This document shows, in pieces, positions 1-64,000 of a stretch of 64,000 nt of DNA (within the stretch, counting starts at the first letter, position 1; each line of letters opens with the position of its first letter). The notes under the pieces are model-generated. The model saw nothing but the letters and a program-made list of their open reading frames with translations, had not been told where the DNA came from and ran no database searches. Source of the DNA: a bacterium. Its GTDB lineage: Bacteria; Patescibacteriota; Minisyncoccia; Phycocordibacterales; UBA12088. The stretch lies in the NCBI GenBank assembly GCA_003252295.1, contig QKEV01000002.1, positions 196 through 64,195 of the forward strand, read 5' to 3'. The position numbers and the translations under genes are program-made.

Positions 1-1347
1 TGCAGTTCTTTTTTTTCGACCTCTTTTCGATCTTTTGAATTATCAACATCAATCACAATTGCAATTTTCTTTTTTAAGCCGATAGCAATTTCAGTGAATC
101 TCTTGTATGTGTTATTCACAGAAATAACCTCTATTTTGTTCATGATGGGCAGTACACCATATTTATCTTTGTATGCCCTTTGAATTACAAGTTCATCAGC
201 ATCACCCTCAACCAATATGGCTTTTTCGCACAGTAAAATCCTCAAAGTATCATATCCAGGAAGTTTTTTGAAAAATTCTTCCGTACTTTTGTCAAGGTCA
301 TTAAAAACCACAGGGTTACCGCTTTCAGATAATAATTTTAAATTATGTAAGCCTAATTTATTGGCAACAAAACTATTATGTGAGGTGATAATTACTTGTT
401 TATGTTTTAGATTCTTTTCCACCTCAGATAATAAATGCAACAAGTTTGTATGCGATAAGTGATTTTCCGGTTCTTCTAGGAGAATTACTTTTGATTCACC
501 TGCTTTATTACTACTTATTGCTACATCAGTTTTCATCAAAGACTGTCGACCTTTCCCAACATGCTCAAAAGGTATTTCTTTGAAATACACTGAGAGGTGA
601 GAGTCCCAAGAATTTTTTGAAGAAGGATCTATCGAAGCGGTTGTGTCTTCATCAAGAATTTTACTCGAAATAAGATCGTGTATTTCATTATCTTTATATG
701 AATCTTTGATACTTCTGAAAAAACGTTTAGCTTTCAATTTTTCACCTGTTTCAAGGTCATTTTTTATTATCCTTGCAATAATGGAATTGGATACATTAAT
801 ATTACTTGACGCAGCATCAATTAACAGTGATTTAATTGGTATTTGAGTTCTTAGAATTTCTTCTCCTGAAAATAGGGTCAAACTTATTTTATAGTACTCT
901 AATGGCAACGAATCGATAAGCTCTCGACTTTTATTTAACATCTCATCATAAGACTCTCTTAAAAACTCGTTAAATGAAATTTGGTAACATATTCCCTTAT
1001 GCTTCTCAGAAGTGTAATTCTCATATCCTTCATATTGCTCAGGGAGTTCTAAATTTTCTGGAAAAAATAGTTCGATACGGATTGCAGGAGGGTCAATATT
1101 TTGCTCATCCTTAATTAGGGCAAGGTATTTTTTGACTTCTTCTTGATTAAAGAGAAAAGGATTAAGCCTTTCTTCTGTTAGAAACTGGTTGTCTAAGTAT
1201 CCAGTAAGTACAAGATTAAATGCCTCGACAACGGTGCTCTTTTTAGATTCGTTGTCTCCAACCAAAATGTTTATCTTCTCATTAAGAGTTAGATTATACT
1301 CTTTATATCCTTTGTAGTTTTCGATATGAATCTTTTCTATATACATA
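1..1347 (-). CDS. OLD-family ATP-dependent endonuclease (ABC-type ATPase + TOPRIM; GajA-like), C-terminus beyond window start
   Basis: My own reverse-strand translation from ATG at 1347: MYIEKIHIENYKGYKEYNLTLNEKINILVGDNESKKSTVVEAF... (Walker A GxNxxxKS), later VILLEEPENHLSHTNL (OLD-type Walker B EEPExHL), then AILVEGDADELVIQRAY and IAIVIDVDNSKD (TOPRIM-like E and DxD). No stop before position 1, so ORF-track absent because truncated. Confidence 0.6.
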
Positions 1348-1394
1348 TATTTCTAGACTACTCTAAAAAGGTCTGTATGCAAAACAAGGTCATT

Positions 1395-2324
1395 TTAAGT
1401 ACAGAAGCCAACACCAAGGGCAAATGGTGTACAGTGTAGGATTCGCACCTCACCCAAATCCTCAATAGACTTTACTTGTAGTAAAGAAGCACATGTTTTG
1501 TGACCAGAAAAAGAACTTGTAATTGAGGTTGTACCAAACATATTCCTTGTATTCACTTGATACTGGACTTCAAGCTTATTCTTGAAAGTTCGAACATCTA
1601 TCTCAGTGTTCATTTGGTCTTCATGAGACTTTTTAAAGTATTGGGCTTTATTTATGAAAATATATGTTCCAGGAGAAATCATTTGTTTAACAAAAGTCCG
1701 ATTCCAATAGTCTTCATTCATGTAAAGTATTTTATTATTCAGTACAAAAAAATCCACAAGATCACTATAAAAAACATGCAGTGCAATTCTCTGCTCATAA
1801 TCATAGTAATCATAAACCGTGTTTCTCACATATGAATCAGCAGGTCTAAAGTTTTCTGGCTTGATTAAAATTCCGTTACCATCTATCACACCTGAGAAGA
1901 CTAGGCGATGAAAGAGATTGGGATTCGACCTAGTTATAAAGTCTTTCGGTGTAGATTGAATTAAACGAGCATGATTAATGTAACCCCATGTCGCACTTAT
2001 ACCAAAAGAATCTTTATACTCGGAAGTACTACGTGATGTTGATGCGTTGTGTCTGTTTGTTTCAACTGTTTTGTACCATTCCTTTCTAAAAGTCTTTAAT
2101 TGCTGAGGGGTTAGATTTTTTGATAATTCTCTTTTTGTATGAGCCTCATCGTGATGTTTCTGGCACAGAAGAACGAGATTATCAAAATCATTGTTAGAAT
2201 TATTCTTATCTATATGATGTATATGGTCACCTTTACTTGAACAAACAACACAAGAAAAGGCACTACAATACATGATTTCAGACTGAACTTTTTGTGGTAA
2301 TGCTAAACGTTTGGCCATAAACAC
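1395..2324 (-). CDS. HNH endonuclease domain protein (N-terminal HNH, ~240 aa C-terminal domain of unknown function)
   Basis: CSAFSCVVCSSKGDHIHHIDKNNSNNDFDNLVLLCQKHHDEAH = CxxC...HH...N...CxxHH HNH motif; 47 bp upstream of OLD-like gene on same strand. Confidence 0.7.
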   Translation of the reverse strand: MFMAKRLALPQKVQSEIMYCSAFSCVVCSSKGDHIHHIDKNNSNNDFDNLVLLCQKHHDEAHTKRELSKNLTPQQLKTFRKEWYKTVETNRHNASTSRSTSEYKDSFGISATWGYINHARLIQSTPKDFITRSNPNLFHRLVFSGVIDGNGILIKPENFRPADSYVRNTVYDYYDYEQRIALHVFYSDLVDFFVLNNKILYMNEDYWNRTFVKQMISPGTYIFINKAQYFKKSHEDQMNTEIDVRTFKNKLEVQYQVNTRNMFGTTSITSSFSGHKTCASLLQVKSIEDLGEVRILHCTPFALGVGFCT

Positions 2325-2362
2325 ATAGATTTTATCATGTATAAAATCACTGAAAAGCGTAC

Positions 2363-2392
2363 AAAAAACAGCCTCTTTTGAGGCTGTTTTTT
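2363..2392. terminator. bidirectional rho-independent terminator hairpin between tRNA-Glu and HNH gene
   Basis: aaaaaacagcctc-tttt-gaggctgtttttt perfect stem flanked by A/T runs. Confidence 0.6.
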
Positions 2393-2418
2393 GTACGCTT
2401 CTCGTGCGCGCTGTTATT

Positions 2419-2492
2419 GGTGACCCTACCGGGAATCGAACCCGGGTTTCGACCGTGAGAGGGTCGCGTCCTAGCCGCTAGACGATAGGGCC
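2419..2492 (-). tRNA. tRNA-Glu(CUC)
   Basis: Reverse complement GGCCCTATCGTCTAGCGGCTAGGACGCGACCCTCTCACGGTCG...GGTTCGATTCCCGGTAGGGTCACCA folds as cloverleaf, anticodon loop CTCTCAC, encoded CCA. Confidence 0.8.
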
Positions 2493-2643
2493 TATTGGTT
2501 TGAGATTATACTGTAAAATAACTAAAAAGCAAAGTAAACACCACCACCTTTTTAAAATGTTTTGTTGCAAATAATTAACGCTTTGCTAAATTAACGTAAG
2601 GACACATACACAAGCATGACAACTCTTAACAGGAGGAAGCATA

Positions 2644-2952
2644 ATGCATCAAATACAGCAGAGAAAGTACCCAGTATGCCTTGTTTACTACACAGATTAT
2701 GATCAGTACGTCATTGCATTATTCGGACTCAAAGATGCAACGACCAAAAGAACCAAAAACACTAAGAAGCGGATGAGGGTAATTCACCTAGAATTTAATG
2801 ACGCTTTAGGTAAAAAATTTTTTTCTGAAGAAGAAGCTGTTGCATACATAGGAAAAATGCCTGCGTATATTTTTCTAAATTTTGTCTATGTAAAAGACAG
2901 CAGTGACAACTCATTCCCAGAAATAAAGTTCCCGTTCTTCAACCTCTTTTAG
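2644..2952 (+). CDS. hypothetical protein; N-terminal domain paralogous to that of 3098..3811
   Basis: RKYPVCLVYYTDYDQYVIALFG vs IRFPVCIIYYTDLKQYGLAIY; RBS ggagga upstream. Confidence 0.5.
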   Translation: MHQIQQRKYPVCLVYYTDYDQYVIALFGLKDATTKRTKNTKKRMRVIHLEFNDALGKKFFSEEEAVAYIGKMPAYIFLNFVYVKDSSDNSFPEIKFPFFNLF

Positions 2953-3097
2953 TTTTTTAGCACCTAGAGCACTACCTTCAAGTAGTGCTCTAACTCTATA
3001 TAAATAGCCACCTTCTTGCATATTTTCCAGTTCTTGGTTAACTTTGCACTAGAACATACAAACGCAGAAGCAATTTTTTACCAAGAAGGAGAAAATC

Positions 3098-3811
3098 ATG
3101 GAACCAAAACAAATACGGTTTCCCGTTTGCATCATTTACTACACCGACCTGAAGCAGTACGGACTTGCAATCTACTCACCAGAAAAAGTACCGGGGAACT
3201 TCACATCCAAAAGTAAAAAAGTACGGTTTACCGTATCTGAAGTACTACCGGTTCTATTTCCAACTGAAAGCGCAGTACTACTACACGCTACAGCAGAGGA
3301 AAACCAAGATCGGTACATACTTCTCAAACCGGTACAACATGTTGATTCGAGGGATAAGATGACCTCTTTCCCAGCAGTACAACACTCGGTTGCCGGTCTC
3401 TTTGAACTTCCACCACCAAAAATCACAATCCTCGTAGTACACACAAAATTTACCGAAGAGAAGGTTGTGGAAAAACTAGAGGAGGTGTATGGAGAGAGAG
3501 CCACCGTCTACACCAGTAGCAACATTCCAGATGATGTAAAAATAGACTTGTTTTTTCTCAGCGGAAAGAAGGTCTTGGACTACGAATGCAGTGCACATGC
3601 ATGTAAACTCATCAGAGGCTCAAAAAAAGCAAAAGTGATTGCCTTTTCAACGGTTGACATGTACCTGGAGGACCTCATTAAGAGAGCAAACTATTTCGGT
3701 GTTGATTTCATACTCGAAAAAAAACCACTCATAGCGCCTATGGTAAACAAGGAAAAGTATCAAGAGTTTCTGCTTCTACTCGAGACAATCCTCGCCTCGG
3801 TCAAGAAATAG
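3098..3811 (+). CDS. hypothetical protein with C-terminal receiver-like (pseudo-REC) fold lacking the phospho-acceptor Asp
   Basis: ILVVHTK...IDLFFLSGKK...AKVIAFST...FILEKKP resembles CheY-like beta1/beta3/beta4/beta5 signatures, but acceptor position is Ser. Confidence 0.5.
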   Translation: MEPKQIRFPVCIIYYTDLKQYGLAIYSPEKVPGNFTSKSKKVRFTVSEVLPVLFPTESAVLLHATAEENQDRYILLKPVQHVDSRDKMTSFPAVQHSVAGLFELPPPKITILVVHTKFTEEKVVEKLEEVYGERATVYTSSNIPDDVKIDLFFLSGKKVLDYECSAHACKLIRGSKKAKVIAFSTVDMYLEDLIKRANYFGVDFILEKKPLIAPMVNKEKYQEFLLLLETILASVKK

Positions 3812-3910
3812 CTCTTTAAACCATACGGCACTGTCATCACTGACAGTGCCGTATTTATGTAAACAAAAACAGCTGCCGTTACACGGCAGCTGTTCACCTA
3901 CAAGCTGTAG

Positions 3911-4780
3911 CTAGGCAGACAAAGTAGTTATCCCATTCTTATCTGGTGGGTTTCTGGCAATAAGGTGCCCAGGTACATACTCACGTAACATTTTAATTGC
4001 ATCCCGGTAACTTGGTGCCTTACCTTTGTGCACCCGCAACTCATCACTACCGTGACTCTGCACTGTCACCGTAAACTTTTTACCCTTGTTGCCTCTTCCT
4101 CGTTTTGAGTAGTTCCACATGTTTATCTCATACGTCGTTGCAGCGATTATCTCTTCTTCCGCAGGACTTGGAACAAATGAAAGCAAGTCATGCAGTGAAT
4201 CAATGCAATGGTGTGCACCATGCTCAAAGAGCAGGTCATCTATCTCTTCAGAAGAAATACTTTTCCCTATTGCACAGACACCAGCGTCTCGCGCATGTTG
4301 CATGTCGGAAGGAAAATCACCAACATAGGCTACTTCCGTGGGATCAAAACCATGATGTTTGCAGAACAATGACAAGTGTTCGCTCTTGTTATCAATACCA
4401 GTACACACCTCACCAAAGTAATGGTGCACGTTTACACTGGCGCAGAGCGTGTTTACCCACTGTGCACTGTTGGCACTTATGAGCCACATCGGTATCCCTC
4501 TGTCTCGCAGTGTACTGAGTACCTGGGGCACCTCAGCAAAAAAGTTTGGTTTACAGTTAGGTGCATACTCATCAAACCACTCAAGAGGGGTTTTTACCGG
4601 TGGGTACTCTTTGAAGTAGGGCTGCAGTGCTTTGGGAAGGTCTCTGTAAAACTCCACAAGCGTTGGCGGCTTCAGTTCATAAAAATCAAACACCTCACAT
4701 ATGATTTTAAAACCAAACGATGGTGTATCAACAAGAACACCATCAAAGTCAAAACAAAATCCAGATACTTGTCGTCCCAT
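3911..4780 (-). CDS. HAD-superfamily hydrolase with C-terminal extension (ORF-track start 4825; likely start MGRQV at 4780)
   Basis: FCFDFDGVLVDT (DxDG motif I), later GDFPSDMQHARDAG (motif IV-like). Confidence 0.65.
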   Translation of the reverse strand: MGRQVSGFCFDFDGVLVDTPSFGFKIICEVFDFYELKPPTLVEFYRDLPKALQPYFKEYPPVKTPLEWFDEYAPNCKPNFFAEVPQVLSTLRDRGIPMWLISANSAQWVNTLCASVNVHHYFGEVCTGIDNKSEHLSLFCKHHGFDPTEVAYVGDFPSDMQHARDAGVCAIGKSISSEEIDDLLFEHGAHHCIDSLHDLLSFVPSPAEEEIIAATTYEINMWNYSKRGRGNKGKKFTVTVQSHGSDELRVHKGKAPSYRDAIKMLREYVPGHLIARNPPDKNGITTLSA

Positions 4781-4889
4781 AGTTCCTCCATACGTTGTTT
4801 TTTGTAGCAAGTTGAAAAAGTACAAACGCTTCCTCGCTTGACTCTAGCGTACCCTCATGGAAACGTCAACGGCAACTATAACAAACCCT

Positions 4890-6179
4890 TTATGGAATCG
4901 ACTTCCAGTGTGCATCCTGACGACACAGGTAGTTTACTGCTGCATGTGACTCAAGGAGTATATCCTCAACTACCCGCTCCATGCGCATACCTTGGCTTCC
5001 CTTCACAAACACAATATCACCCTCCTCTACTATACTTCTAAGCACCTGGAGTGCATCTTCGTTTGTCTTGAATGATTCCACACGCTTACAACGAGCATGT
5101 GCAGCGAGTGCACCTTGTGCAGCAGCAAGCATACGTACACCGACCGCAATGAACACATCAGCAGTACTACCAACGAGCTGTCCTACTGCCATGTGACGCT
5201 CTACGGAGAAATCACCAAGTTCAAGCATGTCACCAAGCACCACGATCTTCTTACCCTTGTTCTGTATCGTAGCAAGTGCACTCATACCAGCCTCCACTGC
5301 AACAGGCGAGCTATTGTACGTATCATCAATGATTACCGAACCGTTCATTCCAGGTAAGAGTCGCATGCGTCCTGGTGCTGTCTGGTGGTTCTCGAATGCT
5401 TTCACCGAATCACTGAACATCTTTCCCTCAGAAACAATTACCGAAAGTGCAGCAAGTACAGGATAGAGGTGATGACGTCCAACCACACCACGCAAGTGCA
5501 CCTGTTCGACTCGTTGCTGGAACTGTACTGTACATGAAATACCCACCGGCATCTCATCCTCATACTCCACCCTGTAGTCAGTCCCCTTCACCATTGCATG
5601 CTCTTCAAAACCGTATGATATCTTGTGCTGGCGCTCACCCACTTCTTCGTTTGCCATTTTTCTGTCATCAGCATTCACAATAAGCGTTCCCTGTTCCCTC
5701 AATGTCTCCTTCAAGCTTCGCTTTTCTTTGGTCACCTCTTCGGGTGAGTCAAAGTACTCAACATGCACTGGCACATCCGGGAACTGTGTAAAGATAACTA
5801 TGTCTGGTTTCAACCAGCTCAATTTTCGTATATCACCCGGACGGTCTACCCCTACCTCAAGCACGAGCCATTCCGGATACTTCAAACCGCGCCATGGCAT
5901 AAGGAATCCTTCTCCGATATTCTCAAACCAACCCCAAAAACTACTCCAAGCATTTGGTAGACCGAGTATGGTGAGCGGCACCCCTATCTCACTATTGAAA
6001 CTCTTCTCACTCTTGCGAGCGTGAGTGTAGCTTGAAAGCACCGTGTACACTGCATCTTTTGTACCAGTCTTACCAACGCTTCCTGTTACCGCAATCACCT
6101 TTGGTTTGTACTTCTTGAGAACGCGTTTTGCCTCCCATATGAGTATTGCAACAATGATATTTTTTAATGTTCCCTTCAT
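4890..6179 (-). CDS. murF: UDP-N-acetylmuramoyl-tripeptide--D-alanyl-D-alanine ligase
   Basis: VIAVTGSVGKTGTKD Mur ligase P-loop; position downstream of ftsI in dcw cluster. Confidence 0.9.
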   Translation of the reverse strand: MKGTLKNIIVAILIWEAKRVLKKYKPKVIAVTGSVGKTGTKDAVYTVLSSYTHARKSEKSFNSEIGVPLTILGLPNAWSSFWGWFENIGEGFLMPWRGLKYPEWLVLEVGVDRPGDIRKLSWLKPDIVIFTQFPDVPVHVEYFDSPEEVTKEKRSLKETLREQGTLIVNADDRKMANEEVGERQHKISYGFEEHAMVKGTDYRVEYEDEMPVGISCTVQFQQRVEQVHLRGVVGRHHLYPVLAALSVIVSEGKMFSDSVKAFENHQTAPGRMRLLPGMNGSVIIDDTYNSSPVAVEAGMSALATIQNKGKKIVVLGDMLELGDFSVERHMAVGQLVGSTADVFIAVGVRMLAAAQGALAAHARCKRVESFKTNEDALQVLRSIVEEGDIVFVKGSQGMRMERVVEDILLESHAAVNYLCRQDAHWKSIP

Positions 6180-6209
6180 ATATTACTTAAAACCTATACC
6201 TACTAGCTG

Positions 6210-7928
6210 CTACCTGTCCGGCGGCACTTCGTAGTAGTTTATCAAAAAGTCGACGAGATCCATAAACGGTGTCGTGAGCGTCTCTGACGCATACTGCGCA
6301 CCTTGTGGCTCTACGTGGTACAGAAAGATAAGGTACTCTGGATCATACGCTGGGAAGTACCCAAAGAATGAATGCAGGTACCTGTCAGTATAGTACCCTC
6401 GTTCACCAACCTTTGCTATCTGAGCCGTACCGGTCTTTGCAGCTATCGAGTACCTATCCTTCTTCACTGTTCCATTCCTAAGTGCGGTGTCTACCACCTC
6501 AACGAGCATTCTCGTGATCTCCTCTGAGGTCTCTGGTTTTAGTACCTGCTTCCTATCGTCTGGTGCCACCTTTGCTTCATCACCATCATCGTACTCAATG
6601 GTCTCCACAAAGTGCGGTGTCACAAGGTAGCCACCGTTCCCGAGTGCTGAGAGTGCGCGTACGGTGCCAATTGGCGTAAGGGCAATACCTTGTCCAAACG
6701 CAGCTGTCGCATACTCAACTTTTCTTGGACTGTTAAGGTTGTCGATGAGTCCATGTGCCTCAAACGGCAGATCAATACCGGTCTCTTCACCAAAACCGAA
6801 CTCTTTCATACGTTCACCTAAGAGCTCACCCCCAACCTCTTCTGCCACAAACGCCATACCAACGTTGAGTGATTGCTTGAGCACTTCCTGCATATCCACA
6901 ACACCACGTGCACGTCCATCATAGTTTCGTATCGTATAGGTATCGAGCTCTATTGATCCAGTGTCATCATAGGTGGTATCAGCAGTAACCGCACCCACAT
7001 CAAGACCAATAGCCATAGCTATCGGCTTTATGATTGAACCCATTTCGTAGACATCCTCAACAAACGGGTTACTAAAGACTGACACATCCTCCTCCTTAGA
7101 GTAGTTGTTTGGATCAAATGAAGGGAGTGCTGCCATAGCATAAATAGCACCTGTCTTTGGGTTGATAATGATCCCTCCTATACTCTTTGCATGCCACTCG
7201 TCCTCTGTTTGCAGGAGTGCACGTTCAAGTGCCTGCTGTACGGACGGGTCGACACTGGTCACGAGGTTTCCCTCACGCTTACGAACATCATTCTCCAGAA
7301 AGTCACGTGCATTCGTGAACACCTCAGCAAAGAAGTTCACATGCATCTCTTCGTCTTTACGGGTAAGTACCGAATCCCAGTACCGCTCCAAACCATACTG
7401 ACCTTTCTGAAAACGGCTTTCACCACCAAAACCAACATAGCCAAGGATATGACTTGCAAGCGAGCCACCTGGGTAGTAGCGCCACTGCTCACGGAAGAGC
7501 TGCACCCCTTCGATATCCTCTTTGCGTATAGCATCAGCTACATCTGTATCGATATGGTTGAGTATCTCCTCGTATGGATCATTTTTCTTTGATGCACGTG
7601 CAAGAAATGTTTCTTTATCAAACTCAATATACTTTGAGAGCGTACTGTACACCGCTTCTGGATCATCAATCTTGTCCGGTAGTATCGCAAGCAAAAAACC
7701 GCTTCGCAGTGTCGCTGATGCAATCTTGTTGCCATCTTTTTCTGTAAAGTAAATAGACCCTCGATCAAACACATCTGATGAGGATTGTATGTACTGGTTG
7801 TTCGCCATCTCACGATAGCGATCACCATGCATTATTTGTAAGTAGTACAAGCGTCCCAGTATCACCAGTGCAACAAAAATTACCACCCCGGCAATTATTC
7901 TTACACGGATAACAAACTGGTCACGCAT
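6210..7928 (-). CDS. ftsI: penicillin-binding protein 2 / FtsI-type transpeptidase
   Basis: N-terminal TM, SIIKP (SxxK), KTGTAQ (KTG) motifs. Confidence 0.9.
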   Translation of the reverse strand: MRDQFVIRVRIIAGVVIFVALVILGRLYYLQIMHGDRYREMANNQYIQSSSDVFDRGSIYFTEKDGNKIASATLRSGFLLAILPDKIDDPEAVYSTLSKYIEFDKETFLARASKKNDPYEEILNHIDTDVADAIRKEDIEGVQLFREQWRYYPGGSLASHILGYVGFGGESRFQKGQYGLERYWDSVLTRKDEEMHVNFFAEVFTNARDFLENDVRKREGNLVTSVDPSVQQALERALLQTEDEWHAKSIGGIIINPKTGAIYAMAALPSFDPNNYSKEEDVSVFSNPFVEDVYEMGSIIKPIAMAIGLDVGAVTADTTYDDTGSIELDTYTIRNYDGRARGVVDMQEVLKQSLNVGMAFVAEEVGGELLGERMKEFGFGEETGIDLPFEAHGLIDNLNSPRKVEYATAAFGQGIALTPIGTVRALSALGNGGYLVTPHFVETIEYDDGDEAKVAPDDRKQVLKPETSEEITRMLVEVVDTALRNGTVKKDRYSIAAKTGTAQIAKVGERGYYTDRYLHSFFGYFPAYDPEYLIFLYHVEPQGAQYASETLTTPFMDLVDFLINYYEVPPDR

Positions 7929-7934
7929 ACCACT

Positions 7935-8255
7935 CTAATCCTTACGTGTAAGTCGGTCGCCCAGTGGAGCAACTTCAACATACGCAGTTGGGGAAACAGC
8001 AACAAGTCCAAACTCCTCTGCTGTTTCTTCTGAAATATCACTAGAACGTGCAAAGTACTCTGCCTCAAGACTACTGATACGTGTCTCCACTTCACCAAGG
8101 GAAACCTGCATCTCCTGACGCAGTACCACCTGCACAACAGAGGTCATAATAAAGTATCCATACAGCACCAAAGCAGCACAAAAAAGGGCACTTAAAAACC
8201 AGAGTATTATGCGCTCATAACGAAAACATGTTGTTTTGGTGGGTTTACTGTTCAT
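7935..8255 (-). CDS. ftsL: cell division protein FtsL-like (single TM + coiled coil)
   Basis: Position between rsmH and ftsI; TM helix ILWFLSALFCAALVLYGYFIM followed by coiled-coil region. Confidence 0.6.
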   Translation of the reverse strand: MNSKPTKTTCFRYERIILWFLSALFCAALVLYGYFIMTSVVQVVLRQEMQVSLGEVETRISSLEAEYFARSSDISEETAEEFGLVAVSPTAYVEVAPLGDRLTRKD

Positions 8256-8298
8256 TGTGTTTAAAAAGTAACGACTATAAGTAATTGGTCATACGTCA

Positions 8299-9219
8299 CT
8301 ACTCCATTTCGAAACATCGAAGCTTTGCGCTTCTCGCTCGCCTGTTCGCCTTGCACTCTTCTCGTGTAGGTGCGATAGGTTTTTTGGTAACCCGCTTACC
8401 TATTCCCTCCTTCTCCCATGCAGCGAACATTTGCTTGACACTCCTGTCCTCGAGACTATGGAATGAAATAACTGCTATACGCCCCTTTGGGTTGAGCAGG
8501 TCTCTACTCTTCTCAAGTACCTCATGTAGTGCTCCTAACTCATCGTTTGCAGCCATACGTATCGCTTGAAATGTCTTTGTTGCCGGATGTACCCCTTTTC
8601 TTCCAGAGCTCACCGCCTGCACAATATCAGCAAGCTGCGTGGTCGTGTCTATCGAGTGCTCTTCACGTGCGGTAACAATCGCATGTGCGATCTTCCGTGA
8701 ACGATGCTCACCTCCAAAACCGTAGATAATATCAGCAAGTGTTTCTTCACTCCACTCATTCACAATGTGCCATGCAGTAAGCTCACCCTCTTTAGGTTCA
8801 CTTGCAAAAGTCATACCGAGCGGCTCTTCCCGCTGAAAACTGAAACCTCTGCCGCCTTTCTGATCGAGTTGGTCAGATGACAAACCAAGGTCGAGTAGTA
8901 TCTTATCGACTTTTTCATACCCTGCCTCGTGAACATGGGCGTCAATGTTTCTAAAGTTACCCTGTACGTAGTAAATACGTTCATCTCCCACCAGGAGCTC
9001 CCGTACCCGCTCAAGAGCATGTTTATCTGCATCAATGCCAATGTACCTTCCTTCGTCGCCTAATAGTTCAAGTATTTTTTTTGCATGACCTCCACCGCCG
9101 AGCGTACCATCAACAACCACATCTGTAGGTGTGAGTGAAAGTGTAGTAATGACGTCTTGTAAAAGAACCGAGGTATGCACGGTAGGCGTCGGACTTTGTT
9201 TGTTGTTTTCAGTATCCAT
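8299..9219 (-). CDS. rsmH: 16S rRNA (cytosine1402-N4)-methyltransferase
   Basis: VVDGTLGGGGHAK SAM-binding motif; dcw position after mraZ. Confidence 0.9.
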   Translation of the reverse strand: MDTENNKQSPTPTVHTSVLLQDVITTLSLTPTDVVVDGTLGGGGHAKKILELLGDEGRYIGIDADKHALERVRELLVGDERIYYVQGNFRNIDAHVHEAGYEKVDKILLDLGLSSDQLDQKGGRGFSFQREEPLGMTFASEPKEGELTAWHIVNEWSEETLADIIYGFGGEHRSRKIAHAIVTAREEHSIDTTTQLADIVQAVSSGRKGVHPATKTFQAIRMAANDELGALHEVLEKSRDLLNPKGRIAVISFHSLEDRSVKQMFAAWEKEGIGKRVTKKPIAPTREECKANRRARSAKLRCFEME

Positions 9220-9225
9220 ACGACT

Positions 9226-9660
9226 TTAGAGCACACCGATCTCTCCCAATGCCTCAGCAACTCTATCTGCTTCCTTTTCAACAGAGCTACGGTACGTAGC
9301 CCATGCTGTTTCGTTCCAGATCTCGCAACGGTCGTGTACTCCTATGAGTACCACCTTGTTTTGAAGTCCGGCATGAAGCGCAAGTTCTGCTGGCACCAAG
9401 ATCCGTCCCAGTTGATCTACATCAAGTTCAGCTGCACCCGCAAAGAAGTACCGTGCAAACGCACGAGAATCAGACTGTCCCATAGACAGCTGATCTAACT
9501 TCTCGACTTTTGAGTGCCACTTTGCCTGACTAAAGATAAAGAGACAGGAATCGAGTCCGCGTGTAATGATGACTTTTTTACCCAGAGTTTTTCGAAACTT
9601 CGCTGGCAGTGCCATTCGGCGTTTCTCATCCAGTGTATGTTTGTATTCACCGATGAGCAT
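9226..9660 (-). CDS. mraZ: transcriptional regulator MraZ
   Basis: MLIGEYKHTLDEKRRMALPAKFRKTL duplicated MraZ fold start; first gene of dcw cluster. Confidence 0.9.
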   Translation of the reverse strand: MLIGEYKHTLDEKRRMALPAKFRKTLGKKVIITRGLDSCLFIFSQAKWHSKVEKLDQLSMGQSDSRAFARYFFAGAAELDVDQLGRILVPAELALHAGLQNKVVLIGVHDRCEIWNETAWATYRSSVEKEADRVAEALGEIGVL

Positions 9661-9855
9661 ACGTCACAAAGCTACTACTAAATGTTTATTCTGGATAACA
9701 AGAGGGATGTTTTTTTGATTTACCACTTCATCCCACTTAGATACCACAATACACCACTTCACCTATTTTTGCATACACGATTATCCCCAAAACCCCTATG
9801 CACCAGCAGCTTCTTGATGGAAACAAAATAATAATGCATATTGTAAAGACAACGT

Positions 9856-11433
9856 ATGGCGCAAAAGCAAAAAAATGAAGAGAAAGAATCACCTGAGGAG
9901 CTCATCAGCTACCTGAGTGACCCTTCTGAAGCAGATAAAAAACTCATTAAAGATGCATACGCTTTTGCGCAAGAAGCGCATAAAGAACACAAGAGAAACT
10001 CAGGTGAACCCTACTTTGTACACCTCTACGCAACAGCAAAAGGACTTGCAGAGATAGACATGGATGCAACAACAGTTGCTGCTGGACTCTTACATGACTC
10101 TATTGAAGACGTGGGTGTCACCGAAGAAACAATAGAGAAAAAGTTTGGTAACGAGGTACTCTTTTTAGTAAAAGGTACTACGAAGCTTGGTAAACTTAAG
10201 TACCGTGGTGCAGAACGACACATAGAAAGCTTGCGTCGTCTTTTTGTTGCCACAAGTAAGGATATTCGCGTGCTCATGATAAAACTCATGGATCGCCGAC
10301 ATAACATCAGCACCCTTCAGTACGTACCTGAGCAAAAACGAGAACGCATTGCTTCTGAAACACTCTCTATCTATGCACCGCTAGCTGATCGGTTAGGAAT
10401 GGGACGCCTCAAGCGTGAACTTGAAGATGCCTCTTTCAAATACGTACTCCCGGAAGAGTATGAAAAGATGCAGAAGATTATGAAGGAGAACCAGCAAACT
10501 CGCCAACCGCAACTCGAAGAGGTTATGAAGACGCTCAAGCGCAACCTTGCAGAACATGGCGTAAAAGGATTTCGAACTGAATCACGTATCAAAGGACTCT
10601 ATTCACTCTACAAGAAACTTGAACGAAAAGGTGGTGACATGGACAAAATATATGATCTCTATGCAATACGCATCATTGTTGGTTCGGTGGAAGATTGCTA
10701 CCGCTCACTCGGTGTGGCACACACACTATGGCACCCGCTTCCAGGAAAGATCAAAGACTACATTGCTTTTGAAAAACCAAATGGCTACCGTTCTATTCAC
10801 ACAACCGTTATGACAAATGTTGCCGGACCGGTAGAGATACAGTTTAGGACCGAACAGATGCATCGTGAGGCACAGTACGGTATCGCAAGCCACCTTTCAT
10901 ACAAGGAGACAGAGGGACCACTCGACAGAGGTGATAAGAAAAAGAATAACCTCTGGTACCACCAGCTCATACCTTCCCTCCTTAAGGGAAGTCCTTCTGT
11001 ACCGAAGAAAAAAGCAGCAAACGTGCCAAAATGGGTGGACGACCTCGCCACGGCACACAACATGGACAAGTCACCAAATAAGCACGAAAAGTATCTACAA
11101 GATATCAGTGACGACTTCTTCAGCTATCGTATTTTTGTCTTTACCCCAAAGGGAGATGTGGTTGACCTACCACTCAACTCAACTCCAATAGACTTTGCCT
11201 ACGCAATACACTCTGAAATAGGCGACCATACTTCCGGAGCAAAGATAAACGGCAAGCTCGTATCACTTGATACCACCCTCGCCAATGGTGACATTGTACA
11301 GATCGAAACAAAGAAAAACTCAAAACCATCAAGAAAATGGCTCAAGTTTGTACGTACTTCTATCGCACGTCGACACATCAACAACACACTCAGTAGAATA
11401 CGAAAAAACGATACTTCGGAGAGTAAATCCTAG
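9856..11433 (+). CDS. rel: short RelA/SpoT-homolog (p)ppGpp synthetase/hydrolase (HD + synthetase + TGS, no ACT/RRM)
   Basis: HD motif LLHDSIEDV, synthetase YRSIHTTV, TGS region FVFTPKGDVVDLPLNSTPIDFAYAIHSEIG. Confidence 0.85.
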   Translation: MAQKQKNEEKESPEELISYLSDPSEADKKLIKDAYAFAQEAHKEHKRNSGEPYFVHLYATAKGLAEIDMDATTVAAGLLHDSIEDVGVTEETIEKKFGNEVLFLVKGTTKLGKLKYRGAERHIESLRRLFVATSKDIRVLMIKLMDRRHNISTLQYVPEQKRERIASETLSIYAPLADRLGMGRLKRELEDASFKYVLPEEYEKMQKIMKENQQTRQPQLEEVMKTLKRNLAEHGVKGFRTESRIKGLYSLYKKLERKGGDMDKIYDLYAIRIIVGSVEDCYRSLGVAHTLWHPLPGKIKDYIAFEKPNGYRSIHTTVMTNVAGPVEIQFRTEQMHREAQYGIASHLSYKETEGPLDRGDKKKNNLWYHQLIPSLLKGSPSVPKKKAANVPKWVDDLATAHNMDKSPNKHEKYLQDISDDFFSYRIFVFTPKGDVVDLPLNSTPIDFAYAIHSEIGDHTSGAKINGKLVSLDTTLANGDIVQIETKKNSKPSRKWLKFVRTSIARRHINNTLSRIRKNDTSESKS

Positions 11434-11464
11434 TACCGTTTTCCTTTTTATATAACCAGTAACT

Positions 11465-12669
11465 CTAGATACTAAAGTTGCGTATTGCGTAGAGATCCGC
11501 ATCTTCTTCAGCAGGTGTCTCTTCTACTTCAGCTACAGGTGGAGTAAATGTGTCTGCGGCAGTATTGTATGACGAAACTGACTCTGGCATTGGACGTTCA
11601 GTGCTTGGTTCAACCGAGTGCATGTTTGCTGGGTTACTCAAGAGTGGATGTAATGCTGCAATGTTCTCCTCCTCTGTTACTTGTTCTGGTTCTGGTGCAA
11701 CTTCCTCCTTCATCTCTTCCACCACCTCTTCTTGAGGTACGGTCTGCTCACCGTTTCCTTCATCTTGCGTCGCTTTCACCTTTTTACCTAAATCTTCTGT
11801 TGGTGCATTTGGATTGCCGTTGAGAGCATCTGAAACACCATCCTTTTCAAGTTGCATAGCACTCAAGAGGTCAGAGAGATCCTCAGCTGAGAAGAAGCTA
11901 ATAACAAGCTTACCTCCCACTTCCTTCTGCTCTATCTGTACACGAGTACCAAGCTTTTCAGTGAGCTTACGTTCAAGACTGAGTACTTCAGGGTTGATCT
12001 TATGTTTTGCAGAAACTTTATCCTGTGCTGACCTTCGTGCCAGTGCCTCAGACTCACGTACCGTGAGCTTCTTTAAAAGAATCTCTTTTGCGAGTACTGA
12101 CTGCTCCTCTGGTTTGTCGTTCAACATGAGGAGTGGTCGTGTGTGACCCTCAGAAATACGTCCCTCAGCAAGGTAGCCAAGAATCGCCTCAGGTAGCATG
12201 AGGAGTCGAAGAGTGTTTGAGACATACTCACGACTCTTGCCCATTTTTTCTCCTATTTGGACATGGGTAAAGTTGAAATCCTTATGTAACCGCAGAAACG
12301 CTTTTGCCCGATCTACTGGGTTGAGATCCTCACGTTGCAGGTTTTCGATAATAGCAAGCTCGAGCTTCATCTGGTCAGTATCCTCCTCGCTTCGTATGAT
12401 AACCGGTACCTGAACAAGACCTGCTATTTTTGACGCACGCAGACGGCGTTCTCCAGCAATGAGTTCGTAGGAAACATCAATACCACCGTTGTCATGGGTG
12501 GTCTCATTGCGGGTAACGGTGAGCGGTTGAAGAAGACCATACATCCGAATAGACTCAGCAAGGCTATTCAGTTTGGCCTGATCGAACTCTCTGCGTGGTT
12601 GATATGGGTTTGGCTTAATACGTTCGACTTCTACCCAGAAAATCGAATCGCGGTATATTTCGCTCATGT
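11465..12669 (-). CDS. parB: ParB/Spo0J-family DNA-binding protein with long acidic C-terminal tail (ORF-track start 12784; likely start MSEIYRD)
   Basis: ERIKPNPYQPRREFDQAKLNSLAESIRMYGLLQPLTV ParB box; HTH region TQREVAEKMG-like GEKMGKSREYVSNTLRLL; no adjacent parA. Confidence 0.8.
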
Positions 12670-12819
12670 AACGTGATGGTGAAGGTGCGACGGGCAAGAT
12701 CAGCACCTGTATAAACGCCCGATAGTTACAGTATACCCCATTTGTTCTATACATAAAATCGTGTAAACTGGGGATATTCCACATTTTTACCGCCTAGTCT
12801 GTGGTCTAATAATACTCAT

Positions 12820-12901
12820 GCCGGAGTGGCGGAATTGGTAGACGCGCACGACTCAAAATCGTGTACCGCAAGGTGTGGGAGTTCGATTCTCCCCTCCGGC
12901 A
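12820..12901 (+). tRNA. tRNA-Leu(CAA), type II long variable arm
   Basis: GCCGGAG acceptor/CTCCGGC, anticodon arm CACGA-CTCAAAA-TCGTG, T-arm GGGAGTTCGATTCTCCC. Confidence 0.85.
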
Positions 12902-12944
12902 CATAATAGCGCCACTCCTCGGAGTGGCGACTAACATAATTTTG

Positions 12945-13009
12945 GGTAGACGCGCACGACTCAAAACGTGCTTCGCAAGAGAGTGGGAGTTCGATTCTCC
13001 CCTCCGGCA
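12945..13009 (+). pseudogene. partial tandem duplicate of tRNA-Leu(CAA) (D-arm to 3' end; no matching 5' acceptor strand, 8-nt anticodon loop)
   Basis: GGTAGACGCGCACGACTCAAAA-CGTGC...GGGAGTTCGATTCTCCCCTCCGGCAC repeats the 3' two-thirds of the upstream tRNA with a 1-nt deletion; 5' strand CTCGGAG cannot pair with CTCCGGC. Confidence 0.7.
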
Positions 13010-13125
13010 CAATATAATGCTACTCCTTGGAGTGGCGTTATGTCATTCACCTTGCAAGCAATGTATTCGTTGACATTTTTATTTATAATGTTTTAATGTT
13101 GAAAAATACACAGGAGGGGTGCCGA

Positions 13126-13740
13126 ATGAAGATAGAGATTGATTCGATCAATGATGCACACAGTGTGACATCATCAGATGCCAGCAGGGTTGTGAGAGAT
13201 CTATGCATCTCCTACACAAGTATTAGACGTACATTCTTAGTTACATACAACGACATACATGAAGCATTTGAAGATGGTAACATCACTAGAATTGCAAAAC
13301 TCATGGAGTCAGTATTTGGACTGCCATCTGGTTTTGTTAAAAAAGTTGGATTTTCAGCAACCATCAGTGGTGGGAAATTTGATACCGCTCTAGCAGGTAT
13401 GTTATTTTCTCATCGTCATCCAGACAATTTACCCTTGGATGGTACTCTTCTTTTTAAGGACTCAAAGGAAGTTGTGTGCAGATATTCAGAAGCACTTGTT
13501 CTGCATACTATTGCACACGAGTACTCACATGCACGTTTACGACTCGATGGACACCTGTTGCGCAATTCAGAGTTTGCCACAGACATTCTTGCTATCATTG
13601 CAACTGGTACAACAGAAAGGTACCTAGAGAACATACACAAATCTGGTACGACTGTCGGTTACATACGTGAAGCTCTCTTTGAGGTGGTATTTACAGCTCT
13701 CGCAAAACATGCAGACACAATTTACCTACCTGCAGTATAG
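13126..13740 (+). CDS. hypothetical protein with HExxH motif (possible small zinc metallopeptidase)
   Basis: HTIAHEYSHARLRLDGH; RBS aggagggg before ATG at 13126. Confidence 0.45.
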   Translation: MKIEIDSINDAHSVTSSDASRVVRDLCISYTSIRRTFLVTYNDIHEAFEDGNITRIAKLMESVFGLPSGFVKKVGFSATISGGKFDTALAGMLFSHRHPDNLPLDGTLLFKDSKEVVCRYSEALVLHTIAHEYSHARLRLDGHLLRNSEFATDILAIIATGTTERYLENIHKSGTTVGYIREALFEVVFTALAKHADTIYLPAV

Positions 13741-13906
13741 GTACATCTTAAGGCCGTCACATATAGGTAGACGGCCTTAAACTTTTTTCAATGTTCTTGC
13801 CATAAACATACAACTTGTTATTCTGCAGGATAGAAAAGATGAAAGATTAGAGCTTGCCGTTTAACGCAAGAATTTAAACCAAAAGTATAAATTGGAGGAA
13901 GAAACA

Positions 13907-14383
13907 ATGGTTGCAATAATACAACCTAAGATTACGTTTTTAACCAAACAAAACTTGGTTGCGATGGTTGAAGCGAGTATCGAAAGTACCATGTTCCGAA
14001 ACATATACACCATAGTCAATGGAGAAAAACGAGATATTTTGGAAGATGGAAATCTTTCTTGTGCATACTACGTTTCCTGCATTCTACTTATCTTCAAACT
14101 CATAAATGAGCCACATGCTAAGGTAGCTGGACTCCTCAGAGATATGCTTGAAAATACATGGTTTAAAGCAAATGGAGATCCGTTACCGGGAGATGTGCTC
14201 ACCTGGGAACCAAAGTATTTCAAAAATAGTGGAAAGATTAGAGATCATGTTGGTTTTTTTCTCAAAGATAACATTGCGGTAAGTAACAATCCGATACTGA
14301 AGACTCCAACAACACATATGTATAACCTATATGATGGACGGCCTCTGAAAGCAGTTTATCGTCATCCTCTACTTGTTGCATAG
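13907..14383 (+). CDS. NlpC/P60- or CHAP-like cysteine peptidase (putative cell-wall hydrolase)
   Basis: EDGNLSCAYYVSCIL (Cys), PLPGDVLTWEP, RDHVGFFL (His) arranged like papain-fold PG hydrolases; RBS ggagga. Confidence 0.45.
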   Translation: MVAIIQPKITFLTKQNLVAMVEASIESTMFRNIYTIVNGEKRDILEDGNLSCAYYVSCILLIFKLINEPHAKVAGLLRDMLENTWFKANGDPLPGDVLTWEPKYFKNSGKIRDHVGFFLKDNIAVSNNPILKTPTTHMYNLYDGRPLKAVYRHPLLVA

Positions 14384-14479
14384 AAACCATGTAAAAAGTG
14401 TTCAAGTAATCATTTAAAGCACCTCGTATTACCATCGAGGTGCTTTTTTGCACTATCGTACTCTCTGTTTTATATATCC

Positions 14480-15637
14480 TTACATAGACAGAGTTCCCTT
14501 AGATCCTCCAGGGTCACCCATGGCAAGATCTATTTTATTGGTGAGACCTGTTTCTTTCATTGCCTTATACTTTGCTTTTACTTGCGGGGTGTAGCGAAGT
14601 GCTTCAAGCGGTTTTCGCAAGAGTATCTTTGCTGCATGCACAACATCATCATAGGGAATCTTAATCTTGTCACCCCTGTGAATAGTACTGTTTTTTTTCA
14701 TACTATTCTCCTTCATCACTTTATACACCGGAACCTTAAAACGTCTGCATATACCATAGAGTGTCTTGTCACTTCCATCTATCGTATGCACGTAGTACCC
14801 TTTCTCTCGCACATCTTTCAACATGGTGTTCATGTACCACTCCATGTAACGATAAAAATTTTCTGGGGTTCTCTCCTCTTTTGAAACACCCCTGGTAAAA
14901 CCAAACAATCCACCTCCTGCGTTGTACGCATACAGCAACATATCTACATCATCGCCAAAACGATCTTTCTCGTTTGCAAGGTACTCAGCAGTAACTTCAC
15001 TTGCAATATACGGATCATCCACATCTTTTGGTTCATACCCCATCGCTTTCGCAGTTGCAGGCATGATGCCGGTCATCCCCCTTGCACCAGCCCACGAGGT
15101 GAGTGTGCGACCTCTCGTCTCTTGTACAGCGATCATGTACGCAAGTTCCCTATCCAAACCCCTCTCAAGGTATGGTTTTACAACCTTCTCCATATCTAGC
15201 TTTGAAACATTTTTAACAGCAAGTTCAAGGTCTTTTTTACCCTTTCCTGTATGTGTATGGTAACGATAGTGCTCATTGAACACAGCTTCAAGACCTGCTT
15301 CGAGATGTTCTACTTCCCCAAACTCTCTTATCTGAGCAATAGGTGTCTTCCCCTCTGCCAATTCCCGCCTGTATTCTTCGCGGATCTTCTCAGCTAACTC
15401 TTCACGTTTCTCTCTATTATGTTCATCCTGCAACTGCTCTGCTAATTCCTCAACCTCTGGGGAGATGGCATACTCTTCTTTTCCTATTTCCGACAGCTTC
15501 TCAAGAACCTTGTCACCTACAACAGCTGTAACACCAAGAGCAGCAGCACCTACAGCAGCTTTTTTTAGAAACGTTCTCCTGCCTGGATTTTCAGGCGCAT
15601 CTTCAGCAGGTATTGGTATACTTTCAAGATTTCTCAT
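14480..15637 (-). CDS. lytic transglycosylase (SLT domain) with Tat-type signal and C-terminal LysM-like segment
   Basis: RRTFLKKAAVGAAALGV twin-arginine; AYMIAVQETRGRTLTSWAGARGMTGIMPATAKAMGY and LLYAYNAGGG SLT motifs. Confidence 0.75.
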   Translation of the reverse strand: MRNLESIPIPAEDAPENPGRRTFLKKAAVGAAALGVTAVVGDKVLEKLSEIGKEEYAISPEVEELAEQLQDEHNREKREELAEKIREEYRRELAEGKTPIAQIREFGEVEHLEAGLEAVFNEHYRYHTHTGKGKKDLELAVKNVSKLDMEKVVKPYLERGLDRELAYMIAVQETRGRTLTSWAGARGMTGIMPATAKAMGYEPKDVDDPYIASEVTAEYLANEKDRFGDDVDMLLYAYNAGGGLFGFTRGVSKEERTPENFYRYMEWYMNTMLKDVREKGYYVHTIDGSDKTLYGICRRFKVPVYKVMKENSMKKNSTIHRGDKIKIPYDDVVHAAKILLRKPLEALRYTPQVKAKYKAMKETGLTNKIDLAMGDPGGSKGTLSM

Positions 15638-15717
15638 ACTTCACGTTATAAACTTTTACAACAAAGTCTTTACTATTCTGCTAATTGTAGCAGTATGTAC
15701 ATACATAGAGTAAGTAT

Positions 15718-16605
15718 ATGAAAAAACAGAAGTTAATAGCCATAGTAGGGCCTACTGCAAGTGGAAAAACAGGACTCTCCATAGAACTAGCGAAGCGTTA
15801 CAACGGCGAGGTTATTTCTGCTGACTCACGACAGGTGTACAAGGGACTCGATATTGGTACCGAGAAGGTGACCAAGCATGAGATGCGGGGTGTTCCACAC
15901 TACTGCATAGATGTAGCAAGTCCGAAACGAGCCTTCTCTGTAGAACAGTGGCGCAGATGTGCTTTACAAGCTCTCAAACAAATCGACAAGCATGGGGCAT
16001 TGCCTATTGTAGCGGGTGGTAGTGGTTTTTATGTTGATGCACTCGTACACAACTACTCATTCCCTGTCGTAAAACCAAACACCAAACTACGGAATGAACT
16101 CAAAAAGAAGAGTACTGAGGAACTTTTTGAAACCCTTGAACGACTTGATCCAAGACGAGCTCTCACTATAGAAGCAAAGAACCCGCGACGCCTCATACGA
16201 GCAATAGAGATAGCAATAGAGCTTGGTAAGGTGCCAAGCTTGAGCAAGAAGCAATCCAACTTTGACGTGGTATGGATTGGCATCTTTCCTGGACTTGATG
16301 TACTCACTGAGCGCATTGAGAAACGTTTCTATAATACAACTCGAAAAGGTCTCATTACAGAAACAAAGAAACTCAGAGAAGAAGTTGGACTCTCATGGAA
16401 ACGTATCAATGAACTCGGACTTGAGTACCGAATAGTAGGTGAGTACCTCAGAGGCGAGATTACCAAGGAGGAGATGCGTGAGAAAAACATCCGCGAATTA
16501 CGTAAGTATGCGAAACGTCAGATGACCTGGCTCAAGAGAAACACTAAAATACAATGGTTTAAAAACAAAGAAGAAGCGCTTGCAAAGATAACCTTACAAC
16601 CATAG
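15718..16605 (+). CDS. miaA: tRNA dimethylallyltransferase
   Basis: IVGPTASGKTGLSIELAKRYNGEVISADSRQVYKGLDIGT. Confidence 0.9.
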   Translation: MKKQKLIAIVGPTASGKTGLSIELAKRYNGEVISADSRQVYKGLDIGTEKVTKHEMRGVPHYCIDVASPKRAFSVEQWRRCALQALKQIDKHGALPIVAGGSGFYVDALVHNYSFPVVKPNTKLRNELKKKSTEELFETLERLDPRRALTIEAKNPRRLIRAIEIAIELGKVPSLSKKQSNFDVVWIGIFPGLDVLTERIEKRFYNTTRKGLITETKKLREEVGLSWKRINELGLEYRIVGEYLRGEITKEEMREKNIRELRKYAKRQMTWLKRNTKIQWFKNKEEALAKITLQP

Positions 16606-16680
16606 ACACCTTACACTACTCATGATAGTTTTTGATGAGACAGAAGCTAATTACTCATAAACAAGCAAAAGGGGGATCCT

Positions 16681-16887
16681 ATGCAATGTGAGAAATGCCA
16701 AGGTGAAATGACACAACTTCCTACTTTAAAAATGAGTCGGAAAGTAGAGTTCGCATGCATTGAATGCGGATATGTTTTAACAAAAACAATGTCGGCTATA
16801 CATCCTGATTGTGAAGTTAGTCAACGGACCACACGCAAACTTACATCTGATGACAACTTGTACATATTCCTTGGCTGTATATCATGA
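16681..16887 (+). CDS. small zinc-ribbon protein
   Basis: CEKCQ...CIECG double CxxC; followed by terminator hairpin acacccctgtga...tcacaggggtgt at ~16895-16925. Confidence 0.45.
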   Translation: MQCEKCQGEMTQLPTLKMSRKVEFACIECGYVLTKTMSAIHPDCEVSQRTTRKLTSDDNLYIFLGCIS

Positions 16888-16957
16888 AAAAATACACCCC
16901 TGTGATGTTCATTTCACAGGGGTGTCGCTTTTACTCCTCTTTTACCAGACTTGTGAC

Positions 16958-17356
16958 TCACTCTGTCTTTGTTATTTTTAATTCATCGTAACCTGTTGCC
17001 TCGTCATACTCCCTGTTAAAGACAAAACCACTTAACTCATCAAGTACAACTTCTACCGTAGTATAAACCTTGCAACCTTCTTTAAGGTGACCACCGAACA
17101 CGTTCCCCTCATGATCAGAAAATGAGATGTGCATATGCATATCCCCTTTTTCAATAGTTCCAACAAGAGAAACTATCTCATACTGCCCTTCAAATTTTTT
17201 TATAGTTTTGCCATCCGACACCCTCACAGTAACCCCATTAAGACTACCTACACATGTGACGACACACCCTGCTCTAATGAGATTTTCATGAGCATAGCGT
17301 TGCAAACTTACCTTCAAATCATCATTGGGGTGTAACCGTATCACATGTTTACTCAT
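16958..17356 (-). CDS. PPC/DUF296-domain protein
   Basis: Overall similarity to plants-and-prokaryotes-conserved DUF296 fold (VTCVGSLNGVTVRV...GDMHMHISFSDHEGNVFGGHL). Confidence 0.5.
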   Translation of the reverse strand: MSKHVIRLHPNDDLKVSLQRYAHENLIRAGCVVTCVGSLNGVTVRVSDGKTIKKFEGQYEIVSLVGTIEKGDMHMHISFSDHEGNVFGGHLKEGCKVYTTVEVVLDELSGFVFNREYDEATGYDELKITKTE

Positions 17357-17371
17357 GGTACCTTTAAAAAA

Positions 17372-17581
17372 TTACTCCTTTTCTTTTTCAATCTCTGCCT
17401 GAAGCTCATTGAACTCGTTCTCAACCTCCTTGATGCGACCCTTGAGCTTCTTTACGAGCTCAGCTCCCTCCTTCACTTTTTTGAGCCCTTCTTCAACATC
17501 GAAGTCATCCTTTTCAAACCAGCTTGCGATGGCCTCTAGCTCTTTGAGTTGTTCTTGTATGTTATCTTTTTTTTCTGTCAT
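17372..17581 (-). CDS. xseB: exodeoxyribonuclease VII small subunit
   Basis: 69-aa coiled-coil protein LKELEAIASWFEKDDFDVEEGLKKVKEGAELVKKLK directly downstream of xseA. Confidence 0.85.
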   Translation of the reverse strand: MTEKKDNIQEQLKELEAIASWFEKDDFDVEEGLKKVKEGAELVKKLKGRIKEVENEFNELQAEIEKEKE

Positions 17582-17631
17582 GTTGAATTATATAATTAGT
17601 TATGTAATTAGGTATATAATTAATTATATAC

Positions 17632-18894
17632 CTAATTTTTTGTGACCTGTGCTTCAAATGTACCATCTGATACTCTTGTGGTAATAACATCTCCCTCCTG
17701 TATATCTTTTACACTCTTCACCACCTTACCTTCTGCATTGTACACGAGTCCGTAGCCACGAGTAAGTATATGCGTTGGATCAGACATGGCAATGAGTCGC
17801 TCATAGGTTGTGAGCGTTTGCTTACTCTTCTCTAGTGCATGCGTCATTTTCTCTTGCACCCTCACGAGCATCCTGTCTACAAACTCACCGTGACTTTGTA
17901 GGAGCAGTTTTGTCTTTTCAGTAGCACGCTCAAGCGACCGCTCATACTTTTCAAACCGCACAAACAGCTGCTTCATGCCATGCTGGATGCTACGAGTTGC
18001 CAGTGCTGTTGTGTGAGAGAGTGTCTGCAACTTCCTTTCATATGACAGGAGTATCTTTGCGGTGAGTGTCGGTACACGCTGTGTGAGTGGTTCCCATGAC
18101 TCGTTTATGACATGTGCTACCGCCGTAGGCGTGCTCGCGCTCCAGTCAGCTACCATGGTCGCTATGGGCGCATCTACATCATGTCCGATACCAACAAGTA
18201 CTGGTACAGGACTTGCGTAGAGTGCACGCACTACAGCTTCATTGTTGAATCCCTGGAGCGACTCCAGAGACCCGCCACCTCGTATGAGCACCAGAACCTG
18301 TGGGGCATCTTTCTTCTTGTTGAAGTACTGTATCGCTCGTTCTATCTCAAGAGCACTATCTGCTCCCTCAACACCGGAATGCACAAAGTCGACACGTATC
18401 CCGAGTGGTTCGAGGTTTTCCATGAGGTCCTGTATCACCACACCATTACGAGAGGAAATGACACCGATATGTGAGATAAAGTCTGGAAGCTCTCGCTTAC
18501 GTTCAAAGAGTCCTTCTTTCTTGAGTTTGTCTAGGAGGAGCTCGTAAGCACGTTTGAGCGCACCCTCACCTACCGGCTCTATACTTGATACCCAGAAACC
18601 AAAGTTACCCGTCTTTGGGGAAAGCTTGCCATAGCCAGCCACCTTTACCATCATTCCTTCTTCCACTTGTACCCCGAGTCGTCGGTAGACACCTGAGTGA
18701 AGACCACACCGAAGCACTGTTCCATCTTCTGCGTCCTTGAGTGAGAAAAACACCCACTGTGGGAGAATCTTGAGGTCTATCACCTCACCCTCAACAGAGA
18801 CTCGGAGTGGTCCAAGGAGCTCATTCACGAGATCCAAGTACTCCGTAACCGAGAATATTTTATTTTCAATATGTTCTAAGAACGGATTAGACAT
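17632..18894 (-). CDS. xseA: exodeoxyribonuclease VII large subunit
   Basis: N-terminal OB fold (VSVEGEVIDLKI...), conserved central catalytic region GVISSRNGVVIQDL...LIRGGGS. Confidence 0.9.
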   Translation of the reverse strand: MSNPFLEHIENKIFSVTEYLDLVNELLGPLRVSVEGEVIDLKILPQWVFFSLKDAEDGTVLRCGLHSGVYRRLGVQVEEGMMVKVAGYGKLSPKTGNFGFWVSSIEPVGEGALKRAYELLLDKLKKEGLFERKRELPDFISHIGVISSRNGVVIQDLMENLEPLGIRVDFVHSGVEGADSALEIERAIQYFNKKKDAPQVLVLIRGGGSLESLQGFNNEAVVRALYASPVPVLVGIGHDVDAPIATMVADWSASTPTAVAHVINESWEPLTQRVPTLTAKILLSYERKLQTLSHTTALATRSIQHGMKQLFVRFEKYERSLERATEKTKLLLQSHGEFVDRMLVRVQEKMTHALEKSKQTLTTYERLIAMSDPTHILTRGYGLVYNAEGKVVKSVKDIQEGDVITTRVSDGTFEAQVTKN

Positions 18895-18979
18895 GGAGAA
18901 TAGTATACAACAGCAGGCAACTGCTTTCTAACAAAACAAACCGGTGCAGTCACCTGCACCGGTAGAGTATACCTGTTTT

Positions 18980-19273
18980 TCACTTAAACGTGAGCGGTGT
19001 CTCAGACACCAACCTGGTAGTATCATCACCGTTAAAACCTTTTTCATACTGCAACTGCTGAACAAACTCCACAAACCGCAAGCGAGGATCGTCTTCTTTC
19101 AGGTCAGTATTTGTTAAAGCATACGCAGCAAGAAAGAGAAAGTCCTTCATGCTCAAAACATAGTCACGAATCATCACAACATCCTTACCGTCACCGTCCA
19201 TGTCATGCACCTGCACATCAAGCCCTTTCGGTATTGTTCCGTTATCTAACGTCATACTCATACCACACCTCAC
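18980..19273 (-). CDS. hypothetical protein with EF-hand-like loop (DMDGDGKDVVMIRD)
   Basis: ORF with DxDxDG calcium-loop-like motif; no other similarity. Confidence 0.35.
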   Translation of the reverse strand: MRCGMSMTLDNGTIPKGLDVQVHDMDGDGKDVVMIRDYVLSMKDFLFLAAYALTNTDLKEDDPRLRFVEFVQQLQYEKGFNGDDTTRLVSETPLTFK

Positions 19274-19386
19274 ATACGTTAAGTTGTTCTATGAAAACTT
19301 CACCTACCATTTTTATACCAAATTCTATGAATCCATCAACAAAAAACATGGGTCGCGTACCAAAGCAACGCGACCCTTTGAAGATT

Positions 19387-19656
19387 TCAAGACGGAGATG
19401 CAGTGCCATCTAAAATTACCCGTACCGAACCATCAGGTGACAGAAGCATCTCCGCACCACGAAGACATTTCACAAACTCACACTCCGTGCTACCAGGTTT
19501 AAACTTATCTCCTTGCTCATAAATTTCATATGCAAGATGCAAAACTTGAGTAAAAGAAAGCATTCCCCCAGTAAGCTCTACTGTTTTGTTTTCTCTGTCG
19601 ACGTTCAAAATTTTTGCTTCCATAAAACCCCCTTTTTGAATGAGAACATGATACAA
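19387..19656 (-). CDS. hypothetical protein
   Basis: ORF only; probable start MEAKILNV. Confidence 0.3.
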   Translation of the reverse strand: MYHVLIQKGGFMEAKILNVDRENKTVELTGGMLSFTQVLHLAYEIYEQGDKFKPGSTECEFVKCLRGAEMLLSPDGSVRVILDGTASPS

Positions 19657-19763
19657 ACCTCACCTATTTCTATAGTGCCTGTAAAAAAAGAAAAATCAAG
19701 AGATGTCTACAGTAGACATAGAATGAATTAGACCGATCTAACATTGACCGGTCTAACATAAAC

Positions 19764-20093
19764 TTAAGCAGCTTTTTTTCCTAAAAGCATTTTCAATGGG
19801 ACAGGATTTAACAGTGAGTAAAGTCTTGCCGGAGGATTTGCGTCAACAAAAACGACCTTTTCACCACAAGCAGGGCAAATTATCGTCCAAGTTGGAAGTG
19901 TCGCTTTATCTCTTGAAAATGTTTTGATACCGAAAAAACCAATGTCGGTTTCTGTTGTTATGAGTAAAGAAAAACAACTACCACAGGTCTCAACCATTCC
20001 CGGTTTCGGACCTTTCATGTATTCCTTAAATCTCTCGGAATTTATTCCCTCTCTAATGATTTTTGGCACAGTAGCACCTCCTTGAATATTCAA
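19764..20093 (-). CDS. hypothetical zinc-ribbon-containing protein
   Basis: CGSC ... CPACGEK pairs. Confidence 0.35.
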   Translation of the reverse strand: MNIQGGATVPKIIREGINSERFKEYMKGPKPGMVETCGSCFSLLITTETDIGFFGIKTFSRDKATLPTWTIICPACGEKVVFVDANPPARLYSLLNPVPLKMLLGKKAA

Positions 20094-20147
20094 AGTAAAA
20101 AATCAATTTTCTTGTAATGTTATTACAAAATATTACAACAATGTCAA

Positions 20148-20179
20148 ACAACAAAACCGCCGAAAGGCGGTTTATGTTG
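20148..20179. repeat. 32-bp hairpin repeat acaacaaaaccgccgaaaggcggtttatgttg (copy 1; GNRA-loop terminator-like)
   Basis: Identical 32-mer also at 21203..21234 adjacent to tRNA-Trp. Confidence 0.8.
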
Positions 20180-20337
20180 TTTGAAGGCGGTCTTGCCCGC
20201 CATAGCTTATTTGACTAAGTAGGCGGTCTTGCCCGCTAAGCTTACTTCGGTAAGCGAAAGCGGGTAAGGAACGTGGCTTTCAGAACTCTATAAAGAACGG
20301 GCGTATATTAAGTCGAGTATACAAGCATTGCAAAAAC

Positions 20338-20892
20338 TTACAGAAGCGAGCGAGGTTTGGTGAGGATGATTATTGCAGAAACAGTCGCAAGTGCACTCAT
20401 TACTACAAACAAGGTTTCAAAACTATAGTTCGTCACAATGTAGCCACCTGCTAACGCTCCAACTGAACCACCTGCTGCTAATATGAGTTCCCATTCAGAA
20501 TATCTTTTCACTTCCTTACCTCGGTCAAGATGAGTAGCAAAGAGCGCTCTAAATGAGGGTGAGCCAAGGCCATCTCCAAAACCTAAAATGATTTGTGCCA
20601 CAAACAAAGCAGGGATAGTTTGAAAGAATAACAATCCTATCCAACCCACTGCCCTTACTATAAACCCAGCCACCAAAAGGTACTCTTTTTCAGCAAAGCC
20701 ATCTCCAAACCTCTGCAAAAATATAACTGTAGCAACTTTGGCAATCAGCAAAACGCTAGTTAGGGCACTTATAGACAATATAGTTGCTCCAATGTTTTCA
20801 GCAAAAATTGCGTAGAGTGGCACAAGCATCGCGCCCGCAAAGACAAAAATGCCGTTACTCACGTATAGAGCTTTCAAAGCAGGGTTATTCAT
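20338..20892 (-). CDS. six-TM membrane protein resembling half of an MFS transporter (possible gene fragment)
   Basis: Hydrophobic helices and MFS-like GxxxDRxGRR-type loop remnants (LQRFGDGFAEKE); bracketed by 32-bp direct repeats. Confidence 0.45.
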   Translation of the reverse strand: MNNPALKALYVSNGIFVFAGAMLVPLYAIFAENIGATILSISALTSVLLIAKVATVIFLQRFGDGFAEKEYLLVAGFIVRAVGWIGLLFFQTIPALFVAQIILGFGDGLGSPSFRALFATHLDRGKEVKRYSEWELILAAGGSVGALAGGYIVTNYSFETLFVVMSALATVSAIIILTKPRSLL

Positions 20893-21042
20893 TTCAGTAT
20901 TATATCAGTTCTTTCTTTTAAATCTTTTGTACAACCAGTGCACAAAGAGTTATCAGAACATTTAAGTATATAGACGTAGTACATGATTCTCTCCTACGCA
21001 AGCTTTATGGCGGTCTTGTCCGCCAAGCTTACTTCGGCAAGC

Positions 21043-21060
21043 GTTGTGCGGGTCCACTCC
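21043..21060 (-). repeat. partial duplicate of tRNA-Trp 3' end (att-like)
   Basis: gttgtgcgggtccactcc vs tRNA 3' end gttgcgggtccactccgactcg; diverges after the acceptor region. Confidence 0.7.
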
Positions 21061-21202
21061 TCCTAGGTCCAAGTCACTAAGTATTTTTCATATCTTCAAA
21101 ATACTAAGTGCTTGCGACCCCACCTCGCGGTTCTTCGTTCCTCAGAACATCGCTGCGGTTTTCGAGTCGGGACACTTTGTGCGCAGGCACAAAGTTTGGA
21201 CC
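21061..21202 (-). mobile_element. family-A miniature insert between tRNA-Trp and its partial 3' duplicate
   Basis: Contains imperfect IR cactaagtatttt-N10-aaaatactaagtg then cttgcgacccc; homologous inserts at 39053..39194 and 52364..52537. Confidence 0.55.
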
Positions 21203-21234
21203 ACAACAAAACCGCCGAAAGGCGGTTTATGTTG
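21203..21234. terminator. 32-bp hairpin repeat copy 2 = bidirectional terminator immediately 3' of tRNA-Trp
   Basis: aaaccgcc-gaaa-ggcggttt stem-loop followed by T-run on both strands. Confidence 0.75.
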
Positions 21235-21305
21235 CGGGTCCACTCCGACTCGAACGGAGGACGTCGGTTTTGGAGACCGAAATTTTACCACTAAACTATG
21301 GACCC
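21235..21305 (-). tRNA. tRNA-Trp(CCA)
   Basis: Reverse complement GGGTCCATAGTTTAGTGGTAAAATTTCGGTCTCCAAAACCGACGTCCTCCGTTCGAGTCGGAGTGGACCCG; anticodon loop CTCCAAA. Confidence 0.85.
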
Positions 21306-21623
21306 GTGCGTGACACTATACCAGAAAAAGCACCATTCTAAAATGGTGCCACTCACATGTGTATTGGAGAGTTATCTACTTTTTATAGCGTGCTTACGAA
21401 TTGTAGGGTCGTACTTTTTAAGCTCGAGTTTCTTTTCAACTCGTTTCTTATTTCGCACGTCATATCGGATATGATTACTTTCCGTGCTCTTTATTTTTAC
21501 TACATGATCTTGTGACATAGTGACGTATACTTTATAGAAAAATAGAATAATGTCAACCCGCCTACAAACTATTTACTTTTTTGGCTAAAAAGTGTTAGTA
21601 TTCTGTATCAAGATTATATTGAT

Positions 21624-21706
21624 GCGTCGGTGACGGAGTGGTCAAACGTACTTGGCTGTAAACCAAGCGGCTTATGCCTACGGGGGTTCGAATCCCTCCC
21701 GGCGCA
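21624..21706 (+). tRNA. tRNA-Tyr(GUA), long variable arm
   Basis: GCGTCGG acceptor/CCGGCGC, anticodon arm CTTGG-CTGTAAA-CCAAG, T-arm GGGGGTTCGAATCCCTC. Confidence 0.85.
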
Positions 21707-21912
21707 CTACGGAAAATAACACTAACTTTTTGTTAGTGTTATTTTTTGTTTTTGCATGCCGAGGAGGGATTCGAACGAGAGGTGAGGAGGGATTGAAATA
21801 CGAAAAGTGTATTTCAAAGGGTGTCCTCCCGTGTAGGAGAGCAGTGAGCGATAGCGAACGCTGAGAACCGTGGGTTCTAAGAGCGCAGCGAGGTACGAGC
21901 GAGCAGTGAGGT
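21707..21912 (+). mobile_element. family-B miniature insert downstream of tRNA-Tyr (includes terminator hairpin aacactaac-ttttt-gttagtgtt at its start)
   Basis: Core gtaggagagcagtgagcgatagcgaacgctgagaaccgtgggttctaagagcgcagcgaggtacgagcgagcagtgag also at 34835..34905 and (reverse) 51031..51110; left end gaggagggattcgaacg is an inverted T-arm-like segment. Confidence 0.55.
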
Positions 21913-21927
21913 TCCCTCCCGGCGCAC
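21910..21927 (+). repeat. partial duplicate of tRNA-Tyr 3' end (att-like)
   Basis: ggttccctcccggcgcac vs tRNA 3' end ggttcgaatccctcccggcgcac. Confidence 0.7.
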
Positions 21928-22066
21928 AAACCAAAAATAGCTTTATTCTGTAAGGCTATTTTTGATTTGGAGGAATGTAGTTAGTTCGACACACCTTGAC
22001 ATATACAATATTTGTTCTACTATAGACATCAGGAAACCTGAAACTTACAACTCTTTGGAGGACAAC

Positions 22067-23095
22067 ATGAAAGGCGTTGAACTGCGAACTCTCACTGAAA
22101 CACTACATCCCGTAGAAGCAAGGTATATAGAAAAACCTTGTCACACAATATCAAAAGAAAGGATTGCTGAATGCGTCCCTATAGCAGAATTAGAGTACTT
22201 CACACAAAACTTAGTTACTACCAACTTCTTTAAGGAGTATCATCGTTACCCGCTCCGCATGCTAGAGAAGTTCACATTTGACGAGTTGTGCAAACTCAGG
22301 TACTCGTCAAGCATTATGATGCATGACTCTGTCAGAAAACTGTTTAAAACTGATGCACAGTATGAAGTAGTACGTAAAATTTCTAGCTCCATGTGGCGCT
22401 GGGGTATGAACAGTGGTATTTGGAATGAAGTGGTCACGGCATACAATAACCTGCGTGGCTTCACCATTAATCTACCAGATTTTGAGATACGGCTTGATTA
22501 CACAACTTGGTATAACGAATGTGGTTACTCAAAGTATAGTTGCACATTCCTTGATGGCGTCTTCGCGTATCTGGTCTACTACAAACAAAAGCATGTAATG
22601 ACCATCGGCTTTTCAATCATCGGAGGTAAAGGTGTCCTTATCCAGCAAGCGCAATCTACTCAACGTAAAGGTAATCGGTTTTTGTATAAACTACCGACCA
22701 ATAGAATGGAGTTTGTTGTTGATTTGTTCATGCAACATTTCCCTGACTATAAGCTTTACATGGTTGACGGCAGCGAACTTGCGGATCAATCTCTAAACAG
22801 TTACCGTAGAGAACTTTCTCGATTAACTGAGTGGGTTAAAACCCATCGTGACTTATACAATGACCCAGACTCAAAATACTTCGATAGAGAAAGCTTGAAA
22901 AGACACCAAGACGAGCAAGAGGAATACCGTAAATGCATTAGGCATCTTGAGGGAGACAGGTCTCGACTCAAGTCTTTTTACCGAAACGTTGGTAAATACC
23001 ATCTTTCTACGACCATAAATGTAAATGGTCTGACACACTACGGCATTGTATCGCCAGAGCAAGTGTCACTACTTCAATCATTTGCCACCGTCTAG
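22067..23095 (+). CDS. hypothetical protein (island gene 1; ORF-track start 21962, RBS ggagga before ATG 22067)
   Basis: ORF + strong terminator gccaccg-N10-cggtggc TTTTGTTTT at ~23105-23140. Confidence 0.45.
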   Translation: MKGVELRTLTETLHPVEARYIEKPCHTISKERIAECVPIAELEYFTQNLVTTNFFKEYHRYPLRMLEKFTFDELCKLRYSSSIMMHDSVRKLFKTDAQYEVVRKISSSMWRWGMNSGIWNEVVTAYNNLRGFTINLPDFEIRLDYTTWYNECGYSKYSCTFLDGVFAYLVYYKQKHVMTIGFSIIGGKGVLIQQAQSTQRKGNRFLYKLPTNRMEFVVDLFMQHFPDYKLYMVDGSELADQSLNSYRRELSRLTEWVKTHRDLYNDPDSKYFDRESLKRHQDEQEEYRKCIRHLEGDRSRLKSFYRNVGKYHLSTTINVNGLTHYGIVSPEQVSLLQSFATV

Positions 23096-23149
23096 TTTTT
23101 TGATTAATTGCCACCGAAAGCCACTCCGGTGGCTTTTGTTTTACACAAT

Positions 23150-23183
23150 ACACCCTTGTCGAACCAACTCTATCTCGGCGCAC
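23150..23183 (+). repeat. degenerate tRNA-Tyr 3'-end-like repeat (att-like boundary)
   Basis: ttgtcgaaccaactctatctcggcgcaca resembles GGTTCGAATCCCTCCCGGCGCAC; second copy at 23812..23845; T-arm-only copy at ~24779. Confidence 0.5.
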
Positions 23184-23264
23184 ATCTTGACAATACCCTG
23201 TTTATAGGGTATTGTTTTGTTGAATTGTACACTGTCGTTAACATCAACCTGGAGGAATATTTAA

Positions 23265-23738
23265 ATGACAATTTCAAAATCTGATACGAAGCACCTTGAA
23301 TCCAACACCACACTATATCTTGAAGGAAAGGTTCCTAAAGATTATGTTTGTTGTGACTGTGGCGCAAAGGGTGTCAAGCTATGGCACGACTGCTACACTC
23401 ATGACAAACACCAACCTCTACGATGTCTGCCTTGTACATGCTCTGAACAAGGCAAGGTTCGTACACCCACTGAAGACGGTTGTTCACTTTACGAAGAGAA
23501 ACGTCACATGTACAGAACTGCGGGCATGGAGTCCAATCGCTGGAAGCAATATAATCCTGATGAAGGCCTGCCGTCAGATGCAGTTGAAACAAAAGTTTGG
23601 CGCAATGAGACAGATCAAATCGGCTGGTTTGTTCCCGCTGTACCGACTGAGAAAAATGATGCGTATTGGGCTTACACTGCCGTTCCAGCAGAAGCATGTG
23701 AATGGTGGTACAACTTACCATTTTCTAACACTCGATAA
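23265..23738 (+). CDS. Cys-rich hypothetical protein (island gene 2)
   Basis: CCDCG...CLPCTC; RBS ggagga; followed by hairpin gaccgc-N12-gcggtc TTTTCT. Confidence 0.4.
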   Translation: MTISKSDTKHLESNTTLYLEGKVPKDYVCCDCGAKGVKLWHDCYTHDKHQPLRCLPCTCSEQGKVRTPTEDGCSLYEEKRHMYRTAGMESNRWKQYNPDEGLPSDAVETKVWRNETDQIGWFVPAVPTEKNDAYWAYTAVPAEACEWWYNLPFSNTR

Positions 23739-23811
23739 CTCTAACTTCGAAAGTTGATGAAATTTAAGACCGCATGGTTCGCCCAGCGGTCTTTTCTATA
23801 CAAAGCATTTT

Positions 23812-23845
23812 TGTTGAACAAACTCTATCTCGGCGCACTTTTGAA
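23812..23845 (+). repeat. degenerate tRNA-Tyr 3'-end-like repeat, copy 2
   Basis: ttgttgaacaaactctatctcggcgcactt. Confidence 0.5.
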
Positions 23846-23856
23846 AATAGCAAATA

Positions 23857-24750
23857 CTACGGTATAGATATTTGACGTTTTTCTATAAACGTCAACGTAC
23901 ACTCGTCTCCATCTTCATACGAATTAGAATCATACACTCCATATTCAAGTGTATGATCATCCAACCACTCAAAGTCGTATGCCCCAGCATATGAACATGG
24001 TGACTGAACTGTCTCATGTACCCCTAAAGTCTCTTCTTTAACCACCGCATCAAGATATACATCTACAATGTATACAGTTTCAAGGTAACCATCACCACTT
24101 TCAACCTCATCTAGTTTTGCAATATACTGACCGGTAATTGATTGTACCTCACCACAAGAGGCACAGTAACCGTATTTATTTTCTTTTAGTTGCAACGTGT
24201 CGAATTCAAACCTCGCTATCCCGCAACACGCACTAGAACCAGGTATAGATGTAGTAAAAAACAAACTGTTACCATCCTTGTACATGTTGGGGTAGCTAAG
24301 CTTTTTCTTCGGATCAAACTGAGACTGGTATAAAGCCGTTAGGTCATCTATGACCATTTGCTGTTGTTGAGAATTTCCATCTACACTTCTCAACCTGTAG
24401 CAAAACTGCTCATAAGAACGCCCAAACGCATCATGGTCTGCACAAACATAGCTTTCAATGTATACATTACCAGAAGTTGAGTAAAATATTTCCCTCACCT
24501 CTCCAACAGTTCCAGTACTTACTTGTTGCTCCTCATTCAAAATAGGTTCAGGTTCAGGTTCAACCTCCACAATCTTCTCTACCTCCACCACCTTCTCAGG
24601 TGCATACGTATACCCAATCCAACCACCAATGAACGGCAGTGCAATAAACAACACCATTGCGAGAAGCTTTGATAGAAGAGTTACTTCGGTAAATACATTT
24701 GTTTTTGCAACTTGTTTAACTGCTTCAGGTTGAGGACTTCCCTGTTCCAT
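23857..24750 (-). CDS. membrane-anchored extracellular hypothetical protein (island gene 3)
   Basis: N-terminal TM LLAMVLFIALPFIGGWIGY then PEPEP linker and Cys-containing ectodomain. Confidence 0.45.
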   Translation of the reverse strand: MEQGSPQPEAVKQVAKTNVFTEVTLLSKLLAMVLFIALPFIGGWIGYTYAPEKVVEVEKIVEVEPEPEPILNEEQQVSTGTVGEVREIFYSTSGNVYIESYVCADHDAFGRSYEQFCYRLRSVDGNSQQQQMVIDDLTALYQSQFDPKKKLSYPNMYKDGNSLFFTTSIPGSSACCGIARFEFDTLQLKENKYGYCASCGEVQSITGQYIAKLDEVESGDGYLETVYIVDVYLDAVVKEETLGVHETVQSPCSYAGAYDFEWLDDHTLEYGVYDSNSYEDGDECTLTFIEKRQISIP

Positions 24751-24910
24751 AGTATGTAAATCATATCACGCCACACCATTGTCGAACCAACTCCCTTCTA
24801 GTACATAAATCACCAACCACTTTACAAACATTATTTTTATTGTATTTTAAACGGTAGTTTTTTGTACCAAACAAATACGTTCTATACAACTTGAACCAAG
24901 GAGGTTCCAA

Positions 24911-25150
24911 ATGCCTGAAACAACATTGCCTGCTATTCACAACGCACTCAAGAAAACTGTGAGCGATGGATTAGAGACTATCCTTGAAATTGAAGGATTG
25001 AGGTGGTCACCAAGAGGATTCATCACTTGGTACCACAGTGATACATCTGAAGCGGTTAGAATGTCAGTCATAAATGAAAGTGGGGAGAGAATTATCTATA
25101 CCTTCTCAGCAACCACTGTCCTCGGTGTAGGTATTGTAGATAAAAAATAG
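24911..25150 (+). CDS. hypothetical protein
   Basis: ORF with RBS aaggagg. Confidence 0.35.
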   Translation: MPETTLPAIHNALKKTVSDGLETILEIEGLRWSPRGFITWYHSDTSEAVRMSVINESGERIIYTFSATTVLGVGIVDKK

Positions 25151-25168
25151 TTACATACAACAACTATT

Positions 25169-25987
25169 TTGGAGGTTACAGCAATGATACTTTCATTAGT
25201 TTTTGCAGCTGGTTTGAGCTTTTCTGGTGTACAGTTTGAAACAGCAAAGTTACATGACGGAGAAGTTCCAGAGCCAAAAGTGAAGGATCCAATGTACTAC
25301 ATCTGCGCAGTTGAGAACATTGCCCCTCGTCATTTTCTAAAGTGGGGATACATTGAACCAGTTGAGAAAAGAGTAGAGGTTCAAGAGCACACACTCGTTA
25401 ACCCAGACAAGCAAGCAAGGGTAAAAGAGATCATCACCTCAACGCCGTACAATTACCAAAACCCCGATTACCCAAATGAGATGTATCGCACATACATTAA
25501 ATACAGGTTTGAGGTTGATGGCATGAAGTGTGGTTTTGAAGCAGTATACATACCTGCAAAGTATAATGAGTGGGCTTTTAAGGTTCATGGTGGTGGACTC
25601 ATGCCGATAAGATACCTGCCACAGAAACAAAGCGACCCTGTATACAACACATGTGTTGAGGGTAACATCCTCCCAAAAGATTTTCTACAGTGGGGAGACG
25701 TTACACCAACCCGTGATGCATCTGGAATACAAAAGCAAGTGCTCACGAACCCAGATTCAAACGCTAAAGTGGTACACATAACCACCTCAACACCTTTTGA
25801 GTATCAGCCAAACGATCTCAAACTGTGGGAGCAAGATCTGTACCTCACTCGCACTACGTATACCTTTAGTGTAAACGGTACAAAGTGCGGATTTGAAGCA
25901 ATCTACCTACCAAAGGAGTACTGTGAGTGGGACGGTGTACCATTCCGTGATGAGCTCATAAAGCTCATATACATACCTCAACAGTAA
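25169..25987 (+). CDS. secreted hypothetical protein with two ~130-aa internal repeats
   Basis: Signal peptide; repeat HFLKWGYIEPV...GMKCGFEAVYIPAKYNEW vs DFLQWGDVTPT...GTKCGFEAIYLPKEYCEW; terminator accgcccag-N7-ctgggcggt. Confidence 0.5.
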   Translation: MEVTAMILSLVFAAGLSFSGVQFETAKLHDGEVPEPKVKDPMYYICAVENIAPRHFLKWGYIEPVEKRVEVQEHTLVNPDKQARVKEIITSTPYNYQNPDYPNEMYRTYIKYRFEVDGMKCGFEAVYIPAKYNEWAFKVHGGGLMPIRYLPQKQSDPVYNTCVEGNILPKDFLQWGDVTPTRDASGIQKQVLTNPDSNAKVVHITTSTPFEYQPNDLKLWEQDLYLTRTTYTFSVNGTKCGFEAIYLPKEYCEWDGVPFRDELIKLIYIPQQ

Positions 25988-26112
25988 CTATCGTTCTTCT
26001 CGCACCTTACCGCCCAGACCAACTGGGCGGTAATTCTTTACAACACCCAACACTATGCTATCTTCGGGATAGAACACAAACCATCGTCAAAACAAGAAAC
26101 GGAGGATTGAAA

Positions 26113-26679
26113 ATGAAAAAGGATAAAATTCTGGAAAATCGTAAGGCAATTCTTGATTTACTGAAACAAGATCCTGATATAAAGCATACTGCTCTTGTTG
26201 ACGTGTTTCAGGTCTTGGTTGATGGCAATTTTTCTGAGACTGAAGATCCTCAGGAAAAAGGCGAAGAATTCCTCGCTAAAATGTCTGGTATCCACCAGGC
26301 ACTGCATACGGTAAATATGCACCTGTACAACATGAAGAAGCAACTGGAAGCTCAATGCACGGAAGAAGAGTTAATGAGTGGAAACCTGCCACCTGAAATA
26401 ATGCAAGGTATCACTAAGGCATTCAGGGCACAATTATTCATACTTGCACTTTCCGACCACCTCGTGACCGAACAACACGAACATGAATTTCTCAGTGAGC
26501 CAGGAATGAATATAGAGTACAGAAAAGGAGATGTGATTACTATTTCTATGCTCTCTCTGGCAGAGGCTTTCACCAGAGCCATCATACTTAACGAGGATGG
26601 TATCCATCAAGAGCAAGAAAATACAGTATTGGACGATCTACTCACAGGCATTAGCCTAACTAGGACAGGAAACGCATAA
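26113..26679 (+). CDS. hypothetical protein (ORF-track uses TTG at 26107)
   Basis: ORF, RBS ggagga. Confidence 0.4.
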   Translation: MKKDKILENRKAILDLLKQDPDIKHTALVDVFQVLVDGNFSETEDPQEKGEEFLAKMSGIHQALHTVNMHLYNMKKQLEAQCTEEELMSGNLPPEIMQGITKAFRAQLFILALSDHLVTEQHEHEFLSEPGMNIEYRKGDVITISMLSLAEAFTRAIILNEDGIHQEQENTVLDDLLTGISLTRTGNA

Positions 26680-26809
26680 CAGTTCGTTACAGCAAATTGA
26701 TTGCCCCATGTATCAACATGGGGCAATTTCTATTTGACCCTTCCCTTGAGACATGGTACATAGTAGTACTAGAACGTACGTAAAACATAAACTTCTTGGG
26801 GGAGATACT

Positions 26810-27310
26810 ATGGAGCTACGTGAAGCGCAAAGAATCGTTTCGTTGTTTTGGAACACATCTGAACTCGCGAAACTACTTGCTGAAAACGCAAGGTTGCGAA
26901 AAATCTTTGACCATATCTGTAACAAAGAACCATTTCTTGAAGAATCACCGCGTGGTAGCGGACGGATACCGATTTGTAGAGAACTGCAACAGTACTATGA
27001 AGAGTTTGCTGAAACGTGTATAAAAAAGTTTACTGAAAATAGAGGGGGGACAATGTATATCTCAGAAGCACGGAAACTTATCGCACCATACCTTGCTAAC
27101 CCGGCAATAATAAAAGCTATCCGCACAAACTTGCATCCTGCACTCACAAGATCCCACAATGCCATTATTGAGGAATTGGTGCAGATCTACGGAAAACCAG
27201 AAAGCAGAGACGAAAAACCAATCAGTGTAAAACTTACGAAAAACTACAACTTGTTCAAATACACTTCTGATTTGTTCCTTGATAGAGCCACTGGAGCACA
27301 CATACATTAG
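26810..27310 (+). CDS. hypothetical protein (ORF-track start 26753)
   Basis: ORF; terminator aacccgccac-tctc-gtggcgggtt ATTTGTTTTT at 27338-27372. Confidence 0.4.
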   Translation: MELREAQRIVSLFWNTSELAKLLAENARLRKIFDHICNKEPFLEESPRGSGRIPICRELQQYYEEFAETCIKKFTENRGGTMYISEARKLIAPYLANPAIIKAIRTNLHPALTRSHNAIIEELVQIYGKPESRDEKPISVKLTKNYNLFKYTSDLFLDRATGAHIH

Positions 27311-27375
27311 GAACACAGTATGTACTGCACATAAAACAACCCGCCACTCTCGTGGCGGGTTATTTGTTTTTCAAA

Positions 27376-30078
27376 CTACATGTTTGCTATTTTCTTTGGC
27401 TGGATACTACTCTTCCTTGGTCTTCCTCTTCCCTTCTTCACATCGAAAGCAACCTCATCATTCTTCATACTGACCGTTACCACACCACCCTCCTGCACAC
27501 CACTTGTGACAAGCATGGATGCAACCGGTGTGAGTATCTTGTTCTGAATGAGCCGCTTCATTGGTCGTGCTCCGTAGTGTGGATCATACCCTTCTTTTGC
27601 TAACCACTCGACAACATCATCTCCAACATTGAGCGCTATCTCCTTATGCTTGAGACGCTCCACTACGATATTTATCTGTAGTTTTGCAATCTCACGCACC
27701 ACCTCAGGGGTGAGAATGTTAAAGAGTATTATTTCATCAAGACGGTTTAAGAATTCCGGACGGAAGTGATCTTTCAAAGAATCCATCACCTTACCCTTTG
27801 CGTGTGAATAGTCACTCGTATCAGAAGTGTCAACACTGAAGCCCATACGTCCCATTCTGTCGATATGCTCAGCACCGATGTTTGAAGTGAGAATAATGAT
27901 GGAGTTCTTGAAGTTTACCTTTCGTCCTTTGGCATCCGTAAGATGACCATTGTCGAGTACCTGAAGGAGAATGTTAAACACCTCAGGGTGCGCCTTCTCA
28001 ATCTCATCAAAGAGGAGTACTGAGTATGGTCGATGTCGCACTATCTCTGTAAGGTTTCCTCCCTCCTCATGCCCCACGTATCCGGCAGGTGCACCAATAA
28101 TCTTTGAAACACTATGTCGCTCCATGTACTCACTCATATCCACTCGCACGAGCGCATTGTCATTATCGAACATAAACTCAGCAAGTGCTTTTGAGAGCTC
28201 AGTTTTACCAACTCCTGTTGGACCAAGGAGCAAGAATGAGCCAATAGGTCTGTTTGGATCTGCTATACCGGTACGACTCCTACGTACCGCATCAGCTATC
28301 TTCTGTACTGCCTCACTTTGACCTATTACTCGCTTTTCAAGTGCTTCCTCCATACGAGCTAGCTTATGTGCCTCCTCTTCTATCATTCTGGTTACAGGAA
28401 CACCGGTCCACTTAGAGACCACATCTGCTATCTCAACCTCGGTTATCTCTTCTTTCAAGATGCTGCGCTTTTTCTGCAATTTCTTCATACGCTTCACGCT
28501 CACATCAAGCTCTTTTTCTAGAGCAGGAATGGTACCGTAACGGATCTCTGCCGCCTTACTCAAGTCAGCTACTGCTTCGGCACTCTCTGCCTCAACACGC
28601 TTCTGCTCAAGCTCTTTTTTAATGCGTTTTATGTCACCGAGCGTATCTTTCTCATTGGTCCATTTAAGCTCTATTTCTCGGGTTTGTTCCTTGAGTTTTG
28701 ATATCTCACTATCTATCGTATCAATGCGTGTCTGGATCTTCTTACCCTGTGCTGTGGTTTTTGAGGTGCTGTCCAGATCCTTACTAAGTGCCTGCTTCTC
28801 TATCTCAAGACGCATCACGTTTCTATGGGTCTCCTCAAGCTCTGGTGGTTTATTCTCAAGAGAAATACGCAGTGCTGATGCTGCTTCATCTATAAGGTCA
28901 ATTGCCTTGTCTGGCAGGTACCTATCTGAAAGGTAGCGCGCTGAAAGTGTTACCGCAGCAACGATCGCATCATCTGTCACACGTACACCATGGTAGAGCT
29001 CGTAACGCTCACGTAGTCCTCGTAAAATAGCGATACCATCCTCCACAGAAGGTTCGTTCACATAAATTGGCTGGAAACGTCGTGTGAGTGCTGCATCCTT
29101 CTCAAAATGTTTCTGATACTCCTTGATGGTAGTAGCACCAATAACACGAAGCTCACCACGCGCGAGCGCCGGCTTGAGCATGTTTGCAGCATCAATGGAA
29201 CCCTCAGCTGCACCAGCTCCTACAATTGTGTGTATTTCATCGATAAAAAGAATAATATTGCCAGAAGAACGTTCTATCTCACGCATGACACCCTTTAGGC
29301 GCTCTTCAAACTCACCACGATACTTGGTACCAGCAACGAGCATACCAAGATCAAGTGAAACAAGATCCTTACCCTTCAAGCTCTCAGGAACATCCCCTGC
29401 TGCCATTCGCACAGCAAGTCCTTCTGCTATTGCTGTTTTTCCAACTCCTGCCTCACCGATGAGGATAGGATTGTTTTTTGTACGTCGGGAAATGATCTGT
29501 ATGATGCGTGTGATCTCAGTGTCTCGTCCAATAACCGGATCAAGTTTGTTTTCCTTAGCAAGAGAGGTGAGTGACCGTGTGTACTTTGCAAGTGCGCGTG
29601 AACGCTGTGGCTGTACACCCTCCGTATTCTCAGTATCTCGTGCCTCTTTGAGAGCAACAAGCACTGTTTCTCGATCAAACTGAAACTTCTGCAAGACGCC
29701 GCTCGCACCTCCTGGTGTATCAAGGATAGCTAAGAAAAGATGTTCAGTACCAACAAACTGATCATTAAGTGTATTTGCAACCTGACCAGCATTTTCTATA
29801 ACCTGTGCAAGTTCTGGAGTGAGGTACAGCTGGTATGACGGTGAAAGCACCGTTGCATTATCAGGTGACTCAAGTGCGTCAAGAATACTGTCCGTGAGGG
29901 CAATAACATCGACATTAAGTCGTTCAAGTAGTGAGAAAATAACCCCCTCCTCCTGTAGTACAAGAGCAGCAAGCAGGTGTAGCGGATTAACATGGTTCTG
30001 ACCACGTTCTACTGCTAGTTCATGTGAGCGCCGGACTGCCTCCTTTGCTTTTGGTGTGAAGTTTTGAAACGGTACCAT
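27376..30078 (-). CDS. clpB: ATP-dependent chaperone ClpB
   Basis: Clp_N repeats, two AAA+ modules ([15 protein letters not shown]; [15 protein letters not shown]), middle coiled coil. Confidence 0.95.
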
Positions 30079-30114
30079 AGTAATTGAAAATTATACCATA
30101 CTAATTGAAAATTG

Positions 30115-31326
30115 CTAGTGTGCTTCTCTGAGCCATTGCACTGTATTAACGACACATTGAGCCACTTTTTCTATTTCATCCTGTGTTGTATGTCTACTCA
30201 ATGTCATACGAAGTGTTCCCGTGGGATCTATCCCTTCCTTATGCAGAGCTTTGATAACATGACTACCTGCACTTGCATCAAATGAGCAAGCGCTGCCTGT
30301 ACTTACCGCAATACCACAAGTATCAAGTTCAATAACCAGCTGTTCTCCCTCGACACCACTGAAGGTAAAGTTTATGTTACCTGCTATCCTTGTATCATCA
30401 AGTGGACCATTTACTACTACATCAGGAATTGCCTTGCGAACGTAGTCGATACACCAATCACGCAATCTTCTACTTTCACTGACGTATGAATCACGCTCTT
30501 CTTCCACAATTCCAAGTGCTGTTGCAAAACCAACAATAAGCGGTGTTGGGGGGGTTCCTGGTCGAAGACCTTGTTCCTGGTTACCTCCGTAGAAAATAGG
30601 TTGAATAGTGTCCATGTCACGAATAAACAGTGCACCTATTCCTTTTGGACCGTACACTTTTTGACTATCAAGTGAAATGAAATCAACACCAAGCGTATCA
30701 ACATGCACCGGAACCCACGTAGGTGCCTGACATGCATCTAGATGAACAAGTGGATATATTGTGTCATGTTCCTTTCTATACTTTCGAACTATTTTCATGA
30801 CAGCTCCAACATCCTGCACCGTACCTATCTCATTGTTGACATGTATGAGAGAAAGCAGGACTGTTTGAGGTGTCATGGCACGCTCTAGTGCTTCTAGATC
30901 TACTTTTCCAATAGTATCTGTTGGTACATAAGTCGCCTGCACCCCATCACGATCTAACATTGAAAATGTATCAAGGACCGAATTGTGTTCAACAGAAGTG
31001 GTGAGTATAGAGATGTCACTCTTTCTGTTTCGAGCAAGGACACGCTCATGTACCACACCTTGGATAGCAAGGTTGTTTGACTCAGTACCTCCTGAGGTAA
31101 AAATAATATTCTCAGGAAGTGCATGTATCACCTCCGCAACTTTTGCTCGTGCCGTATCAACCACCTCTTTTGCCTCTCTCCCCTCCTCGTGTATCGAACC
31201 AGCATTTCCAATAACCTCCCTCCAGCATGGCTCCATAGCAGCAAGCGCACGCTCATCAACAGCTGTGCTGGCGCTATTATCTAAATAGATACGTTTTTCT
31301 TTTGTAGTTTTTTGCTGGGGGCTCAT
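30115..31326 (-). CDS. iscS: cysteine desulfurase (IscS/NifS family)
   Basis: PLP fold; SLDSQKVYGPKGIGALF (PLP-Lys region), GSACS active-site Cys loop. Confidence 0.9.
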   Translation of the reverse strand: MSPQQKTTKEKRIYLDNSASTAVDERALAAMEPCWREVIGNAGSIHEEGREAKEVVDTARAKVAEVIHALPENIIFTSGGTESNNLAIQGVVHERVLARNRKSDISILTTSVEHNSVLDTFSMLDRDGVQATYVPTDTIGKVDLEALERAMTPQTVLLSLIHVNNEIGTVQDVGAVMKIVRKYRKEHDTIYPLVHLDACQAPTWVPVHVDTLGVDFISLDSQKVYGPKGIGALFIRDMDTIQPIFYGGNQEQGLRPGTPPTPLIVGFATALGIVEEERDSYVSESRRLRDWCIDYVRKAIPDVVVNGPLDDTRIAGNINFTFSGVEGEQLVIELDTCGIAVSTGSACSFDASAGSHVIKALHKEGIDPTGTLRMTLSRHTTQDEIEKVAQCVVNTVQWLREAH

Positions 31327-31498
31327 ACGTACTTTCTACATGATACCGTGTTTCTTCTCACTTACACTATTTGTTTCTGTGTATTCCATGTAGGAAATAT
31401 AGACAACATAAACTTTTATTGCATAATGACCCATTCTGGGCTATACTCGGCGGTATCGTAGAAAATATAATTTACCACGATGACACCCAAAAACAAAC

Positions 31499-33013
31499 AT
31501 GCCATCCAAAGAAAACAAACGAATAGTTCGTCCACCTGTGGTTACCGTAATGGGTCATATCGATCATGGTAAATCAACACTCCTCGATTATATCCGTAAA
31601 TCAAAGGTGACCGAGACTGAAGCTGGAGGTATTACACAGCACCTCTCAGCGTATGAGGTAGAGCATACCGACTCTAGTGGTGCAAAACGTCTCATCACCT
31701 TTCTCGACACACCAGGACACGAAGCATTCCAACACCTTCGATCACGTGGTTCGAATGTTGCTGATTTGGCGATCCTTGTTGTTGCAGCAGACGATGGTGT
31801 TAAACCACAAACCCTCGAGGCACTCAAAGCTATCAATGAAGCAGGTATCCCTTTTCTTGTTGCTATCTCAAAAATAGATAAATCAAACGCAGATATCGAA
31901 AAGACAAAAAATAGTCTACTTGAACATGGTATTTACCTAGAAGGAATGGGCGGTGATGTGCCATACGTTCCGATTGACTCAAAGTCAGGTACCGGTATCT
32001 CTGACCTGCTTGACCTTCTTCTTCTCGCAGCAGACCTTGAAGAGCTTACTGGCGACATAACGATACCTGCAACGGGATCCGTGATTGAGTCCCACTGTGA
32101 TGCTAAGCGTGGTATTTCCGCTACACTCATCATTACTGATGGAAAACTCACTACAGGAGAATACATTGTTGCTGGAACAGCATACGCTCCATTACGTATT
32201 GTTGAGAACTTCCTAGGTAAAAAGATCAAAGAAGCACAGTTCTCTTCACCGATCGTAGTAGTTGGTTTTTCAGATAACCCTCCTGTTGGAGAAACATTTT
32301 CTGTGGTAAAAAATAAAAAAGAAGCTATTGAACTCACCAAGAAAAATGCAGAGCTAGCAAAAACACACAACCACATGGAAACATTTTCTGAAGATGATGG
32401 TCGTTTTTGCCTACCTGTTATTCTCAAAAGTGATGTTGTAGGTTCTATTGATGCTATCAAACATGAGCTTCGTAAAAAAGAGGGTGAGCGTACACATATA
32501 CACGTCATACACGAAGGTGTCGGAAGTATTGCAGAGGGTGATATAAAGTATGCAAGTGGAAATAAAAAGACAATTATCATTGGTTTCAATGTTGGCACTG
32601 ATGCAGCAGCAAAAGAACTTGCTGAAAGGATGGGGGTAGAAATAGCCACCTTTTCGATTATTTACGATCTTGCTGACTGGCTCGATGGTGCCATAGAGAC
32701 ACGACGACCAAAGGTGAAAAGTGAAAAAGAACTTGGTTTCGGCAAAATCCTCAAAAGCTTTAGTTTTACAAAAAAGACACAGACTGTTGGATGTCGAGTT
32801 GAACGTGGTGAGTTTACGAGTGGCGACAAAATAGTGGTACGTCACGGTGAAGAAGAAATTGGACGCGGAAAGATTGTATCTCTTAAATCTGGTGCTACTG
32901 ACGCCTCAAAAATACTGTCTGGCAACGATTGTGGGCTCGTGATGGAGGTGTCACTCGAACATGAACCGGTATACAACGACACAATCACTTCTTACATCAT
33001 AACTGAAGAGTAG
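31499..33013 (+). CDS. infB: translation initiation factor IF-2 (short form lacking N-terminal domains)
   Basis: VVTVMGHIDHGKSTLLD G1, DTPGHEAF G3, NKID G4. Confidence 0.9.
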   Translation: MPSKENKRIVRPPVVTVMGHIDHGKSTLLDYIRKSKVTETEAGGITQHLSAYEVEHTDSSGAKRLITFLDTPGHEAFQHLRSRGSNVADLAILVVAADDGVKPQTLEALKAINEAGIPFLVAISKIDKSNADIEKTKNSLLEHGIYLEGMGGDVPYVPIDSKSGTGISDLLDLLLLAADLEELTGDITIPATGSVIESHCDAKRGISATLIITDGKLTTGEYIVAGTAYAPLRIVENFLGKKIKEAQFSSPIVVVGFSDNPPVGETFSVVKNKKEAIELTKKNAELAKTHNHMETFSEDDGRFCLPVILKSDVVGSIDAIKHELRKKEGERTHIHVIHEGVGSIAEGDIKYASGNKKTIIIGFNVGTDAAAKELAERMGVEIATFSIIYDLADWLDGAIETRRPKVKSEKELGFGKILKSFSFTKKTQTVGCRVERGEFTSGDKIVVRHGEEEIGRGKIVSLKSGATDASKILSGNDCGLVMEVSLEHEPVYNDTITSYIITEE

Positions 33014-33014
33014 T

Positions 33015-33335
33015 ATGGAACGACAGAGAGACATTACTCTTGCACAACACCTACAGGAACTTGCTGCAGACTTCATAAACCTCAACTCAAATAAGACCTC
33101 TCTTATTACGATTACCAACACAAAGCTTGCAGAAAGAAACAGTAAGGTGACGTTCTATGTTTCAGTATTCCCAGAGGATGCTGAAGGTCCTGCGTTAGGT
33201 TTTCTCATGCGCAAACGCGGTGACTGCAAGCAGTACCTAAAAGAGAAATCTCGTATCAGTACTGTCCCGCATGTTGAATTTGCACTCGATGAAGGCGAGA
33301 AAAATCGACAACGTATAGACACATTGCTACGTTAA
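33015..33335 (+). CDS. rbfA: ribosome-binding factor A
   Basis: ~106 aa, immediately after infB; KH-like RbfA pattern ITITNTKLAERNSKVTFYVSV. Confidence 0.75.
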   Translation: MERQRDITLAQHLQELAADFINLNSNKTSLITITNTKLAERNSKVTFYVSVFPEDAEGPALGFLMRKRGDCKQYLKEKSRISTVPHVEFALDEGEKNRQRIDTLLR

Positions 33336-33363
33336 AACTGAGCTAAAGGAAAACTCAGTGTAA

Positions 33364-34395
33364 TCAGCTTGTTTTGATATCTCTATCCACGAGCCACTTT
33401 CCTAGTGCCACTGATAGCACAGCAAAAGGAATTGCAACCACATAATCAATAAAGTAGTGCTGGGCAAAAAATACCCCTCCAGTCAGCATCAGAACCAGCC
33501 AGGTGGACGACAGCGCCAATGTTCGTCTGTTATACATAAAGAGTATCAGTGCACAAATGTATCCCCATATGGCATGCATACTTGGAAAACAACTTATTGG
33601 CACAACAGGATCACCACTACCACAATAGTTTCTTTCAGATTTTTGAAGATCAGAAATATATTTGCCAGCAAGTGCCTCATCCTTTGGGTACTGAGAAATG
33701 GTTCCTTGTATTTCTGTAGGAATTTCATTCTGGTGGATATTGTCAAAAAAGTAGTTTCCAGGATCTAAGCAAGGAAAATTAATAAAAAAAGGAGTTGGTA
33801 GATAAAACCCAAGTATGAGTGCTATAAATAAAATTCTAAACAAATACTCCCTTGAAACAAAGAAGAAATAGAAGAAAAGAAATATGGCAACATAAAGTAA
33901 ACTTGCATACATCGTCCAAAGTATTTCTGTTGCCCAAAAGTTTCCAATAATCTCTGGTAATGTTAAAAAAGGCTGAAACCCAAGTACCGTTTGATCCATT
34001 TTCCAAAAAAGAATATCGGCTGCATTTTGCTGAAACAAAATACTAGCTTTTGTTATAAAAGCCATTGATGGTAAAAAGGTGATGCACGCTAGAATAAAAA
34101 AGTGAAGAAATACTGACGCAGTTTTACGCATTGTATCCTTGTTATACGTGATCAAGTTTCCTTTCAAAAATTTTTTTGAAAGGAAACTTGTGAGAAGAAT
34201 GAAGGTTAAAGAAAAAACAACTACACACAACAATAAAAAAATATAAAAACCTAAACTTTTAGGGAGACTAAATGAGATATACCTCAATACTGGAAAAACA
34301 GAATCAAAGAATGAAAAATTAAGACCATCCAATGCAAAAATAAAACTGCTATAAGCAAGAAATACACCTATACAGAGTATGTCCTCAATACGCAT
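33364..34395 (-). CDS. PAP2-superfamily integral membrane protein
   Basis: Multi-TM; CFPSMHA (PSGH-like) and AQHYFIDYV (SRx5Hx3D-like) motifs. Confidence 0.5.
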   Translation of the reverse strand: MRIEDILCIGVFLAYSSFIFALDGLNFSFFDSVFPVLRYISFSLPKSLGFYIFLLLCVVVFSLTFILLTSFLSKKFLKGNLITYNKDTMRKTASVFLHFFILACITFLPSMAFITKASILFQQNAADILFWKMDQTVLGFQPFLTLPEIIGNFWATEILWTMYASLLYVAIFLFFYFFFVSREYLFRILFIALILGFYLPTPFFINFPCLDPGNYFFDNIHQNEIPTEIQGTISQYPKDEALAGKYISDLQKSERNYCGSGDPVVPISCFPSMHAIWGYICALILFMYNRRTLALSSTWLVLMLTGGVFFAQHYFIDYVVAIPFAVLSVALGKWLVDRDIKTS

Positions 34396-34543
34396 ACCTA
34401 ACCATTATTACATGATTCTCTCAAACTCAATTAATCTGCTCGATAAAGTGGTGTATAAAATAGACACTTGTTATATATATGTATATTTGATACCTTGTGT
34501 ATCAATAATCCCGCAAATACGATACAATTGTACGGGTACATAC

Positions 34544-34615
34544 GGCCTGGTGGCGAAGTGGTAACGCTTCGGTCTGCAAAACCGACATGCGCGGGTTCGA
34601 TTCCCGCCCAGGCCT
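34544..34615 (+). tRNA. tRNA-Cys(GCA)
   Basis: GGCCTGG/CCAGGCC acceptor, anticodon arm TCGGT-CTGCAAA-ACCGA. Confidence 0.85.
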
Positions 34616-34664
34616 CAAAAGACTTTGAATAATTGGTGTTTTCTAGTATTCTTTGTCATAGTTT

Positions 34665-34746
34665 GCCCGGGTGGCGGAACTGGTATACGCGCACGACTTA
34701 AAATCGTGTCCCTCACGGGATGCGGGTTCGATTCCCGCCCCGGGCA
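34665..34746 (+). tRNA. tRNA-Leu(UAA), type II
   Basis: GCCCGGG/CCCGGGC acceptor, anticodon arm CACGA-CTTAAAA-TCGTG. Confidence 0.85.
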
Positions 34747-34912
34747 CAAGTTTTGAACAAAGTGAAAAACTTTGTTTGGGGTGGAAATCGAACGTTGGAA
34801 GGGGTCGGGAAACCTGTAGGTTTCCCGTATAGGAGAGCAGTGAACGACAGTGAACGCTGAGAACCGTGGGTTCTTAGAGAGCGACGTAAGGAGCGAGTGA
34901 GATAGCAAAGCG
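34747..34912 (+). mobile_element. family-B miniature insert downstream of tRNA-Leu(UAA)
   Basis: gtataggagagcagtgaacgacagtgaacgctgagaaccgtgggttcttagagagcgacgtaaggagcgagtgag; left end ggggtggaaatcgaacg. Confidence 0.55.
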
Positions 34913-34927
34913 TCCCGCCCCGGGCAC
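34913..34927 (+). repeat. partial duplicate of tRNA-Leu(UAA) 3' end (att-like)
   Basis: cccgccccgggcaca identical to tRNA 3' end. Confidence 0.7.
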
Positions 34928-34960
34928 AAACTTACGAACGAGTGCATTAAAATAACAAAA

Positions 34961-34994
34961 ATCCAGTACATTTCACATATGAAATGTACTGGAT
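34961..34994. terminator. terminator of MVP gene: 15-bp perfect hairpin
   Basis: atccagtacatttca-cat-atgaaatgtactggat followed on minus strand by TTTTGTTATTTT. Confidence 0.7.
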
Positions 34995-35028
34995 AATATA
35001 ATGAACCTCCTAGTATATAGTGTTGTAA

Positions 35029-38000
35029 CTACTCAGTTTGAGAAGTTGTTGAATGTTCAGCAATCACTTTTTGATCGCTAGGTATAAGTCGCTTGAGTGC
35101 CCTTCCAAACTTGCTATCAATACCAACAAAATCTGTTAATGCCTTGATACCACCACCGCCAAGCAGGAGACTCAGGCCACCATCATGCTGAGGAAGCTTT
35201 TCTGCAAGCACCTTCATGAGTTCAGATTCGGAAACTGCCTCCAACGCAGCAATAAGCTGCGGCTGCAATGCAGAAAGACGATCTTTGTCTGCTCCAGCCA
35301 ACGCTGTAGCAATGGCAATTTCAATCTTTGATAACGCTTCCTTTTGTTGTGCCACCTGCGCGTCACTTGCTGTAGTAATCTTAAGGGTATTTTCAGCATC
35401 TGCGGCTCGCTGCTTACGTGCTGCTTCAGCAAGTACATCTTGATGTGCTTGTTCTTTTTTAGCACGATCATGGTCAGCTTTCTGTGCATCATCGTTCAAC
35501 TTATGAGATAACTGTAACGCTGTGCTTCTTGTAACATGATCACTCTGTTCCCTCGTAAGAGCAAGTTCAGTTTTTCGAACAACTTCAGCTGTATCAAGCA
35601 TCGCTTTCTCTTCAGCAATACCTGCACGCAACTTATCTGAATCAAGTTGTGCTTGTGCTGCTACATCGCCGATCTTCAAGGTGGCAATCGTCCGGTTGGC
35701 ATCTTCTAGCTGACTTGCAATATGAACATCAGGAATTTTGTACGTAAGTACCTCAACCTCATCGATCATCATATCGTTGTCAGCAAATAGCATGCCAGGT
35801 CTGGGATTATCACCTTCTTTTGGACCTAATACAGTATCACGAATTACTTCGGTCATTGATGGATACAACTCATGCAACGTCATAGTGCGCGCTTTTGCTC
35901 GCAACACACTGCGTATATGTTGCACCATAACCGCAATATAATTTTTGTGCGTAAACCAGTTAATCTTTTGAAGATCGTTATTACCAACAAAGTGTAACCC
36001 GAAGGAAAGATCAACTACAATACTTACAAAATCCTTCGTTTCCAAGTTAACCTGATCAGTAATACGATTTCCCTTCATCCTTAAAAAACAAGTTTCCAGG
36101 TGACCATCATCTGACTTGGGACGACCGGTTGAAAGTTCCAGTCTTTCCAGCACCTCATCATGCTTGAGAAGCACTGTCTCCGGACCAACAACACAGCGTT
36201 GCCCTCTTCGTCCAGTAATAAGAATGGCCTTATTTGATGGTACAGGTATTGATACTGCCCACGGTGTCACAACACCATCTTGTAGTTGTGACACTTTTTT
36301 GTGTGGCTCATTTTCACCAACCCATAAATTCCAGTTAGCACCAGAGATTGACCTTTTATAGTGACGCTGTCTGCGCGGGTCAATCAGTACAGCTTTCGGA
36401 CCAGAGACCAACTGAACTTCACCGCTCTGCATGTCCTCTACATAAACACCTGACTTCCCGTCCACCGGTATTGCAGTAACAAAAACTGTTGTGTGATCAT
36501 TACCAATATGCGGCTTGTTTGTCGTCGGGTCGATAATGTCAAATGATGCCTGCGGTACAATATATGCCTGCACCCCATGCACAAAGAGCTCATCACCCTT
36601 CGAATACAGACTTTTTTCTTCAACACCTTTTACCCCAACAGGCAACAAGGTCTCAAGGTCATCCCTGTTGATGGAAGTAGCTGTAATACGAAGCAACAAA
36701 CCACTTTCCAAAGTCATGTGGTATGCATCGTACACTCGATTGCGAGAACCTTCCTCACGAAAACGATCATACGGACCAGGGAAAACCCTCCCTGGACCGG
36801 CAACCGGCTGTGGTTGACCTTCTTCATTCAGGAGTACACAGAATTCTGCCGGACTCAACACAACCGCCTGACGAACAACATTGATTTTTACATCTCTTGG
36901 CGGTATTTTTTTTATGGCACCGGCACGTTCAGGTTTACTTACACCATACCGGGACATAAAGAGCTCCATCTCATTACGTTTCAACACCTCAAACAGTGCT
37001 TCTCGTAGAGCTCTGGTTGTGTTTCCGTACTTATCATACTTACTTCGGTAGGTACGCATCACTTCGCTATACTTCCGATACAGGTCAGCGTTCTCCAGAG
37101 CATCATCGAGTGTACGAGATGTAATATCTTCATTGTCTATCAACCTGGTAAGTCTATCCTTGAAAAAACCATCTACATACTCCTCCTCATCTGTGGTTGA
37201 ACCATCATCACCAGAAAGTGTATCTGATGCCTCTTGCACAACCTCTGTACCAGTTGGTGGTATAAAGGTCTGGGTTTTGCTACCAGGTATAATCACCAAC
37301 TCACCGGGACGAAAATGATACGGTCCACTACTCCCAATTCCGGCACCACCCTTTTCCAAACTATCAATATCCGTTGAACCTGTACCAGCTTGACCGGGTA
37401 CATTACCTGGTCCGCCATCAGTACCGCCCTCCCCGGTTTTTTCATCAGAAGGAGGTGATTCTTGATCTCCTTCTTCTGTTTCCGTTTCGCCAGGTCCTGT
37501 TTTTTTGCCAGCATTGACATCCTTTGCATCATCAACAACAGCTGCCTTGATCTGGGCACAAGCAACGAGTAACGAGTAGTACGGTGCCTGCACATCAACA
37601 TCCTCTGGTGATACAACCTTGACCAACAAGTACTGGTTTGAACCAAGTACATGGACATCACGTACTTCGATTTCCTGATGTGGCCAAAGTGGAAAATGTC
37701 CACGGGCAACAACAGACATCTTACCAAACTTAAGATCAATAAGTTCCTGTTTCCCAGCACGCCAAGTACCATTAGGAAAGTTGTCACTCACTCCACCAGC
37801 AGCAGGGTTCTTAATTACCGCATACTGCTGTGGTCCAAGTGTAACAAACGGCTGAATAGCTGAAGATAAATCAGTTTCATCAGCAACTTCCAACCGTGTC
37901 CCATCGTCATTATTTGGCAAGAGTGGTTTATCATCACCAGTCAGCTTATCCAAGGGGTCTGGTCCAAAAAATATACCCAGTTTCCCTTGTTTCGTATCCA

Positions 38001-38043
38001 TCGTCCACAGAACTTCATTTGGTCCCAGCGCTCTTTTGCTCAT
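35029..38043 (-). CDS. major vault protein (MVP) homolog, 1004 aa
   Basis: LERLELSTGRPK...DFVSIVVDLSFGLHF matches eukaryotic MVP shoulder motif (FTVLSLSAGRPK...LQLQLAYNWHF); N-terminal MVP-repeat motif HFPLWPHQEIE (cf. PFPLYPGEVLE); C-terminal Ala/Gln/Lys-rich cap-helix coiled coil; Gly/Thr/Asp-rich disordered insertion. Confidence 0.8.
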   Translation of the reverse strand: MSKRALGPNEVLWTMDTKQGKLGIFFGPDPLDKLTGDDKPLLPNNDDGTRLEVADETDLSSAIQPFVTLGPQQYAVIKNPAAGGVSDNFPNGTWRAGKQELIDLKFGKMSVVARGHFPLWPHQEIEVRDVHVLGSNQYLLVKVVSPEDVDVQAPYYSLLVACAQIKAAVVDDAKDVNAGKKTGPGETETEEGDQESPPSDEKTGEGGTDGGPGNVPGQAGTGSTDIDSLEKGGAGIGSSGPYHFRPGELVIIPGSKTQTFIPPTGTEVVQEASDTLSGDDGSTTDEEEYVDGFFKDRLTRLIDNEDITSRTLDDALENADLYRKYSEVMRTYRSKYDKYGNTTRALREALFEVLKRNEMELFMSRYGVSKPERAGAIKKIPPRDVKINVVRQAVVLSPAEFCVLLNEEGQPQPVAGPGRVFPGPYDRFREEGSRNRVYDAYHMTLESGLLLRITATSINRDDLETLLPVGVKGVEEKSLYSKGDELFVHGVQAYIVPQASFDIIDPTTNKPHIGNDHTTVFVTAIPVDGKSGVYVEDMQSGEVQLVSGPKAVLIDPRRQRHYKRSISGANWNLWVGENEPHKKVSQLQDGVVTPWAVSIPVPSNKAILITGRRGQRCVVGPETVLLKHDEVLERLELSTGRPKSDDGHLETCFLRMKGNRITDQVNLETKDFVSIVVDLSFGLHFVGNNDLQKINWFTHKNYIAVMVQHIRSVLRAKARTMTLHELYPSMTEVIRDTVLGPKEGDNPRPGMLFADNDMMIDEVEVLTYKIPDVHIASQLEDANRTIATLKIGDVAAQAQLDSDKLRAGIAEEKAMLDTAEVVRKTELALTREQSDHVTRSTALQLSHKLNDDAQKADHDRAKKEQAHQDVLAEAARKQRAADAENTLKITTASDAQVAQQKEALSKIEIAIATALAGADKDRLSALQPQLIAALEAVSESELMKVLAEKLPQHDGGLSLLLGGGGIKALTDFVGIDSKFGRALKRLIPSDQKVIAEHSTTSQTE

Positions 38044-38299
38044 CAGTTTTTTCCTCCGCTCATTTTTTGCAACTTATTCTTTTTTCAAACATCACCTATA
38101 CCAGTAACAAGTACCTGATTAATATTACCAAGTAACATTAATCAGTACCTGTAACAAAACGAATGTAATTTACATATTTTTTCTATATTTGTCAAGGTTT
38201 GTGGCCATAATACGTAATACAGGTGGCAAGAAAAAATGTATACTTCCAATATCTATGCAAACAATATTACAAAGCAGAGGAACAAGTAATATTGGTTGT

Positions 38300-38698
38300 A
38301 TGGCACTTATTATTAAAAAAGACTCAGTTCTCATGGGTCTCAGAAATTACACGAAAGATGTTTGGAAGGATGCATCTGTTTGGACCTGTCCAGGTGGGCG
38401 ATCCGACAGTGGAGAAACACTTGAGGAAACACTACGACGAGAAGTATATGAGGAAGTTGGTATAGACGATTTAATGATAGAGGATTTTATTGCTAAATCA
38501 CCAGGTGCACAAGAAAGAGATGAAATCTACTTTTTTTATTGCACCACAGACCAAGAACCCCAACTCATGGAGCCGGAAAAGTTTTCAGAGTGGAAATGGG
38601 TACCAGTACAAGAGTACATAGAAAATGATAGCTACGGTGGCTTTAGTCCATACACAAGAAAGGAAAATATTACATACTTAACTTCCTTAAAAAAGTAA
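38300..38698 (+). CDS. NUDIX hydrolase (ORF-track start 38189)
   Basis: Nudix box GGRSDSGETLEETLRREVYEEVGI; divergent from MVP. Confidence 0.85.
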   Translation: MALIIKKDSVLMGLRNYTKDVWKDASVWTCPGGRSDSGETLEETLRREVYEEVGIDDLMIEDFIAKSPGAQERDEIYFFYCTTDQEPQLMEPEKFSEWKWVPVQEYIENDSYGGFSPYTRKENITYLTSLKK

Positions 38699-38734
38699 CC
38701 CGTAGCATATAACCATGCTACGGGCCTAAAGTGT

Positions 38735-38904
38735 TACTTCCCTGTACCAAACCTCCTCTGTTCAAGCTTTGTACTTGCATCACAAAGCATACGATCTGCC
38801 CTGCCAGAATTAAGCCATACCTTAATTATTCCTAAACCTGACTTAGATGATTTATGACGTGTTCCTTTCAATTTAAACATACGTGCAAGACTTTTATCCG
38901 CCAT
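38735..38904 (-). CDS. small basic protein (56 aa; possibly ribosomal-protein-like)
   Basis: My own translation MADKSLARMFKLKGTRHKSSKSGLGIIKVWLNSGRADRMLCDASTKLEQRRFGTGK; RBS caggagaaatact; preceded by bidirectional terminator cccgtagcat-N6-atgctacggg at 38698-38725. Confidence 0.3.
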
Positions 38905-39038
38905 AGTATTTCTCCTGAAAAATTAATATTACTGACCTAAACTCGAGAATACCAAAATATTACTAATACTCAACCTATCACAACACCAAAAGAAATAAAA
39001 ATATTCCTTGCAAAGAAAGAATGTTTTTATTTGTTTTG

Positions 39039-39052
39039 TGCCGGGGAGAGGA
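39039..39052 (-). repeat. partial duplicate of tRNA-Leu(UAG) 3' end plus 12 nt of its flank (att-like)
   Basis: tttatttgttttgtgccggggagagga at 39025-39052 vs cttatttgttttgtgccggggagaggacttgaacc at the tRNA. Confidence 0.7.
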
Positions 39053-39194
39053 ATCTTTCTCATTACATGAGCAGTATGGGTTTCCAGTATTTTGATTCGC
39101 AAAGCTCTCAAAATACTAGGCAACCCTTTCAAGTCCTCTCCTCGGTCAAAACAACAATCGCGGAATGCTCAACACATTCCGCTTATTTGTTTTG
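39053..39194 (-). mobile_element. family-A miniature insert between tRNA-Leu(UAG) and its partial duplicate
   Basis: ccagtattttga-N12-tcaaaatactagg caaccc, same architecture as Trp and Ser-GGA copies. Confidence 0.55.
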
Positions 39195-39276
39195 TGCCGG
39201 GGAGAGGACTTGAACCTCCATGCCTTGCGGCACTTGCTCCTAAGGCAAGCGTGTCTACCAATTTCACCACCCCGGC
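39195..39276 (-). tRNA. tRNA-Leu(UAG), type II
   Basis: Reverse complement GCCGGGGTGGTGAAATTGGTAGACACGCTTGCCTTAGGAGCAAG...GGAGGTTCAAGTCCTCTCCCCGGCA. Confidence 0.85.
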
Positions 39277-39353
39277 GTAAGAAGCATTCTACACTATTAT
39301 TGCATTTTATGCATTTACTTTTTCATCTTTTTGTTTTACACTACGGACCACAG

Positions 39354-39426
39354 CCGCCCATAGCTCAGCTGGTAGAGCAGTCGCCTCTTAAGCGAACGGT
39401 CCTAGGTTCGAGTCCTAGTGGGCGGA
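39354..39426 (+). tRNA. tRNA-Lys(CUU) (one G-A mismatch at top of anticodon stem)
   Basis: CCGCCCA/TGGGCGG acceptor, D-arm GCTCAGCTGGTAGAGC, anticodon loop CTCTTAA, T-arm CTAGGTTCGAGTCCTAG. Confidence 0.75.
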
Positions 39427-39564
39427 CTAAAAACACTTACGTCCCGATGCGATGAGCATTGGGGCGTTAGTGCTTTTCAGACCACTAGGGCTCGAAAGGG
39501 TTACCTGATATTTTGCAACTGAAAGGTGTAAAAATATCGGAAACCCATACTGTTCTGTAAGAAA
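39427..39564 (+). mobile_element. family-C insert between tRNA-Lys and its partial duplicate
   Basis: Unique 138-bp sequence followed by partial tRNA copy. Confidence 0.45.
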
Positions 39565-39579
39565 GAGTCCTAGTGGGTG
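39565..39579 (+). repeat. partial duplicate of tRNA-Lys 3' end (att-like)
   Basis: gagtcctagtgggtg vs tRNA cgagtcctagtgggcgg; followed by terminator aaaagcacc-ttaata-ggtgctttt. Confidence 0.65.
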
Positions 39580-39622
39580 AACAAGGAGATAAAAGCACCT
39601 ATTAAGGTGCTTTTATTATTTT

Positions 39623-39922
39623 TTAAAGATTGATTGGTGTGATCTCTTTTGGAATATCAGAGCTACTAACACCAATTGTACGCAAACCTATTTCGAGTAT
39701 TGCATATACTGATACCATAATAGTCATTCCTATGAGACCGTACATGATATGCCGCTTTCCATCGGCACGTTTAGATTCATCACCAGCATTTAAAATAAAT
39801 ACCATGAGACCATACATCATGTAAAGCAATGCACCTGCAAAGATGATTGCAATAATAGGATTTATGATCTCAGTAGTTACCTTTTCTACAAAAACCTTAA
39901 CCTCATCTGGAACTGGTTGCAT
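39623..39922 (-). CDS. TrbC/VirB2-like two-TM pilin-family mini-protein, paralog 1 (ORF-track start 40117 rejected)
   Basis: IIAIIFAGALLYMMYGLMVFILNAGDESKRADGKRHIMYGLIGMTIMVSVYAILEI shares F-x-AGD-x5-GK-x4-WG-x-IGL consensus with five upstream paralogs. Confidence 0.55.
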   Translation of the reverse strand: MQPVPDEVKVFVEKVTTEIINPIIAIIFAGALLYMMYGLMVFILNAGDESKRADGKRHIMYGLIGMTIMVSVYAILEIGLRTIGVSSSDIPKEITPINL

Positions 39923-39963
39923 GTTCTCATTACTATATAGCCATACTTTTTTTACAGCAATAG

Positions 39964-40012
39964 ACACTATACACAAAATGCGACAGATAATGTCGCATTT
40001 TGTGTATAGTGT
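39964..40012. promoter_or_regulatory. 22-bp perfect inverted repeat with 5-nt spacer between pilin paralogs 2 and 1
   Basis: acactatacacaaaatgcgaca-gataa-tgtcgcattttgtgtatagtgt. Confidence 0.7.
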
Positions 40013-40032
40013 TGTAAAAACAATTACTACGC

Positions 40033-40386
40033 CTACGGTGTTGGACCAGTTGGGAAAGTTGTTTGCGTTGATGCTGTAACACCAAATATGTTCTGCATAA
40101 CTGCAATAATTCCCCAAATAGAAACAATACAGAACAATGCAACTACACCCCAGATCATTCTCCTCTTTCCTTCATCTTTCGCACCCTCGTCTCCAGAAGC
40201 TAAGATGAACTGCGCAAGTCCCCAAATGAACACAAGCAGTGCAAGTGAGACAGCTATTGGGATCAATGCATTAACAATCTTACCAAGAGATGTAACGATA
40301 TTGGTGAACCATGCAAAATTTTGCGCAAGAGCAATCCCTGGAAGAAGAACACTTAGTGAAGGTAACACCTTTAAAGCTTTTTTCAT
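40033..40386 (-). CDS. TrbC/VirB2-like pilin-family mini-protein, paralog 2 (signal peptide)
   Basis: MKKALKVLPSLSVLLPGIALA signal; LVFIWGLAQFILASGDEGAKDEGKRRMIWGVVALF. Confidence 0.55.
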   Translation of the reverse strand: MKKALKVLPSLSVLLPGIALAQNFAWFTNIVTSLGKIVNALIPIAVSLALLVFIWGLAQFILASGDEGAKDEGKRRMIWGVVALFCIVSIWGIIAVMQNIFGVTASTQTTFPTGPTP

Positions 40387-40482
40387 ATAAACTATTTATA
40401 AATATTCTAATAATATGTTCAATATCACTACTGAAAGCATAGCACATTCGCCGCAATTTTAGCACTACACGTGTGGATAATG

Positions 40483-40848
40483 CTACCAAGTAATGATTGG
40501 TGTAGGGTGATCATTACTTGATGGTTGAGATACCCCGATTATATTCATGAGCAATCCAACAATACCCCACACGCTTATCAAAACGACTAAACCAATAAGT
40601 CCCCAAAAAATCCTCTTCTTTCCCTCCTCACGTGCTTTTGCTTGTTCAGTGTCAGTAAGCCCCATACCATAAAGCATACGAACCACTCCCCAGAGAAAGA
40701 CTAGTAGGCTTGCACTTATGAGAATACGTACCAGCATACCCATAATACTGGCACTGAAAAGACTGTCGATAATACTCCCAACAGTTTGAGCATGTGTACT
40801 GAAGGGTACCAAAAGAAAAAGGAATAATACTGTAAACCTGTATATCAT
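40483..40848 (-). CDS. TrbC/VirB2-like pilin-family mini-protein, paralog 3 (signal peptide)
   Basis: LLVFLWGVVRMLYGMGLTDTEQAKAREEGKKRIFWGLIGLVV. Confidence 0.55.
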   Translation of the reverse strand: MIYRFTVLFLFLLVPFSTHAQTVGSIIDSLFSASIMGMLVRILISASLLVFLWGVVRMLYGMGLTDTEQAKAREEGKKRIFWGLIGLVVLISVWGIVGLLMNIIGVSQPSSNDHPTPIITW

Positions 40849-41150
40849 GTAAAAAATGTATTCTTTAAGATTTCAATCAAACCCCAAATTGCAACCATCA
40901 CAAAGAGTGATATGGTTCCCCATATCATTAGTTGTTTACCCTGCTCCCTACTTTGATCATCACCTGCTGTTGTAATAAAGCGCACAAGACCAAAAAGAAA
41001 GAATATAAAGGCGAAAGCCGTAACGATATATACAAACTTATTTATCAACTCAACAACCCCTGCAGCAAAATTCTTGAAGGACTGCCCATATACAACTACT
41101 GGCAGCAACACAAGAAAAAAAAATAATGTACATTGTTTGACCTTAATCAT
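40845..41150 (-). CDS. TrbC/VirB2-like pilin-family mini-protein, paralog 4 (signal peptide)
   Basis: IFFLFGLVRFITTAGDDQSREQGKQLMIWGTISLFV; 4-bp overlap with paralog 3. Confidence 0.55.
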   Translation of the reverse strand: MIKVKQCTLFFFLVLLPVVVYGQSFKNFAAGVVELINKFVYIVTAFAFIFFLFGLVRFITTAGDDQSREQGKQLMIWGTISLFVMVAIWGLIEILKNTFFT

Positions 41151-41157
41151 ACTTGTA

Positions 41158-41439
41158 TTACGGTTTTAATGATGTAACTGTCGCACTTATCATGATTGAA
41201 AATGCTTGTGCACCAAGAATTATCAGAGCACCTATTACAGCCCATACGAGCGCTGAACGTGCTTTTTGAATTTTCTGTGGATTTCCCTGTGCAGTCACAA
41301 ACAAAAAACCTGTATAGATGATCACTAAAACCACAATGGGAAATAAAACATACACAACAACCGTAAGGATGGTCGCTAAAAGCTCCTGTAATGTTGTACC
41401 GGCAAATGGATTTAAAAATTGACTCGCTGTATTAGGCAT
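41158..41439 (-). CDS. pilin-family mini-protein, paralog 5 (subfamily with AQGNPQK loop)
   Basis: VLVIIYTGFLFVTAQGNPQKIQKARSALVWAVIGALIIL. Confidence 0.5.
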   Translation of the reverse strand: MPNTASQFLNPFAGTTLQELLATILTVVVYVLFPIVVLVIIYTGFLFVTAQGNPQKIQKARSALVWAVIGALIILGAQAFSIMISATVTSLKP

Positions 41440-41472
41440 ACGTATATATTAGCACACACCCCACTATAAATA

Positions 41473-41748
41473 TTATATTAAATTCTTAGCTGTCGAATCT
41501 ATCATTTGAGCAATTGCAAATGCAGCAAGCACTATCACTGCACCTATAGTGGTCCACAATAATGAACGTTTTGCATCATCAAGCTTCTGTGGGTTTCCTT
41601 GTGCGGCAACAAACAGGTAACCTGTATAAATCATCATGAGTACCAAAAATGGAAAAAGTATGTACGTAAGCGTAGAAAGTATCGTATAAAGAAACACTTT
41701 CAAATCAGCATACTTTATAGGATTTGTGAAAGCGTATGCAATTTTCAT
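41473..41748 (-). CDS. pilin-family mini-protein, paralog 6 (AQGNPQK subfamily)
   Basis: VLMMIYTGYLFVAAQGNPQKLDDAKRSLLWTTIGAVIVL. Confidence 0.5.
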   Translation of the reverse strand: MKIAYAFTNPIKYADLKVFLYTILSTLTYILFPFLVLMMIYTGYLFVAAQGNPQKLDDAKRSLLWTTIGAVIVLAAFAIAQMIDSTAKNLI

Positions 41749-41766
41749 AAAACTTATCTAAATTTA

Positions 41767-43089
41767 CTATTTATTATATTGCTCAAGTAAAGCGTTTAAA
41801 TCTAAATTTAACACATTTAAGCTTGCTGTTGGTGTTACTGAACCTGCAACAACATCATTGATAGCTGATTCAAATAATGTATCTACAGATGAATTTGGTG
41901 CTGGTTCCAGCCATGTATGTGACATGATAGCAGACTGTTGCTTCACTTTACTATATGGATCAACTGGATCAATAGTTGAAAGTAGGTCAAGGCGAACTGA
42001 AGGTAGTCCTGTTAACTCAGAAACCTCTGCTACTGAAGCCGCCGTTGCAAGTTTTGCAGCAATGTAATTAGCATACGACGGATGTGCACTGTTCTTAAGG
42101 ATGGCAATACCGTAAAAATTACCGTAGGTAAGACTTGTGTTTGTGTTGTTCGACTGCGGAAGTATTGCGATACTAAAATTTAAATTAGGGTTTATCTCTG
42201 TAAGAGTAGTTTCCTCACTTGCAAAACCAACATACATCGCAACCTTATCTGCAGCAAACGCCTCTCGAGAACGGTCAAACGTTTTATTCCATGAGTACAC
42301 CTTTTTAACTGGATTAGAAAATGAGGTATAGAAAGTCATCGCTGCACTAGTATTCGAGCTTTGTGAAGCAATATCAGAAACAAAATTATTATTACCAGCA
42401 TCTTGTTCAACCACATCTGCACCAGTTTGCATGAAAAGTGCACTTACTATTTCCTTAGCATGAAGTACATTATCGTACTCACCAAACGCAACAGCACTTT
42501 GTACCAACTCTGAACCTCCAGTAATTTTTGATAATCTTGGTGTCATGTCAACAAACGTATCCCAATCACTAGGTGGTTGTGCTATTGCTTCATTGGTAAA
42601 TATATTTCTGTTCCAAAACATAACAAGAGGATCCACAAGAAACGGTCGTGCATAGATACCATCAGAAAGTACAAAAACATTAGCGCCTTCTATCCACGTC
42701 TCAGAGAATGAACTCATTGGTAACGTCTCGAAACTTAATGGAAGTATTTTATTTTTAAGTGCAAGCAGATCAGTTGAACTTAAAATTACCAGATCAGGAC
42801 TATTTCCTGATGCGATCGATTCAAGAATATCGCTATACATAGTATCTGGGTGTTTCTCTACGTAGGTAATATCAAGATATGCCCCATTATCTTCTTCTTT
42901 TGCAAATGTACTAAGTACCTCATTTATTGCCCTATTTTTAAATGGTGGTCCCCAAATAACAATAGGGTATGTTTCTGTACCACCTCCATTGTCGTACTTA
43001 AAAAATGCCAAGTATAAAACTCCCCCTACGGCCATTACACCAAAAAGTATCAAGAGAAATATTTGAAAAAAGGTCTGTTGTTGTTCCAT
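41767..43089 (-). CDS. membrane-anchored extracellular solute-binding protein, family 1 (MalE-like), no adjacent permease/ATPase
   Basis: N-terminal TM; IVIWGPP, GNSPDLVILSSTDL, LVMFWNRNIF, PPSDWDTF, KVAMYVG parallel MalE landmarks. Confidence 0.65.
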   Translation of the reverse strand: MEQQQTFFQIFLLILFGVMAVGGVLYLAFFKYDNGGGTETYPIVIWGPPFKNRAINEVLSTFAKEEDNGAYLDITYVEKHPDTMYSDILESIASGNSPDLVILSSTDLLALKNKILPLSFETLPMSSFSETWIEGANVFVLSDGIYARPFLVDPLVMFWNRNIFTNEAIAQPPSDWDTFVDMTPRLSKITGGSELVQSAVAFGEYDNVLHAKEIVSALFMQTGADVVEQDAGNNNFVSDIASQSSNTSAAMTFYTSFSNPVKKVYSWNKTFDRSREAFAADKVAMYVGFASEETTLTEINPNLNFSIAILPQSNNTNTSLTYGNFYGIAILKNSAHPSYANYIAAKLATAASVAEVSELTGLPSVRLDLLSTIDPVDPYSKVKQQSAIMSHTWLEPAPNSSVDTLFESAINDVVAGSVTPTASLNVLNLDLNALLEQYNK

Positions 43090-43091
43090 AA

Positions 43092-43619
43092 CTATTTTCT
43101 AAAAATCAAACCGTAATGATACGCACCAGCATCAATGTCTTGCATATGCTCAAAGCCACAATTTTTTGCAATACTACGTACATCCTCCTCACGAAGAACA
43201 TGTTCCGGTTGTGGTCCTACACCTCCAAATGACTCTTTCCAATCAACTACAAGCAATCGTCCATCCTTTTTAAGTATCCTATGTGCTTCAAGCAAAACTG
43301 CATTTTTATCCTCCACCTGAAAGAGCATATTTGAAACCACAACAGCGTCCACACTCTCATCAGGTAACCCTGAACCATTTTCTCGTTCTAGATCTGCGTG
43401 AATAAAAGAAATAGAACCAAGATGATGTTCTTTTGCAAAATGTGTCGCTTTTGTTAATAATTCCTGTTGTATATCTATCACATACACCTTCCCATCCTTA
43501 CCAACTACTTCAGCAACCTCAACAGCAAGATATCCTGCACCAGCACCAAAGTCTGCCACCTGCATACCTGCATCTAGTCCAAACTGTTCAATATTACGCT
43601 TAGGGTTAGTGAATGACAT
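43092..43619 (-). CDS. class I SAM-dependent methyltransferase
   Basis: VADFGAGAGYLAVEVAE (motif I), KVYVIDIQQELL (motif II), VVVSNMLFQ. Confidence 0.8.
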   Translation of the reverse strand: MSFTNPKRNIEQFGLDAGMQVADFGAGAGYLAVEVAEVVGKDGKVYVIDIQQELLTKATHFAKEHHLGSISFIHADLERENGSGLPDESVDAVVVSNMLFQVEDKNAVLLEAHRILKKDGRLLVVDWKESFGGVGPQPEHVLREEDVRSIAKNCGFEHMQDIDAGAYHYGLIFRK

Positions 43620-43697
43620 TGTCCATAGTATTGTAACAATAAAACACCCATAAGGGGTGTTTTATTGTGTATATAACTAATGATATAAGTTGGTGGA

Positions 43698-46181
43698 CTA
43701 GAGACAAATGATGGCAGCTATCGAATCTCCTGAGCGCAATTTCATGATCCGTACCCCTTGCGTTGAACGTCCCATACCTGGGATCTCTTTAACATCAGTT
43801 CGTATCACCTGCCCTTTCTTTGATATAACAACCAACTCTTCACTTTCAGTATTTAAAATCCTGCTTGCCATTAACTTGCCAGTCTTTGTGGTGACATTGG
43901 TACACTTTATTCCTGAACCACCACGTTTTTGTATCTTAAATTCCTTGAGTGCTGTCTGTTTGCCATACCCCTTCTCAGAAACCACAAGGAGAGATAAGCT
44001 ACTTTCTTTGTCTGCTTTTGAACGCATACTCGCACTCACTACTACATCACCTGTGCTAAGCTTCATACCACGTACACCAACAGCTGCTCGTCCCATCTCT
44101 CGAACATCATTCTCCTTAAAGCGAATAGATTGACCCTTGAGTGTAGTAAGTAGTACCTCATCTCCCTTACTCACGAAACCAGCCTGTATAAGCTTATCTC
44201 CTGGTGCAAGCTTGATGGCGATAATGCCTGACATGCGCACATCATGGAAATCTTTTGCTTTTGTTTTTTTAATGATACCACCCTTTGTAACCATCATAAG
44301 AGAACCATCACTGTCTTTGAGATCCTTAGTGAGTGCTACCACCGACGTAATCTCTTCACCCTCAATGAGTGGAAGGAAGTTCATAATAGACTTACCTTTT
44401 GTGGCACGTCTACCTTCGGGAACCTCATACATCTTTATTTGGTACACCTTACCTTTATCACTAAAGAATAGGAGATCATCATGCGTACTTGCAGTTAAGA
44501 ACAAGCGAACAAAATCCTCGTCTTTTGTATTTAGATCAACAACACCAACACCGCCACGTTTTTGACGTTTGTATTCGCTCGGATTAGTGCGCTTTATGTA
44601 CCCACCTTTTGTGATGACGAGCACACTCTCCTCCTCAGCTATCAAATCCTCAGGGGTCATGTTCTTTACAGCACCCTTTATCACCTTAGTACGTCGTTCA
44701 TCACCATACTTTTCCTGAATCTCGACAAGTTCTTTCTTGATGAGTGTTGCCATTTTCTTTGGACTCTTAAGTATCCCTTTGAGCCATGCAATAAGTGCCT
44801 GTACCTCCTTGAGCTCATCCTCGATCTTCTTACGTTCAAGTCCTGCGAGTTTCTGCAAACGCATTTCAAGTATGGCAGTTGCCTGTATATCACTAAACTT
44901 AAACTTCTTCATCAACGCTTCCTTTGCAGATGGTACATCCTTAGATTTCTTGATGATTCGGATAATCTCATCAATATGATCAAGTGCCTTCTTAAGACCA
45001 AGAAGAATATGTTCACGTGCCTCTGCTTTCTTGAGATCATATTCACAACGTCTTCGAACAACCTCTTTTCGATATGCAACAAACTCATCAAGAACACCTT
45101 TGAGTGAAAGTGTCTGTGGTACACCATCAACAAGTGCAACAAGATTCAAATGGAAGGTATCTTCGAGTTGTGTGTGTTTGTAGAGGTAGTTCAAAACCTT
45201 TTGTGGCTGTGCAGTATTCTTGAGATCAACAACAACACGAATATCTGTTGTTGACTCATCACGAATATCTTTGATTCCATCGATCTTCTTCTGTTGATGT
45301 AGCGCGGCAACACGTTTTATGAGTTCTGCTTTATTTACACGATATGGCAATGAGGTAATGAGTATAGAAAATGCCCCCTTCTTGTTCTCAACAATCTCTG
45401 CCTCACCTCGTACGACCATTCCTCCTTTACCAGTAGCATACGCATGACGTATATCCTTTTGGTTAAAAATGACTGCTCCAGTAGGAAAATCTGGTGCTTT
45501 AATGAAATCAAATACTTCTTCCTGTGAAGCATCAGGGTTATCTATGAGATGTATTACAGCATCCACTACTTCACTGAGGTTGTGTGGTGGAATGTTTGTT
45601 GCCATACCTACCGCAATACCCAAAGTTCCATTCAAAAGCAGGTTTGGCACTGCTGCAGGAAGTACTGTCGGTTCATTTCGTGTCTCATCATAGTTTGGTC
45701 TCCAATCAACAGTCTCTTTTTCAATATCACGAAGCATTTCAGCAGAAACCTTGGTCATTTTTGCCTCTGTGTAACGCATTGCAGCAGGACTGTCACCATC
45801 AATAGAACCAAAGTTACCTTGTCCGAGTACGAGCGGATATCGGGTGGTAAACTCCTGCGCAAGCTTTACGAGAGCATCGTATACTGCTGTATCACCATGC
45901 GGATGATACTTACCAAGTACATCTCCGACAACAGCTGCTGACTTACGAAACTTTGCTCCAGAATGAAGACCCATTTTGTGCATCGTGTAGAGGATTCTCC
46001 TATGCACTGGCTTTAGACCATCGCGAACATCTGGAAGTGCACGCTGTGTAATAACTGACATGGCATAAGCGAGGTACGACTCACGCATCTCACTACTGAT
46101 CGGACATGCAATGACAGAATCAACAGCCTTTACTTCACCACTTTCTTCTTGTGGTGTTTTCTTTTTTCGCTCTTTCGCCAT
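43698..46181 (-). CDS. gyrA: DNA gyrase subunit A
   Basis: [27 protein letters not shown], active-site region AAMRYTE; C-terminal beta-pinwheel repeats. Confidence 0.95.
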
Positions 46182-46294
46182 ATGTAAACGTACTCAGAGT
46201 ATAGCATATTTTGAACATTCAAGCGAGAAAAATATATTGACGGATACAAAAAAAGTCGCTCTGTTAAGCGACACAATTACCACCCAAGAATTCC

Positions 46295-46669
46295 CTACTG
46301 TACAGATGGTGTGTACGGCACAACACTTGGAGTCGTTGTGCCTGACTGATACTCATCCTCTTCATATTGATCAAATTCAGTTACCATCCAGTTGTTCTGT
46401 TGTTGTTGAATTGTTGTTACTGGAGCATTATTTTCTAAAAACTTATTTGCAGAACGAAACTGATCAGCAAGGTTTTCCTTCTTATTTTCTTCTTCGTTCT
46501 TTAAAGCAAACTCACCTGTTCCAATACTTTTAAGAAGTAATGTTGTTCCCCACACTAGTACAATCAGTCCCGTAATAATCACAGAAAAAAGCATTGCATA
46601 CCGTTTACGCGCTTCTGGTGACTTTTTTCGTATATCTTCAAGGTGCTTTAACAGCATACAGCTGAACAA
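46295..46669 (-). CDS. hypothetical single-TM protein
   Basis: TM LFSVIITGLIVLVWGTTLLL then Gln/Glu-rich tail. Confidence 0.35.
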   Translation of the reverse strand: MFSCMLLKHLEDIRKKSPEARKRYAMLFSVIITGLIVLVWGTTLLLKSIGTGEFALKNEEENKKENLADQFRSANKFLENNAPVTTIQQQQNNWMVTEFDQYEEDEYQSGTTTPSVVPYTPSVQ

Positions 46670-46673
46670 GACA

Positions 46674-47312
46674 CTATCCTGAGACGATCATTATCTCATT
46701 CTGTAGAGACTCAATATCTCTGTTTTTTAGTGTCAGTTTATTTACTGGCTTATGATTGTTTGTTGTTGTTGCATCTTCTTTCAAAAATGCTTTGACTGCT
46801 TCCTTATCACCTACACCCTCAAAATGCATAGGAATAATAACATGTGGACTTATTGTGACTGCAAGTTCATACGCCTTTTTAGCATCAAGTACACCATTTC
46901 CTCCTATTGGAACAAAAAGTATATCAACCTTTTCCATCACCTCTTTGAGTTCCTTTGGTAACTCTGTTGTATTGATTGCCCCCAAGAACAGGATGAGCAT
47001 TTTTTCCATAGTAACAAGGTATGCAGTATTGTAGAGCTCCTCACCACCGTATTCAGACTTTGTAAGGTAACCTCGTATCAAAATATCCCGTACCTCATAC
47101 TCACCTGGACCACGAACAATAAATGGCTCTTTATCACCAAGCGTTACCTGATCTACACCATTCATGTCAGGATGTTCGACCGAAACGAGGGCAATATCAG
47201 CACCAAAGCGAGATTGCTTGAGTTTAGAGTCTTTAGAAATTGGATTAAATGCGAGCGTAGTGTCTCCAAAAGAAACCTTAAATGATTCTGCTCCTAGATG
47301 TGTGATTATCAT
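46674..47312 (-). CDS. MBL-fold metallo-hydrolase (Lactamase_B_3-like)
   Basis: MIITHLGAESFKV..., DIALVSVEHPDMNG, ILFVPIGGNGVLDAKKAYELAVTISPHVIIPMHF. Confidence 0.55.
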   Translation of the reverse strand: MIITHLGAESFKVSFGDTTLAFNPISKDSKLKQSRFGADIALVSVEHPDMNGVDQVTLGDKEPFIVRGPGEYEVRDILIRGYLTKSEYGGEELYNTAYLVTMEKMLILFLGAINTTELPKELKEVMEKVDILFVPIGGNGVLDAKKAYELAVTISPHVIIPMHFEGVGDKEAVKAFLKEDATTTNNHKPVNKLTLKNRDIESLQNEIMIVSG

Positions 47313-47526
47313 ACACGTGTGAGTATACCACGTAATCGTTAATTTGAAATTTTTAATTTACAATTTTTATTTTTAAATTTTTTATTGCAAATTCAACATA
47401 TTTGCTGTAGAGTTGTCTCATTACTAGCTGCCCTCATAAGGAGGGTTCGCTTGAAGGCTAACATTGCAATGTTGTTCGGATATGGTTGCAACACATGCAA
47501 AACCTTCGGCGATTTTTGTGTTTAAT

Positions 47527-48639
47527 ATGACAACAAATACAACAGAAGAAACAATAACGAATGAGGTAATGGCAACATTCCTTGAGCAGAGTCCACTTCC
47601 ACCACGTGAAGGTGATCTTGTTGAAGGACCAGTTGTTGCAATAGCAAAAAATAAGGTGTTTATCGAACTACATCCGTTTGGTACTGGTATCATTTACGGT
47701 CGTGAGTACATGACTGCAAGTGACATACTACGTCGAGTTCACCCAGGTGATACTATCGCCGCAAAAGTGGTAGATAATATAAACGAAGAAGGTTACATCG
47801 AGCTTTCACTTATGGAAGCACGTCAGGCTCTTATCTGGGCAGAAGCCGAGGAGGCAGTCAACAAGGGCACCGTCTTTGAAGTTGCTGTAAAAGAAGCAAA
47901 CAAGGGTGGTCTCATGATGGATTGGCAAGGTGTTACTGGTTTCTTACCAGCAAGTCAGCTCAAACCTGACCACTACCCACGTGTAGAGGATGGTGACCGA
48001 AGCAAGATCCTTGAAGAGCTCAAGCAGCTCATTGGACAGAAGCTTTCAGTTGTTATCATTACTGCAGATCCACAGGAGAACAAGCTCATCTTCTCAGAAC
48101 GAGGACCACAGGAGGAAAAGAGCGCTTCAGCAGAACGCTTTGCTGTTGGTGATGTTATTGAGGGTGAAGTAACCGGTGCAGTTGACTTTGGTATCTTCAT
48201 TAAGATTGATGAGGGACTTGAGGGACTCGTACATATCTCTGAAATAGACTGGGGTCTCGTAGAGAACCCTAAGACCATGTACAAGGTGGGTGAGAAGGTA
48301 AACGTAAAGGTTATTGAGGTAAAAGATGGAAAGGTTTCCCTCTCTATCAAGGCACTCAAGGAGAACCCATGGACCACTGCTTCTGAGAAGTACAAGAAGG
48401 GTCAGGAGGTAGAAGCTACCATCATCAAGTACAACAAACATGGTGCGCTTGCTTCTATCGAGGAAGGTGTTGCAGGACTCGTACACATCAGTGAGTTTGC
48501 GAGTGCTGAGGAGCTTCACAAGAGCCTTGAGCTCGGACGAAGCTACAAGTTCAGGATTACACTCTTTGAACCAGCAAACCAGCGTATGACACTCTCTTTC
48601 AAGCAAAAAGAAGGTGAGGATGCTAAAGAAGAAAAGTAA
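47527..48639 (+). CDS. rpsA: 30S ribosomal protein S1 (four S1 domains; ORF-track start 47464)
   Basis: Repeated S1 domains (GDLVEGPVVAIAKNKVFIEL; GDVIEGEVTGAVDFGIFIKI; GQEVEATIIKYNKHGALASI); terminator aaccgcc-gcaa-ggcggtt TTTT at 48641-48670. Confidence 0.85.
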   Translation: MTTNTTEETITNEVMATFLEQSPLPPREGDLVEGPVVAIAKNKVFIELHPFGTGIIYGREYMTASDILRRVHPGDTIAAKVVDNINEEGYIELSLMEARQALIWAEAEEAVNKGTVFEVAVKEANKGGLMMDWQGVTGFLPASQLKPDHYPRVEDGDRSKILEELKQLIGQKLSVVIITADPQENKLIFSERGPQEEKSASAERFAVGDVIEGEVTGAVDFGIFIKIDEGLEGLVHISEIDWGLVENPKTMYKVGEKVNVKVIEVKDGKVSLSIKALKENPWTTASEKYKKGQEVEATIIKYNKHGALASIEEGVAGLVHISEFASAEELHKSLELGRSYKFRITLFEPANQRMTLSFKQKEGEDAKEEK

Positions 48640-48704
48640 AACTTACAACAACCGCCGCAAGGCGGTTGTTTTAGAAAAGGTCAGGGTAACAAACACCCTG
48701 ACCT

Positions 48705-49058
48705 TTAACGTCGCCTCCCACGACCTTTCTTTTTACCTGTTGGTAAACCCTTAAACATCACCCTTACACCAAACAGCATGCAGAAAATAGTGATACCAAA
48801 GATAAAAAGTGTATTCAAGAATTCTGTTTTACCTGTTTCTACAAGATAGACTATAAGTCCTACAGCAAAAACAAGTGGTGCTACTCCAACAAACCAACGT
48901 TGGAATCTGCCCAACTGATGCACTATTGGCAAATAGATAAATGTCATCCAACACCACCGTAGTGTTGTAACAACACCTCTGCGTACATATGGCGCAGAAA
49001 AACGTGCTGCGACCATACCATTACGTAAGATTGCTTGAAAAAATCTTCTCCAGTTCAT
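48705..49058 (-). CDS. hypothetical membrane protein with Arg/Lys-rich tail
   Basis: Two TM helices; GKKKGRGRRR C-terminus. Confidence 0.35.
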   Translation of the reverse strand: MNWRRFFQAILRNGMVAARFSAPYVRRGVVTTLRWCWMTFIYLPIVHQLGRFQRWFVGVAPLVFAVGLIVYLVETGKTEFLNTLFIFGITIFCMLFGVRVMFKGLPTGKKKGRGRRR

Positions 49059-49192
49059 CTATTATTCTCCTTTGGAAAAAGACTGAAAACTACATTCATT
49101 ACCTTCCTATATTATACCATATTTAATATATTTGTCCAGTTTTATATAGTAGAAAAAGACTCGCTTTTACACGAGTCTTTTTCATATTTTTT

Positions 49193-49583
49193 CCTATATC
49201 TATAAGCCGGATTCTGTATCCCCCACCACTTTTGTTCGTGTACGAACAAAAGTGGTGGGGGACGATAGTTATTTACCTAGCTTTACAGTTACCTGTAAAG
49301 TCATGCGGCACTCCCCCCACCACTTTTACACGATATTCGTGTAAAAGTGGTGGGAGGCACGACCTTGCACGCAGGTAAGGATTTTGCCGTTTCACTCGCC
49401 ACGTTACCGTAGTGATTCATCCACTATGTGGATGTCTTTCCCTTTCGGTCTAGACGTCACTGCTCGCACCTCTATGCTTACACACGACGGGTGTTACCCG
49501 CTACCCTGCTCCCAAAAAATGGGGCGTGTCCGGACTTTCCTCACTGTATATAAAATACACAGCGCAACTATCCGATATAGACT
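49193..49583 (-). ncRNA. rnpB: RNase P RNA (bacterial type A)
   Basis: Minus strand carries GGAAAGTCCGGAC (P4 5' strand), CAGGGTAGCGGGTAACACCCG (cf. CAGGGUGCCAGGUAACGCCUGG), 3' ACAGAATCCGGCTTAT (P4 3' strand) and P1 pairing TCTATATC/GATATAGG; two near-identical long hairpins cccaccacttttgttcg...cgaacaaaagtggtggg. Confidence 0.75.
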
Positions 49584-49620
49584 GCACAATATTATGCCAT
49601 GTAAATAAAAATATGCAATA

Positions 49621-50142
49621 TTATTGCCGTATACTCGCGTTCATACCAACCTCTATTCCCTTCTCTTGCGCATACCCTGCTGGAACTTCAAGTACAAACT
49701 GTGCAGGAGCTTTTGGTGTAAACTTTTGTGGAAACGACTCAGGTGTCGCATTTCTTGTTATATCCACGACAGAAAAGTTTGTATCAAACCAAATCATATC
49801 AAGAGAAAAATGCATATCAGGCATCCAGAACTGGTAGTAATCTGGCTGATCATAAACAAAGAGCATACCTGTATTGTCTGGAAGCGTATCCCTACCTGAG
49901 AGCCCAATGGTACGTGCCTCATAAGTAACGGCAAGCTCTGTTTCTACCACAGCATTACCAATCTCAAGTATCACCCCTTGAGCAGGATTAAACTCTTGTT
50001 CCTGGGCAATATAGTCACTGAGATGAGACTCACCATCAAAAAAACAACTTCGCCAAGTATCTCCATAAAAATAGAAAATGCCGTACAGCAATAAAAAACC
50101 AAGAAACGCGATTATGAGCTTCTTCATGTAATGATTATACAC
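49621..50142 (-). CDS. DUF192-family secreted protein
   Basis: Signal/TM then TGMLFVYDQPDYYQFWMPDMHFSLDMIWFD consistent with DUF192. Confidence 0.55.
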   Translation of the reverse strand: MYNHYMKKLIIAFLGFLLLYGIFYFYGDTWRSCFFDGESHLSDYIAQEQEFNPAQGVILEIGNAVVETELAVTYEARTIGLSGRDTLPDNTGMLFVYDQPDYYQFWMPDMHFSLDMIWFDTNFSVVDITRNATPESFPQKFTPKAPAQFVLEVPAGYAQEKGIEVGMNASIRQ

Positions 50143-50244
50143 GGTACAGACACGCTGCTTGTGGAAGTTTTCGACATACAGGTTAACTATTTACTTTTTT
50201 TTAATATATGGTTACATGAAAGTAGAAATAGCACATAGTGTGCT

Positions 50245-50466
50245 ATGTATAACTCAACTGTTTTGGAGGAAATTATGGCAGAAGAATACGATTACTGTGA
50301 AAAAATGGGATGTGACATTCGCAAGAAAAATTGCAAAAAATGCTCTTGCTTCTTGGAATGTGACGAATGGGAACTCAGTACTACCGGCAAGATTATACGT
50401 GCTGGACTAATTATCACAGGCATAGTAATCGCCGCAAAAATACTTTCAGGAGGTGGTTCTGACTAG
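50245..50466 (+). CDS. tail-anchored Cys-rich mini-protein
   Basis: CEKMGCDIRKKNCKKCSCFLEC then C-terminal TM IIRAGLIITGIVIAAKIL. Confidence 0.3.
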   Translation: MYNSTVLEEIMAEEYDYCEKMGCDIRKKNCKKCSCFLECDEWELSTTGKIIRAGLIITGIVIAAKILSGGGSD

Positions 50467-50731
50467 AATGGTCATTTTGGTCTAAACAAAAAAGTAACCA
50501 GGAGTGCTTATGGATAAAAAAAAGACCAAAGATGAAAGTGTTTTCAGTATTTTCGTAAGATGGCTAACAGTGACTCTCGTTATTGTCACCGTATTTGCAG
50601 CCGCTTATATAACGATCTACTTCAACATTCAAAACCAGTAGTTTTCTTTAACAGGTAGCGCACACGGTACACATGACTGCACATCCAACCAAGTAATTGT
50701 TAACACAAAAACAATAACAAGGAGATCAGTC

Positions 50732-50875
50732 ATGAGTAAAAAAACAAGTACTACCAAAAAAGAGTGTCAAGAAAAGAAAGAAGTCTGTGTATGTCAACCA
50801 AAACCTTCTCTCGGAAAAACTGTAGCAAAAGTCGCAATTGGAATGATTATACTGAGCGCGATTTGTAAGAAGTAG
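50732..50875 (+). CDS. tail-anchored Cys-rich mini-protein (47 aa)
   Basis: My translation MSKKTSTTKKECQEKKEVCVCQPKPSLGKTVAKVAIGMIILSAICKK; RBS aaggagatcag. Confidence 0.3.
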   Translation: MSKKTSTTKKECQEKKEVCVCQPKPSLGKTVAKVAIGMIILSAICKK

Positions 50876-51030
50876 TCATACGTGTGCAGTTGTGTTGTAC
50901 CTTACAAAGAAAGAAAATTACAGGGTTATTTGATACAAGCAACATAACCCTTTTTTTATTAGGATGTGTATCCTAACTGATGATTCCAAAAGGATGAAAA
51001 AATAAAGTAATTTTTTTAATACATTTTCGT

Positions 51031-51110
51031 CTGTGGAGGAGGAGAAAATCTCACTGCTCACTCACTCCGTTCGTTGCGCTCACAAAACCCACGGTTTTAC
51101 AATATTCCTC
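51031..51110 (-). mobile_element. family-B element core (reverse orientation) ~210-290 bp downstream of tRNA-Ser(CGA), ending in partial tRNA-Ser-like ttctcctcctcc
   Basis: Minus strand reads cctgtggagga...aaaaccgtgggttttgtgagcgcaacgaacggagtgagtgagcagtgag-attttctcctcctcc, colinear with Tyr/Leu-TAA copies. Confidence 0.5.
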
Positions 51111-51320
51111 CACAGGGGTGTTGCGTCACCTCCGAGCTTTGCACTTGATTTTGTAATTTATATTTCATAACAAAAACTCTACACCCCCGACGCGTTCGGA
51201 TCCCACACTTTCAGAGTAAACAAAAAGTACTAGGAGAAACCTAGTACTTTTTGTTTATCCCGCCTTCGCTCATCTCTTGCGGACTGTGTCCGCCGGAGCC
51301 GAGCTTCTGCGAGGCGAAGG

Positions 51321-51408
51321 CGGAGGAGGAGGGATTCGAACCCTCGGTGCCTTATAAAGACACAACGCTTTTCGAGAGCGCCCCATTCGACCTCTCTGGC
51401 ACTCCTCC
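51321..51408 (-). tRNA. tRNA-Ser(CGA), type II
   Basis: Reverse complement GGAGGAGTGCCAGAGAGGTCGAATGGGGCGCTCTCGAAAAGCGT...GGGTTCGAATCCCTCCTCCTCCG. Confidence 0.85.
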
Positions 51409-51568
51409 AAATATGTCACATGATACTACATCACAACTTTTTGTTCTTGAAATTACTTACTTTCGATACTTACTTTCGATATTGCTCGTGCTGCGAATAT
51501 TATAAAACTTAAAAGAAACATCGCATGGCACTTACGCACCATGCGATACAAACTCTATATTAAAGGGG

Positions 51569-51862
51569 TTACACCCTTACCACATTCCTTGATTTAAGAT
51601 TATATGTTGGCAGCATATACCAATTTACATTATCATTACTAGTCCATTGCTGGTTACAAACTCGGCAAGTAAACACTTCACCATCATACGTTCCAGTTGC
51701 GTCACTGGGGTCAAAAAGATCACCCAAAAAACTCATACCAACAGTATTATTGCAGTACTTACACCCTCTCATAAACTCATTCATAGGGCCCCCTTTTTTA
51801 AAAGTTACACGTTTTAGCCTGAAAGAACTATACCACACATATACTGTCTGTAAATTACTCAC
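51569..51862 (-). CDS. hypothetical Cys-containing protein
   Basis: CKYCNN...CRVCNQ. Confidence 0.3.
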   Translation of the reverse strand: MSNLQTVYVWYSSFRLKRVTFKKGGPMNEFMRGCKYCNNTVGMSFLGDLFDPSDATGTYDGEVFTCRVCNQQWTSNDNVNWYMLPTYNLKSRNVVRV

Positions 51863-51887
51863 ACAATATCAATACGAAATAAAGTAA

Positions 51888-52235
51888 CTATTTTATTTTT
51901 TCTTGTGAACGTTCATACGTGCGTTGATCATTCTTTCTCTCCTTATCAAAAAATTCTTTTTCTATATCAATACCGAGCTCAATACCAACACCAAACACCA
52001 TGTTAATAACGTCTGTGATTTCTTCACCAACCTTGTATGCATTCTCTTTCACAGCATCAACATTCATCCCAGAGACTTTGCGACATGCTTTAGCAAGTTC
52101 ACCCACCTCTTCCATAAGCAGAACAAGTCTTTCATGTAGTGTCTCATCTTCAAAGCCACGTTCTTTTATTTTAGTAGCAACATGTTCCTGCAACTGTTTA
52201 ATAGTGCCAGGTTGTAGTGTTTTTGTAGTATCCAT
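51888..52235 (-). CDS. MazG-like nucleotide pyrophosphohydrolase (ORF-track start 52367 rejected)
   Basis: ERLVLLMEEVGELAKACRK EExxE motif helix typical of MazG/HisE family. Confidence 0.6.
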   Translation of the reverse strand: MDTTKTLQPGTIKQLQEHVATKIKERGFEDETLHERLVLLMEEVGELAKACRKVSGMNVDAVKENAYKVGEEITDVINMVFGVGIELGIDIEKEFFDKERKNDQRTYERSQEKIK

Positions 52236-52344
52236 ATACAACACAGGGTAACATTTTTTATCATTTCTTGTACAAAGAATTTTTGTCTTCTTGCAACATT
52301 TTGCTGACTGTGTCAGTCGAAGCCGAGCCTCTGCGAGGAAAAGG

Positions 52345-52363
52345 CGGAGAGAGGGGGATTCGG
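52345..52363 (-). repeat. partial duplicate of tRNA-Ser(GGA) 3' end plus shared downstream flank (att-like)
   Basis: cggagagagggggattcgg vs tRNA 3' end cggagagagggggattcgaaccc; flank gactgtgtc.g.cg.agccgagc.tctgcgagg also matches the Ser(CGA) 3' flank at 51270-51320. Confidence 0.7.
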
Positions 52364-52537
52364 TCACAAGTTACTAAGTATTATTCGGAGCAATACTCCT
52401 CAAATACTAAGTACTTGCTACCCCGCCTCAGTGCTTTTTCGTGCTTTGGCACGCGCACTTCCGGCTTTCGAATCCACCGTTCCAAATGGAACCACAAAAG
52501 GTGTACTACTACTGTAGCACACCTTTTGTGTCTCCTG
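52364..52537 (-). mobile_element. family-A miniature insert between tRNA-Ser(GGA) and its partial duplicate
   Basis: ttactaagtatt-N19-aaatactaagtacttgctacccc; hairpin aaaaggtgt-N14-acacctttt next to tRNA. Confidence 0.55.
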
Positions 52538-52624
52538 CGGAGAGAGGGGGATTCGAACCCCCGATACGCTTTCACGTATACATCCTTTCCAAGGATGCGC
52601 GATCGACCACTCTGCCATCTCTCC
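52538..52624 (-). tRNA. tRNA-Ser(GGA), type II
   Basis: Reverse complement GGAGAGATGGCAGAGTGGTCGATCGCGCATCCTTGGAAAGGATG...GGGGGTTCGAATCCCCCTCTCTCCG. Confidence 0.85.
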
Positions 52625-52818
52625 AAATATGTCACATGGATACTACATCACAACTTTTTGTTCTTGAAATTACATACTTTCGACATTGCTCGTGCTGGGA
52701 AGTTTTGCGAAGCTTAACGAGCAGTACATCTCTCCAATTATATAACTATCAATTCTAAACGTTGGTAACTATAGCACGCTTTGTCTGCTAGTATAAATTT
52801 TATTTGTGTGGCAAAAAC

Positions 52819-53712
52819 CTATGCATTACCAACGAGCGCACGTACACGCTCTTCAACAGGAGGATGTGTTGAGAAAAGTTTATTAATCGAGGCACCAAGC
52901 CCCTTCTCTTTTCCAAAAGGGTTGGCGATGTAAAGGTGTGCAGTGGCATGACTAGCATGCTGCAACCCCTGTCCATACTGACTGATTTTTGTAAGAGCAG
53001 AAGCAAGACCATCTGGATACCTTGTAATGAGTGCGCCTGACGCATCAGCCAGAAACTCTCGCTTTCTTGATATAGCGAGCTGTATGAGTGAGGCAGCTAT
53101 AGGTGCAAGTACAATAGCAACAAGTCCAACAATGTAGACAGCAGGGTGTACATTCCTGTCTCTGTTCCCTCCTCCATAAAAGATCATGCGGAGGAAAAAG
53201 TCTGAGAGCAATGCAATAAAACCTGCAAGCACCACAGCAACTGTTGCAACAAGAATATCACGATTGCCGATATGAGAAAGCTCATGTGCAAGCACACCCT
53301 CAAGCTCCGACCTATCTAGGATAGCTAGGATACCTGTTGTTACAGCAACAGCACTATGTTCTGGATCACGCCCAGTCGCAAACGCATTTGGTGCAGGATC
53401 ATTGATGATATACAAACGTGGTTTTGGTAACCCAGCAGCAATGGACAAATTTTCAAGTATTCTATGCAACTCACGATACTGTGTACCATCAGCTTCCACC
53501 GCATGAGCCAAACTCAATGCAAGCTTATCAGAGTTCCAGTAACTGTAGATATTAGTTAAAAAAGCTATCAGTACAGCAATATATAAAATAACCGGACTAT
53601 TGAGATACCAACTCACCGCCCAACCAATAGCTATAACGAGTACCAAAAAGAAAGACATTAGTGTCCATGTCTTCCATATATTTGAACTCTGGTGTGTATA
53701 CAACGTTGCCAT
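52819..53712 (-). CDS. htpX: zinc metalloprotease HtpX (M48)
   Basis: HELSHIGNRD HExxH; four TM segments. Confidence 0.9.
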   Translation of the reverse strand: MATLYTHQSSNIWKTWTLMSFFLVLVIAIGWAVSWYLNSPVILYIAVLIAFLTNIYSYWNSDKLALSLAHAVEADGTQYRELHRILENLSIAAGLPKPRLYIINDPAPNAFATGRDPEHSAVAVTTGILAILDRSELEGVLAHELSHIGNRDILVATVAVVLAGFIALLSDFFLRMIFYGGGNRDRNVHPAVYIVGLVAIVLAPIAASLIQLAISRKREFLADASGALITRYPDGLASALTKISQYGQGLQHASHATAHLYIANPFGKEKGLGASINKLFSTHPPVEERVRALVGNA

Positions 53713-53714
53713 AC

Positions 53715-54236
53715 CTACAGTATACCAGCTGAAGCAACATTAATGATAAGACCTACGAGAAGCACCGCAAACACCAATGCCACAAATCCGTAGGCAATAC
53801 TTTTGGTTATATGGTGTGTTACCCCAGGATCATCCTCTCTCTCAAAACTATCATCAAGAAAATGATGTAGCACCAACATACGCAGAGCAGCAAAGGTGGC
53901 AACAAAAACAGCCCCAAAGACAAAAGAGATAAACAGCTGTGTGAGTGGTACGTCAGGTCGAACGATAAAAAGTATACCGAGCACCGTCACACCAAGTGCA
54001 AAAACAAAAGAGATTGCAAAAACACCAGTATGTATTAAAGCTCGTTTCTTCCACCTCTCTTTATTTGCAATTTTTCTTTCATTTAAGCTATTTCGAACAG
54101 CACGAATACGCTCCTCATGCTGTGGATCATCATCAACCCGCATGAGCCGATGTGCATCAATACGTGTTCGTGCTTCAGCTGTCATAGTAAATGTACTACT
54201 CTTCTTCAAAAACCTCTTCTGAAACCTCATCAACAC
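53715..54236 (-). CDS. hypothetical membrane protein (htpX-lemA operon)
   Basis: Three TM helices; 41-bp overlap with upstream ORF suggests one start is misplaced. Confidence 0.35.
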   Translation of the reverse strand: MLMRFQKRFLKKSSTFTMTAEARTRIDAHRLMRVDDDPQHEERIRAVRNSLNERKIANKERWKKRALIHTGVFAISFVFALGVTVLGILFIVRPDVPLTQLFISFVFGAVFVATFAALRMLVLHHFLDDSFEREDDPGVTHHITKSIAYGFVALVFAVLLVGLIINVASAGIL

Positions 54237-54639
54237 CCTCCCTTTTTACCTTATCTGGAATAGTCAACCGCACAACCGTTTTTGCTTTTTCATTTGTTTT
54301 GTAAGAACTATCTGATGACCACACTAGGTATGATCTGTTCTCAAAACGACCTTTTTTCCGTGAATGTCGTTCAAGAGCATCTGCAAGTTCAAGTTCTGTA
54401 ATTTTTTTGATACTCTTTATGTACTCAACACATGTAACTACATCAGCAAGCTCGTCGATAAGTTCCTGTCGTGATGCAGTTTCTGGAAGCGCACTTGCTT
54501 CCTCTTCAACTTTCTTCAAAATCTCTATCTCAAACTCATCATCATCAAGTGTACGAATCTCACACTCCTTACCCTTCTCTCGAATAAGGTCAGGTACACT
54601 ATCCCAAACAAGTTTGTTGTAGTAGATTCGTTCTGACAT
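54196..54639 (-). CDS. hypothetical protein, possible MazG/HisE-like NTP pyrophosphohydrolase fold
   Basis: ELIDELADVVTCVEYIKSI...ELADALERHSRKKGRF. Confidence 0.35.
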   Translation of the reverse strand: MSERIYYNKLVWDSVPDLIREKGKECEIRTLDDDEFEIEILKKVEEEASALPETASRQELIDELADVVTCVEYIKSIKKITELELADALERHSRKKGRFENRSYLVWSSDSSYKTNEKAKTVVRLTIPDKVKREGVDEVSEEVFEEE

Positions 54640-54642
54640 GGT

Positions 54643-55230
54643 TTAAAACTGAACTTTAACAGGATCTTTTGCTGCCTGTTCATTCTCTCCAAGCTTGAAG
54701 AGTTCCATCTCAGTGATATTGAACATGTTAGCAATGATCAAGTTAGGGAACTTCTGTATGGCAACATTAAGATCCTTCACATTACCATTGTAAAAGCGTC
54801 GAGCGGCCTGGATCTTGTTCTCAGTATCAGTAAGTTCACGTTGCAATTCAAGGAAGTTTTGATTTGCCTTCAAGTCAGGATAGTTCTCAGCAACAGCCAT
54901 AAGACGACCAAGTGCAGAAGTAAGTCCTTGTTCTGCACCTTCGAAAGCAGCAACTTGTTCAGGAGTAATCTTTGATATATCGATCTGCATAGAAGTTGCC
55001 TTTGCACGTGCCTCAATAACTGCATCAAGTGTCTCTCTTTCGTGTGCAGCATATCCTTTTACTGTCTCAACTAGGTTTGGGATGAGGTCATACCGACGTT
55101 TCAGTTGCGTATCAATATCTGACCAAGCTTCCTTTGCATTGTTCACAAGTGATACAAATCGGTTGTACATGACAATACCCCAACCAAGCGCAAGCACGAC
55201 AACAGTAAGAATAAAGTAAATAACTATCAT
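54643..55230 (-). CDS. lemA: LemA-family membrane protein
   Basis: N-terminal TM then NRFVSLVNNAKEAWSDIDTQLKRRYDLIPNLVETVKGYAAHERETL. Confidence 0.85.
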   Translation of the reverse strand: MIVIYFILTVVVLALGWGIVMYNRFVSLVNNAKEAWSDIDTQLKRRYDLIPNLVETVKGYAAHERETLDAVIEARAKATSMQIDISKITPEQVAAFEGAEQGLTSALGRLMAVAENYPDLKANQNFLELQRELTDTENKIQAARRFYNGNVKDLNVAIQKFPNLIIANMFNITEMELFKLGENEQAAKDPVKVQF

Positions 55231-55505
55231 AATTGACTTAGATTATTACAAAACAACGCTTTCACGTTTCAAGTAGTATACCACACAGGCAAGTATACTC
55301 ACGGTATACATGTTGACACAGCAATTAGTCCCTATACACTAATAGACGACGAATACAGAGCAAGTAGAATAGTGCACATTGTATATGAGTCAACTCAAGG
55401 CGAGTACAAGCTCATACTGTCTCAATGTAAATACCTTGATCATTGTAAAACCAAGGTGCCTAATATTTTGACTGTAGATAGTCTTTATAAGGTAACCGTG
55501 TTTAC

Positions 55506-55799
55506 ATGGATAGATTTAACAACGATGCACCTCGAAAAATGTTTGAGGGAAACTGGACTTGTTCTGAATGTGGTGGAGCAATAACACAACTCCCATTTCA
55601 GCCAGATGAAAGTCGTGTCGGCACCCTTAAGTGTCTCGATTGTCACAAAAAGGGCCGCGAGCGTAGAAGTGAACGACATATGTTCGAAGGAAACTGGACC
55701 TGTTCTGAATGTGGCAAAGAAATAACCCAGATGCCTTTTGAGCCACGTGGAGACAAGCCAATCAAATGTTTTGATTGCTTCAAGGGCTCACGTCGCTAA
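55506..55799 (+). CDS. tandem double zinc-ribbon protein
   Basis: Two repeats MFEGNWTCSECG...ITQ.PF.P.....KC.DC.K. Confidence 0.45.
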   Translation: MDRFNNDAPRKMFEGNWTCSECGGAITQLPFQPDESRVGTLKCLDCHKKGRERRSERHMFEGNWTCSECGKEITQMPFEPRGDKPIKCFDCFKGSRR

Positions 55800-56605
55800 G
55801 CTAAACAAAACAAATTTAAAAAAAGAGTGTCGTAAGGCACTCTTTTTTGATGTGCTATAGTACTACGCAGATTCTAAAGCAGGAGGTTATGTATGGAGAA
55901 AATTTTTACCCTTATCATACCAACAACAGCATACAGGTACTTTGTGCAAGATTGGATACAAACAGTTGCTTCAACATGGAAGAACGTCAATGTAACTCAT
56001 TTTTGGGATGGTGTCGGGCAACTTTGCACCGTACGCATCACCGTACAAAACTCAAAAAAATGTAGTACCTACATACACAAAAATCTGTTTGGTTCCGAAG
56101 GTGAATTAACAAAGAAATACTGGTGTCTATACACATCACCTGATTAATCAGGTGATGTGTACTGTTGTTGACAATTTAAAAGTAAGTAGTATAAAAAGAA
56201 AAACGTGTACCCATGGGATTGTAAACAAACAACCACAAAGGAGGTCTATGATGAAAAAAGAGACCAGAAAAGTACGTTACGCACTTTCAAAAAGAGCAAA
56301 CATTGATCGTGTTCAGAATAGGTTGCACTGGTGTTTTGGACGTCACATCAAGGACTTGGATGTGAGTTACCTGACAAAAAATGGTAGCACTCGGGTAACT
56401 ATCATTATCCCAACGACGCTATTGGAATTACTGAAACTACATTTCGAACCAGGTGGAGCACTTTTTTCTTTACTTGCATAGCACCTTCCCTGCCGGCAGC
56501 CGTCATAAACATTGTGACGGCTGTTTTTTTGAACAATTATTAAATATGTGCTATGTATATATATTAGGTCAGATAGCTAGATAGCAAAACAAAACCAGTG
56601 AACCA

Positions 56606-56881
56606 GTGAGGTATACTATGGGTAACATGACGAATGTTGTGCCAGAAATAAGAGGGGTAACATACACACTTACAGTAAACAAAGCTGATGCTAAAACCTT
56701 TGTGACAAGATGGAACCAGTCAGCTTTATCTAGCTTTTCAGGTGTGCATCTAAGTCAGAACGCTGTTAGTGAAACCGAGAAAGAGATTGTGATACGAGTA
56801 GCGAACAGTAATTTTGTTATAGGACTTATTGAAAAAGATTTTTTTGGACCCGATAGTCCCTGGAAACCAAAGGTAAACTAA
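56606..56881 (+). CDS. hypothetical protein
   Basis: ORF only. Confidence 0.3.
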   Translation: MRYTMGNMTNVVPEIRGVTYTLTVNKADAKTFVTRWNQSALSSFSGVHLSQNAVSETEKEIVIRVANSNFVIGLIEKDFFGPDSPWKPKVN

Positions 56882-56957
56882 TTTTGATACACAGCACACC
56901 ATAATAAAAACCACCGGCATGTACCATATACCGGTGGTTTTTTACTCGAAATTTAAA

Positions 56958-58616
56958 TTACATCATTCCTCCCATTCCTCCCATACCTCCCATTGGAGGC
57001 ATTGCAGCCTGCTTCTCCTGCTCTTCCGGAGACTCAGCTATTGCCACCTCAGTGGTGAGGAGTATTGCAGCAGCGCTTGCTGCATTCTGCACTCCTGAGC
57101 GAGTCACCTTAACTGGGTCAATGATACCCTTGTCGAGCATGTTCACATACTCGCCGGTGGTTGCATCAAAACCGAGTGCACCCTTATCACTTGCCACCTT
57201 ATTTACTACAACCATTGCACCATCCTCACGTCCAGAGTTAAACGCTATCTGATAGAGTGGCATGAGAAGGGCTTTCAAAAGTATTTCATATCCAGCCAAA
57301 AACTCCTGATCCTCCTTCATGGAAGACATCTTTTCAGTCAAACGATTTGATATCTTTGCGAGCGTTGCACCACCTCCTGGCACTATTCCCTCCTCGATTG
57401 CTGCCTTTGTTGCATTCACCGCATCTTCGATCTTATCCTTGAGGTACTTCATCTCAGTCTCGGTCGTAGCACCAACACGGATAACAGCGACACCTCCACT
57501 CAACTTTGCAATACGCTCTTCAAGCTTCTCCCGATCAAACTTACTGTCAGTATTTTCAAGTTGCTTTTTGAGTGATGTAACACGTTTCTCAATCTCTTCT
57601 TTCGTACCCTTACCACCGATGATAAGTGTTGAATCTTTTGTTGAAACAATTCGTGACGCCTTTCCAAGATGTTCTCCAGTTGCCTTCTCAAGTGTAAGTC
57701 CAAGATCTTCAGAAACAACTTGTGCACCAACAGTAGTGGCAATATCCTGCATCATATCCTTCTTCCTGTCACCATAACCTGGTGCCTTCACTACGAGCAC
57801 ATTGAATGCTCCTCGAAGCTTATTCACTACAAATGTCGCTAGTGCCTCACCGTCACAATCATCAGCAATAATCACTAGGTCTTTACTACCCTTCTGAGCC
57901 AAACCCTCAAGAAGTGGAAGGATCTCCTTCACAGTTGAGATCTTCTTATCAGTTACAAGTACAGCAACTTCCTTGTACTCTGCCTCCATGCGCTCAGAGT
58001 TGGTTATCATGTACGGAGAAACGTAACCATTGTCAAACTCAAGCCCTTCAACCACATCACTCTCAATACCAAACGACTGACTCTCTTCAACCGTCACCAC
58101 ACCATCCTTACCAACCTTCTCAATAGTTTCAGCAATAACTTTACCAAGCTCCTCGCTTTCAGAAGAAACTGTTGCAACCTGTTTTATCTCATCATCACTC
58201 TTCACCTGCTTTGCCATTGCTTTCAGTTCAGCAACTGTATCTTTCATTGCTTCATCGATACCTCGACGGACATTCATCACGTTTGCACCAAGTGCCGTAC
58301 GCTTCATTCCTTCACGTACAATTGCCTGTGTTACCACAACTGCAGTTGAGGTACCATCACCAGCAGCATCATTTGTTTTTGAGGCAACCTCCTTAACAAT
58401 CTCAGCACCCATGTTCTCAAACTTATCCTTAAGGGTTATTTCCTTTGCTATAGATACACCATCGTTGGTAATGGTTGGAGCACCAAAACCTCTATCAAGT
58501 GCTACATTTCGACCACGTGGGCCAATAGTTGCACGCACCGCATCACTCACCGCATCTACACCACGCTTGAGCGCCTTACGTACATCTTCTCCAAATACAA
58601 TGTCTTTACTAGCCAT
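56958..58616 (-). CDS. groL: chaperonin GroEL (ORF-track start 58640; likely MASKDIVFG)
   Basis: AAKDIVFGED-like start, DGTSTAVVV...GGMGGMGGMM C-terminal GGM tail. Confidence 0.95.
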   Translation of the reverse strand: MASKDIVFGEDVRKALKRGVDAVSDAVRATIGPRGRNVALDRGFGAPTITNDGVSIAKEITLKDKFENMGAEIVKEVASKTNDAAGDGTSTAVVVTQAIVREGMKRTALGANVMNVRRGIDEAMKDTVAELKAMAKQVKSDDEIKQVATVSSESEELGKVIAETIEKVGKDGVVTVEESQSFGIESDVVEGLEFDNGYVSPYMITNSERMEAEYKEVAVLVTDKKISTVKEILPLLEGLAQKGSKDLVIIADDCDGEALATFVVNKLRGAFNVLVVKAPGYGDRKKDMMQDIATTVGAQVVSEDLGLTLEKATGEHLGKASRIVSTKDSTLIIGGKGTKEEIEKRVTSLKKQLENTDSKFDREKLEERIAKLSGGVAVIRVGATTETEMKYLKDKIEDAVNATKAAIEEGIVPGGGATLAKISNRLTEKMSSMKEDQEFLAGYEILLKALLMPLYQIAFNSGREDGAMVVVNKVASDKGALGFDATTGEYVNMLDKGIIDPVKVTRSGVQNAASAAAILLTTEVAIAESPEEQEKQAAMPPMGGMGGMGGMM

Positions 58617-58632
58617 ACTTACTTGTTTTTTA

Positions 58633-58956
58633 CTAATCAATTATTATTGCACTAATATTACTTTCCGATACGAGGTAGTACTCAACTCCTCCATACTCAA
58701 CCTTGTCACCCCACTGGAAAATAACCACATCGCCCACCTTAACACTCATAGGAATGCGTTTCTCGCCATCATCGTCCCAGCGACCAGGACCAGCAGCAAC
58801 AATCTTTCCACGATCAGCTTTTTCCCGCTCAATGGTCTCCGGAATAATAATACCTGAAGGGGAAGTAGTGCCGAGCTCCTCATCTCCGAGTGGTCGAATG
58901 AGTACCTTATCTGCGAGTGGACGTAGATTCGGCGTATTTTTTTCGTCTTTTGACAT
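58633..58956 (-). CDS. groS: co-chaperonin GroES (ORF-track start 59019 rejected)
   Basis: LRPLADKVLIRPLGDEE...SGIIIPETIEREKADRGKIVAAG...GDVVIFQWGDKVEYGG. Confidence 0.9.
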   Translation of the reverse strand: MSKDEKNTPNLRPLADKVLIRPLGDEELGTTSPSGIIIPETIEREKADRGKIVAAGPGRWDDDGEKRIPMSVKVGDVVIFQWGDKVEYGGVEYYLVSESNISAIIID

Positions 58957-59120
58957 AATACGTCTGTTGTTACTTAAAAAAATCTGGTAATAAATGTGTA
59001 GGGAAACATTTACACCCACACAATGTAATAAGAATCGGAGCCAGTATACAACACAGAAAGAATTTCACAACAGCACTGCATCTGTTGTCAGAAAACAGTA
59101 TTCGGTGTACCATTCAACCC

Positions 59121-59354
59121 ATGCAATTTATACAAACAATTCTTCCATACGCACAGGTTGTACTGTCGATATTTTTGATCGCTGCAGTACTCTTGCAGAC
59201 CCGCGGTTCATCTGTTGGTGGAGCTTTTGGCGGCAGTGACGGAGGTTCAACGTTTTACACACGTCGCGGTGCTGAAAAAACATTTTTTCAAGCTACAATT
59301 GTTATTAGTGTGCTGTTCGTTTTGACTGCGTTCCTTACGTTCTACACAAGCTAG
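59121..59354 (+). CDS. secG: preprotein translocase subunit SecG (ORF-track start 59085)
   Basis: VLSIFLIAAVLLQTRGSSVGGAFGGSDG... Confidence 0.8.
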   Translation: MQFIQTILPYAQVVLSIFLIAAVLLQTRGSSVGGAFGGSDGGSTFYTRRGAEKTFFQATIVISVLFVLTAFLTFYTS

Positions 59355-59401
59355 AAACGAAACGAACATCTACTACACAACACCCTTGAACGTATAGAAC
59401 A

Positions 59402-61321
59402 ATGGGTGTTATGCGGTGGCTAAAATATCATATGGATTCACCAGAGACGGAACAACCAATAAGTACCATTTCAAAAAAACACAAGCATTCTTTCTTCGAT
59501 ACACTCATCGAATTGGGTACTTTTGAAAAACTTTTCGTGAGCATACTCATACTGCTCATTGTGGTGAGCGGTACGCAAATCCTCTACAAGAAAAATAAAG
59601 CAACATTCATAGAAATTCCACGTGATGGTGGCACGTATGTTGAAGGTATTATTGGTACTCCTCGTTTTATCAATCCACTCCTTGCGGTATCAAATGCAGA
59701 CAAAGACCTTACTTCACTCGTATACGCTGGACTTCTTACTCGAGACGCAGATGGTAATCTCATTCCCGAACTAGCTGAGTCGTACACCATTTCCGAGGAT
59801 GGAACAGCATATACCTTTAAACTTAAAGAAGGACTTGTTTTTCATGATGGAGTTGCACTCACGGCAGACGATGTAGTCTACACCATCAACCAAGCAAGTA
59901 ATCCTTCAATGCGCAGTGCCGTCTTTTCAAACTGGGAAGGTATTACTGTTGAAAAGGTAGACAACCTCACCGTTACCTTTACCCTGCCTGAACCCTACGC
60001 ACCATTCATCGAAAATTTCACACTTGGCATACTCCCTGCACATATCTGGAGTGATCTCACCCCAGAAAACGTTACGTACAGCGAGTTTAATAAAACACCT
60101 GTTGGTGCTGGGCCATTTAAATTTGGTTCAATAGAACGTACCAAATCAGGTATACCATTACAGTACAACCTAGAACGTTTTGAAGGCTATACTCTTGGTG
60201 CACCATACATTCACACTATTGAATTTATCCTATACGACAACAATGAAGATGCTCTCACTGCATATACACAGGGAAAACTAGACGCGTTACACAACATTGC
60301 ACCTGTTAACCTTGAGGTGCTTCTCAACTCAAATACGAACATTCAAGCATCCGTTCATAGAGCCCCACTCTTACGCACATTTGGTATTTTCCTTAACCAC
60401 AACCAACAGCGCCTCTTCCTAGAAGATGAAGTACTTGAAGCACTCAAAGAAGCTACTCCTAAAAAAGCTATTGTTGGTGAAATACTGCGTGGTTACGGAA
60501 CTGTCATAGACAGCCCACTCCCTACCCACCTTTTGGCATCAGAAGATGAAATAACACTCGACACCACTACAGCAACCAACTCAGACGAAACAGAAGGAGG
60601 TATCGAAGAAGAACTCGATGAAGCAGTAACGGAAGAGACTGTCGAAGAGGCAGTTGAAGAGATCGAGGAAGAAAAGGTAAGTTCAGTGAACTCTATAGAA
60701 CGTGCTCGTGCCATTCTTGAGAACGAAGGATGGCGACGAGGTGAGGACGGTGTCTACGTTTACAAGAATGATGATTCAGAACTACGGCTCTCTATGTCAC
60801 TCAGTACAGTAAACACACCAGAACTCGTTCAAGCTGCGCAGCGTATAGCTGAGAGCTGGCGTGAGGTTGGCTTTGAAGTTGAACTCAAGGTGTTTGACCC
60901 AACAGACCTCACTCAGTCTGTGATACGCCCTCGAAAGTTTGATGCGCTTCTCTTTGGTATGGTCATTGGTCATGAACTTGACCTCTATGCTTTCTGGCAC
61001 AGCTCACAGAGAAACGACCCTGGATTGAACATCGCACAGTATGCAGATATAGACGCTGATGCACTCCTTGAGCAGATGCGTACAGAGCAAGATGCACAGA
61101 AACGTACAGAACTCTATCGTGAGTTTGTAGCACTCATCCAAAAACAAAACCCTGCCATCTTCCTCTATACTCCTGACTTTACCTACCTAGTGAACAATCG
61201 GGTCAACAATGTATCAATACACCCACTCTCAGAGGCGAGTGAACGTTTCGATACCGTACACACCTGGTACCTTGAGTCAGACAATGTCTGGCCATTCATG
61301 GAACAACTACTCAAGCGTTAG
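59402..61321 (+). CDS. membrane-anchored peptide/nickel-type solute-binding protein (SBP family 5, OppA/DppA-like) with acidic insertion
   Basis: N-terminal TM; SEDGTAYTFKLKEGLVFHDGVALTADDVVYTIN family-5 signature region; EEELDEAVTEETVEEAVEEIEEE insert. Confidence 0.8.
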   Translation: MGVMRWLKYHMDSPETEQPISTISKKHKHSFFDTLIELGTFEKLFVSILILLIVVSGTQILYKKNKATFIEIPRDGGTYVEGIIGTPRFINPLLAVSNADKDLTSLVYAGLLTRDADGNLIPELAESYTISEDGTAYTFKLKEGLVFHDGVALTADDVVYTINQASNPSMRSAVFSNWEGITVEKVDNLTVTFTLPEPYAPFIENFTLGILPAHIWSDLTPENVTYSEFNKTPVGAGPFKFGSIERTKSGIPLQYNLERFEGYTLGAPYIHTIEFILYDNNEDALTAYTQGKLDALHNIAPVNLEVLLNSNTNIQASVHRAPLLRTFGIFLNHNQQRLFLEDEVLEALKEATPKKAIVGEILRGYGTVIDSPLPTHLLASEDEITLDTTTATNSDETEGGIEEELDEAVTEETVEEAVEEIEEEKVSSVNSIERARAILENEGWRRGEDGVYVYKNDDSELRLSMSLSTVNTPELVQAAQRIAESWREVGFEVELKVFDPTDLTQSVIRPRKFDALLFGMVIGHELDLYAFWHSSQRNDPGLNIAQYADIDADALLEQMRTEQDAQKRTELYREFVALIQKQNPAIFLYTPDFTYLVNNRVNNVSIHPLSEASERFDTVHTWYLESDNVWPFMEQLLKR

Positions 61322-62137
61322 TTATAAACTCCAAGTATTCTTTTTCTTTTGCACAATCCCTTCTTTATGAAGACTATTGAGTTGTTGAGTTATATCTGCA
61401 ACATCTCTCTCAATGAAACGGGCGAGCTTACGTACAGTACAGGTATCATGTTCTCCAAGGACACGAACTATAGCCCCTCTAAGTTCCCTATTTGAGCCTT
61501 TGAATTTTGTTTGCTTGGTATAGTGAATACTCTTGCTGTTTGTTTTTACACCAGTACTTTTTAGGTATGCACCGTAGTCCATGAGTGCCCAAAGCCACTC
61601 ACGTGGTTTTTTGGTATCGAGGAGTTCCTCGGCTAGAGCAAGTAGTTCAGTATCACTCACCCTTCCCCTATCAAAAGACAAGTGATGAAAAAGTACTGTT
61701 CGTACATTGGTTTCAATAGTTGGAACAGGTGTGTTATATGCAATATTACAGACCGCTGCCGCAGTGTAAGGACCAACACCAGGAAGTACAAGTAGTCCAC
61801 CATACGTTTTTGGAAACCTTCCCCCATACTCAGCAACCACCATCTTTGCAGCCTCATGTAGACGCTTTGCTCGACTGTTGTATCCAAGCCCTTGCCAGAG
61901 GACCAAGACTTCTTTGAGTGAAGCTTGCGAAAGAACTTTAACTGTAGGAAATGCGTGCAAGAACTCTTTGTACTTTGGAGCAACACGTACAACCTGTGTC
62001 TGTTGCAGCATCATCTCAGAAACGAGTATGCGATAGGGATTTATGTTCTTTCTCCACAGTAAATCGTGCCTACCATGTTTTTTGTAGTAGTCCCATACAA
62101 CTTCTCGCACTGTATGCAACTTTCTTTTGTTCGTCAT
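61322..62137 (-). CDS. HhH-GPD family DNA glycosylase (MutY/Nth-like, no Fe-S cysteine cluster) with C-terminal winged-helix-like region
   Basis: LVSEMMLQQTQVVRVAPKYKEFL..., LPGVGPYTAAAV HhH-GPD loop; no CX6CX2CX5C. Confidence 0.7.
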   Translation of the reverse strand: MTNKRKLHTVREVVWDYYKKHGRHDLLWRKNINPYRILVSEMMLQQTQVVRVAPKYKEFLHAFPTVKVLSQASLKEVLVLWQGLGYNSRAKRLHEAAKMVVAEYGGRFPKTYGGLLVLPGVGPYTAAAVCNIAYNTPVPTIETNVRTVLFHHLSFDRGRVSDTELLALAEELLDTKKPREWLWALMDYGAYLKSTGVKTNSKSIHYTKQTKFKGSNRELRGAIVRVLGEHDTCTVRKLARFIERDVADITQQLNSLHKEGIVQKKKNTWSL

Positions 62138-62268
62138 ATTACTTAAGACTTACGAGTTTTAATGAAGTTCAAGGCATGAAGGAAACGAAAACACGAGTCG
62201 TATGTATTATACGGTGAGAGTTTGAGTGACTGAAATAACGAAGAAATTCGCAAAACTCGTAAGTCTTG

Positions 62269-62943
62269 CTAGACTCGGAAAACTTTGGCTGCTGGAGGAT
62301 ATATTTTCACAAGAGGATCAGTGCTTGTGTCATACTTCCGGGCAGGTGCAATCGTCCGTCCATACTCAATAGCCCGATAGGTGAACTCAAACCACTCCTT
62401 TTTTGGTAAAAGCTCCATGAGCTCCCGCTCTATTTTTACCGGATCATCCGCATCTACAAGACCATAACGAATACAGAAACGTTTTACATGAGTATCAACT
62501 GCTATACCCTCAACAACATCATATGCATTCCCTAGTACGACATTTGCGGTCTTTCTGGCAACCCCTGGAATCCTGAGTAGTTCATCCATAGTCTTAGGAA
62601 CCTTTCCATCGTACTCTTCTTTCAACATTCTTGCAGCAGCAAGGACATTTTTTGCTTTATTTTTATAAAACCCTGTCTGTCGAATATCCTGCTCAAACTC
62701 TGCAACATCAGCGTGCACATAGTCATCAAGTTTTTTGTACTTCTTGAAGAGTTTCTCAGTCACCTCATTCACCTTCTTGTCAGTACACTGCGCTGAAAGT
62801 ACCACAGCCACGAGAAGCTCCCAGTTGTTCCCATAGTTGAGTGCCATACCCACCTTTGGAAACAACTTCTTGAGTTTCGTATTAAGTTTTTGTATACGAG
62901 CTTTCCGTTCATTGAACAGCTCTGTTTTAGTCTTTTTTGTCAT
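62269..62943 (-). CDS. nth: endonuclease III-like HhH-GPD glycosylase/lyase (ORF-track start 63069 rejected; no Fe-S cluster cysteines)
   Basis: ELLVAVVLSAQCTDKKVNEVTEKLFKKY; LLRIPGVARKTANVVLGNAY; catalytic Lys/Asp spacing; overlaps next ORF by 17 nt. Confidence 0.75.
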   Translation of the reverse strand: MTKKTKTELFNERKARIQKLNTKLKKLFPKVGMALNYGNNWELLVAVVLSAQCTDKKVNEVTEKLFKKYKKLDDYVHADVAEFEQDIRQTGFYKNKAKNVLAAARMLKEEYDGKVPKTMDELLRIPGVARKTANVVLGNAYDVVEGIAVDTHVKRFCIRYGLVDADDPVKIERELMELLPKKEWFEFTYRAIEYGRTIAPARKYDTSTDPLVKIYPPAAKVFRV

Positions 62944-64000
62944 CGTTATGTACAGCTTCTGTTTCCTCGGTTGCTGTCTCAGTAGCAGAGGTAACAGGTA
63001 CCTCTGTGTTACCACTACGGTTTTTCCATAGCGTCGTGTAGATATACATACACACTGCGTTAAATGCAAAAAGGAAAATTAGTGTCCGTGCAAACCATCC
63101 TAACACTGGAACAAAAGCAATAACGGTAAATGTTACAGCACCGAATGATACCCACGACAGGGTGAACTCATCATCGGTTCGCTTGAGCCATCGCGCAAGT
63201 ATGACACCAGCGATCACAGGAGCAAGCGCAAGAGCAATTACGACACTGATGATGTATGCCATAAAGAGCACCATGCCTGGTAACACACCAAGAATGGTAA
63301 CCATGAGAAAGACAGATGCTATCGGCCAGAAGAAGAGTAGCAAGAGCCCCTTAAGTACCTGAATAGGCTTTTCTTCAAAGACTGTTGCGGTCATTTGTTT
63401 TGTTGCAGACGGGAAGAAGAATACGAGCACTACAGCAGACAATACTGCGATAAGAATAGAGGTGATTGCTCCCATCCAATCAAGACTACCCTGTGTTGAT
63501 GACCCGCCGCCCATAACATCATGCTGTATCTCTCCCTGCACAACCGACGTGTCAGGAATAAAAGCCTCGTGTGATGATTCGTATATGAGATTACCTGCAA
63601 TGTTTGCATTATTCATTACTGAAAGTGACTCAGAGACCTGGACCTCAACATCATTAAAGATATCGCCTTTTATCTCAATGAGTCGTCCATTTAGTACCAC
63701 CTTACCATGCACCTCTCCTCTGAAATCAATGTAGTCAGCAAACACAAAGAGGTCTCCTTCTATGACTGTACTCTCACGTATTTCAATTGAACCGCCTCCA
63801 ATGATCACATCTTCTCCCACATGTCCCTCCAAGAGAACATTTCCTCCGACAACACGTGCGTCCCCTGTAATATTTCCGGAAAGTGTTACCGTTCCACCTG
63901 CAAGGAAAGCATCTTCTTCAATGATACCGTCTGAAATCACTTCTGAACCGAGTGCAAAGACATCTCCTGTAGTGGTACCAGAAAGCTGTACGAGTTTTTC
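62927..64000 (-). CDS. polymer-forming bactofilin/DUF583-like beta-helical repeat protein fused to multi-TM C-terminal domain; N-terminus likely beyond window end
   Basis: Repeated GxVxGxV units (GNITGDARVVGGNVLLEGHVGEDVIIGGGSIEI...) then four TM helices; frame stays open to position 64000. Confidence 0.45.
   Translation of the reverse strand, partial: EKLVQLSGTTTGDVFALGSEVISDGIIEEDAFLAGGTVTLSGNITGDARVVGGNVLLEGHVGEDVIIGGGSIEIRESTVIEGDLFVFADYIDFRGEVHGKVVLNGRLIEIKGDIFNDVEVQVSESLSVMNNANIAGNLIYESSHEAFIPDTSVVQGEIQHDVMGGGSSTQGSLDWMGAITSILIAVLSAVVLVFFFPSATKQMTATVFEEKPIQVLKGLLLLFFWPIASVFLMVTILGVLPGMVLFMAYIISVVIALALAPVIAGVILARWLKRTDDEFTLSWVSFGAVTFTVIAFVPVLGWFARTLIFLFAFNAVCMYIYTTLWKNRSGNTEVPVTSATETATEETEAVHNDDKKD

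Follow-up and report, generated by a model that had tools for sequence, protein, structure and literature searches.

Organization of the tRNA-Tyr to clpB region

The stretch of DNA analysed here, referred to as the window, is 64 kb long, and its host is a Parcubacteria/Paceibacteria-type (CPR) bacterium. A tRNA-Tyr(GTA) gene (21624..21707, forward strand; ARAGORN, Rfam tRNA 58.8 bits) anchors the islet under study, and the variable region is delimited on its distal side by the conserved clpB (27376..30078, reverse strand). The segment highlighted in the initial annotation is probably the half nearer the tRNA of a lineage-specific islet of 5.7 kb that runs from tRNA-Tyr to clpB. The last 15 nt of the tRNA, TCCCTCCCGGCGCAC, are called the core below and are copied downstream.

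The tRNA is followed by a 220-nt non-coding unit with a type-A interior (21708..21927, forward strand). The unit has a terminator hairpin at 21709-21749 with a structured interior further on, contains an imperfect copy of the tRNA 3' end in inverted orientation (GCCGAGGAGGGATTCGAAC, ~21757-21778), and ends in a direct copy of the tRNA-Tyr end that is exact over 15 nt (21913-21927), which directly precedes the initially annotated region and lay outside the finding described there. The 'b' module (21927..21991, forward strand) comes next, with a terminator-like hairpin at 21927-21969 and then GGAATGTAGTTAGTTCGACA, the final 13 nt of which are the inverted arm of the repeat sites described below. 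This module is homologous to a ~270-nt module behind the R3 core in the related locus L210 and is missing from the related locus L216.

Three genes and three repeat sites (R1 to R3) follow. A promoter-like site (TTGACA, 16 nt, TACTAT; 21996..22023, forward strand, from a consensus scan only) precedes the open reading frame of P1 (342 aa; 22067..23095, forward strand), behind which we read a terminator hairpin, GCCACCG..CGGTGGC followed by a T-run (23110..23142, forward strand). R1 (23139..23183, forward strand) consists of the arm TTTTACACAATACACCCTTGTCGAACC and an 18-nt block, AACTCTATCTCGGCGCAC, which is a decayed tRNA-Tyr core. The putative P2 cassette (23184..23820, forward strand), lying between perfect 18-bp repeats, holds a promoter-like site (23187-23215, consensus scan), the open reading frame of the Cys-rich P2 (157 aa; 23265-23738, forward strand) and a GC-rich terminator hairpin with a T-run read from the sequence (23768-23796, forward strand), which is near-identical to the terminator behind the P2 homologue in L208. 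R2 (23794..23838, forward strand) is composed of the arm TTCTATACAAAGCATTTTTGTTGAACA and the same 18-nt block as R1, so that the terminator hairpins of P1 and P2 immediately precede R1 and R2, respectively. The membrane-anchored P3 (297 aa; 23857..24750) is encoded by an open reading frame on the reverse strand, and R3 (24762..24806, forward strand) joins the arm CACACCATTGTCGAACCAACT to a heavily decayed core, CCCTTCTAGTAC. The three reading frames agree with those first annotated, and the repeats quoted there were recovered at 23156-23184 (TTGTCGAACCAACTCTATCTCGGCGCACA), 23811-23840 (TTGTTGAACAAACTCTATCTCGGCGCACTT) and 24780-24792 (TGTCGAACCAACT). The distal islet (24911..27361, forward strand) encodes four hypothetical proteins, P4 to P7 (79, 267, 190 and 185 aa), and ends in a hairpin common to the clpB 3' end (27338-27361); no R-like sites were found in it.

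Proteins encoded by the islet

The islet proteins had been described as a Cys-rich, a membrane-anchored and a secreted repeat protein. The first two descriptions fit P2 and P3, the latter having a hydrophobic anchor at its N-terminus and then an acidic VEVE/PEPE linker, whereas P1 is predicted to be soluble rather than a secreted repeat protein. Searches of Pfam and PHROGs with P1 to P7 gave no significant match. The P1 family is conserved in Parcubacteria (>145 homologues, 31-52% identity), and the structure model of P1 (pLDDT 94) showed a weak GNAT-like core with a coiled-coil hairpin. Foldseek with this model returned solely sub-threshold GNAT matches, and a PDB profile search with the family gave nothing but coiled-coil noise; the GNAT-like core is a tentative assignment. 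A match of P1 to a 608-kb 'viral' contig was set aside, as the contig is probably a CPR genome, and a scan of viral contigs for the type-A 21-mer, the R 18-mer and P2 yielded nothing.

P1-family genes elsewhere were not tRNA-linked in 1/3 contexts, the contexts of the homologues in L002 to L005 had no conserved synteny, and in L002 no flanking copy of the tRNA-Gln end was found beyond the P1-family gene. Because the link to tRNAs is incomplete and the end copy is missing from L002, P1 may not have arrived as a cassette. In six of seven contexts, a P2-family gene lay behind the 3' end of a tRNA or tmRNA, at a distance of 0.6-4.4 kb, and in at least three of them copies of the local 3' end stood on either side. 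In L208 and L206, the gene itself had such copies at its flanks, and in L214, it lay within a 7-kb island bounded by exact copies of the tRNA-Ser end. P2 recurs in tmRNA and tRNA islets next to defence genes (AbiE, Mrr and OLD-like ATPases), a setting that suggests it may act in phage or host interaction. Homologues of P3 with 48-50% identity occurred at the same position downstream of tRNA-Tyr in both L210 and L216; P3 with R3 is therefore an old resident of the site.

Repeats derived from the tRNA-Tyr 3' end

R1, R2 and R3 belong to one family, in which a common arm (..ACAC..TTGTCGAACCAACT) is joined to the last 14-15 nt of tRNA-Tyr in decayed form. The exact 18-mer common to R1 and R2 had two matches in the window against 0.09 expected, and two or more matches were reached in none of 100 shuffles. 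R1 and R2 each agreed with the tRNA-Tyr core at 12 of 15 positions. When R1, R2, R3 and the L210 orthologue were aligned, the majority core was identical to the tRNA-Tyr core. Furthermore, the R3 orthologue in L210 retains CCCTCCCAACAC, and in that of L216 the core behind the shared arm matches tRNA-Tyr exactly (TCCCTCCCGGCGCA). The majority consensus and the exact core in L216 show that the tRNA resemblance of R1 and R2 is not due to chance, and they bear out the original proposal that the repeats descend from the tRNA-Tyr 3' end and have since decayed.

That proposal would have fallen had the repeats been a widespread promoter or operator motif. A search of the window and of 2.06 Mb of related loci located the R arm only here and at the orthologous site, and no R motif occurred elsewhere in the window, including all other intergenic regions. 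The motif is thus specific to this locus, and the widespread-motif test does not refute the reading.

The identity between R1 and R2 was 18/18 in the core block, 18/27 in the arm and ~15/40 in the suffix. At a background identity of ~67%, 18 successive matches have a probability of ~7e-4. The two sites share three derived substitutions in addition to the perfect 18-bp block, with flanks that are ~40-67% identical, which argues that the P2 segment did not go into the tRNA itself but entered, or brought along, a copy that had already diverged. The idea that each newcomer strictly pushed older copies outward from the tRNA therefore does not hold for P2. Several sites are mosaics: L210 combines the R arm, the core and a 'b' suffix, window positions 21913-21990 combine the unit end, the core and the same 'b' suffix as in L210, and R3 of the window combines the R arm, the core and a different suffix. 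Such junctions are as expected for site-specific recombination. For P1, an inverted arm of 13 nt only was detected (21979-21991 versus 23157-23169), with none clear for P2, and the R sites themselves showed no clear attC-like hairpin.

Variation among related loci

The distance between tRNA-Tyr and clpB was ~300 nt in L078, 540 nt in L036, 1030 nt in L033, 1340 nt in L126 and 5670 nt in the window. In L126, whose ClpB is 82% identical at the amino acid level, the gap holds three unrelated genes. Apart from P3 in L210 and L216, no homologues of P1 to P7 were found in 200 related loci, and the presence of individual segments varied between L078, L036, L126, L210 and L216 and the window. The gene content between tRNA-Tyr and clpB is thus wholly different among relatives, in agreement with the view that the tRNA-Tyr flank is an insertion hot-spot. 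Base composition did not set the islet apart: its genes had a GC content of 0.41-0.45, not distinct from the 0.43-0.48 of core genes, and GC3 behaved likewise.

L210 and L216 were 91% identical over the P3 block and differed by three indels, each bounded by copies of the core. The first comprised two units adjoining the tRNA, the second ~980 nt with units and a 130-aa gene, and the third the ~270-nt 'b' module. Rather than insertions, these core-bounded indels may be deletions that arose through ordinary recombination at short direct repeats. The order of the modules in the window is unlike that in L210, so the history of events is not unique.

Non-coding units at tRNA genes

Eight of the ten tRNAs in the window carry non-coding units of 110-290 nt that end in a copy of the tRNA's own 3' end, and such units, with interiors of types A to E, are widespread in Patescibacteria. 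In the window and eight unit-rich loci, Rfam 15 recognized only tRNAs and RNase P, leaving the units unmatched, and the literature searched held no prior description of them. The units form tandem arrays with progressively decayed ends (three units in L210 and at least four in L216, with further arrays in L047, L081, L031 and L087), and the duplicated segment always stops at the same tRNA position, spanning the T-loop to the discriminator base.

The inverted copy within the units pairs with the terminal copy to an extent matched by at most 4 of 100 shuffles in 16 of 37 units, and by none in 10 of the 37 (counted by hand). The covariation count for a 9-bp hairpin was formally strong and, the hairpins having been selected and aligned by hand, is only suggestive. 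RNAalifold was run on small type-A and type-B alignments with too few sequences to be informative. Several known classes did not fit the units. MITEs have fixed terminal repeats, whereas the unit ends vary with the tRNA. Remnants of IS110/IS1111 bridge RNAs or TnpB omega-RNAs were rejected for want of an associated gene and because their guide logic is unlike a duplicated target. The upstream tRNA is complete, which argues against split or permuted tRNAs, and no ribozyme match pointed to self-cleaving viroid-like RNAs.

Search for a recombinase

Pfam searches of 30 window ORFs yielded no recombinase, either within the islet or among 20 further ORFs of the window. A jackhmmer search with a XerD query sequence found no XerD-like ORF beside any CPR unit array in the loci examined, nor did a tyrosine recombinase lie beside the tRNA in any CPR locus that has units or cassettes. 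In Actinomycetota and Planctomycetota loci with an identical tRNA-Tyr end (L025, L055 and L050), a tyrosine recombinase ORF adjoins the tRNA. Since no integrase or recombinase was seen, the islet segments are better described as one-gene cassettes of 0.65-1.3 kb than as classical integrative elements. The tandem accretion at tRNA-Tyr first proposed thus stands in outline, on the tRNA-end repeats, the hot-spot and the core-bounded indels, but with single-gene cassettes that lack an integrase as its elements.

Probable insertion of cassettes and alternative explanations

We think it probable that the islet grew by cassette insertion and is made up of small modules, all of which terminate in a tRNA-Tyr 3'-end copy. 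The first module would be the 220-nt non-coding unit with the exact core copy, followed by the one-gene cassettes P1, P2 and P3, each with its own promoter-like and terminator-like signals, and an R site would comprise the shared arm, the tRNA-Tyr-end core and a terminator-like arm. We infer that small circular or otherwise recombinogenic cassettes, themselves devoid of a recombinase gene, were inserted by a trans-acting site-specific recombinase. The putative target would be the segment from the T-loop to the 3' end of tRNA-Tyr, or an older copy thereof, and the core would be duplicated on insertion. Modules may later have been lost by recombination between core copies. The presumed order begins with P3/R3, with P1/R1 arriving later and P2 then entering an already diverged R site, which would have produced the perfect 18-bp repeat; the non-coding unit would adjoin the tRNA with its core intact.

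Of the alternatives, the one that fares best regards the R sites as the worn right ends of tandem non-coding units, with the genes having come between them by unrelated rearrangement or having pre-existed; the repeats would then not mark the borders of gene-carrying segments. The arrays with progressively decayed ends described above are consistent with this, as are the loose likeness of the R arm to the type-B unit end (..CTYGTGACCGAATCC) and the decayed core to the left of P3 in L210, which is a type-B unit end. However, the P2 segment lies between perfect 18-bp repeats while the arms have diverged, P2-family genes are flanked by local tRNA- or tmRNA-end copies at other RNA genes in other genomes, and the 130-aa gene sits inside a core-bounded indel between L210 and L216. 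These observations tie genes and repeats together, and we consider worn unit ends an unlikely explanation.

The same architecture might instead have arisen by RecA-type homologous recombination between incoming and resident arms or units of 70-200 nt, with no dedicated recombinase. Longer homologies do flank cargo at some loci: in L034, a 2.2-kb cargo (HicAB and others) lies between two near-identical unit copies of at least 190 nt, and in L206, the core plus a 70-nt suffix is repeated at ~90% identity on both sides of three genes. That no recombinase gene was found in the islet, the scanned window ORFs or the surroundings of CPR arrays also agrees with this route. Nevertheless, the full identity of R1 and R2 is limited to 18 bp with 40-67% around it, which is too short for efficient RecA action and typical of a crossover core, and the end of the duplicated segment is fixed, from the T-loop to the discriminator base. 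We judge this second alternative improbable.

A regulatory origin, in which a module of terminator, operator or UP element, and -35 box was duplicated together with local promoters and the likeness to tRNA is irrelevant, appears very unlikely. R1 does lie directly upstream of a promoter-like site (TTGACA/TATTGT) and R2 upstream of TTGAAA, and R3 is in the P3 promoter region and conserved there in L210 and L216. But neither the remaining intergenic regions of the window nor 2 Mb of related loci contain the motif, the promoter-like site behind R2 reads into the 3' end of a gene that lies antisense to it, the tRNA end is exact in the L216 orthologue, and promoter-like sites were no more frequent than in shuffles (14 found versus 13.7 expected). 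A chance likeness of the 8-mer CGGCGCAC and TCGAA to the tRNA is scarcely credible: the 12/15 matches of R1 and R2 count as one event, the sites being mutual copies, but the family consensus equals the tRNA core and orthologues retain more of it, up to the exact match in L216 that refutes this explanation.

Comparison with known systems

The tycheposons of Prochlorococcus, which comprise several genes including a tyrosine recombinase of their own and frequently genes for replication, form tRNA-anchored islands by tandem accretion of integrative elements (bioRxiv 10.1101/2020.12.28.424599). The present islet resembles them in lying at the 3' side of a tRNA, in having elements parted by partial tRNA copies, in the presumed displacement of older elements by newcomers, in its scattered degenerate partial tRNAs and in a variability that peaks beside the tRNA. 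It differs in that the modules are single-gene or non-coding and only 0.15-1.3 kb long, with no recombinase seen, and in that one presumed insertion used a decayed secondary copy.

Non-autonomous integrative elements (CIMEs, or cis-mobilisable elements) and the ICE/IME accretion of Streptococcus offer a further parallel. CIMEs are att-flanked elements without recombination genes, presumed to be mobilised in trans, that line up in tandem at a single att site in a tRNA or protein gene; they are ICE-derived and several kb long, and the cognate ICE and its integrase are known in the same species. Similarly, P2 has att-like repeats on both sides (perfect over 18 bp) and no recombination genes inside, an arrangement with analogues in L208, L206 and L214, but no autonomous partner was identified in the 64-kb window.

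Integron arrays are ordered one-gene cassettes at a fixed insertion point, with sites that vary in sequence and are conserved in architecture. The islet is likewise an array of one-gene cassettes at a fixed point, and the imperfect inverted repeat of the units could fold like attC. On the other hand, the window ORFs scanned gave no sign of IntI, attI or Pc, the islet cassettes carry their own promoter-like and terminator-like signals where integron cassettes are promoterless and expressed from Pc, and the site that is repeated is a copy of a tRNA 3' end. The putative target, from the T-loop to the 3' end and duplicated as a direct repeat, is that of classical tRNA-targeting prophages and islands, although the CPR unit and cassette loci have no adjoining tyrosine integrase.

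A broader reading is possible, although we would lean against it at present: Patescibacteria may have a tRNA/tmRNA-anchored cassette system that is analogous but unrelated to integrons, or else the units may be a new class of tRNA-processed small RNAs. As a cassette system, modules of 110-290 nt ending in a copy of the host tRNA from the T-loop to the 3' end would serve as portable attachment sites. The imperfect inverted copy would mimic the 5' strands of the acceptor and T-stem, so that single-stranded DNA or RNA would fold into a tRNA-minihelix-like hairpin. A few interior families would have been re-targeted to many tRNAs and tmRNA, and one-gene cassettes would ride on the same sites. A putative enzyme would act in trans, possibly on folded single strands, by analogy with attC or the attP of CTX phage.

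Implications for gene exchange in Patescibacteria

Patescibacteria (CPR) have tiny genomes with few recognisable mobile elements, which raises the question of how genes move between them. This locus and its relatives point to tRNA and tmRNA 3' ends as stacking points for one-gene cassettes and abundant non-coding modules, a concrete and testable route of exchange with no integrase gene in cis. If no dedicated mechanism operates, the islet would be a clean small-scale case of the known accretion of tRNA islands. If a dedicated enzyme or an RNA/ssDNA-hairpin mechanism does, it would represent a new gene-capture system, and perhaps a useful marker of flexible genes, in a major and poorly understood branch of the bacteria.

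Organization of the tRNA-Tyr islet

The window belongs to a Patescibacteria contig of the Parcubacteria/Paceibacteria type with housekeeping gene content. Homologues of its proteins were found in MAGs labelled "Parcubacteria group", "Patescibacteria group", Yonathbacteria and the like. The islet, the DNA between tRNA-Tyr and clpB, is anchored by tRNA-Tyr(GTA) (21624-21707, plus strand) and contains seven small ORFs: P1 (22067-23095), P2 (23265-23738), P3 (23857-24750, minus strand) and P4 to P7, which end at 27310. The 3' end of clpB (27376-30078, minus strand) comes next after P7. No Pfam or PHROG assignment was obtained for P1 to P7. Base composition, a comparison proposed in the initial annotation, gave no signal setting the islet genes apart from core genes.

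In many Patescibacteria classes, tRNA-Tyr was found next to clpB. In one arrangement a co-directional tRNA-Tyr follows clpB (L052, L087, L046, L118, L018, L080; L-numbers denote related loci from other genomes), and in the other the 3' ends of the tRNA and of clpB face each other (the window, L078, L036, L033, L073, L092, L126, L210). Among loci with the facing arrangement, the gap measured ~300 nt in L078, 540 in L036, 1030 in L033, 1340 in L126, 1740 in L073, 3140 in L092 and 5670 in the window. ClpB of L126 shared 82% amino acid identity, and three unrelated small genes occupied its gap. Homologues of P1 to P7 were absent from ~200 related loci, except for P3 in L210 and L216; segments at this locus vary in presence and absence among relatives.

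Origin of the repeats

Three related sites behind tRNA-Tyr, R1 (23139-23183), R2 (23794-23838) and R3 (24762-24806), combine a common arm, TGTCGAACCAACT, with a worn core corresponding to the last 14-15 nt of tRNA-Tyr. R1 and R2 were 80% identical across 45 nt and had in common an exact 18-mer, AACTCTATCTCGGCGCAC, which matched twice in the window against 0.09 matches expected. A terminator hairpin directly precedes both, and a TTGACA promoter-like site directly follows R1. The repeats quoted in the initial annotation were found at their positions, and the end of tRNA-Tyr recurs without mismatch over 15 nt, TCCCTCCCGGCGCAC, at 21913-21927, only 4 nt before the start that it had given for its region.

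R1 and R2 each matched the tRNA core at 12 of 15 positions. The fully syntenic relative L210 (xseA, xseB, rpmG, tRNA-Trp, tRNA-Tyr, clpB, aminotransferase; clpB 75% identical in nucleotides) carries a P3 homologue at the same place, with ATTGTCAAACCAACTCCCTCCCAACAC upstream of it. At the orthologous site of L216, a close relative of L210, ..TATCAAACCAAC is followed by TCCCTCCCGGCGCA, which is the R arm plus the exact tRNA-Tyr end. When the L210 site, R1, R2 and R3 were aligned with the tRNA end and the unit copy, the core supported by the majority equalled the tRNA core; the arm was common to the four R-type sites and absent from the tRNA. These comparative sequence data settle that the R repeats are derived from tRNA-Tyr, as had been claimed. 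Apart from these sites, neither the 64-kb window nor 2.06 Mb of related loci contained the R arm, so the refuting outcome named in the initial annotation, a widespread promoter or operator motif, was not obtained.

Evidence for recombination

In L210, the R arm and core are followed by a "b" suffix consisting of a terminator hairpin plus GAAATGTAGTTA. The same suffix follows the copy at 21913-21927 in the window, where the left side is the interior of a non-coding unit, and R3 in the window has the R arm with a right side different from that of L210. The junctions at the R sites are mosaic and were counted as evidence for recombination there, along with the sharp identity block shared by R1 and R2, the indels between close relatives, the hypervariable gap and the P2 contexts in other genomes. 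L210 and L216 were 91% identical over the P3 block and differed by three indels, each bordered by tRNA-Tyr-end copies: two non-coding units adjoining the tRNA (L210 only), ~980 nt comprising several units and a 130-aa gene that carries a promoter and a terminator of its own (L216 only), and a ~270-nt "b" module behind the R3 core (L210 only). The indels may be gains or losses.

Between R1 and R2, identity was 18/18 in the core block, 18/27 in the arm and ~15/40 in the suffix. Such a sharp block between diverged flanks is the mark of a duplicated crossover core and not of a decaying segmental duplication. Compared with the tRNA, R1 and R2 have three derived changes in common (CCCTCCC to CTATCTC); the copy of the site that the P2 segment entered, or carried with it, had therefore probably diverged beforehand.

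No recombinase was matched in P1 to P7 by Pfam or PHROG, and 20 further window ORFs were housekeeping or unassigned, with no recombinase among them. P1 was rejected as a recombinase: its confident AlphaFold model (pLDDT 94) had GNAT acetyltransferases as sole structural neighbours, with non-significant E-values. A jackhmmer search of all ORFs of the related loci, seeded with an E. coli XerD sequence, gave tyrosine recombinases in six loci. Three of these lay directly beside tRNA-Tyr (L025, L050 and L055, from Actinomycetota and Planctomycetota), and that of L064 (Saccharibacteria) lay 1.4 kb from it. As no recombinase was seen, P1 is not one and composition gave no signal, we infer integration at the locus only from anatomy and comparison.

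Cargo genes P1 and P2

The P1 family has >145 members, is confined to Parcubacteria-type genomes and is well conserved, with no Pfam model; its invariant residues include a Q..Q..(G)NR motif. The model combines a helical N-domain, a long coiled-coil hairpin and a beta-sheet core whose structural neighbours are weak and GNAT-like. The P1 segment, which may have arrived as a cassette, is laid out like a unit, with a terminator, an inverted arm (21979-21991), cargo, and arm plus core at R1.

P2 homologues were found in comparable settings. In L208 and L209 (Yonathbacteria), smpB, tmRNA, three tandem units and a tmRNA-end copy stand ahead of a promoter-like site. The P2 homologue comes next, then a terminator that differs little from that of the window, then another tmRNA-end copy. 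The homologue lies between tmRNA-end copies 2.8 kb behind tmRNA in L206, and 0.8 and 4.4 kb behind it in L215 and L217-219, respectively. In L214, exact tRNA-Ser(TGA)-end copies enclose a 7-kb island (1406-8545) with a P2 homologue, a rolling-circle replication initiator (Rep, PF23343), DUF2726 and an AAA_15/AAA_21 ATPase, which hints at small rolling-circle (single-stranded) replicons as vehicles. L213 was the sole P2 context lacking a tRNA within the DNA at hand. In other genomes, too, P2 thus behaves as cargo of islets.

The P2 terminator hairpin, GACCGCATGGTTCGCCCAGCGGTC, was almost identical between the window (23768-23796) and L208 (4826-4852), whereas the P2 proteins were only ~60% identical; this better conservation suggests that the hairpin belongs to the functional ends of the cassette. 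The tmRNA-linked islets with P2 homologues in L206 (6031-9090) and L217 (6603-7271) also contained defence-type genes: AbiEii with its partner, an AEP primase-helicase and an Mrr-like restriction endonuclease.

Non-coding units behind tRNA genes

Eight of the 10 window tRNAs (Leu-CAA, Trp, Tyr, Leu-TAA, Leu-TAG, Lys, Ser-CGA and Ser-GGA) have a copy of their own last 14-25 nt 110-290 nt downstream. The resulting units lie at 12903-13010, 21070-21233 (-), 21708-21927, 34748-34927, 39040-39193 (-), 39428-39585, 51030-51318 (-) and 52345-52536 (-); that of tRNA-Tyr is the 220 nt between the tRNA and the exact copy. In all but Leu-CAA, a short spacer and a terminator hairpin follow the tRNA end; then come an imperfect inverted tRNA-end copy, a structured interior and a direct tRNA-end copy. 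The inverted copy amounts to a mimic of the 5' strands of acceptor and T-stem, and in many units it is interrupted by a 9-bp hairpin with a CUGC-type loop (covariation was counted on hand-picked hairpins). Behind tRNA-Leu(CAA), 12903-13010 is a 66-nt partial tRNA duplicate (D-arm to 3' end) with a duplicated terminator (period ~108 nt), followed by two hypothetical genes (13027-13740 and 13892-14383) with no Pfam match, possibly another small islet.

A few interior families recur behind different RNA genes: in the window, type A behind Tyr, Leu-TAA and Ser-CGA, type B behind Trp and Ser-GGA, and type C behind Leu-TAG and Lys. When 2.06 Mb were searched without bias by nhmmer for the type-B interior, 19 matches were obtained, 17 of them <=700 nt downstream of a same-strand tRNA-Ser, tRNA-Tyr, tRNA-Trp or tmRNA. 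Units occurred in Saccharibacteria, Paceibacteria, Kaiserbacteria and others, at times in tandem runs of two to five. By a strict criterion, they stood behind 7 of 34 tRNAs in the CPR (Patescibacteria) loci chosen by ClpB similarity, versus 0 of 11 in the non-CPR loci so chosen. The units matched no Rfam family, and no published account of them was found in the searchable literature.

In L034 (Kaiserbacteria), 2.2 kb of cargo with a HicA/HicB toxin-antitoxin pair lie between two nearly identical whole type-B units (495-684 and 2875-3064). A run of N (masked) follows each unit, and before the second stands the 3' end of a different tRNA-like sequence, which is degenerate. Just past the tRNA-Lys unit of the window lies a small-ORF cluster (39623-41150, minus strand) that may represent a further islet on a tRNA flank; one of its ORFs has a type IV secretion pilin domain (PF18895). 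The window also encodes an RNase P RNA (bacterial class A, 125 bits; 49187-49583, minus strand), which would at least allow the organism to process the units at their 5' side as it does tRNAs.

Comparison with known systems

In the tycheposon islands of Prochlorococcus, partial tRNAs separate elements, older elements are displaced inward by newer ones, and decayed partial tRNAs are found all over the island (bioRxiv 10.1101/2020.12.28.424599). The overall process of such tRNA-anchored accretion matches the tRNA-Tyr islet. The islet differs in three respects: its modules are very small and hold a single gene or none, the ORFs scanned include no integrase, and P2 used a decayed secondary site. 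The tandem accretion of integrative elements put forward in the initial annotation is partly supported: the tRNA-end repeats, the hypervariable locus and the core-bordered indels favour it, and the last two differences call for its modification. The locus resembles integron arrays in logic but lacks their defining IntI/attI/Pc and promoterless cassettes. The best explanation, which we hold to be fairly probable on the sequence evidence, is that recombinase-less cassettes would have inserted repeatedly at the tRNA-Tyr end and its copies, duplicating the core, and that deletion and decay would have followed.

The islet's gene cassettes appear to share their sites with the units. The units may be small integrative modules that are non-autonomous and in essence portable att sites. 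They may also be sites that recombine as hairpins, like attC or CTX-phage attP, or else tRNA-minihelix-like small RNAs. These tRNA-linked units are the part of the locus most likely to prove new.

Follow-up and report, generated by a model that had tools for sequence, protein, structure and literature searches.

A gene of the major vault protein family in a probably acquired, tRNA-bordered islet of a Patescibacterium chromosome

The gene and its predicted product

[quoted passage not shown] The same MVP gene is found on a 4.5-kb contig of run SRR7216773. The gene shares a 4.4-kb segment with a NUDIX hydrolase gene and a 56-aa ORF, and the segment is bracketed by two convergent tRNA-Leu genes (Table 1). 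Its surroundings are tRNAs, pilins, PAP2, RbfA and IF2; the window also encodes three T4SS_pilin genes, IF2, RbfA, ClpB and the RNase P RNA.

Table 1. Features of the MVP gene, its product and the flanking segment (window coordinates)
Feature	Position	Strand	Details
Left border: tRNA-Cys, tRNA-Leu(taa), family-A tRNA-trailing element	34544..34929	+	
tRNA-Leu(taa)	34665-34747	+	
Intrinsic terminator of MVP gene	34961..34994	-	perfect 15-bp stem, then T-run; TTTTTGTTATT
MVP-family gene	35029..38043	-	1004 aa, ATG start, intact
Short helices and Gly-rich C-terminus, cap-ring-like	35032..35268	-	aa 926-1004; pLDDT low to medium
Single cap-helix, 153 residues	35269..35727	-	aa 773-925; DSSP helix on predicted model
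Shoulder (SPFH-like) domain	35734..36069	-	aa 659-770
Four vault repeats, rat R6-R9 equivalents, including LELSTGRPK	36070..36873	-	aa 391-658; pLDDT >90
Five-helix insert separating repeats 3 and 4	36952..37197	-	aa 283-364; helices pLDDT >90
Acidic Gly/Glu/Thr-rich disordered loop within repeat 3	37324..37518	-	aa 176-240; pLDDT <50
N-terminal beta repeats 1 and 2 and start of repeat 3	37519..38043	-	aa 1-175; contains FPLWPHQ motif
MVP 5' region	38053..38195	-	promoter-like site, inverted repeat, GGAGG; consensus matches
Divergent NUDIX hydrolase gene, islet member	38189..38698	+	PF00293, 2.6e-18
Basic 56-aa ORF, islet member	38734..38904	-	called as gene in Logan contig
Right border: family-B element, tRNA-Leu(tag) (-), tRNA-Lys (+), second family-B element	39027..39582	.	
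tRNA-Leu(tag)	39194-39276	-	

Membership of the MVP family is close to certain. The models used as the membership test were the Pfam vault families (PF11978, PF17795, PF17796), and the protein scores above the curated cut-offs with MVP_shoulder (PF11978; E 3.5e-18, 66.2 bits where 25 is required; match at aa 659-770, covering positions 3-116 of the 118-position profile), Vault_3 (E 1e-8, 35.6 bits against 28.8; aa 600-654) and Vault_4 (E 8.7e-5, 23.1 bits against 22.9; aa 524-549). The initial annotation, which had called the 1004-aa ORF an MVP homologue, proposed such a search and named a generic band-7/SPFH match as the contrary outcome; Band_7 stays below threshold, at 14.9 bits against 23.6. 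Searched with phmmer, six MVP sequences from the PDB match at E of about 1e-16 over aa 392-934, and a profile built from 55 homologues matches rat MVP at 4.4e-44, from R6 through the end of the cap-helix; identity to the rat protein is about 24% within the conserved core. Across those 55 homologues, which are only 32-45% identical, 45 columns are invariant and about 100 nearly so; near-invariant residues at the N-terminus, family-wide, are G20, G27, P28, Y74 and P80. The AF2 model (mean pLDDT 80; 533 residues at 90 or above) was compared with known structures, another check proposed at the outset: vault structures fill the first twelve places among the Foldseek matches (E 1e-25 to 1e-31), with SPFH proteins reaching only about 1e-7. 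That the product is instead a generic SPFH/band-7 or TolA-like coiled-coil protein, its likeness to MVP superficial, is exceedingly improbable: the Pfam vault matches, the Foldseek vault matches and the profile match to rat MVP refute it. The protein is predicted to be soluble; no transmembrane segment is found, the maximum 19-residue Kyte-Doolittle value (1.49) being below threshold and belonging to a beta strand of a repeat.

The motifs first singled out are present, one of them in a different domain from the one proposed. HFPLWPHQEIE, given as an N-terminal MVP-repeat motif, lies at about aa 116-126 and pairs with rat FPLYPGE in the phmmer alignment. Both halves of the supposed shoulder signature occur as well: DLSFGLHF (aa ~678-685) stands opposite rat LAYNWHF, and LELSTGRPK (aa ~635-643) opposite rat LSLSAGRPK, but the latter falls within the Vault_3 match and ends the last vault repeat, outside the shoulder domain. 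N-terminal of the shoulder there are tandem MVP-type beta repeats, about seven of them by the AF2 strand pattern (three plus four), against nine (R1-R9) in animal MVP. The last four align with rat MVP 273-519 (phmmer and profile alignments), and the helical insert occupies the place of R4-R5. Nine repeats define the animal form, not the family as a whole. An alignment of ~860-aa proteins (A3), tried as a canonical-MVP outgroup, turned out to be a prokaryote-like subfamily with the same N-terminal motifs, on which R1-R9 could not be mapped.

The disordered insertion described as Gly/Thr/Asp-rich is recovered as a Gly/Thr/Asp/Glu-rich loop (18 G, 8 E and 7 T; net charge -9). Most Myxococcota/Planctomycetota-type members (alignment A1) have a loop of 6-17 aa, and members of the Patescibacteria clade one of 11-74 aa, mostly 34-65. 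The region of the five-helix insert also varies within the family; it comprises 4-31 aa in a set of short forms (P0002, P0013, P0025, P0030, P0032, P0037, P0039 and P0113). Loop and insert are two lineage-variable decorations.

The long C-terminal segment likened to a cap-helix is an Ala-rich predicted helix, and it pairs with the rat cap-helix as far as residue ~801-810. Most Patescibacteria-clade members have a segment of 160 aa here (range 138-247), the Myxococcota type has one of 164 aa and rat one of ~156 aa; heptad or 3.6-residue periodicity of hydropathy and conservation in the cap-helix is weak (power 2-5). Beyond it, the family-conserved motif GLLxGxGG suggests that the C-terminal 79 aa are the equivalent of the rat cap-ring.

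The gene had been described as standing alone, with a perfect-stem terminator, and both descriptions hold. It has its own promoter-like site (TTGACA-17-TAAATT at 38195-38167 (-)), a 14-bp inverted repeat in the 5' region (38115-38145), a ribosome-binding site (GGAGG at 38057-38053, 9 nt upstream of the ATG) and the terminator. All-against-all ORF clustering of 83 distinct MVP loci revealed no conserved partner gene and no true neighbour that other loci share with those of Patescibacteria. Large clusters there are shadow ORFs within the MVP gene; two associations are confined to single lineages, namely a Ser/Thr kinase gene located upstream (16 Myxococcota/Planctomycetota loci) and a MutS-like gene (Polyangium). 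As to a vault RNA, Rfam finds just tRNAs and RNase P at gathering threshold in the whole 64-kb window, and nothing credible at E up to 1 over 34500-39700.

The inter-tRNA segment and its relatives

The location between two tRNA-Leu genes is as originally stated, and tRNA-Cys and tRNA-Lys also adjoin. The att-like duplicates reported at both tRNAs exist: an exact 17-nt copy of the tRNA-Leu(taa) 3' end (34913-34929) terminates the family-A element, and an exact 26-nt copy of the tRNA-Leu(tag) 3' end lies at 39027-39052, the family-B elements spanning 39027-39193 and 39428-39582. Each duplicate, however, encloses a tRNA-side element of ~100-150 nt and leaves the MVP gene outside. Such tRNA-trailing elements follow seven of the ten tRNAs in the window and occur also in relatives whose fetched loci are without MVP; in a metagenome scan with a 17-mer from one of them, real copies numbered 4 of 120, the rest being mostly chance. 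No flanking direct repeats bounding the islet were found, nor any integrase domain among its genes (MVP, NUDIX and the 56-aa ORF). Adjacency to tRNA genes was considered as a family trait and rejected: a tRNA lies within 1 kb in 4 of ~10 Patescibacteria loci, each time a different one, and at ten tRNAs per 64 kb this is not clearly above chance.

The 56-aa ORF has no match in Pfam, PHROG or PADLOC. The NUDIX protein matches phage phrog_1198 (3.5e-18) and the PADLOC defence candidate PDC-S07 (1.2e-11), both generic to the fold. Linkage of NUDIX with MVP was set aside as coincidence: the two lie within 5 kb in the window, L001 and L004, but the NUDIX proteins are barely alike (29% identity at most, E 3e-4), and L002 lacks such a gene.

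Comparison with relatives, also suggested by the initial annotation, is what speaks for acquisition. Three of them (L092, L093 and L094), with GyrA 83-86% identical, retain gyrA, a methyltransferase gene, SBP, pilins and the four tRNAs (Lys, Leu-tag, Leu-taa and Cys), while tblastn on their partial contigs finds no MVP, NUDIX or orf56 at the syntenic site. The inter-tRNA gap is ~0.5-0.9 kb in L094 and L092; in L093 the space is taken up by 3.2 kb of different cargo, with a ParB-CE gene in it. The PAP2 gene beyond the tRNAs is likewise missing from the relatives. The closest MVP is 47% identical, whereas GyrA has relatives at 84-87% identity and is 84% identical to Parcubacteria/Patescibacteria MAG proteins. 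These loci are seen as partial contigs, so that a copy elsewhere in the relatives is excluded indirectly, by the finding of no homologue above 47% identity in a search of 5.8 billion proteins. The gene is very probably part of a variable acquired islet; the original claim of horizontal acquisition is supported, by absence from three syntenic sites and not by the att-like duplicates.

Composition gives no sign of foreign origin: the gene has a GC content of 0.451 (window mean 0.426 +/- 0.033) and a GC3 of 0.353 (0.372 +/- 0.056), and its codon usage (distance 0.23, among the lowest for long genes) is native, like that of neighbouring housekeeping genes. It follows that the transfer is old, or that the donor was compositionally similar, or that the gene was lost from the relatives. 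We favour a segment that would have been gained horizontally at a recombination-prone tRNA cluster, from a donor of similar composition: most likely another Patescibacterium, or a large phage carrying a member of the clade.

Loss from the relatives leads to a different history, in which an ancient Patescibacteria gene was inherited vertically and discarded by most lineages, these three included. The neighbour-joining phylogeny lends this history some weight: the Patescibacteria-type sequences, window protein included, form a deep and separate clade (96 of 100 bootstraps), spanning MAGs of Moraniibacteriota, Parcubacteria, Buchananbacteria and Staskawiczbacteria. Native base composition and codon usage, and an islet bounded by neither integrase nor att repeats, fit it too. 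We nevertheless judge vertical descent decidedly unlikely. Of the three relatives, two have nothing in the inter-tRNA slot and one has unrelated cargo there; NUDIX, orf56 and PAP2 are missing along with MVP; every MVP-bearing Patescibacteria locus is at a different genomic position; Patescibacteria make up only ~8 of the 80 best GTDB species matches (131 species in total, 185,579 genomes); and the clade contains a contig classed as viral.

That contig, 424 kb long and listed as viral by IMG/VR, encodes the clade member P0032. Relatives that lie outside the tree sampling are encoded on two more contigs that IMG/VR classes as viral, of 195 kb and 54 kb, and more distant matches occur in GenBank huge-phage records of 462 and 735 kb; the IMG/VR labels are automatic classifications, and the BFVD viral structure library yielded SPFH-type proteins only, with no clear phage MVP. 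Core identity to proteins of Nannocystis, Polyangium, Labilithrix and Planctomycetota is 35-39%. The islet might be the remnant of a large phage, or a moron, whose MVP homologue serves phage biology or excludes other phages, by a protein shell sequestering nucleic acid or proteins, and has no part in host physiology. The viral contigs and the GenBank huge-phage records invite this view, as do the published phage MVPs (10.1101/2023.11.10.566534), the MVPs borne by Borg elements (10.1101/2024.11.05.622173) and the phage and defence matches of the adjoining NUDIX. It is on the whole unlikely, as phage hallmark genes are absent in and beside the islet, whose neighbours are the tRNAs, pilins, PAP2, RbfA and IF2 already listed; the MVP-family protein matches no PHROG or PADLOC model; the NUDIX matches are fold-generic and the viral labels automatic.

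Candidate assembly, role and significance

The protein more likely than not forms a closed oligomeric cage. Subunits would assemble side by side, as in MVP and every solved SPFH relative, repeat packing on repeat and shoulder on shoulder, with the cap helices making a parallel barrel; a lone helix of 153 residues, as modelled, needs partners, and indirect support comes from the length of the cap-helix segment, which in most Patescibacteria-clade members and in the Myxococcota type is near that of rat. The product would be a ring-symmetric closed cup, or possibly two cups joined N-terminally into a short cytoplasmic vault-like cage, with the acidic loops and helical inserts decorating one face. 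Multimer models of Asgard and Borg homologues show cup- or barrel-like arrangements (PMC12962969; 10.1101/2024.11.05.622173). With seven repeats, a 65-aa acidic loop and a helical insert of about 80 aa, lateral packing could be changed, or blocked, by the inserts.

A narrower outcome deserves attention, although we think it improbable: the protein may be an MVP-family member that makes no two-cup vault and stops at one closed cup or dome, or at a small ring, perhaps docked on a membrane or other structure, like the ~10-mer Asgard cup model or the membrane-capping SPFH cages. A count of about seven repeats, together with the additional helical insert, would suit such a form; ten copies of the five-repeat Asgard homologue close into a cup in the published model (PMC12962969), and all solved SPFH relatives matched by shoulder and helix are single cages on membranes; eukaryotic vaults have lately been seen on membranes in situ (PMC13100048). 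Yet the protein has neither a transmembrane segment nor a lipid-anchor-like N-terminus, its cap-helix is as long as that of rat and not short like SPFH helices, and the N-terminal repeats, which make the waist contact in rat MVP, carry the family-conserved residues named above.

Taken jointly, an MVP-family protein, a gained islet and assembly into a cage are likely to be the best overall explanation. As for its role, the presence of relatives on huge phages and Borgs makes sequestration during conflict between virus and host the most plausible guess. A bolder version, possible but doubtful, would have ultra-small Patescibacteria and the huge phages that share the clade build true vault-like cages from a seven-repeat MVP, a stand-alone 'compartment gene' moving between phage and host through recombination-prone tRNA clusters, for sequestration in that conflict.

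What vaults do, and how they arose, has been asked since the 1980s without an answer, and prokaryotic homologues are an obvious way to a simpler vault system. Ultra-small Patescibacteria cells are only ~200-300 nm wide; were the cage reading true, a cage tens of nm across would take a noticeable share of the cell and offer a minimal, tractable system in which to ask what purpose vaults serve. Assembly would mean a self-sufficient cage-forming gene, usable for nanocontainer engineering, and a means to ask which cargo a minimal cell or phage must enclose; failure to assemble would show that the MVP fold has other uses.

The initial annotation overstated the novelty of vault-like proteins in bacteria: homologues are already described in bacteria (PMC3762200; 10.1101/872010), phage (10.1101/2023.11.10.566534), Asgard (PMC12962969) and Borg elements (10.1101/2024.11.05.622173). 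In the literature searched we found no paper connecting MVP with Patescibacteria, no published experimental characterisation of any prokaryotic MVP homologue and no experimentally seen prokaryotic MVP assembly. With the family already catalogued (Pfam, JGI names and several papers), the gain is incremental pending experiment. The locus contributes a single-gene case, clean and intact, from a Patescibacterium with a reduced genome; evidence from synteny that this gene is accessory, either gained or variable; and a tie between the Patescibacteria MVP clade and a contig classed as huge phage.

Comparison with known systems

The SPFH cages (HflK/C, flotillin, prohibitin, erlin, stomatin and QmcA) are membrane-anchored, have shorter helices and are without vault repeats; the window protein, by contrast, falls under the Band_7 cut-off and has no hydrophobic anchor. 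Its closest structural matches are eukaryotic MVP and vaults (rat 4V60/4HL8, human 9BW5, murine R1-R7 3GF5), with the same order of modules: beta repeats, SPFH-like shoulder, cap helix of ~155 residues and Gly-rich C-terminus. Sequence homology begins at R6 and extends to where the cap-helix ends, with FPLWP, LSxGRPK and the shoulder core as motifs in common. The window protein differs in having ~7 repeats and not nine, the R4-R5 equivalents missing, and in its five-helix insert and 65-aa acidic loop, known here from sequence and predicted model.

Bacterial MVPs of Myxococcota, Planctomycetota, Bacteroidota and cyanobacteria (Daly et al. 2013, PMC3762200; Sokolskyi 2019, 10.1101/872010) belong to the same family, with the same architecture, and are encoded by stand-alone genes as well. 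In contrast to these, the window protein sits in a separate Patescibacteria/phage clade and has a much longer acidic loop; its host is ultra-small with a reduced genome, not a gliding or social bacterium with a large one.

Phage, Borg and Asgard MVPs (10.1101/2023.11.10.566534; 10.1101/2024.11.05.622173; PMC12962969) are predicted to retain repeats, shoulder and cap helix. Gut-phage MVPs in the literature measure ~810 aa and are tied to Bacillota-type hosts (10.1101/2023.11.10.566534), and P0032, the viral copy within the clade, is short and lacks the helical insert, unlike the window protein. The Asgard form has five repeats (PMC12962969), against about seven here; and in contrast to phage and Borg copies, the window copy is chromosomal, amid housekeeping genes.

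Vault-family membership and predicted anatomy

[quoted passage not shown] Its Pfam matches stand above the curated cut-offs for MVP_shoulder (66 bits; cut-off 25), Vault_3 (35.6; 28.8) and Vault_4 (23.1; 22.9), while Band_7 remains below its own threshold; no NCBIfam model matches the protein. Searched against the PDB as a single sequence, the protein matches MVP from rat, human and rabbit (E ~1e-16, residues 392-934). With a profile of 55 homologues the match to rat MVP strengthens to 4.4e-44 and runs continuously along rat residues 273-801, covering everything from R6 through the cap helix. The AlphaFold2 model made from the alignment of these 55 homologues has a mean pLDDT of 80 (533 residues at 90 or above), and its first twelve Foldseek matches in the PDB are vault structures (E 1e-25 to 1e-31); R1-R7 vault crystal structures come next (E ~1e-10), and SPFH cages (flotillin, erlin, prohibitin, HflK/C, stomatin) follow behind the vaults at only ~1e-7. 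Together these matches argue against the alternative, a generic band-7 fold with no relation to vault domains, and bear out the initial annotation of an MVP homologue.

Domain limits were drawn from the model and the family alignment (see table). The prediction gives about seven repeats, whereas eukaryotic MVP has nine. The motifs noticed initially are present. FPLWPHQ, the counterpart of FPLYPGE in rat R2, lies in the second beta repeat. One assignment to a domain needs correcting: LELSTGRPK, initially ascribed to the shoulder, closes the last vault repeat (the Vault_3 match, aa 600-654). Within the family, it is the acidic loop and the helical insert that vary. Most members of the Myxococcota/Planctomycetota type have a loop of 6-17 residues, and those of the Patescibacteria clade mostly one of 34-65; eight of the 55 sequences in the alignment have an insert of no more than 4-31 residues. 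The cap-helix segment (160 aa in most members of the Patescibacteria clade, 164 aa in the Myxococcota type) is close to the ~156 aa of rat. No 19-residue window has transmembrane-like hydropathy (maximum 1.49), and a soluble protein is therefore predicted.

Features of the MVP protein, its gene and the surrounding tRNA cluster (aa, protein residues; other coordinates are window positions unless a contig is named)
Feature	Coordinates	Strand	Remark
Two beta repeats	aa ~5-58, ~59-118		
Third beta repeat	aa ~119-272		interrupted by disordered loop
Acidic disordered loop	aa 176-240		65 residues, 18 Gly, net charge -9
Five-helix insert	aa 283-364		confidently modelled
Four repeats	aa 391-658		align to rat R6-R9
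Shoulder	aa 659-770		
Single helix	aa 773-925		153 residues
C-terminus	aa 926-1004		lower model confidence; GLLxGxGG conserved in family
MVP-family ORF	35029-38043	-	1004 codons, unbroken
Promoter-like TTGACA-17-TAAATT	38195-38167	-	5' of MVP gene
14-bp inverted repeat	38115-38145		CTGATTAATATTAC / GTAACATTAATCAG; putative MVP 5' UTR, between promoter-like site and ribosome-binding site
GGAGG		-	9 nt ahead of MVP ATG
Terminator-like hairpin	34994-34961	-	perfect 15 bp, T-run; 3' of MVP gene
NUDIX gene	38189-38698	+	divergent from MVP
PAP2 gene	33364-34395		missing from L092, L093, L094
T4SS_pilin gene run	39623-41700	-	PF18895
tRNA-trailing element	12903-13010		
tRNA-trailing element	21045-21233	-	
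tRNA-trailing element	21708-21927		
tRNA-trailing element	34748-34929		
tRNA-trailing element	39027-39193	-	
tRNA-trailing element	39428-39582		
tRNA-trailing element	51041-51096 (in addition to the seven)		
tRNA-trailing element	52341-52536	-	
Synteny to window 33300-39600	L092 16400-20700		
Synteny to window 33300-39600	L093 17400-21600		
Synteny to window 33300-39600	L094 16300-18600		

A variable slot in a tRNA cluster

Each sequence feature of the initial annotation (ORF, motifs, promoter region, terminator, tRNAs, duplicates) was found again. On one side of the MVP gene lie tRNA-Cys and tRNA-Leu(taa); on the other, the divergent NUDIX gene, a 56-aa ORF, tRNA-Leu(tag) and tRNA-Lys. The inverted repeat ahead of the gene could serve as an operator or fold into an RNA hairpin. 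The same gene was also assembled independently from short reads, as Logan contig SRR7216773_158749 (4496 bp); both ends of this contig fall near tRNA-trailing repeats, consistent with assemblies broken by them.

The window is chromosome of a Parcubacteria-type Patescibacterium. Its GyrA is 84-87% identical to the nearest database homologues, those with names (84%) being Parcubacteria/Patescibacteria MAGs such as GW2011_GWA2_43_11, and it also encodes T4SS-type pilins, IF2, RbfA, ClpB and RNase P RNA. The run of small pilin genes, which adjoins a solute-binding-protein gene and is kept in relatives, is typical of Patescibacteria.

Three contigs from close relatives (L092, L093, L094; GyrA 83-86% identical) have gyrA, methyltransferase, solute-binding protein and pilin cluster in the order of the window, followed by its four tRNA genes; L092 runs on into rbfA and infB. 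The flanks are thus kept, and tblastn finds no MVP, NUDIX, 56-aa ORF or PAP2 gene in the three contigs. The gap that separates tRNA-Leu(tag)/Lys from tRNA-Leu(taa) measures about 0.5 kb in L094 and 0.9 kb in L092; in L093, which matches the window in tRNA order and orientation, 3.2 kb of other cargo, including a ParB-CE gene, takes the place of MVP. The tRNA orientations vary among relatives, and in L094 a LAGLIDADG homing-endonuclease gene abuts tRNA-Leu(taa). The tRNA-Lys/Leu-tag/Leu-taa/Cys cluster is a hot spot of rearrangement and cargo in this lineage; the empty or differently filled slot and the shifting orientations place MVP in a variable position within it. Inheritance with repeated loss is the other way to account for such a distribution, but there are many GyrA relatives at 84-87% against a best MVP match of 47%, so that acquisition is more likely. 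In GC, GC3 and codon usage, the MVP gene is like the neighbouring housekeeping genes, which counts against recent transfer from a distant donor; there is no integrase at the islet.

The att-like duplicates described initially do exist; they are not the borders of an island. Of the ten tRNA genes in the window, seven have their 3' end copied (0-2 mismatches in 16) 93-205 nt further downstream, and the copy closes an element of ~100-150 nt that starts after a terminator-like hairpin. Six elements fall into three sequence families, each at two tRNAs: A (Tyr and Leu-taa), B (Leu-tag and Lys) and C (Trp and Ser-gga); the element after tRNA-Leu(caa) differs, being a 5'-truncated copy of that tRNA. 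In family B the 5' arm is an inverted copy of the tRNA T-loop/acceptor 3' strand and pairs with the 3' direct copy; both arms vary with the tRNA around a constant core of ~70 nt. To judge by this pattern, the RNA would resemble a tRNA acceptor/T minihelix capped by foreign hairpins. Elements also occur in relatives whose fetched loci are without MVP, the same tRNA sometimes having another family, and L094 has tandem copies. Their nucleotide identity in relatives is 76-89%, against 66-74% for adjacent coding DNA. Rfam has no match to them; mobile miniature elements, recombination scars and small RNAs are the three candidates.

Relatives, phage-borne copies and neighbours

A word-indexed search returned 617 related proteins, the nearest 47% identical (39-41% at full length), with names from Moraniibacteriota, Parcubacteria, Patescibacteria, Myxococcota (Polyangium, Nannocystis, Minicystis) and Planctomycetes; many already carry the JGI annotation 'major vault protein'. 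An exhaustive search of 1.84 billion cluster representatives gave 837 clusters at E <=1e-3 and 415 at <=1e-30. In GTDB, 131 of 185,579 species genomes encode a relative: Myxococcota are in the majority, Planctomycetota are several, and about eight of the best 80 species matches are Patescibacteria. A second subfamily comprises hundreds of metagenomic proteins of ~820-900 aa (E ~1e-50 to 1e-66 to the query), some with the JGI label, which have the N-terminal motifs FPLWPGQ and YIPPTG in common with the query and are without the helical insert.

In a neighbour-joining tree of a 533-column core, rooted on rat MVP, the window protein forms a single clade with all Patescibacteria-type sequences (96 of 100 bootstraps), with long internal branches and core identities to the window protein of 41-49%. 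One clade member (P0017; loci L002/L003/L006 on contigs Ga0309772_1000015 and CAYPKD010000004.1) comes from a MAG titled 'uncultured Gammaproteobacteria bacterium'; the placement of P0017 may reflect a wrong label, a wrong bin or transfer.

Another member, P0032, labelled Nanoarchaeia at NCBI, lies on Ga0265297_10000052, a 424,144-bp contig that is in a 'Candidatus Nanoarchaeia' MAG in NCBI and is listed as a viral genome in IMG/VR; it is packed with small unidirectional ORFs and also has an HNH endonuclease gene and an Hcp-fusion gene. Two further IMG/VR viral contigs, of 195 kb (194,595 bp) and 54 kb, carry relatives that were left out of the tree. GenBank holds more distant copies (26-29% identity) in records titled 'uncultured phage', 735 kb and 462 kb in length; phage-like records of the family are LR756500, LR756501 and LR756503.

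None of the genes around MVP is conserved across 83 distinct loci, which makes it most likely that the protein works by itself, like MVP when self-assembling. The adjoining NUDIX gene has generic matches only, to phage NUDIX families (phrog_1198, 3.5e-18) and to the PADLOC defence candidate PDC-S07 (1.2e-11); since its Pfam domain starts only at aa 40, the TTG start has probably been placed too far upstream. Two other Patescibacteria loci also have NUDIX genes within 5 kb of MVP, but these are not orthologous. A divergent Ser/Thr protein kinase gene stands upstream of MVP in 16 Myxococcota/Planctomycetota loci (L015, L021, L027 and 13 more), and a MutS-domain-V gene directly upstream in Polyangium (L046 and nine more); these adjacencies may be chance, as Myxococcota have many kinase paralogues.

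Expected assembly and comparison with known vaults

Closed ring-symmetric cages are built by MVP and by all SPFH relatives with a solved structure; in them the shoulders lie side by side and the helices that follow make a parallel barrel; an isolated 153-residue helix is not viable as a monomer. By analogy, the shoulders would pack laterally and the cap helices would form a parallel barrel, although periodicity analysis of the helix gives a weak signal. With this precedent, a helix length near that of rat, and the cup- or barrel-like multimers modelled by others for Asgard and Borg homologues (PMC12962969; 10.1101/2024.11.05.622173), the somewhat favoured expectation is a homo-oligomer, shaped as a cup or short barrel, that would carry its acidic loops and helical inserts on a single surface. 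Sequestration in virus-host conflict is no more than a reasonable guess at its role, because MVP is found on huge phages and Borgs and the adjoining NUDIX has generic phage and defence-candidate matches.

The initial reading is supported overall, with the corrections on att sites and motifs noted here and one on novelty, which was overstated. MVP homologues from bacteria have been on record since 2013, when ten sequences were described (PMC3762200), and were taken up again in 2019 (10.1101/872010). Further homologues were published from phages (2023; 10.1101/2023.11.10.566534), Borgs (2024; 10.1101/2024.11.05.622173) and Asgard archaea (2026; PMC12962969). The literature searches turned up neither a paper naming both MVP and Patescibacteria nor an experimental structure or image of any prokaryotic vault. 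The family is catalogued yet experimentally untouched, and a single-gene example from a small genome, with a link to phages, is a good candidate for expression and imaging. The kind of protein is already known; what is new here is the phylum-level setting and the clear accessory-gene context.

Follow-up and report, generated by a model that had tools for sequence, protein, structure and literature searches.

Gene organization of the locus

Within the 64-kb stretch of DNA analysed here (the window), which comes from an ultrasmall bacterium of the Patescibacteria (CPR), six tandem genes for small pilin-like proteins were found on one strand and numbered P1 to P6 in the order of transcription (Table 1). 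Upstream (5') of the array and in the same orientation lie a gene for a solute-binding protein (SBP), a methyltransferase gene and then gyrA, and the layout is operon-like. The number, common strand and lengths of the paralogues given in the first-pass annotation were confirmed. The overlapping or closely spaced starts that it described hold for the front of the array, where the stop codon of P3 overlaps the start codon of P4 by 4 nt (ATGA) and the gaps are 18 nt (SBP to P1), 33 nt (P1 to P2) and 7 nt (P2 to P3), but not for its end, where P4 and P5 are 96 nt apart and P5 and P6 110 nt. For P6, the TTG start at 40117 of the ORF listing (164 aa) was set aside in favour of the ATG at 39922, because the latter aligns with the first residue of the last-position orthologues in relatives and because the longer frame overlaps P5 and crosses a 22-bp hairpin. 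A hydrophobic segment upstream was found in none of 53 last-position genes.

Table 1. Positions of genes and intergenic elements in the window.
Feature	Coordinates	Strand	Description
Methyltransferase gene	43092..43619	(-)	175 aa; SAM-dependent; Pfam Methyltransf_31, 77 bits
SBP gene	41767..43089	(-)	440 aa; Pfam SBP_bac_8, 71.7 bits
P1	41748..41473	(-)	91 aa; class C, pilin-like
P2	41439..41158	(-)	93 aa; class C, pilin-like
P3	41150..40845	(-)	101 aa; class E (middle), pilin-like
P4	40848..40483	(-)	121 aa; class E (middle), pilin-like
P4-P5 intergenic gap	40387..40482	(-)	conserved long gap before penultimate pilin gene
P5	40386..40033	(-)	117 aa; class E (penultimate), pilin-like
Inverted repeat in P5-P6 gap	39964..40012	(-)	perfect 22 bp, 5-nt loop
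P6	39922..39623	(-)	99 aa; class E (last), pilin-like
Terminator-like hairpin	39589..39616	(-)	12-bp stem, 4-nt loop, 6 nt past P6 stop

Family membership and predicted fold

All six proteins matched the Pfam family T4SS_pilin (PF18895) above its gathering score of 26.6 bits (29.3–43.9 bits, E-values of 1e-6 to 2.5e-11), which is far beyond chance. The individual scores were 40.7 (P1), 37.9 (P2), 42.6 (P3), 33 (P4), 43.9 (P5) and 29.3 bits (P6); P5 also had the top score on the family HMM (148 bits). The likeness to TrbC and VirB2 proposed earlier was borne out for PF18895 but is weaker than implied for the classical pilins: P1 reached 26.6 bits with the TrbC profile (PF04956), just under the cut-off of 27.9, and hhalign comparisons with eight bona fide VirB2/TrbC proteins (MPF-T VirB2) were not significant. 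The four proteins scanned against NCBIfam NF045849 (P1, P3, P5 and P6) scored 30–35 bits (P1, 35.1), below the cut-off of 40 bits. Direct homology to classical VirB2 is weak.

The shared architecture noted in the first-pass annotation was seen in all six proteins, each of which has two long hydrophobic helices with a short charged loop between them (AQGNPQK in P1 and P2, GD...GK in P3–P6). N-terminal signal-peptide-like segments are present in P3, P4 and P5, ending in VYG, THA and ALA, respectively, each followed by Q; they are absent from P1, P2 and P6. The proline/serine/threonine-rich C-terminal tails are variable. The six sequences contain no lipobox and, on inspection by eye, no LPXTG sorting signal. 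The AlphaFold2 model of P5 (pLDDT 81; helices 5–20, 25–62 and 67–101) folds as a hairpin of two helices preceded by a signal helix. PDB sequence and Foldseek searches singled out no conjugative pilins; among pilins, 8dfu matched the P5 model best, at rank 47 and with an E-value of 3.1, and Foldseek cannot separate this hairpin from many other helical hairpins.

Conservation and positional orthology

The block gyrA–[methyltransferase]–SBP–pilin genes is conserved in about 60 of 80 species of Paceibacteria, and synteny in this class spans the entire neighbourhood (S1 to ClpB). A gene for an SPFH/Band_7 protein is a frequent neighbour of the relatives' loci; an MVP-like gene is present in the locus described here. 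Arrays contain 4 to 9 pilin-like genes, arranged as [A]-C-E×n, and copy number varies mostly in the middle class E. Best matches between loci fall on the same position for 71% of first, 66% of second, 59% of penultimate and 72% of last genes (46 arrays). The classes differ in fixed features, namely the presence or absence of a signal peptide, a Cys loop and NP motifs.

In the closest relative the array has the same gene order, with one-to-one orthologues that are 34–58% identical. These values exceed the identities between the paralogues (16–35%, except for 48% between P1 and P2), and the pilins and the SBP diverge far more rapidly than GyrA, which is 84% identical to that of the same relative. 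The division of the paralogues into two subfamilies, claimed before, was supported by the alignment, P1 and P2 being 16–24% identical to the rest. P1 (no signal peptide, FxNP motif) finds its best matches in other loci among second-position genes, and its class has one orthologue in locus L002 and two in L003; P2 is a lineage-specific duplicate. P3 and P4 are 52% and 34% identical to their collinear orthologues in L002, P4 having a longer loop and a Pro/Ser-rich C-terminal tail. P5 ends in a Thr/Pro-rich tail. P6, 56% identical to its orthologue in L002, has an acidic N-terminal tail and an INP motif.

Natural fusion proteins with 2–7 pilin domains exist, and by the Rosetta-stone (gene-fusion) argument the fused domains should contact each other. 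Together, the position-specific classes and the fusions argue for an ancient heteromeric set and not for a phase- or dosage-variable expansion. The latter had been suggested in the first-pass annotation and is not supported, given the collinear orthologues, the positional orthology in 46 arrays, an independent assembly of the region that is 100% identical, and the lack of invertible or recombinogenic repeats or other switch elements at the array. Homopolymers are limited to one T9 tract, in the signal peptide of P3.

Solute-binding protein and methyltransferase

As claimed before, the SBP belongs to family 1, is anchored in the membrane (by an N-terminal transmembrane helix) and has no transporter partner in the window. 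Its nearest solved relatives are sugar-binding SBPs (E-value 1e-9). An uncleaved N-terminal transmembrane helix with a conserved FQ..LL..FG pattern was found in 114 of 117 SBP orthologues, and a lipobox in none of the 117. Among the Paceibacteria loci compared, the SBP gene always lies immediately before the pilin array and neither was found without the other, also where both have moved away from gyrA (e.g. L040 and L055). In locus L084 the SBP and first pilin genes overlap by 4 nt; in L082 a gap of 4 nt separates them.

The methyltransferase, likewise recognized earlier, is a class-I SAM-dependent enzyme that is UbiE/ArsM-like without a specific family, its NCBIfam matches being sub-threshold. 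Its gene opens the conserved methyltransferase–SBP–pilin block. It lies between gyrA and the SBP gene in most relatives and overlaps the latter by 4 nt in L082 and L084; it is missing from eight loci that keep the SBP and the array. The SBP and methyltransferase genes, first described as neighbours of the array, are indeed adjacent, but they are more than that: they form a conserved module with it.

Intergenic elements around P5

Before the penultimate gene the median gap is 102 nt, and 89% of 54 arrays have a gap of 40 nt or more there. Medians are 4–11 nt at earlier positions (those represented by 9 or more arrays) and 17.5 nt after the penultimate gene. A DnaA-box-like 9-mer, TTATCCACA, lies at 40480..40472, 2 nt past the P4 stop; the window contains no second exact copy. 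In the corresponding gaps it occurs exactly in 7 of 47 loci (∼0.06 expected), and 22 of the 47 have it with at most one mismatch (∼1.4 expected); the expected counts were calculated arithmetically from gap lengths and background rates. A TATAAT-like box follows about 35–45 nt downstream of the motif in many loci, and a simple sigma-70 scan of the gaps gave no enrichment. The P4–P5 gap is probably an internal promoter or operator for P5.

The inverted repeat downstream of P5 is 100% complementary, and the RNA of the gap has a minimum free energy of −42 kcal/mol; the analogous gap in L002 is also strongly structured (−32.7 kcal/mol over 101 nt). Because no T-run follows the hairpin, its function is a matter of inference; it could be an attenuator or an mRNA-stabilizing stem-loop after the proposed major pilin gene. 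The hairpin past P6 is terminator-like and marks the end of the block. It is palindromic, and a T-rich run, ATTTTTTAAA, follows only its plus-strand reading, the tail on the strand of the array being CTCCTTGTTC.

Secretion genes

Comparison of the ORFs of at least 150 aa in the window with Pfam revealed no VirB4/VirD4-like ATPase, in agreement with the first-pass annotation, and no ABC permease or ATPase and no sortase. The scan covered about 45 of the 49 listed ORFs of this length; the S1-domain ORF (47464–48639) was identified outside it, by translation and synteny, and a few ORFs inside or antisense to larger genes were left out. In four relatives with Pfam-annotated gene calls, no genes of a type IV secretion system (T4SS) were found within 10 kb of the array. 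A 2025 survey (PMC12102498) lists the closest relative, GW2011_GWA2_43_11, which bears the array, without VirB4, VirB3, VirB6 and TrsD. A second array-bearing draft is also without VirB4, which is undetected in 618 of 3,035 assemblies. Both VirB4-positive Paceibacteria examined in the survey's table (PMC12102498) have a separate, single PF18895 gene two genes from virB4, and the T4SS machine may thus have its own pilin. Since the draft of the closest relative is reported without VirB4, we infer rather than observe a dependence of the array on a T4SS.

Proposed role of the array

On balance we lean, by a modest degree, towards the array encoding a heteromeric envelope structure of PF18895 subunits that is tied to the Patescibacterial T4SS and has the SBP in the same module. 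The subunits would sit in the cytoplasmic membrane as VirB2-like helical hairpins, with both ends outward and the short basic loop toward the cytoplasm. They would represent an old, ordered set of specialized subunits rather than interchangeable copies (class C, P1/P2; middle class E, P3/P4; penultimate, P5; last, P6), and would most likely co-assemble into one structure, a short pilus or conduit of a monoderm-type secretion apparatus whose ATPase and channel would be encoded at other sites of the genome. P5, flanked by the conserved gap and the hairpin, is probably the abundant, separately expressed major subunit, transcribed from its own promoter, and the others may be low-copy initiator, base or tip components. 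The membrane-anchored SBP would probably act on the cell surface beside this assembly, serving as a receptor for a ligand or for the host surface, or as a docking factor. In co-cultures of Paceibacterales, T4SS_pilin genes rank near the top in expression among genes whose function is unknown (PMC10936435). According to a review, no organism has so far been seen to make a pilus of PF18895 proteins (PMC12857230).

Alternatively, the methyltransferase–SBP–pilin block could be a self-contained envelope module independent of the VirB4 machine, in which the subunits with two transmembrane helices form a hetero-oligomeric assembly of the membrane or surface, such as a pore, tube or scaffold, that works directly with the anchored SBP, for instance in the capture and uptake of host-derived solutes. 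We consider this unlikely, although it would account for several observations: the SBP and the array are never apart and their genes can overlap; the SBP is without permease or ATPase, and the sequence conservation of its anchor points to a partner in the membrane; and the array is unlinked to virB4 and present in drafts reported without it, while the T4SS loci of the two VirB4-positive Paceibacteria examined in the survey's table have their own single PF18895 gene. Yet the absence of VirB4 from draft genomes is weak evidence given the number of assemblies in which it goes undetected, and the class-wide synteny from S1 to ClpB implies that the adjacency of SBP and array is partly inherited gene order. 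Moreover, we know of no transporter built from VirB2-like hairpins, and family-1 SBPs normally dock onto ABC permeases.

The paralogues could also be equivalent major pilins kept as alternatives for antigenic, host-range or dosage variation, as suggested by the authors of PMC12102498. The variable copy number, the rapid divergence relative to GyrA and the variable tails fit this reading, but we find it improbable in the face of positional orthology over deep divergence, fixed class differences, the covalent multi-domain fusions and the lack of switch elements or recombinogenic repeats, with the single T9 tract as the sole homopolymer; in addition, the six genes of the Southlakia epibionticum array are individually essential (PMC10633639), which argues for non-redundant subunits. 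That the proteins are small membrane proteins of a non-filament kind (membrane organization, stator or insertase-like accessory), with the name "pilin" of PF18895 over-interpreted, would suit the marginal or absent VirB2/TrbC similarity, the unspecific Foldseek result, the leaderless P1, P2 and P6 and the SPFH/Band_7 or MVP-like gene often nearby, but is very doubtful given that other classes carry essential PF18895 genes inside T4SS loci, that the proteins described here resemble, below threshold, the pilin-like conjugal transfer protein NF045849 of Mycoplasma ICEs, and that the very high expression is typical of structural subunits (PMC10936435).

Comparison with known systems

Tandem arrays of 2–11 divergent VirB2-like pilins have been described in Patescibacteria (PMC10633639, PMC12102498), adjoining VirB4/VirB6 genes (PMC10633639, PMC12102498, PMC12857230), and the present locus belongs to this known kind. 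S. epibionticum SEML1_0014–0019 are likewise six small tandem PF18895 genes, structurally alike and divergent in sequence (PMC10633639). The identity between paralogues is 16–48% here and on average 25% (maximum 54%) in the survey of Quinonero-Coronel et al. 2025 (PMC12102498), and the arrays share a chromosomal location, a monoderm host and the absence of a relaxase nearby. In contrast to the S. epibionticum array, which lies inside a T4SS locus next to VirB6-like genes, the array described here follows gyrA, a methyltransferase gene and the gene of a membrane-anchored SBP, and the 64-kb window holds no T4SS gene. The locus type is uncatalogued in the 2025 survey because its supplementary table apparently lists PF18895-only matches solely near virB4. 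The conservation of the gyrA–[methyltransferase]–SBP–array block and the fusions are new, as are the positional classes, the strict co-occurrence with the SBP and the motif-bearing gap before P5; the last three are unmentioned in the published accounts of PF18895 arrays cited here. What sets the locus apart is an array far from any secretion motor yet always paired with a membrane-anchored SBP.

Classical VirB2/TrbC/TraA pilins (PF04956; T-pilus, F-pilus) are also small, with two hydrophobic helices and a short basic loop, and the leaders of P3–P5 are predicted to be of the Sec type and cleaved before Gln, as at the A-x-A site of VirB2 proteins. Unlike in these systems, P1 stays below the PF04956 threshold, leaders are short or absent, six different subunits take the place of one, the VirB1–VirB2–VirB3 order of plasmid loci is replaced by an array with no adjacent VirB1, VirB3 or VirB4, and the host is without an outer membrane. 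Archaeal Ced/Ted pilins (CedA1, TedC) are VirB2-like hairpins that work with a monoderm-type (MPF-FATA-related) VirB4 machine that has no part in plasmid export (PMC9905601); they are single pilins without an SBP. Comparison with the A. pernix conjugation pilus (8dfu) gave a weak match, with a TM score of 0.67 (target-normalized) and an rmsd of 3.7 Å for the P5 model. The Mbov_0395 family (NF045849) is a two-helix protein of 80 aa that belongs to a monoderm conjugation system and is encoded by a single gene in a Mycoplasma ICE rather than a chromosomal array; its sub-threshold matches to P1, P3, P5 and P6 extend over nearly the full length.

Tandem virB2 paralogues of Anaplasma, Bartonella and Rickettsia, several divergent genes in a row in a host-dependent bacterium as here, are regarded as a means of antigenic or host-surface variation (PMC12102498). 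The paralogues of the present array differ from them in forming position-specific orthologous classes that are kept across a bacterial class. Orphan SBPs without a permease are found on enterococcal conjugative plasmids, where PrgZ (pCF10) and TraC (pAD1) are encoded with conjugation or T4SS-related genes; PrgZ binds peptides, is of the OppA type (family 5) and imports pheromone through the Opp permease of its host. The SBP described here is of family 1, membrane-anchored and tied to pilin genes instead of regulation genes.

Gene content of the block

The block consists of eight co-directional genes on the minus strand, with gyrA upstream of it. It comprises a class-I SAM methyltransferase, a solute-binding protein (SBP) of the SBP_bac_8 family with an N-terminal transmembrane (TM) helix, and six pilin-like genes, called P1 to P6 in transcription order. 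The order in the window is thus gyrA, methyltransferase, SBP, pilins and tRNAs, whereas the plasmid loci fetched for classical VirB2/TrbC have VirB1, VirB2 and VirB3 in succession. The start of P6 was taken to be the ATG at 39922 and not the TTG at 40117, because last-position orthologues begin at the same residue and because a 22-bp inverted repeat then stays non-coding. The remaining genes of the window are housekeeping genes (ClpB, IF-2, GroEL, PBP2, MurE-like, RelA, ParB, RNase P RNA and ten tRNAs).

Coordinates of features in the window and in gyrA loci of relatives (L numbers)
Feature	Sequence	Position	Strand	Size
Eight-gene block	window	39623-43619	-	
gyrA	window	43698-46181		
Methyltransferase	window	43092-43619	-	175 aa
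SBP (SBP_bac_8)	window	41767-43089	-	440 aa
P1 to P6	window	39623-41748	-	91, 93, 101, 121, 117, 99 aa
T9 tract in P3	window	41115-41123		9 nt
TTATCCACA copy	window	40480-40472	-	9 nt
ParB	window	11465-12784	-	
SLT+LysM protein	window	14480-15637		
Six-ORF block without Pfam match	window	21962-27310		157-377 aa
ORF with TM anchor	window	23857-24750		
ORF with internal duplication	window	25169-25987		
MVP-like ORF	window	35029-38043	-	1004 aa
RNase P RNA, class A	window	49187-49583	-	
SBP_bac_5 protein	window	59402-61321	+	639 aa
Multi-TM protein after array	L009	16776-17984	-	~400 aa
Three-pilin ORF	L013	7905-8942	+	
Three-pilin ORF	L070	15082-16164	+	
Large first pilin-domain ORF	L069	14383-15684	+	434 aa

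Of the 49 listed ORFs with 150 aa or more, about 45 went through a Pfam scan; the assignment of the S1-domain ORF came from its translation and synteny, and a few ORFs inside or antisense to larger genes were omitted. No VirB4/VirD4-type ATPase (including the DUF87 type), VirB6, PrgI or TrsD was found among the scanned ORFs of the 64-kb window, which lies on a contig of 64,423 bp, in line with the first-pass annotation, which had listed no secretion ATPase there; in four relatives with Pfam-annotated gene calls no T4SS gene occurred within 10 kb of the array. The SBP had also been described as lacking a transporter partner, and this held: neither the scanned ORFs nor the annotated neighbourhoods of the four relatives contained an ABC permease or ATPase (BPD_transp, ABC_tran). 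SBP-dependent ABC importers have permease and ATPase genes alongside the SBP, whereas here the SBP fold is present and both genes were not found nearby.

Family membership and predicted structure of the pilin-like proteins

All six proteins pass the gathering score of PF18895 (T4SS_pilin; 26.6 bits), with 40.7, 37.9, 42.6, 33.0, 43.9 and 29.3 bits for P1 to P6, which confirms the proposed set of six tandem pilin-like genes downstream of the SBP and methyltransferase. For an independent assembly the precomputed annotation assigns the genes to this family as well, and proteins of the locus are present in public databases, some labelled 'Type IV secretion system pilin'. The PF18895 core of about 70 residues, a pair of long hydrophobic helices with a short charged loop between them, is present in P1 to P6 in their alignment. 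The AlphaFold2 model of P5, made with 109 homologues (pLDDT 81 overall and about 90 in the core), shows a signal helix and, after it, two long helices (residues 25-62 and 67-101). Putative Sec-type leaders of 20-22 aa with small-x-small↓Q ends are present in P3 (VYG↓Q), P4 (THA↓Q) and P5 (ALA↓Q); P1, P2 and P6 have no leader, and their ORFs cannot be extended upstream. By the positive-inside rule a hairpin with both termini outside (N-out/C-out) is predicted.

The suggested resemblance to VirB2/TrbC was weaker than proposed. Classical pilins of this type have a cleavable leader, polymerise together with phospholipid to an extracellular pilus and, in some members, are cyclised head to tail. Against PF04956 (gathering score 27.9 bits) P1 came near the threshold with 26.6 bits (E 7e-6) and P2 reached 22.1 bits; P3 to P6 had no match and none of the six passes. 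Alignment of the 109-homologue and the six-protein profiles (hhalign) to eight annotated VirB2/TrbC proteins from MPF-T plasmids gave a non-significant probability of about 1%, confined to the A-x-A↓Q leader-peptidase site, and this is a weak negative since the reference profile is narrow and alphaproteobacterial only. PDB sequence searches with the six-protein profile and with P1 returned no conjugative pilin, the matches being chance alignments to TM helices of cytochrome oxidase subunit 2 and GPCRs; in a PDB fold search the best pilin match, the conjugation pilus of A. pernix (8dfu), ranked 47th, and pilins were not singled out. A consistent sub-threshold match (30-35 bits) to NCBIfam NF045849, the 'pilin-like conjugal transfer protein' of Mycoplasma ICEs, links the family with monoderm conjugation systems. 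Overall, judged by sequence, P1 to P6 are members of PF18895 and not of the classical VirB2/TrbC family.

Two other assignments, which had been named as grounds for abandoning the pilin reading, were rejected. For lipoproteins, the lipobox [LVI][ASTVI][GAS]C is absent and no Cys occupies position +1 of the P3 to P5 leaders. Sortase-assembled pili have an LPXTG motif, a hydrophobic stretch, a basic tail and a nearby sortase; no LPXTG was seen by eye in P1 to P6, the P5 tail (...TFPTGPTP) is the protein end, with hydrophobic stretch and basic tail absent, and the Pfam scan of the window ORFs gave no sortase match.

Conservation of the locus and coupling to the solute-binding protein

By GyrA the window is placed in the Parcubacteria/Paceibacteria part of the Patescibacteria, the closest genome being Parcubacteria bacterium GW2011_GWA2_43_11 (84% GyrA identity). 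All 80 gyrA loci were scanned with the pilin HMM and the window proteins. The order MBL-fold protein, gyrA, methyltransferase (optional), SBP and four to nine pilin genes was found in about 60 of the 80, down to 63% GyrA identity; the same layout was present in independently fetched contigs with precomputed Pfam annotation, in which the S1-to-ClpB neighbourhood is also syntenic with the window. Throughout the 80 loci SBP and array are never separate except at contig ends. About 10 loci have neither, and in two (L040, L055) the block has relocated away from gyrA with methyltransferase, SBP and pilins still together. Eight loci have both SBP and array but lack the methyltransferase. Overlaps of 4 nt were observed between methyltransferase and SBP (L082 and L084) and between SBP and first pilin gene (L084). 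In 114 of 117 SBP orthologues the N-terminal TM helix is uncleaved and shows a conserved sequence pattern; none of the 117 has a lipobox.

Many loci come from TPA metagenome bins that bear the title 'uncultured Candidatus Saccharibacteria bacterium' (L003, L007, L011-L013 and others) and share 65-77% GyrA identity with the window and the same Paceibacteria-type gyrA-methyltransferase-SBP-pilin synteny; these titles are probably generic labels and not true class assignments.

A downstream search found no conserved T4SS-like gene 3′ of the arrays. Directly after the array, on the opposite strand, L009 and seven other loci encode a multi-TM protein of ~400 aa, whose C-terminal part ('ECESGGKHF...IGKYQI') resembles a lytic-transglycosylase motif by eye (Pfam not significant). 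This type of protein is absent from the window, which has an SLT+LysM protein instead.

Ordered classes of paralogs

Clustering of 326 pilin domains gave the array grammar [A]-C-E×n. Class A, with a signal peptide and a Cys-x-Cys extracellular segment, occupies the first position in 38 arrays and is lacking in the window and in its two closest relatives. P1 and P2 form class C, marked by an FxNP motif and the loop AQGN, and P3 to P6 belong to class E. Class E was not subdivided by average-linkage clustering; positional orthology within it is based on a best-hit matrix of 46 arrays, in which same-position best hits amounted to 71% for the first gene, 66% for the second, 59% for the penultimate and 72% for the last, the middle genes being akin to the penultimate type. 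Last-position genes share an INP motif, and a signal peptide was found in 0 of 53. The window and its closest relative are collinear, one to one, at 52% identity for P3, 34% for P4, 50% for P5 and 56% for P6 (GyrA 84%, methyltransferase 71%, SBP 57%); within the window the paralogs share 16-35%, save P1 and P2 (48%). As far as sequences can tell, the comparison shows a deeply conserved, ordered set of distinct subunits and not a variable expansion.

A phase- or dosage-variable array, which the first-pass annotation had raised as a possibility, is consequently not supported, and phase variation was rejected: the orthologues are collinear, the classes positional and switch-like repeats absent, and the region has 100% identity to its counterpart in an independent assembly. 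A hairpin is the only repeat, and a single T9 (coding strand, in the signal-peptide codons of P3) is the sole A/T tract of at least 8 nt or G/C tract of at least 6 nt in 39400-43700; its length is the same in the independent assembly, so there is no sign of slippage.

Polypeptides with two or three pilin domains occur within arrays of relatives, and an exhaustive profile search yielded 28,248 family representatives, some of them with 2-7 domains. Fusions of this kind imply adjacency of the domains in an assembly. For one natural double pilin (P0008) single-sequence AlphaFold2 gave four long helices and a disordered linker with an 8-residue helix, at medium confidence (pLDDT 69). Three middle-class pilins share one ORF in L013 and L070; P0298 (606 aa), P0305 and P0313 are also multi-domain, and the 2-7 consecutive T4SS_pilin domains are separated by Pro-rich linkers. 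In eight loci (L060, L063, L069, L074, L076, L078, L080, L081) the pilin-domain ORFs that follow the SBP are large (about 280-570 aa) in the first one to three positions. The one in L069 has its pilin domain at residues 354-416, and the N-terminal ~350 aa, which have no Pfam match, are a candidate adhesin or tip domain.

The gap before the penultimate gene

Ahead of the penultimate gene the intergenic distance has a median of 102 nt and is at least 40 nt in 89% of arrays; medians are 4-11 nt at earlier positions and 17.5 nt after the penultimate gene. The window counterpart is the P4-P5 gap of 96 nt. On the sense strand of the pre-penultimate gap, usually within 30 nt of the upstream stop codon, lies the 9-mer TTATCCACA, which is the DnaA-box consensus. 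Of 47 loci, 7 have an exact copy and 22 have one with at most one mismatch; the counts expected from gap lengths and background rates are about 0.06 and 1.4, an enrichment of more than 100-fold and about 16-fold, respectively. The window copy is the only exact one in the 64 kb. TATAAT-like boxes were seen by eye 35-45 nt downstream of the motif in many loci. A sigma-70 consensus scan gave 22 promoter-like sites versus 20.8 in shuffled sequence, and the pre-penultimate gaps were not enriched either (8.7 versus 8.5 of 12), so the case for a promoter between P4 and P5 rests on the conserved gap, the motif and the TATAAT-like boxes.

A perfect 22-bp hairpin lies 3′ of P5 (gap MFE -42 kcal/mol), the analogous gap of the closest relative is similarly structured, and a terminator-like hairpin follows P6; Rfam gave no known RNA family inside the array. 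From this context, from the family score of P5, the highest of the six, and from the report that T4SS_pilin genes rank near the top in expression among function-unknown genes of Paceibacterales co-cultures (PMC10936435), we infer that P5 is the best candidate for a major subunit with its own transcription.

Possible function of the array and comparison with known systems

A large part of bacterial diversity falls within the Patescibacteria, which live attached to other microbial cells. Tandem pilin-like genes as such are already known biology in them. Southlakia epibionticum has a series of predicted pilins inside an essential T4SS locus (Wang et al. 2023, PMC10633639), and the tables of that study list six PF18895 genes, SEML1_0014-0019, each essential. 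T4SS genes and VirB2-like arrays are essential in the sole Patescibacterial species tested. A survey reported 441 arrays of 2-11 VirB2-like genes, present in 383 assemblies and with a mean identity of 25%, and proposed host-range versatility as their function (Quinonero-Coronel et al. 2025, PMC12102498), and a 2025 review considers Patescibacterial systems unique among monoderms in their potential for conjugative pili (PMC12857230). The survey defines an array by at least two pilin genes of low identity, in tandem or with one non-pilin gene between, that lie within about 20 genes of virB4 or in a T4SS locus, in a genome with Patescibacteria-clade VirB4 (PMC12102498); the six genes here (16-48% identity) agree with this definition in tandem arrangement and low identity and not in location. 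None of the three publications mentions gyrA, an SBP or a methyltransferase beside the arrays (PMC10633639, PMC12102498, PMC12857230), and the table of the survey appears to include PF18895-only hits just when near virB4. The gyrA-linked, SBP-coupled Paceibacterial locus thus seems uncatalogued. Four of its features appear undescribed: the strict coupling to the SBP, the location apart from virB4, the subunit classes tied to position, and the DnaA-box-like element that precedes the probable major subunit.

On balance we favour, with reserve, a reading in which P1 to P6 are specialised VirB2-like hairpin subunits that would co-assemble into one heteromeric pilus or conduit; P5 would be its major subunit, and the TM-anchored SBP would act as a surface partner. 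This structure would be part of a Patescibacterial T4SS encoded elsewhere in the genome. The main rival, in which the methyltransferase-SBP-pilin block functions without VirB4, is unlikely. In the survey VirB4 is listed as absent from two of the array-bearing named relatives and present in two. The rival is favoured by three observations: the closest relative keeps its array, yet is listed without VirB4, VirB3, VirB6 and TrsD, a second array-bearing draft is also without VirB4, and two VirB4-positive Paceibacteria of the survey table have a single PF18895 gene of their own at the T4SS locus (PMC12102498). Against it, the VirB4-less relatives are draft MAGs, and VirB4 went undetected in 618 of 3,035 assemblies (PMC12102498). 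More doubtful still is a class-wide, self-contained Paceibacterial envelope apparatus without a VirB4 motor, in which five to seven different VirB2-like hairpins would form a tube or pore with a docked SBP, a new route of uptake from the host, and the DnaA-box-like operator would couple the major subunit to the cell cycle. The paralog classes and the comparison with known systems make it improbable that the paralogs are kept for variation or redundancy, or that PF18895 proteins are not filament subunits at all.

For Paceibacteria, the largest class, the locus presents an array permanently coupled to an orphan membrane-anchored SBP and separated from the secretion motor. The working question thereby moves from variable adhesin copies to the heteromeric structure that is built and the ligand of the SBP, with P5 as major subunit, the SBP as partner and dependence or independence of VirB4 as testable predictions.

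Other features of the window

The second solute-binding protein of the window (SBP_bac_5, 210 bits) likewise stands without adjacent ABC permease or ATPase genes, and the flanking genes are HhH-GPD glycosylase-like. One member of the six-ORF block without a Pfam match has a TM anchor at its N-terminus, and another contains two repeats of about 110 aa with 'TSTP..YQ' and 'KCGFEA.Y.P' motifs. ParB has the HTH_ParB, ParB_N and ParB_C domains, and the RNase P RNA scored 125 bits. Cumulative GC skew falls monotonically over the window, which therefore does not contain the replication origin or terminus.

The product of the 1004-aa ORF is truly homologous to the major vault protein (MVP) of eukaryotes: MVP_shoulder (66 bits) and Vault_3 (35.6 bits) exceed their Pfam cut-offs, and Vault_4 reaches 23.1 bits (cut-off 22.9), while no individual stretch passes by itself. 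Residues 393-934 align with MVP residues 273-810 of solved vault structures (phmmer, E 1e-16), and a long acidic and Gly-rich insert lies near residues 170-300. In relatives the position of this ORF is occupied by a Band_7/SPFH gene.
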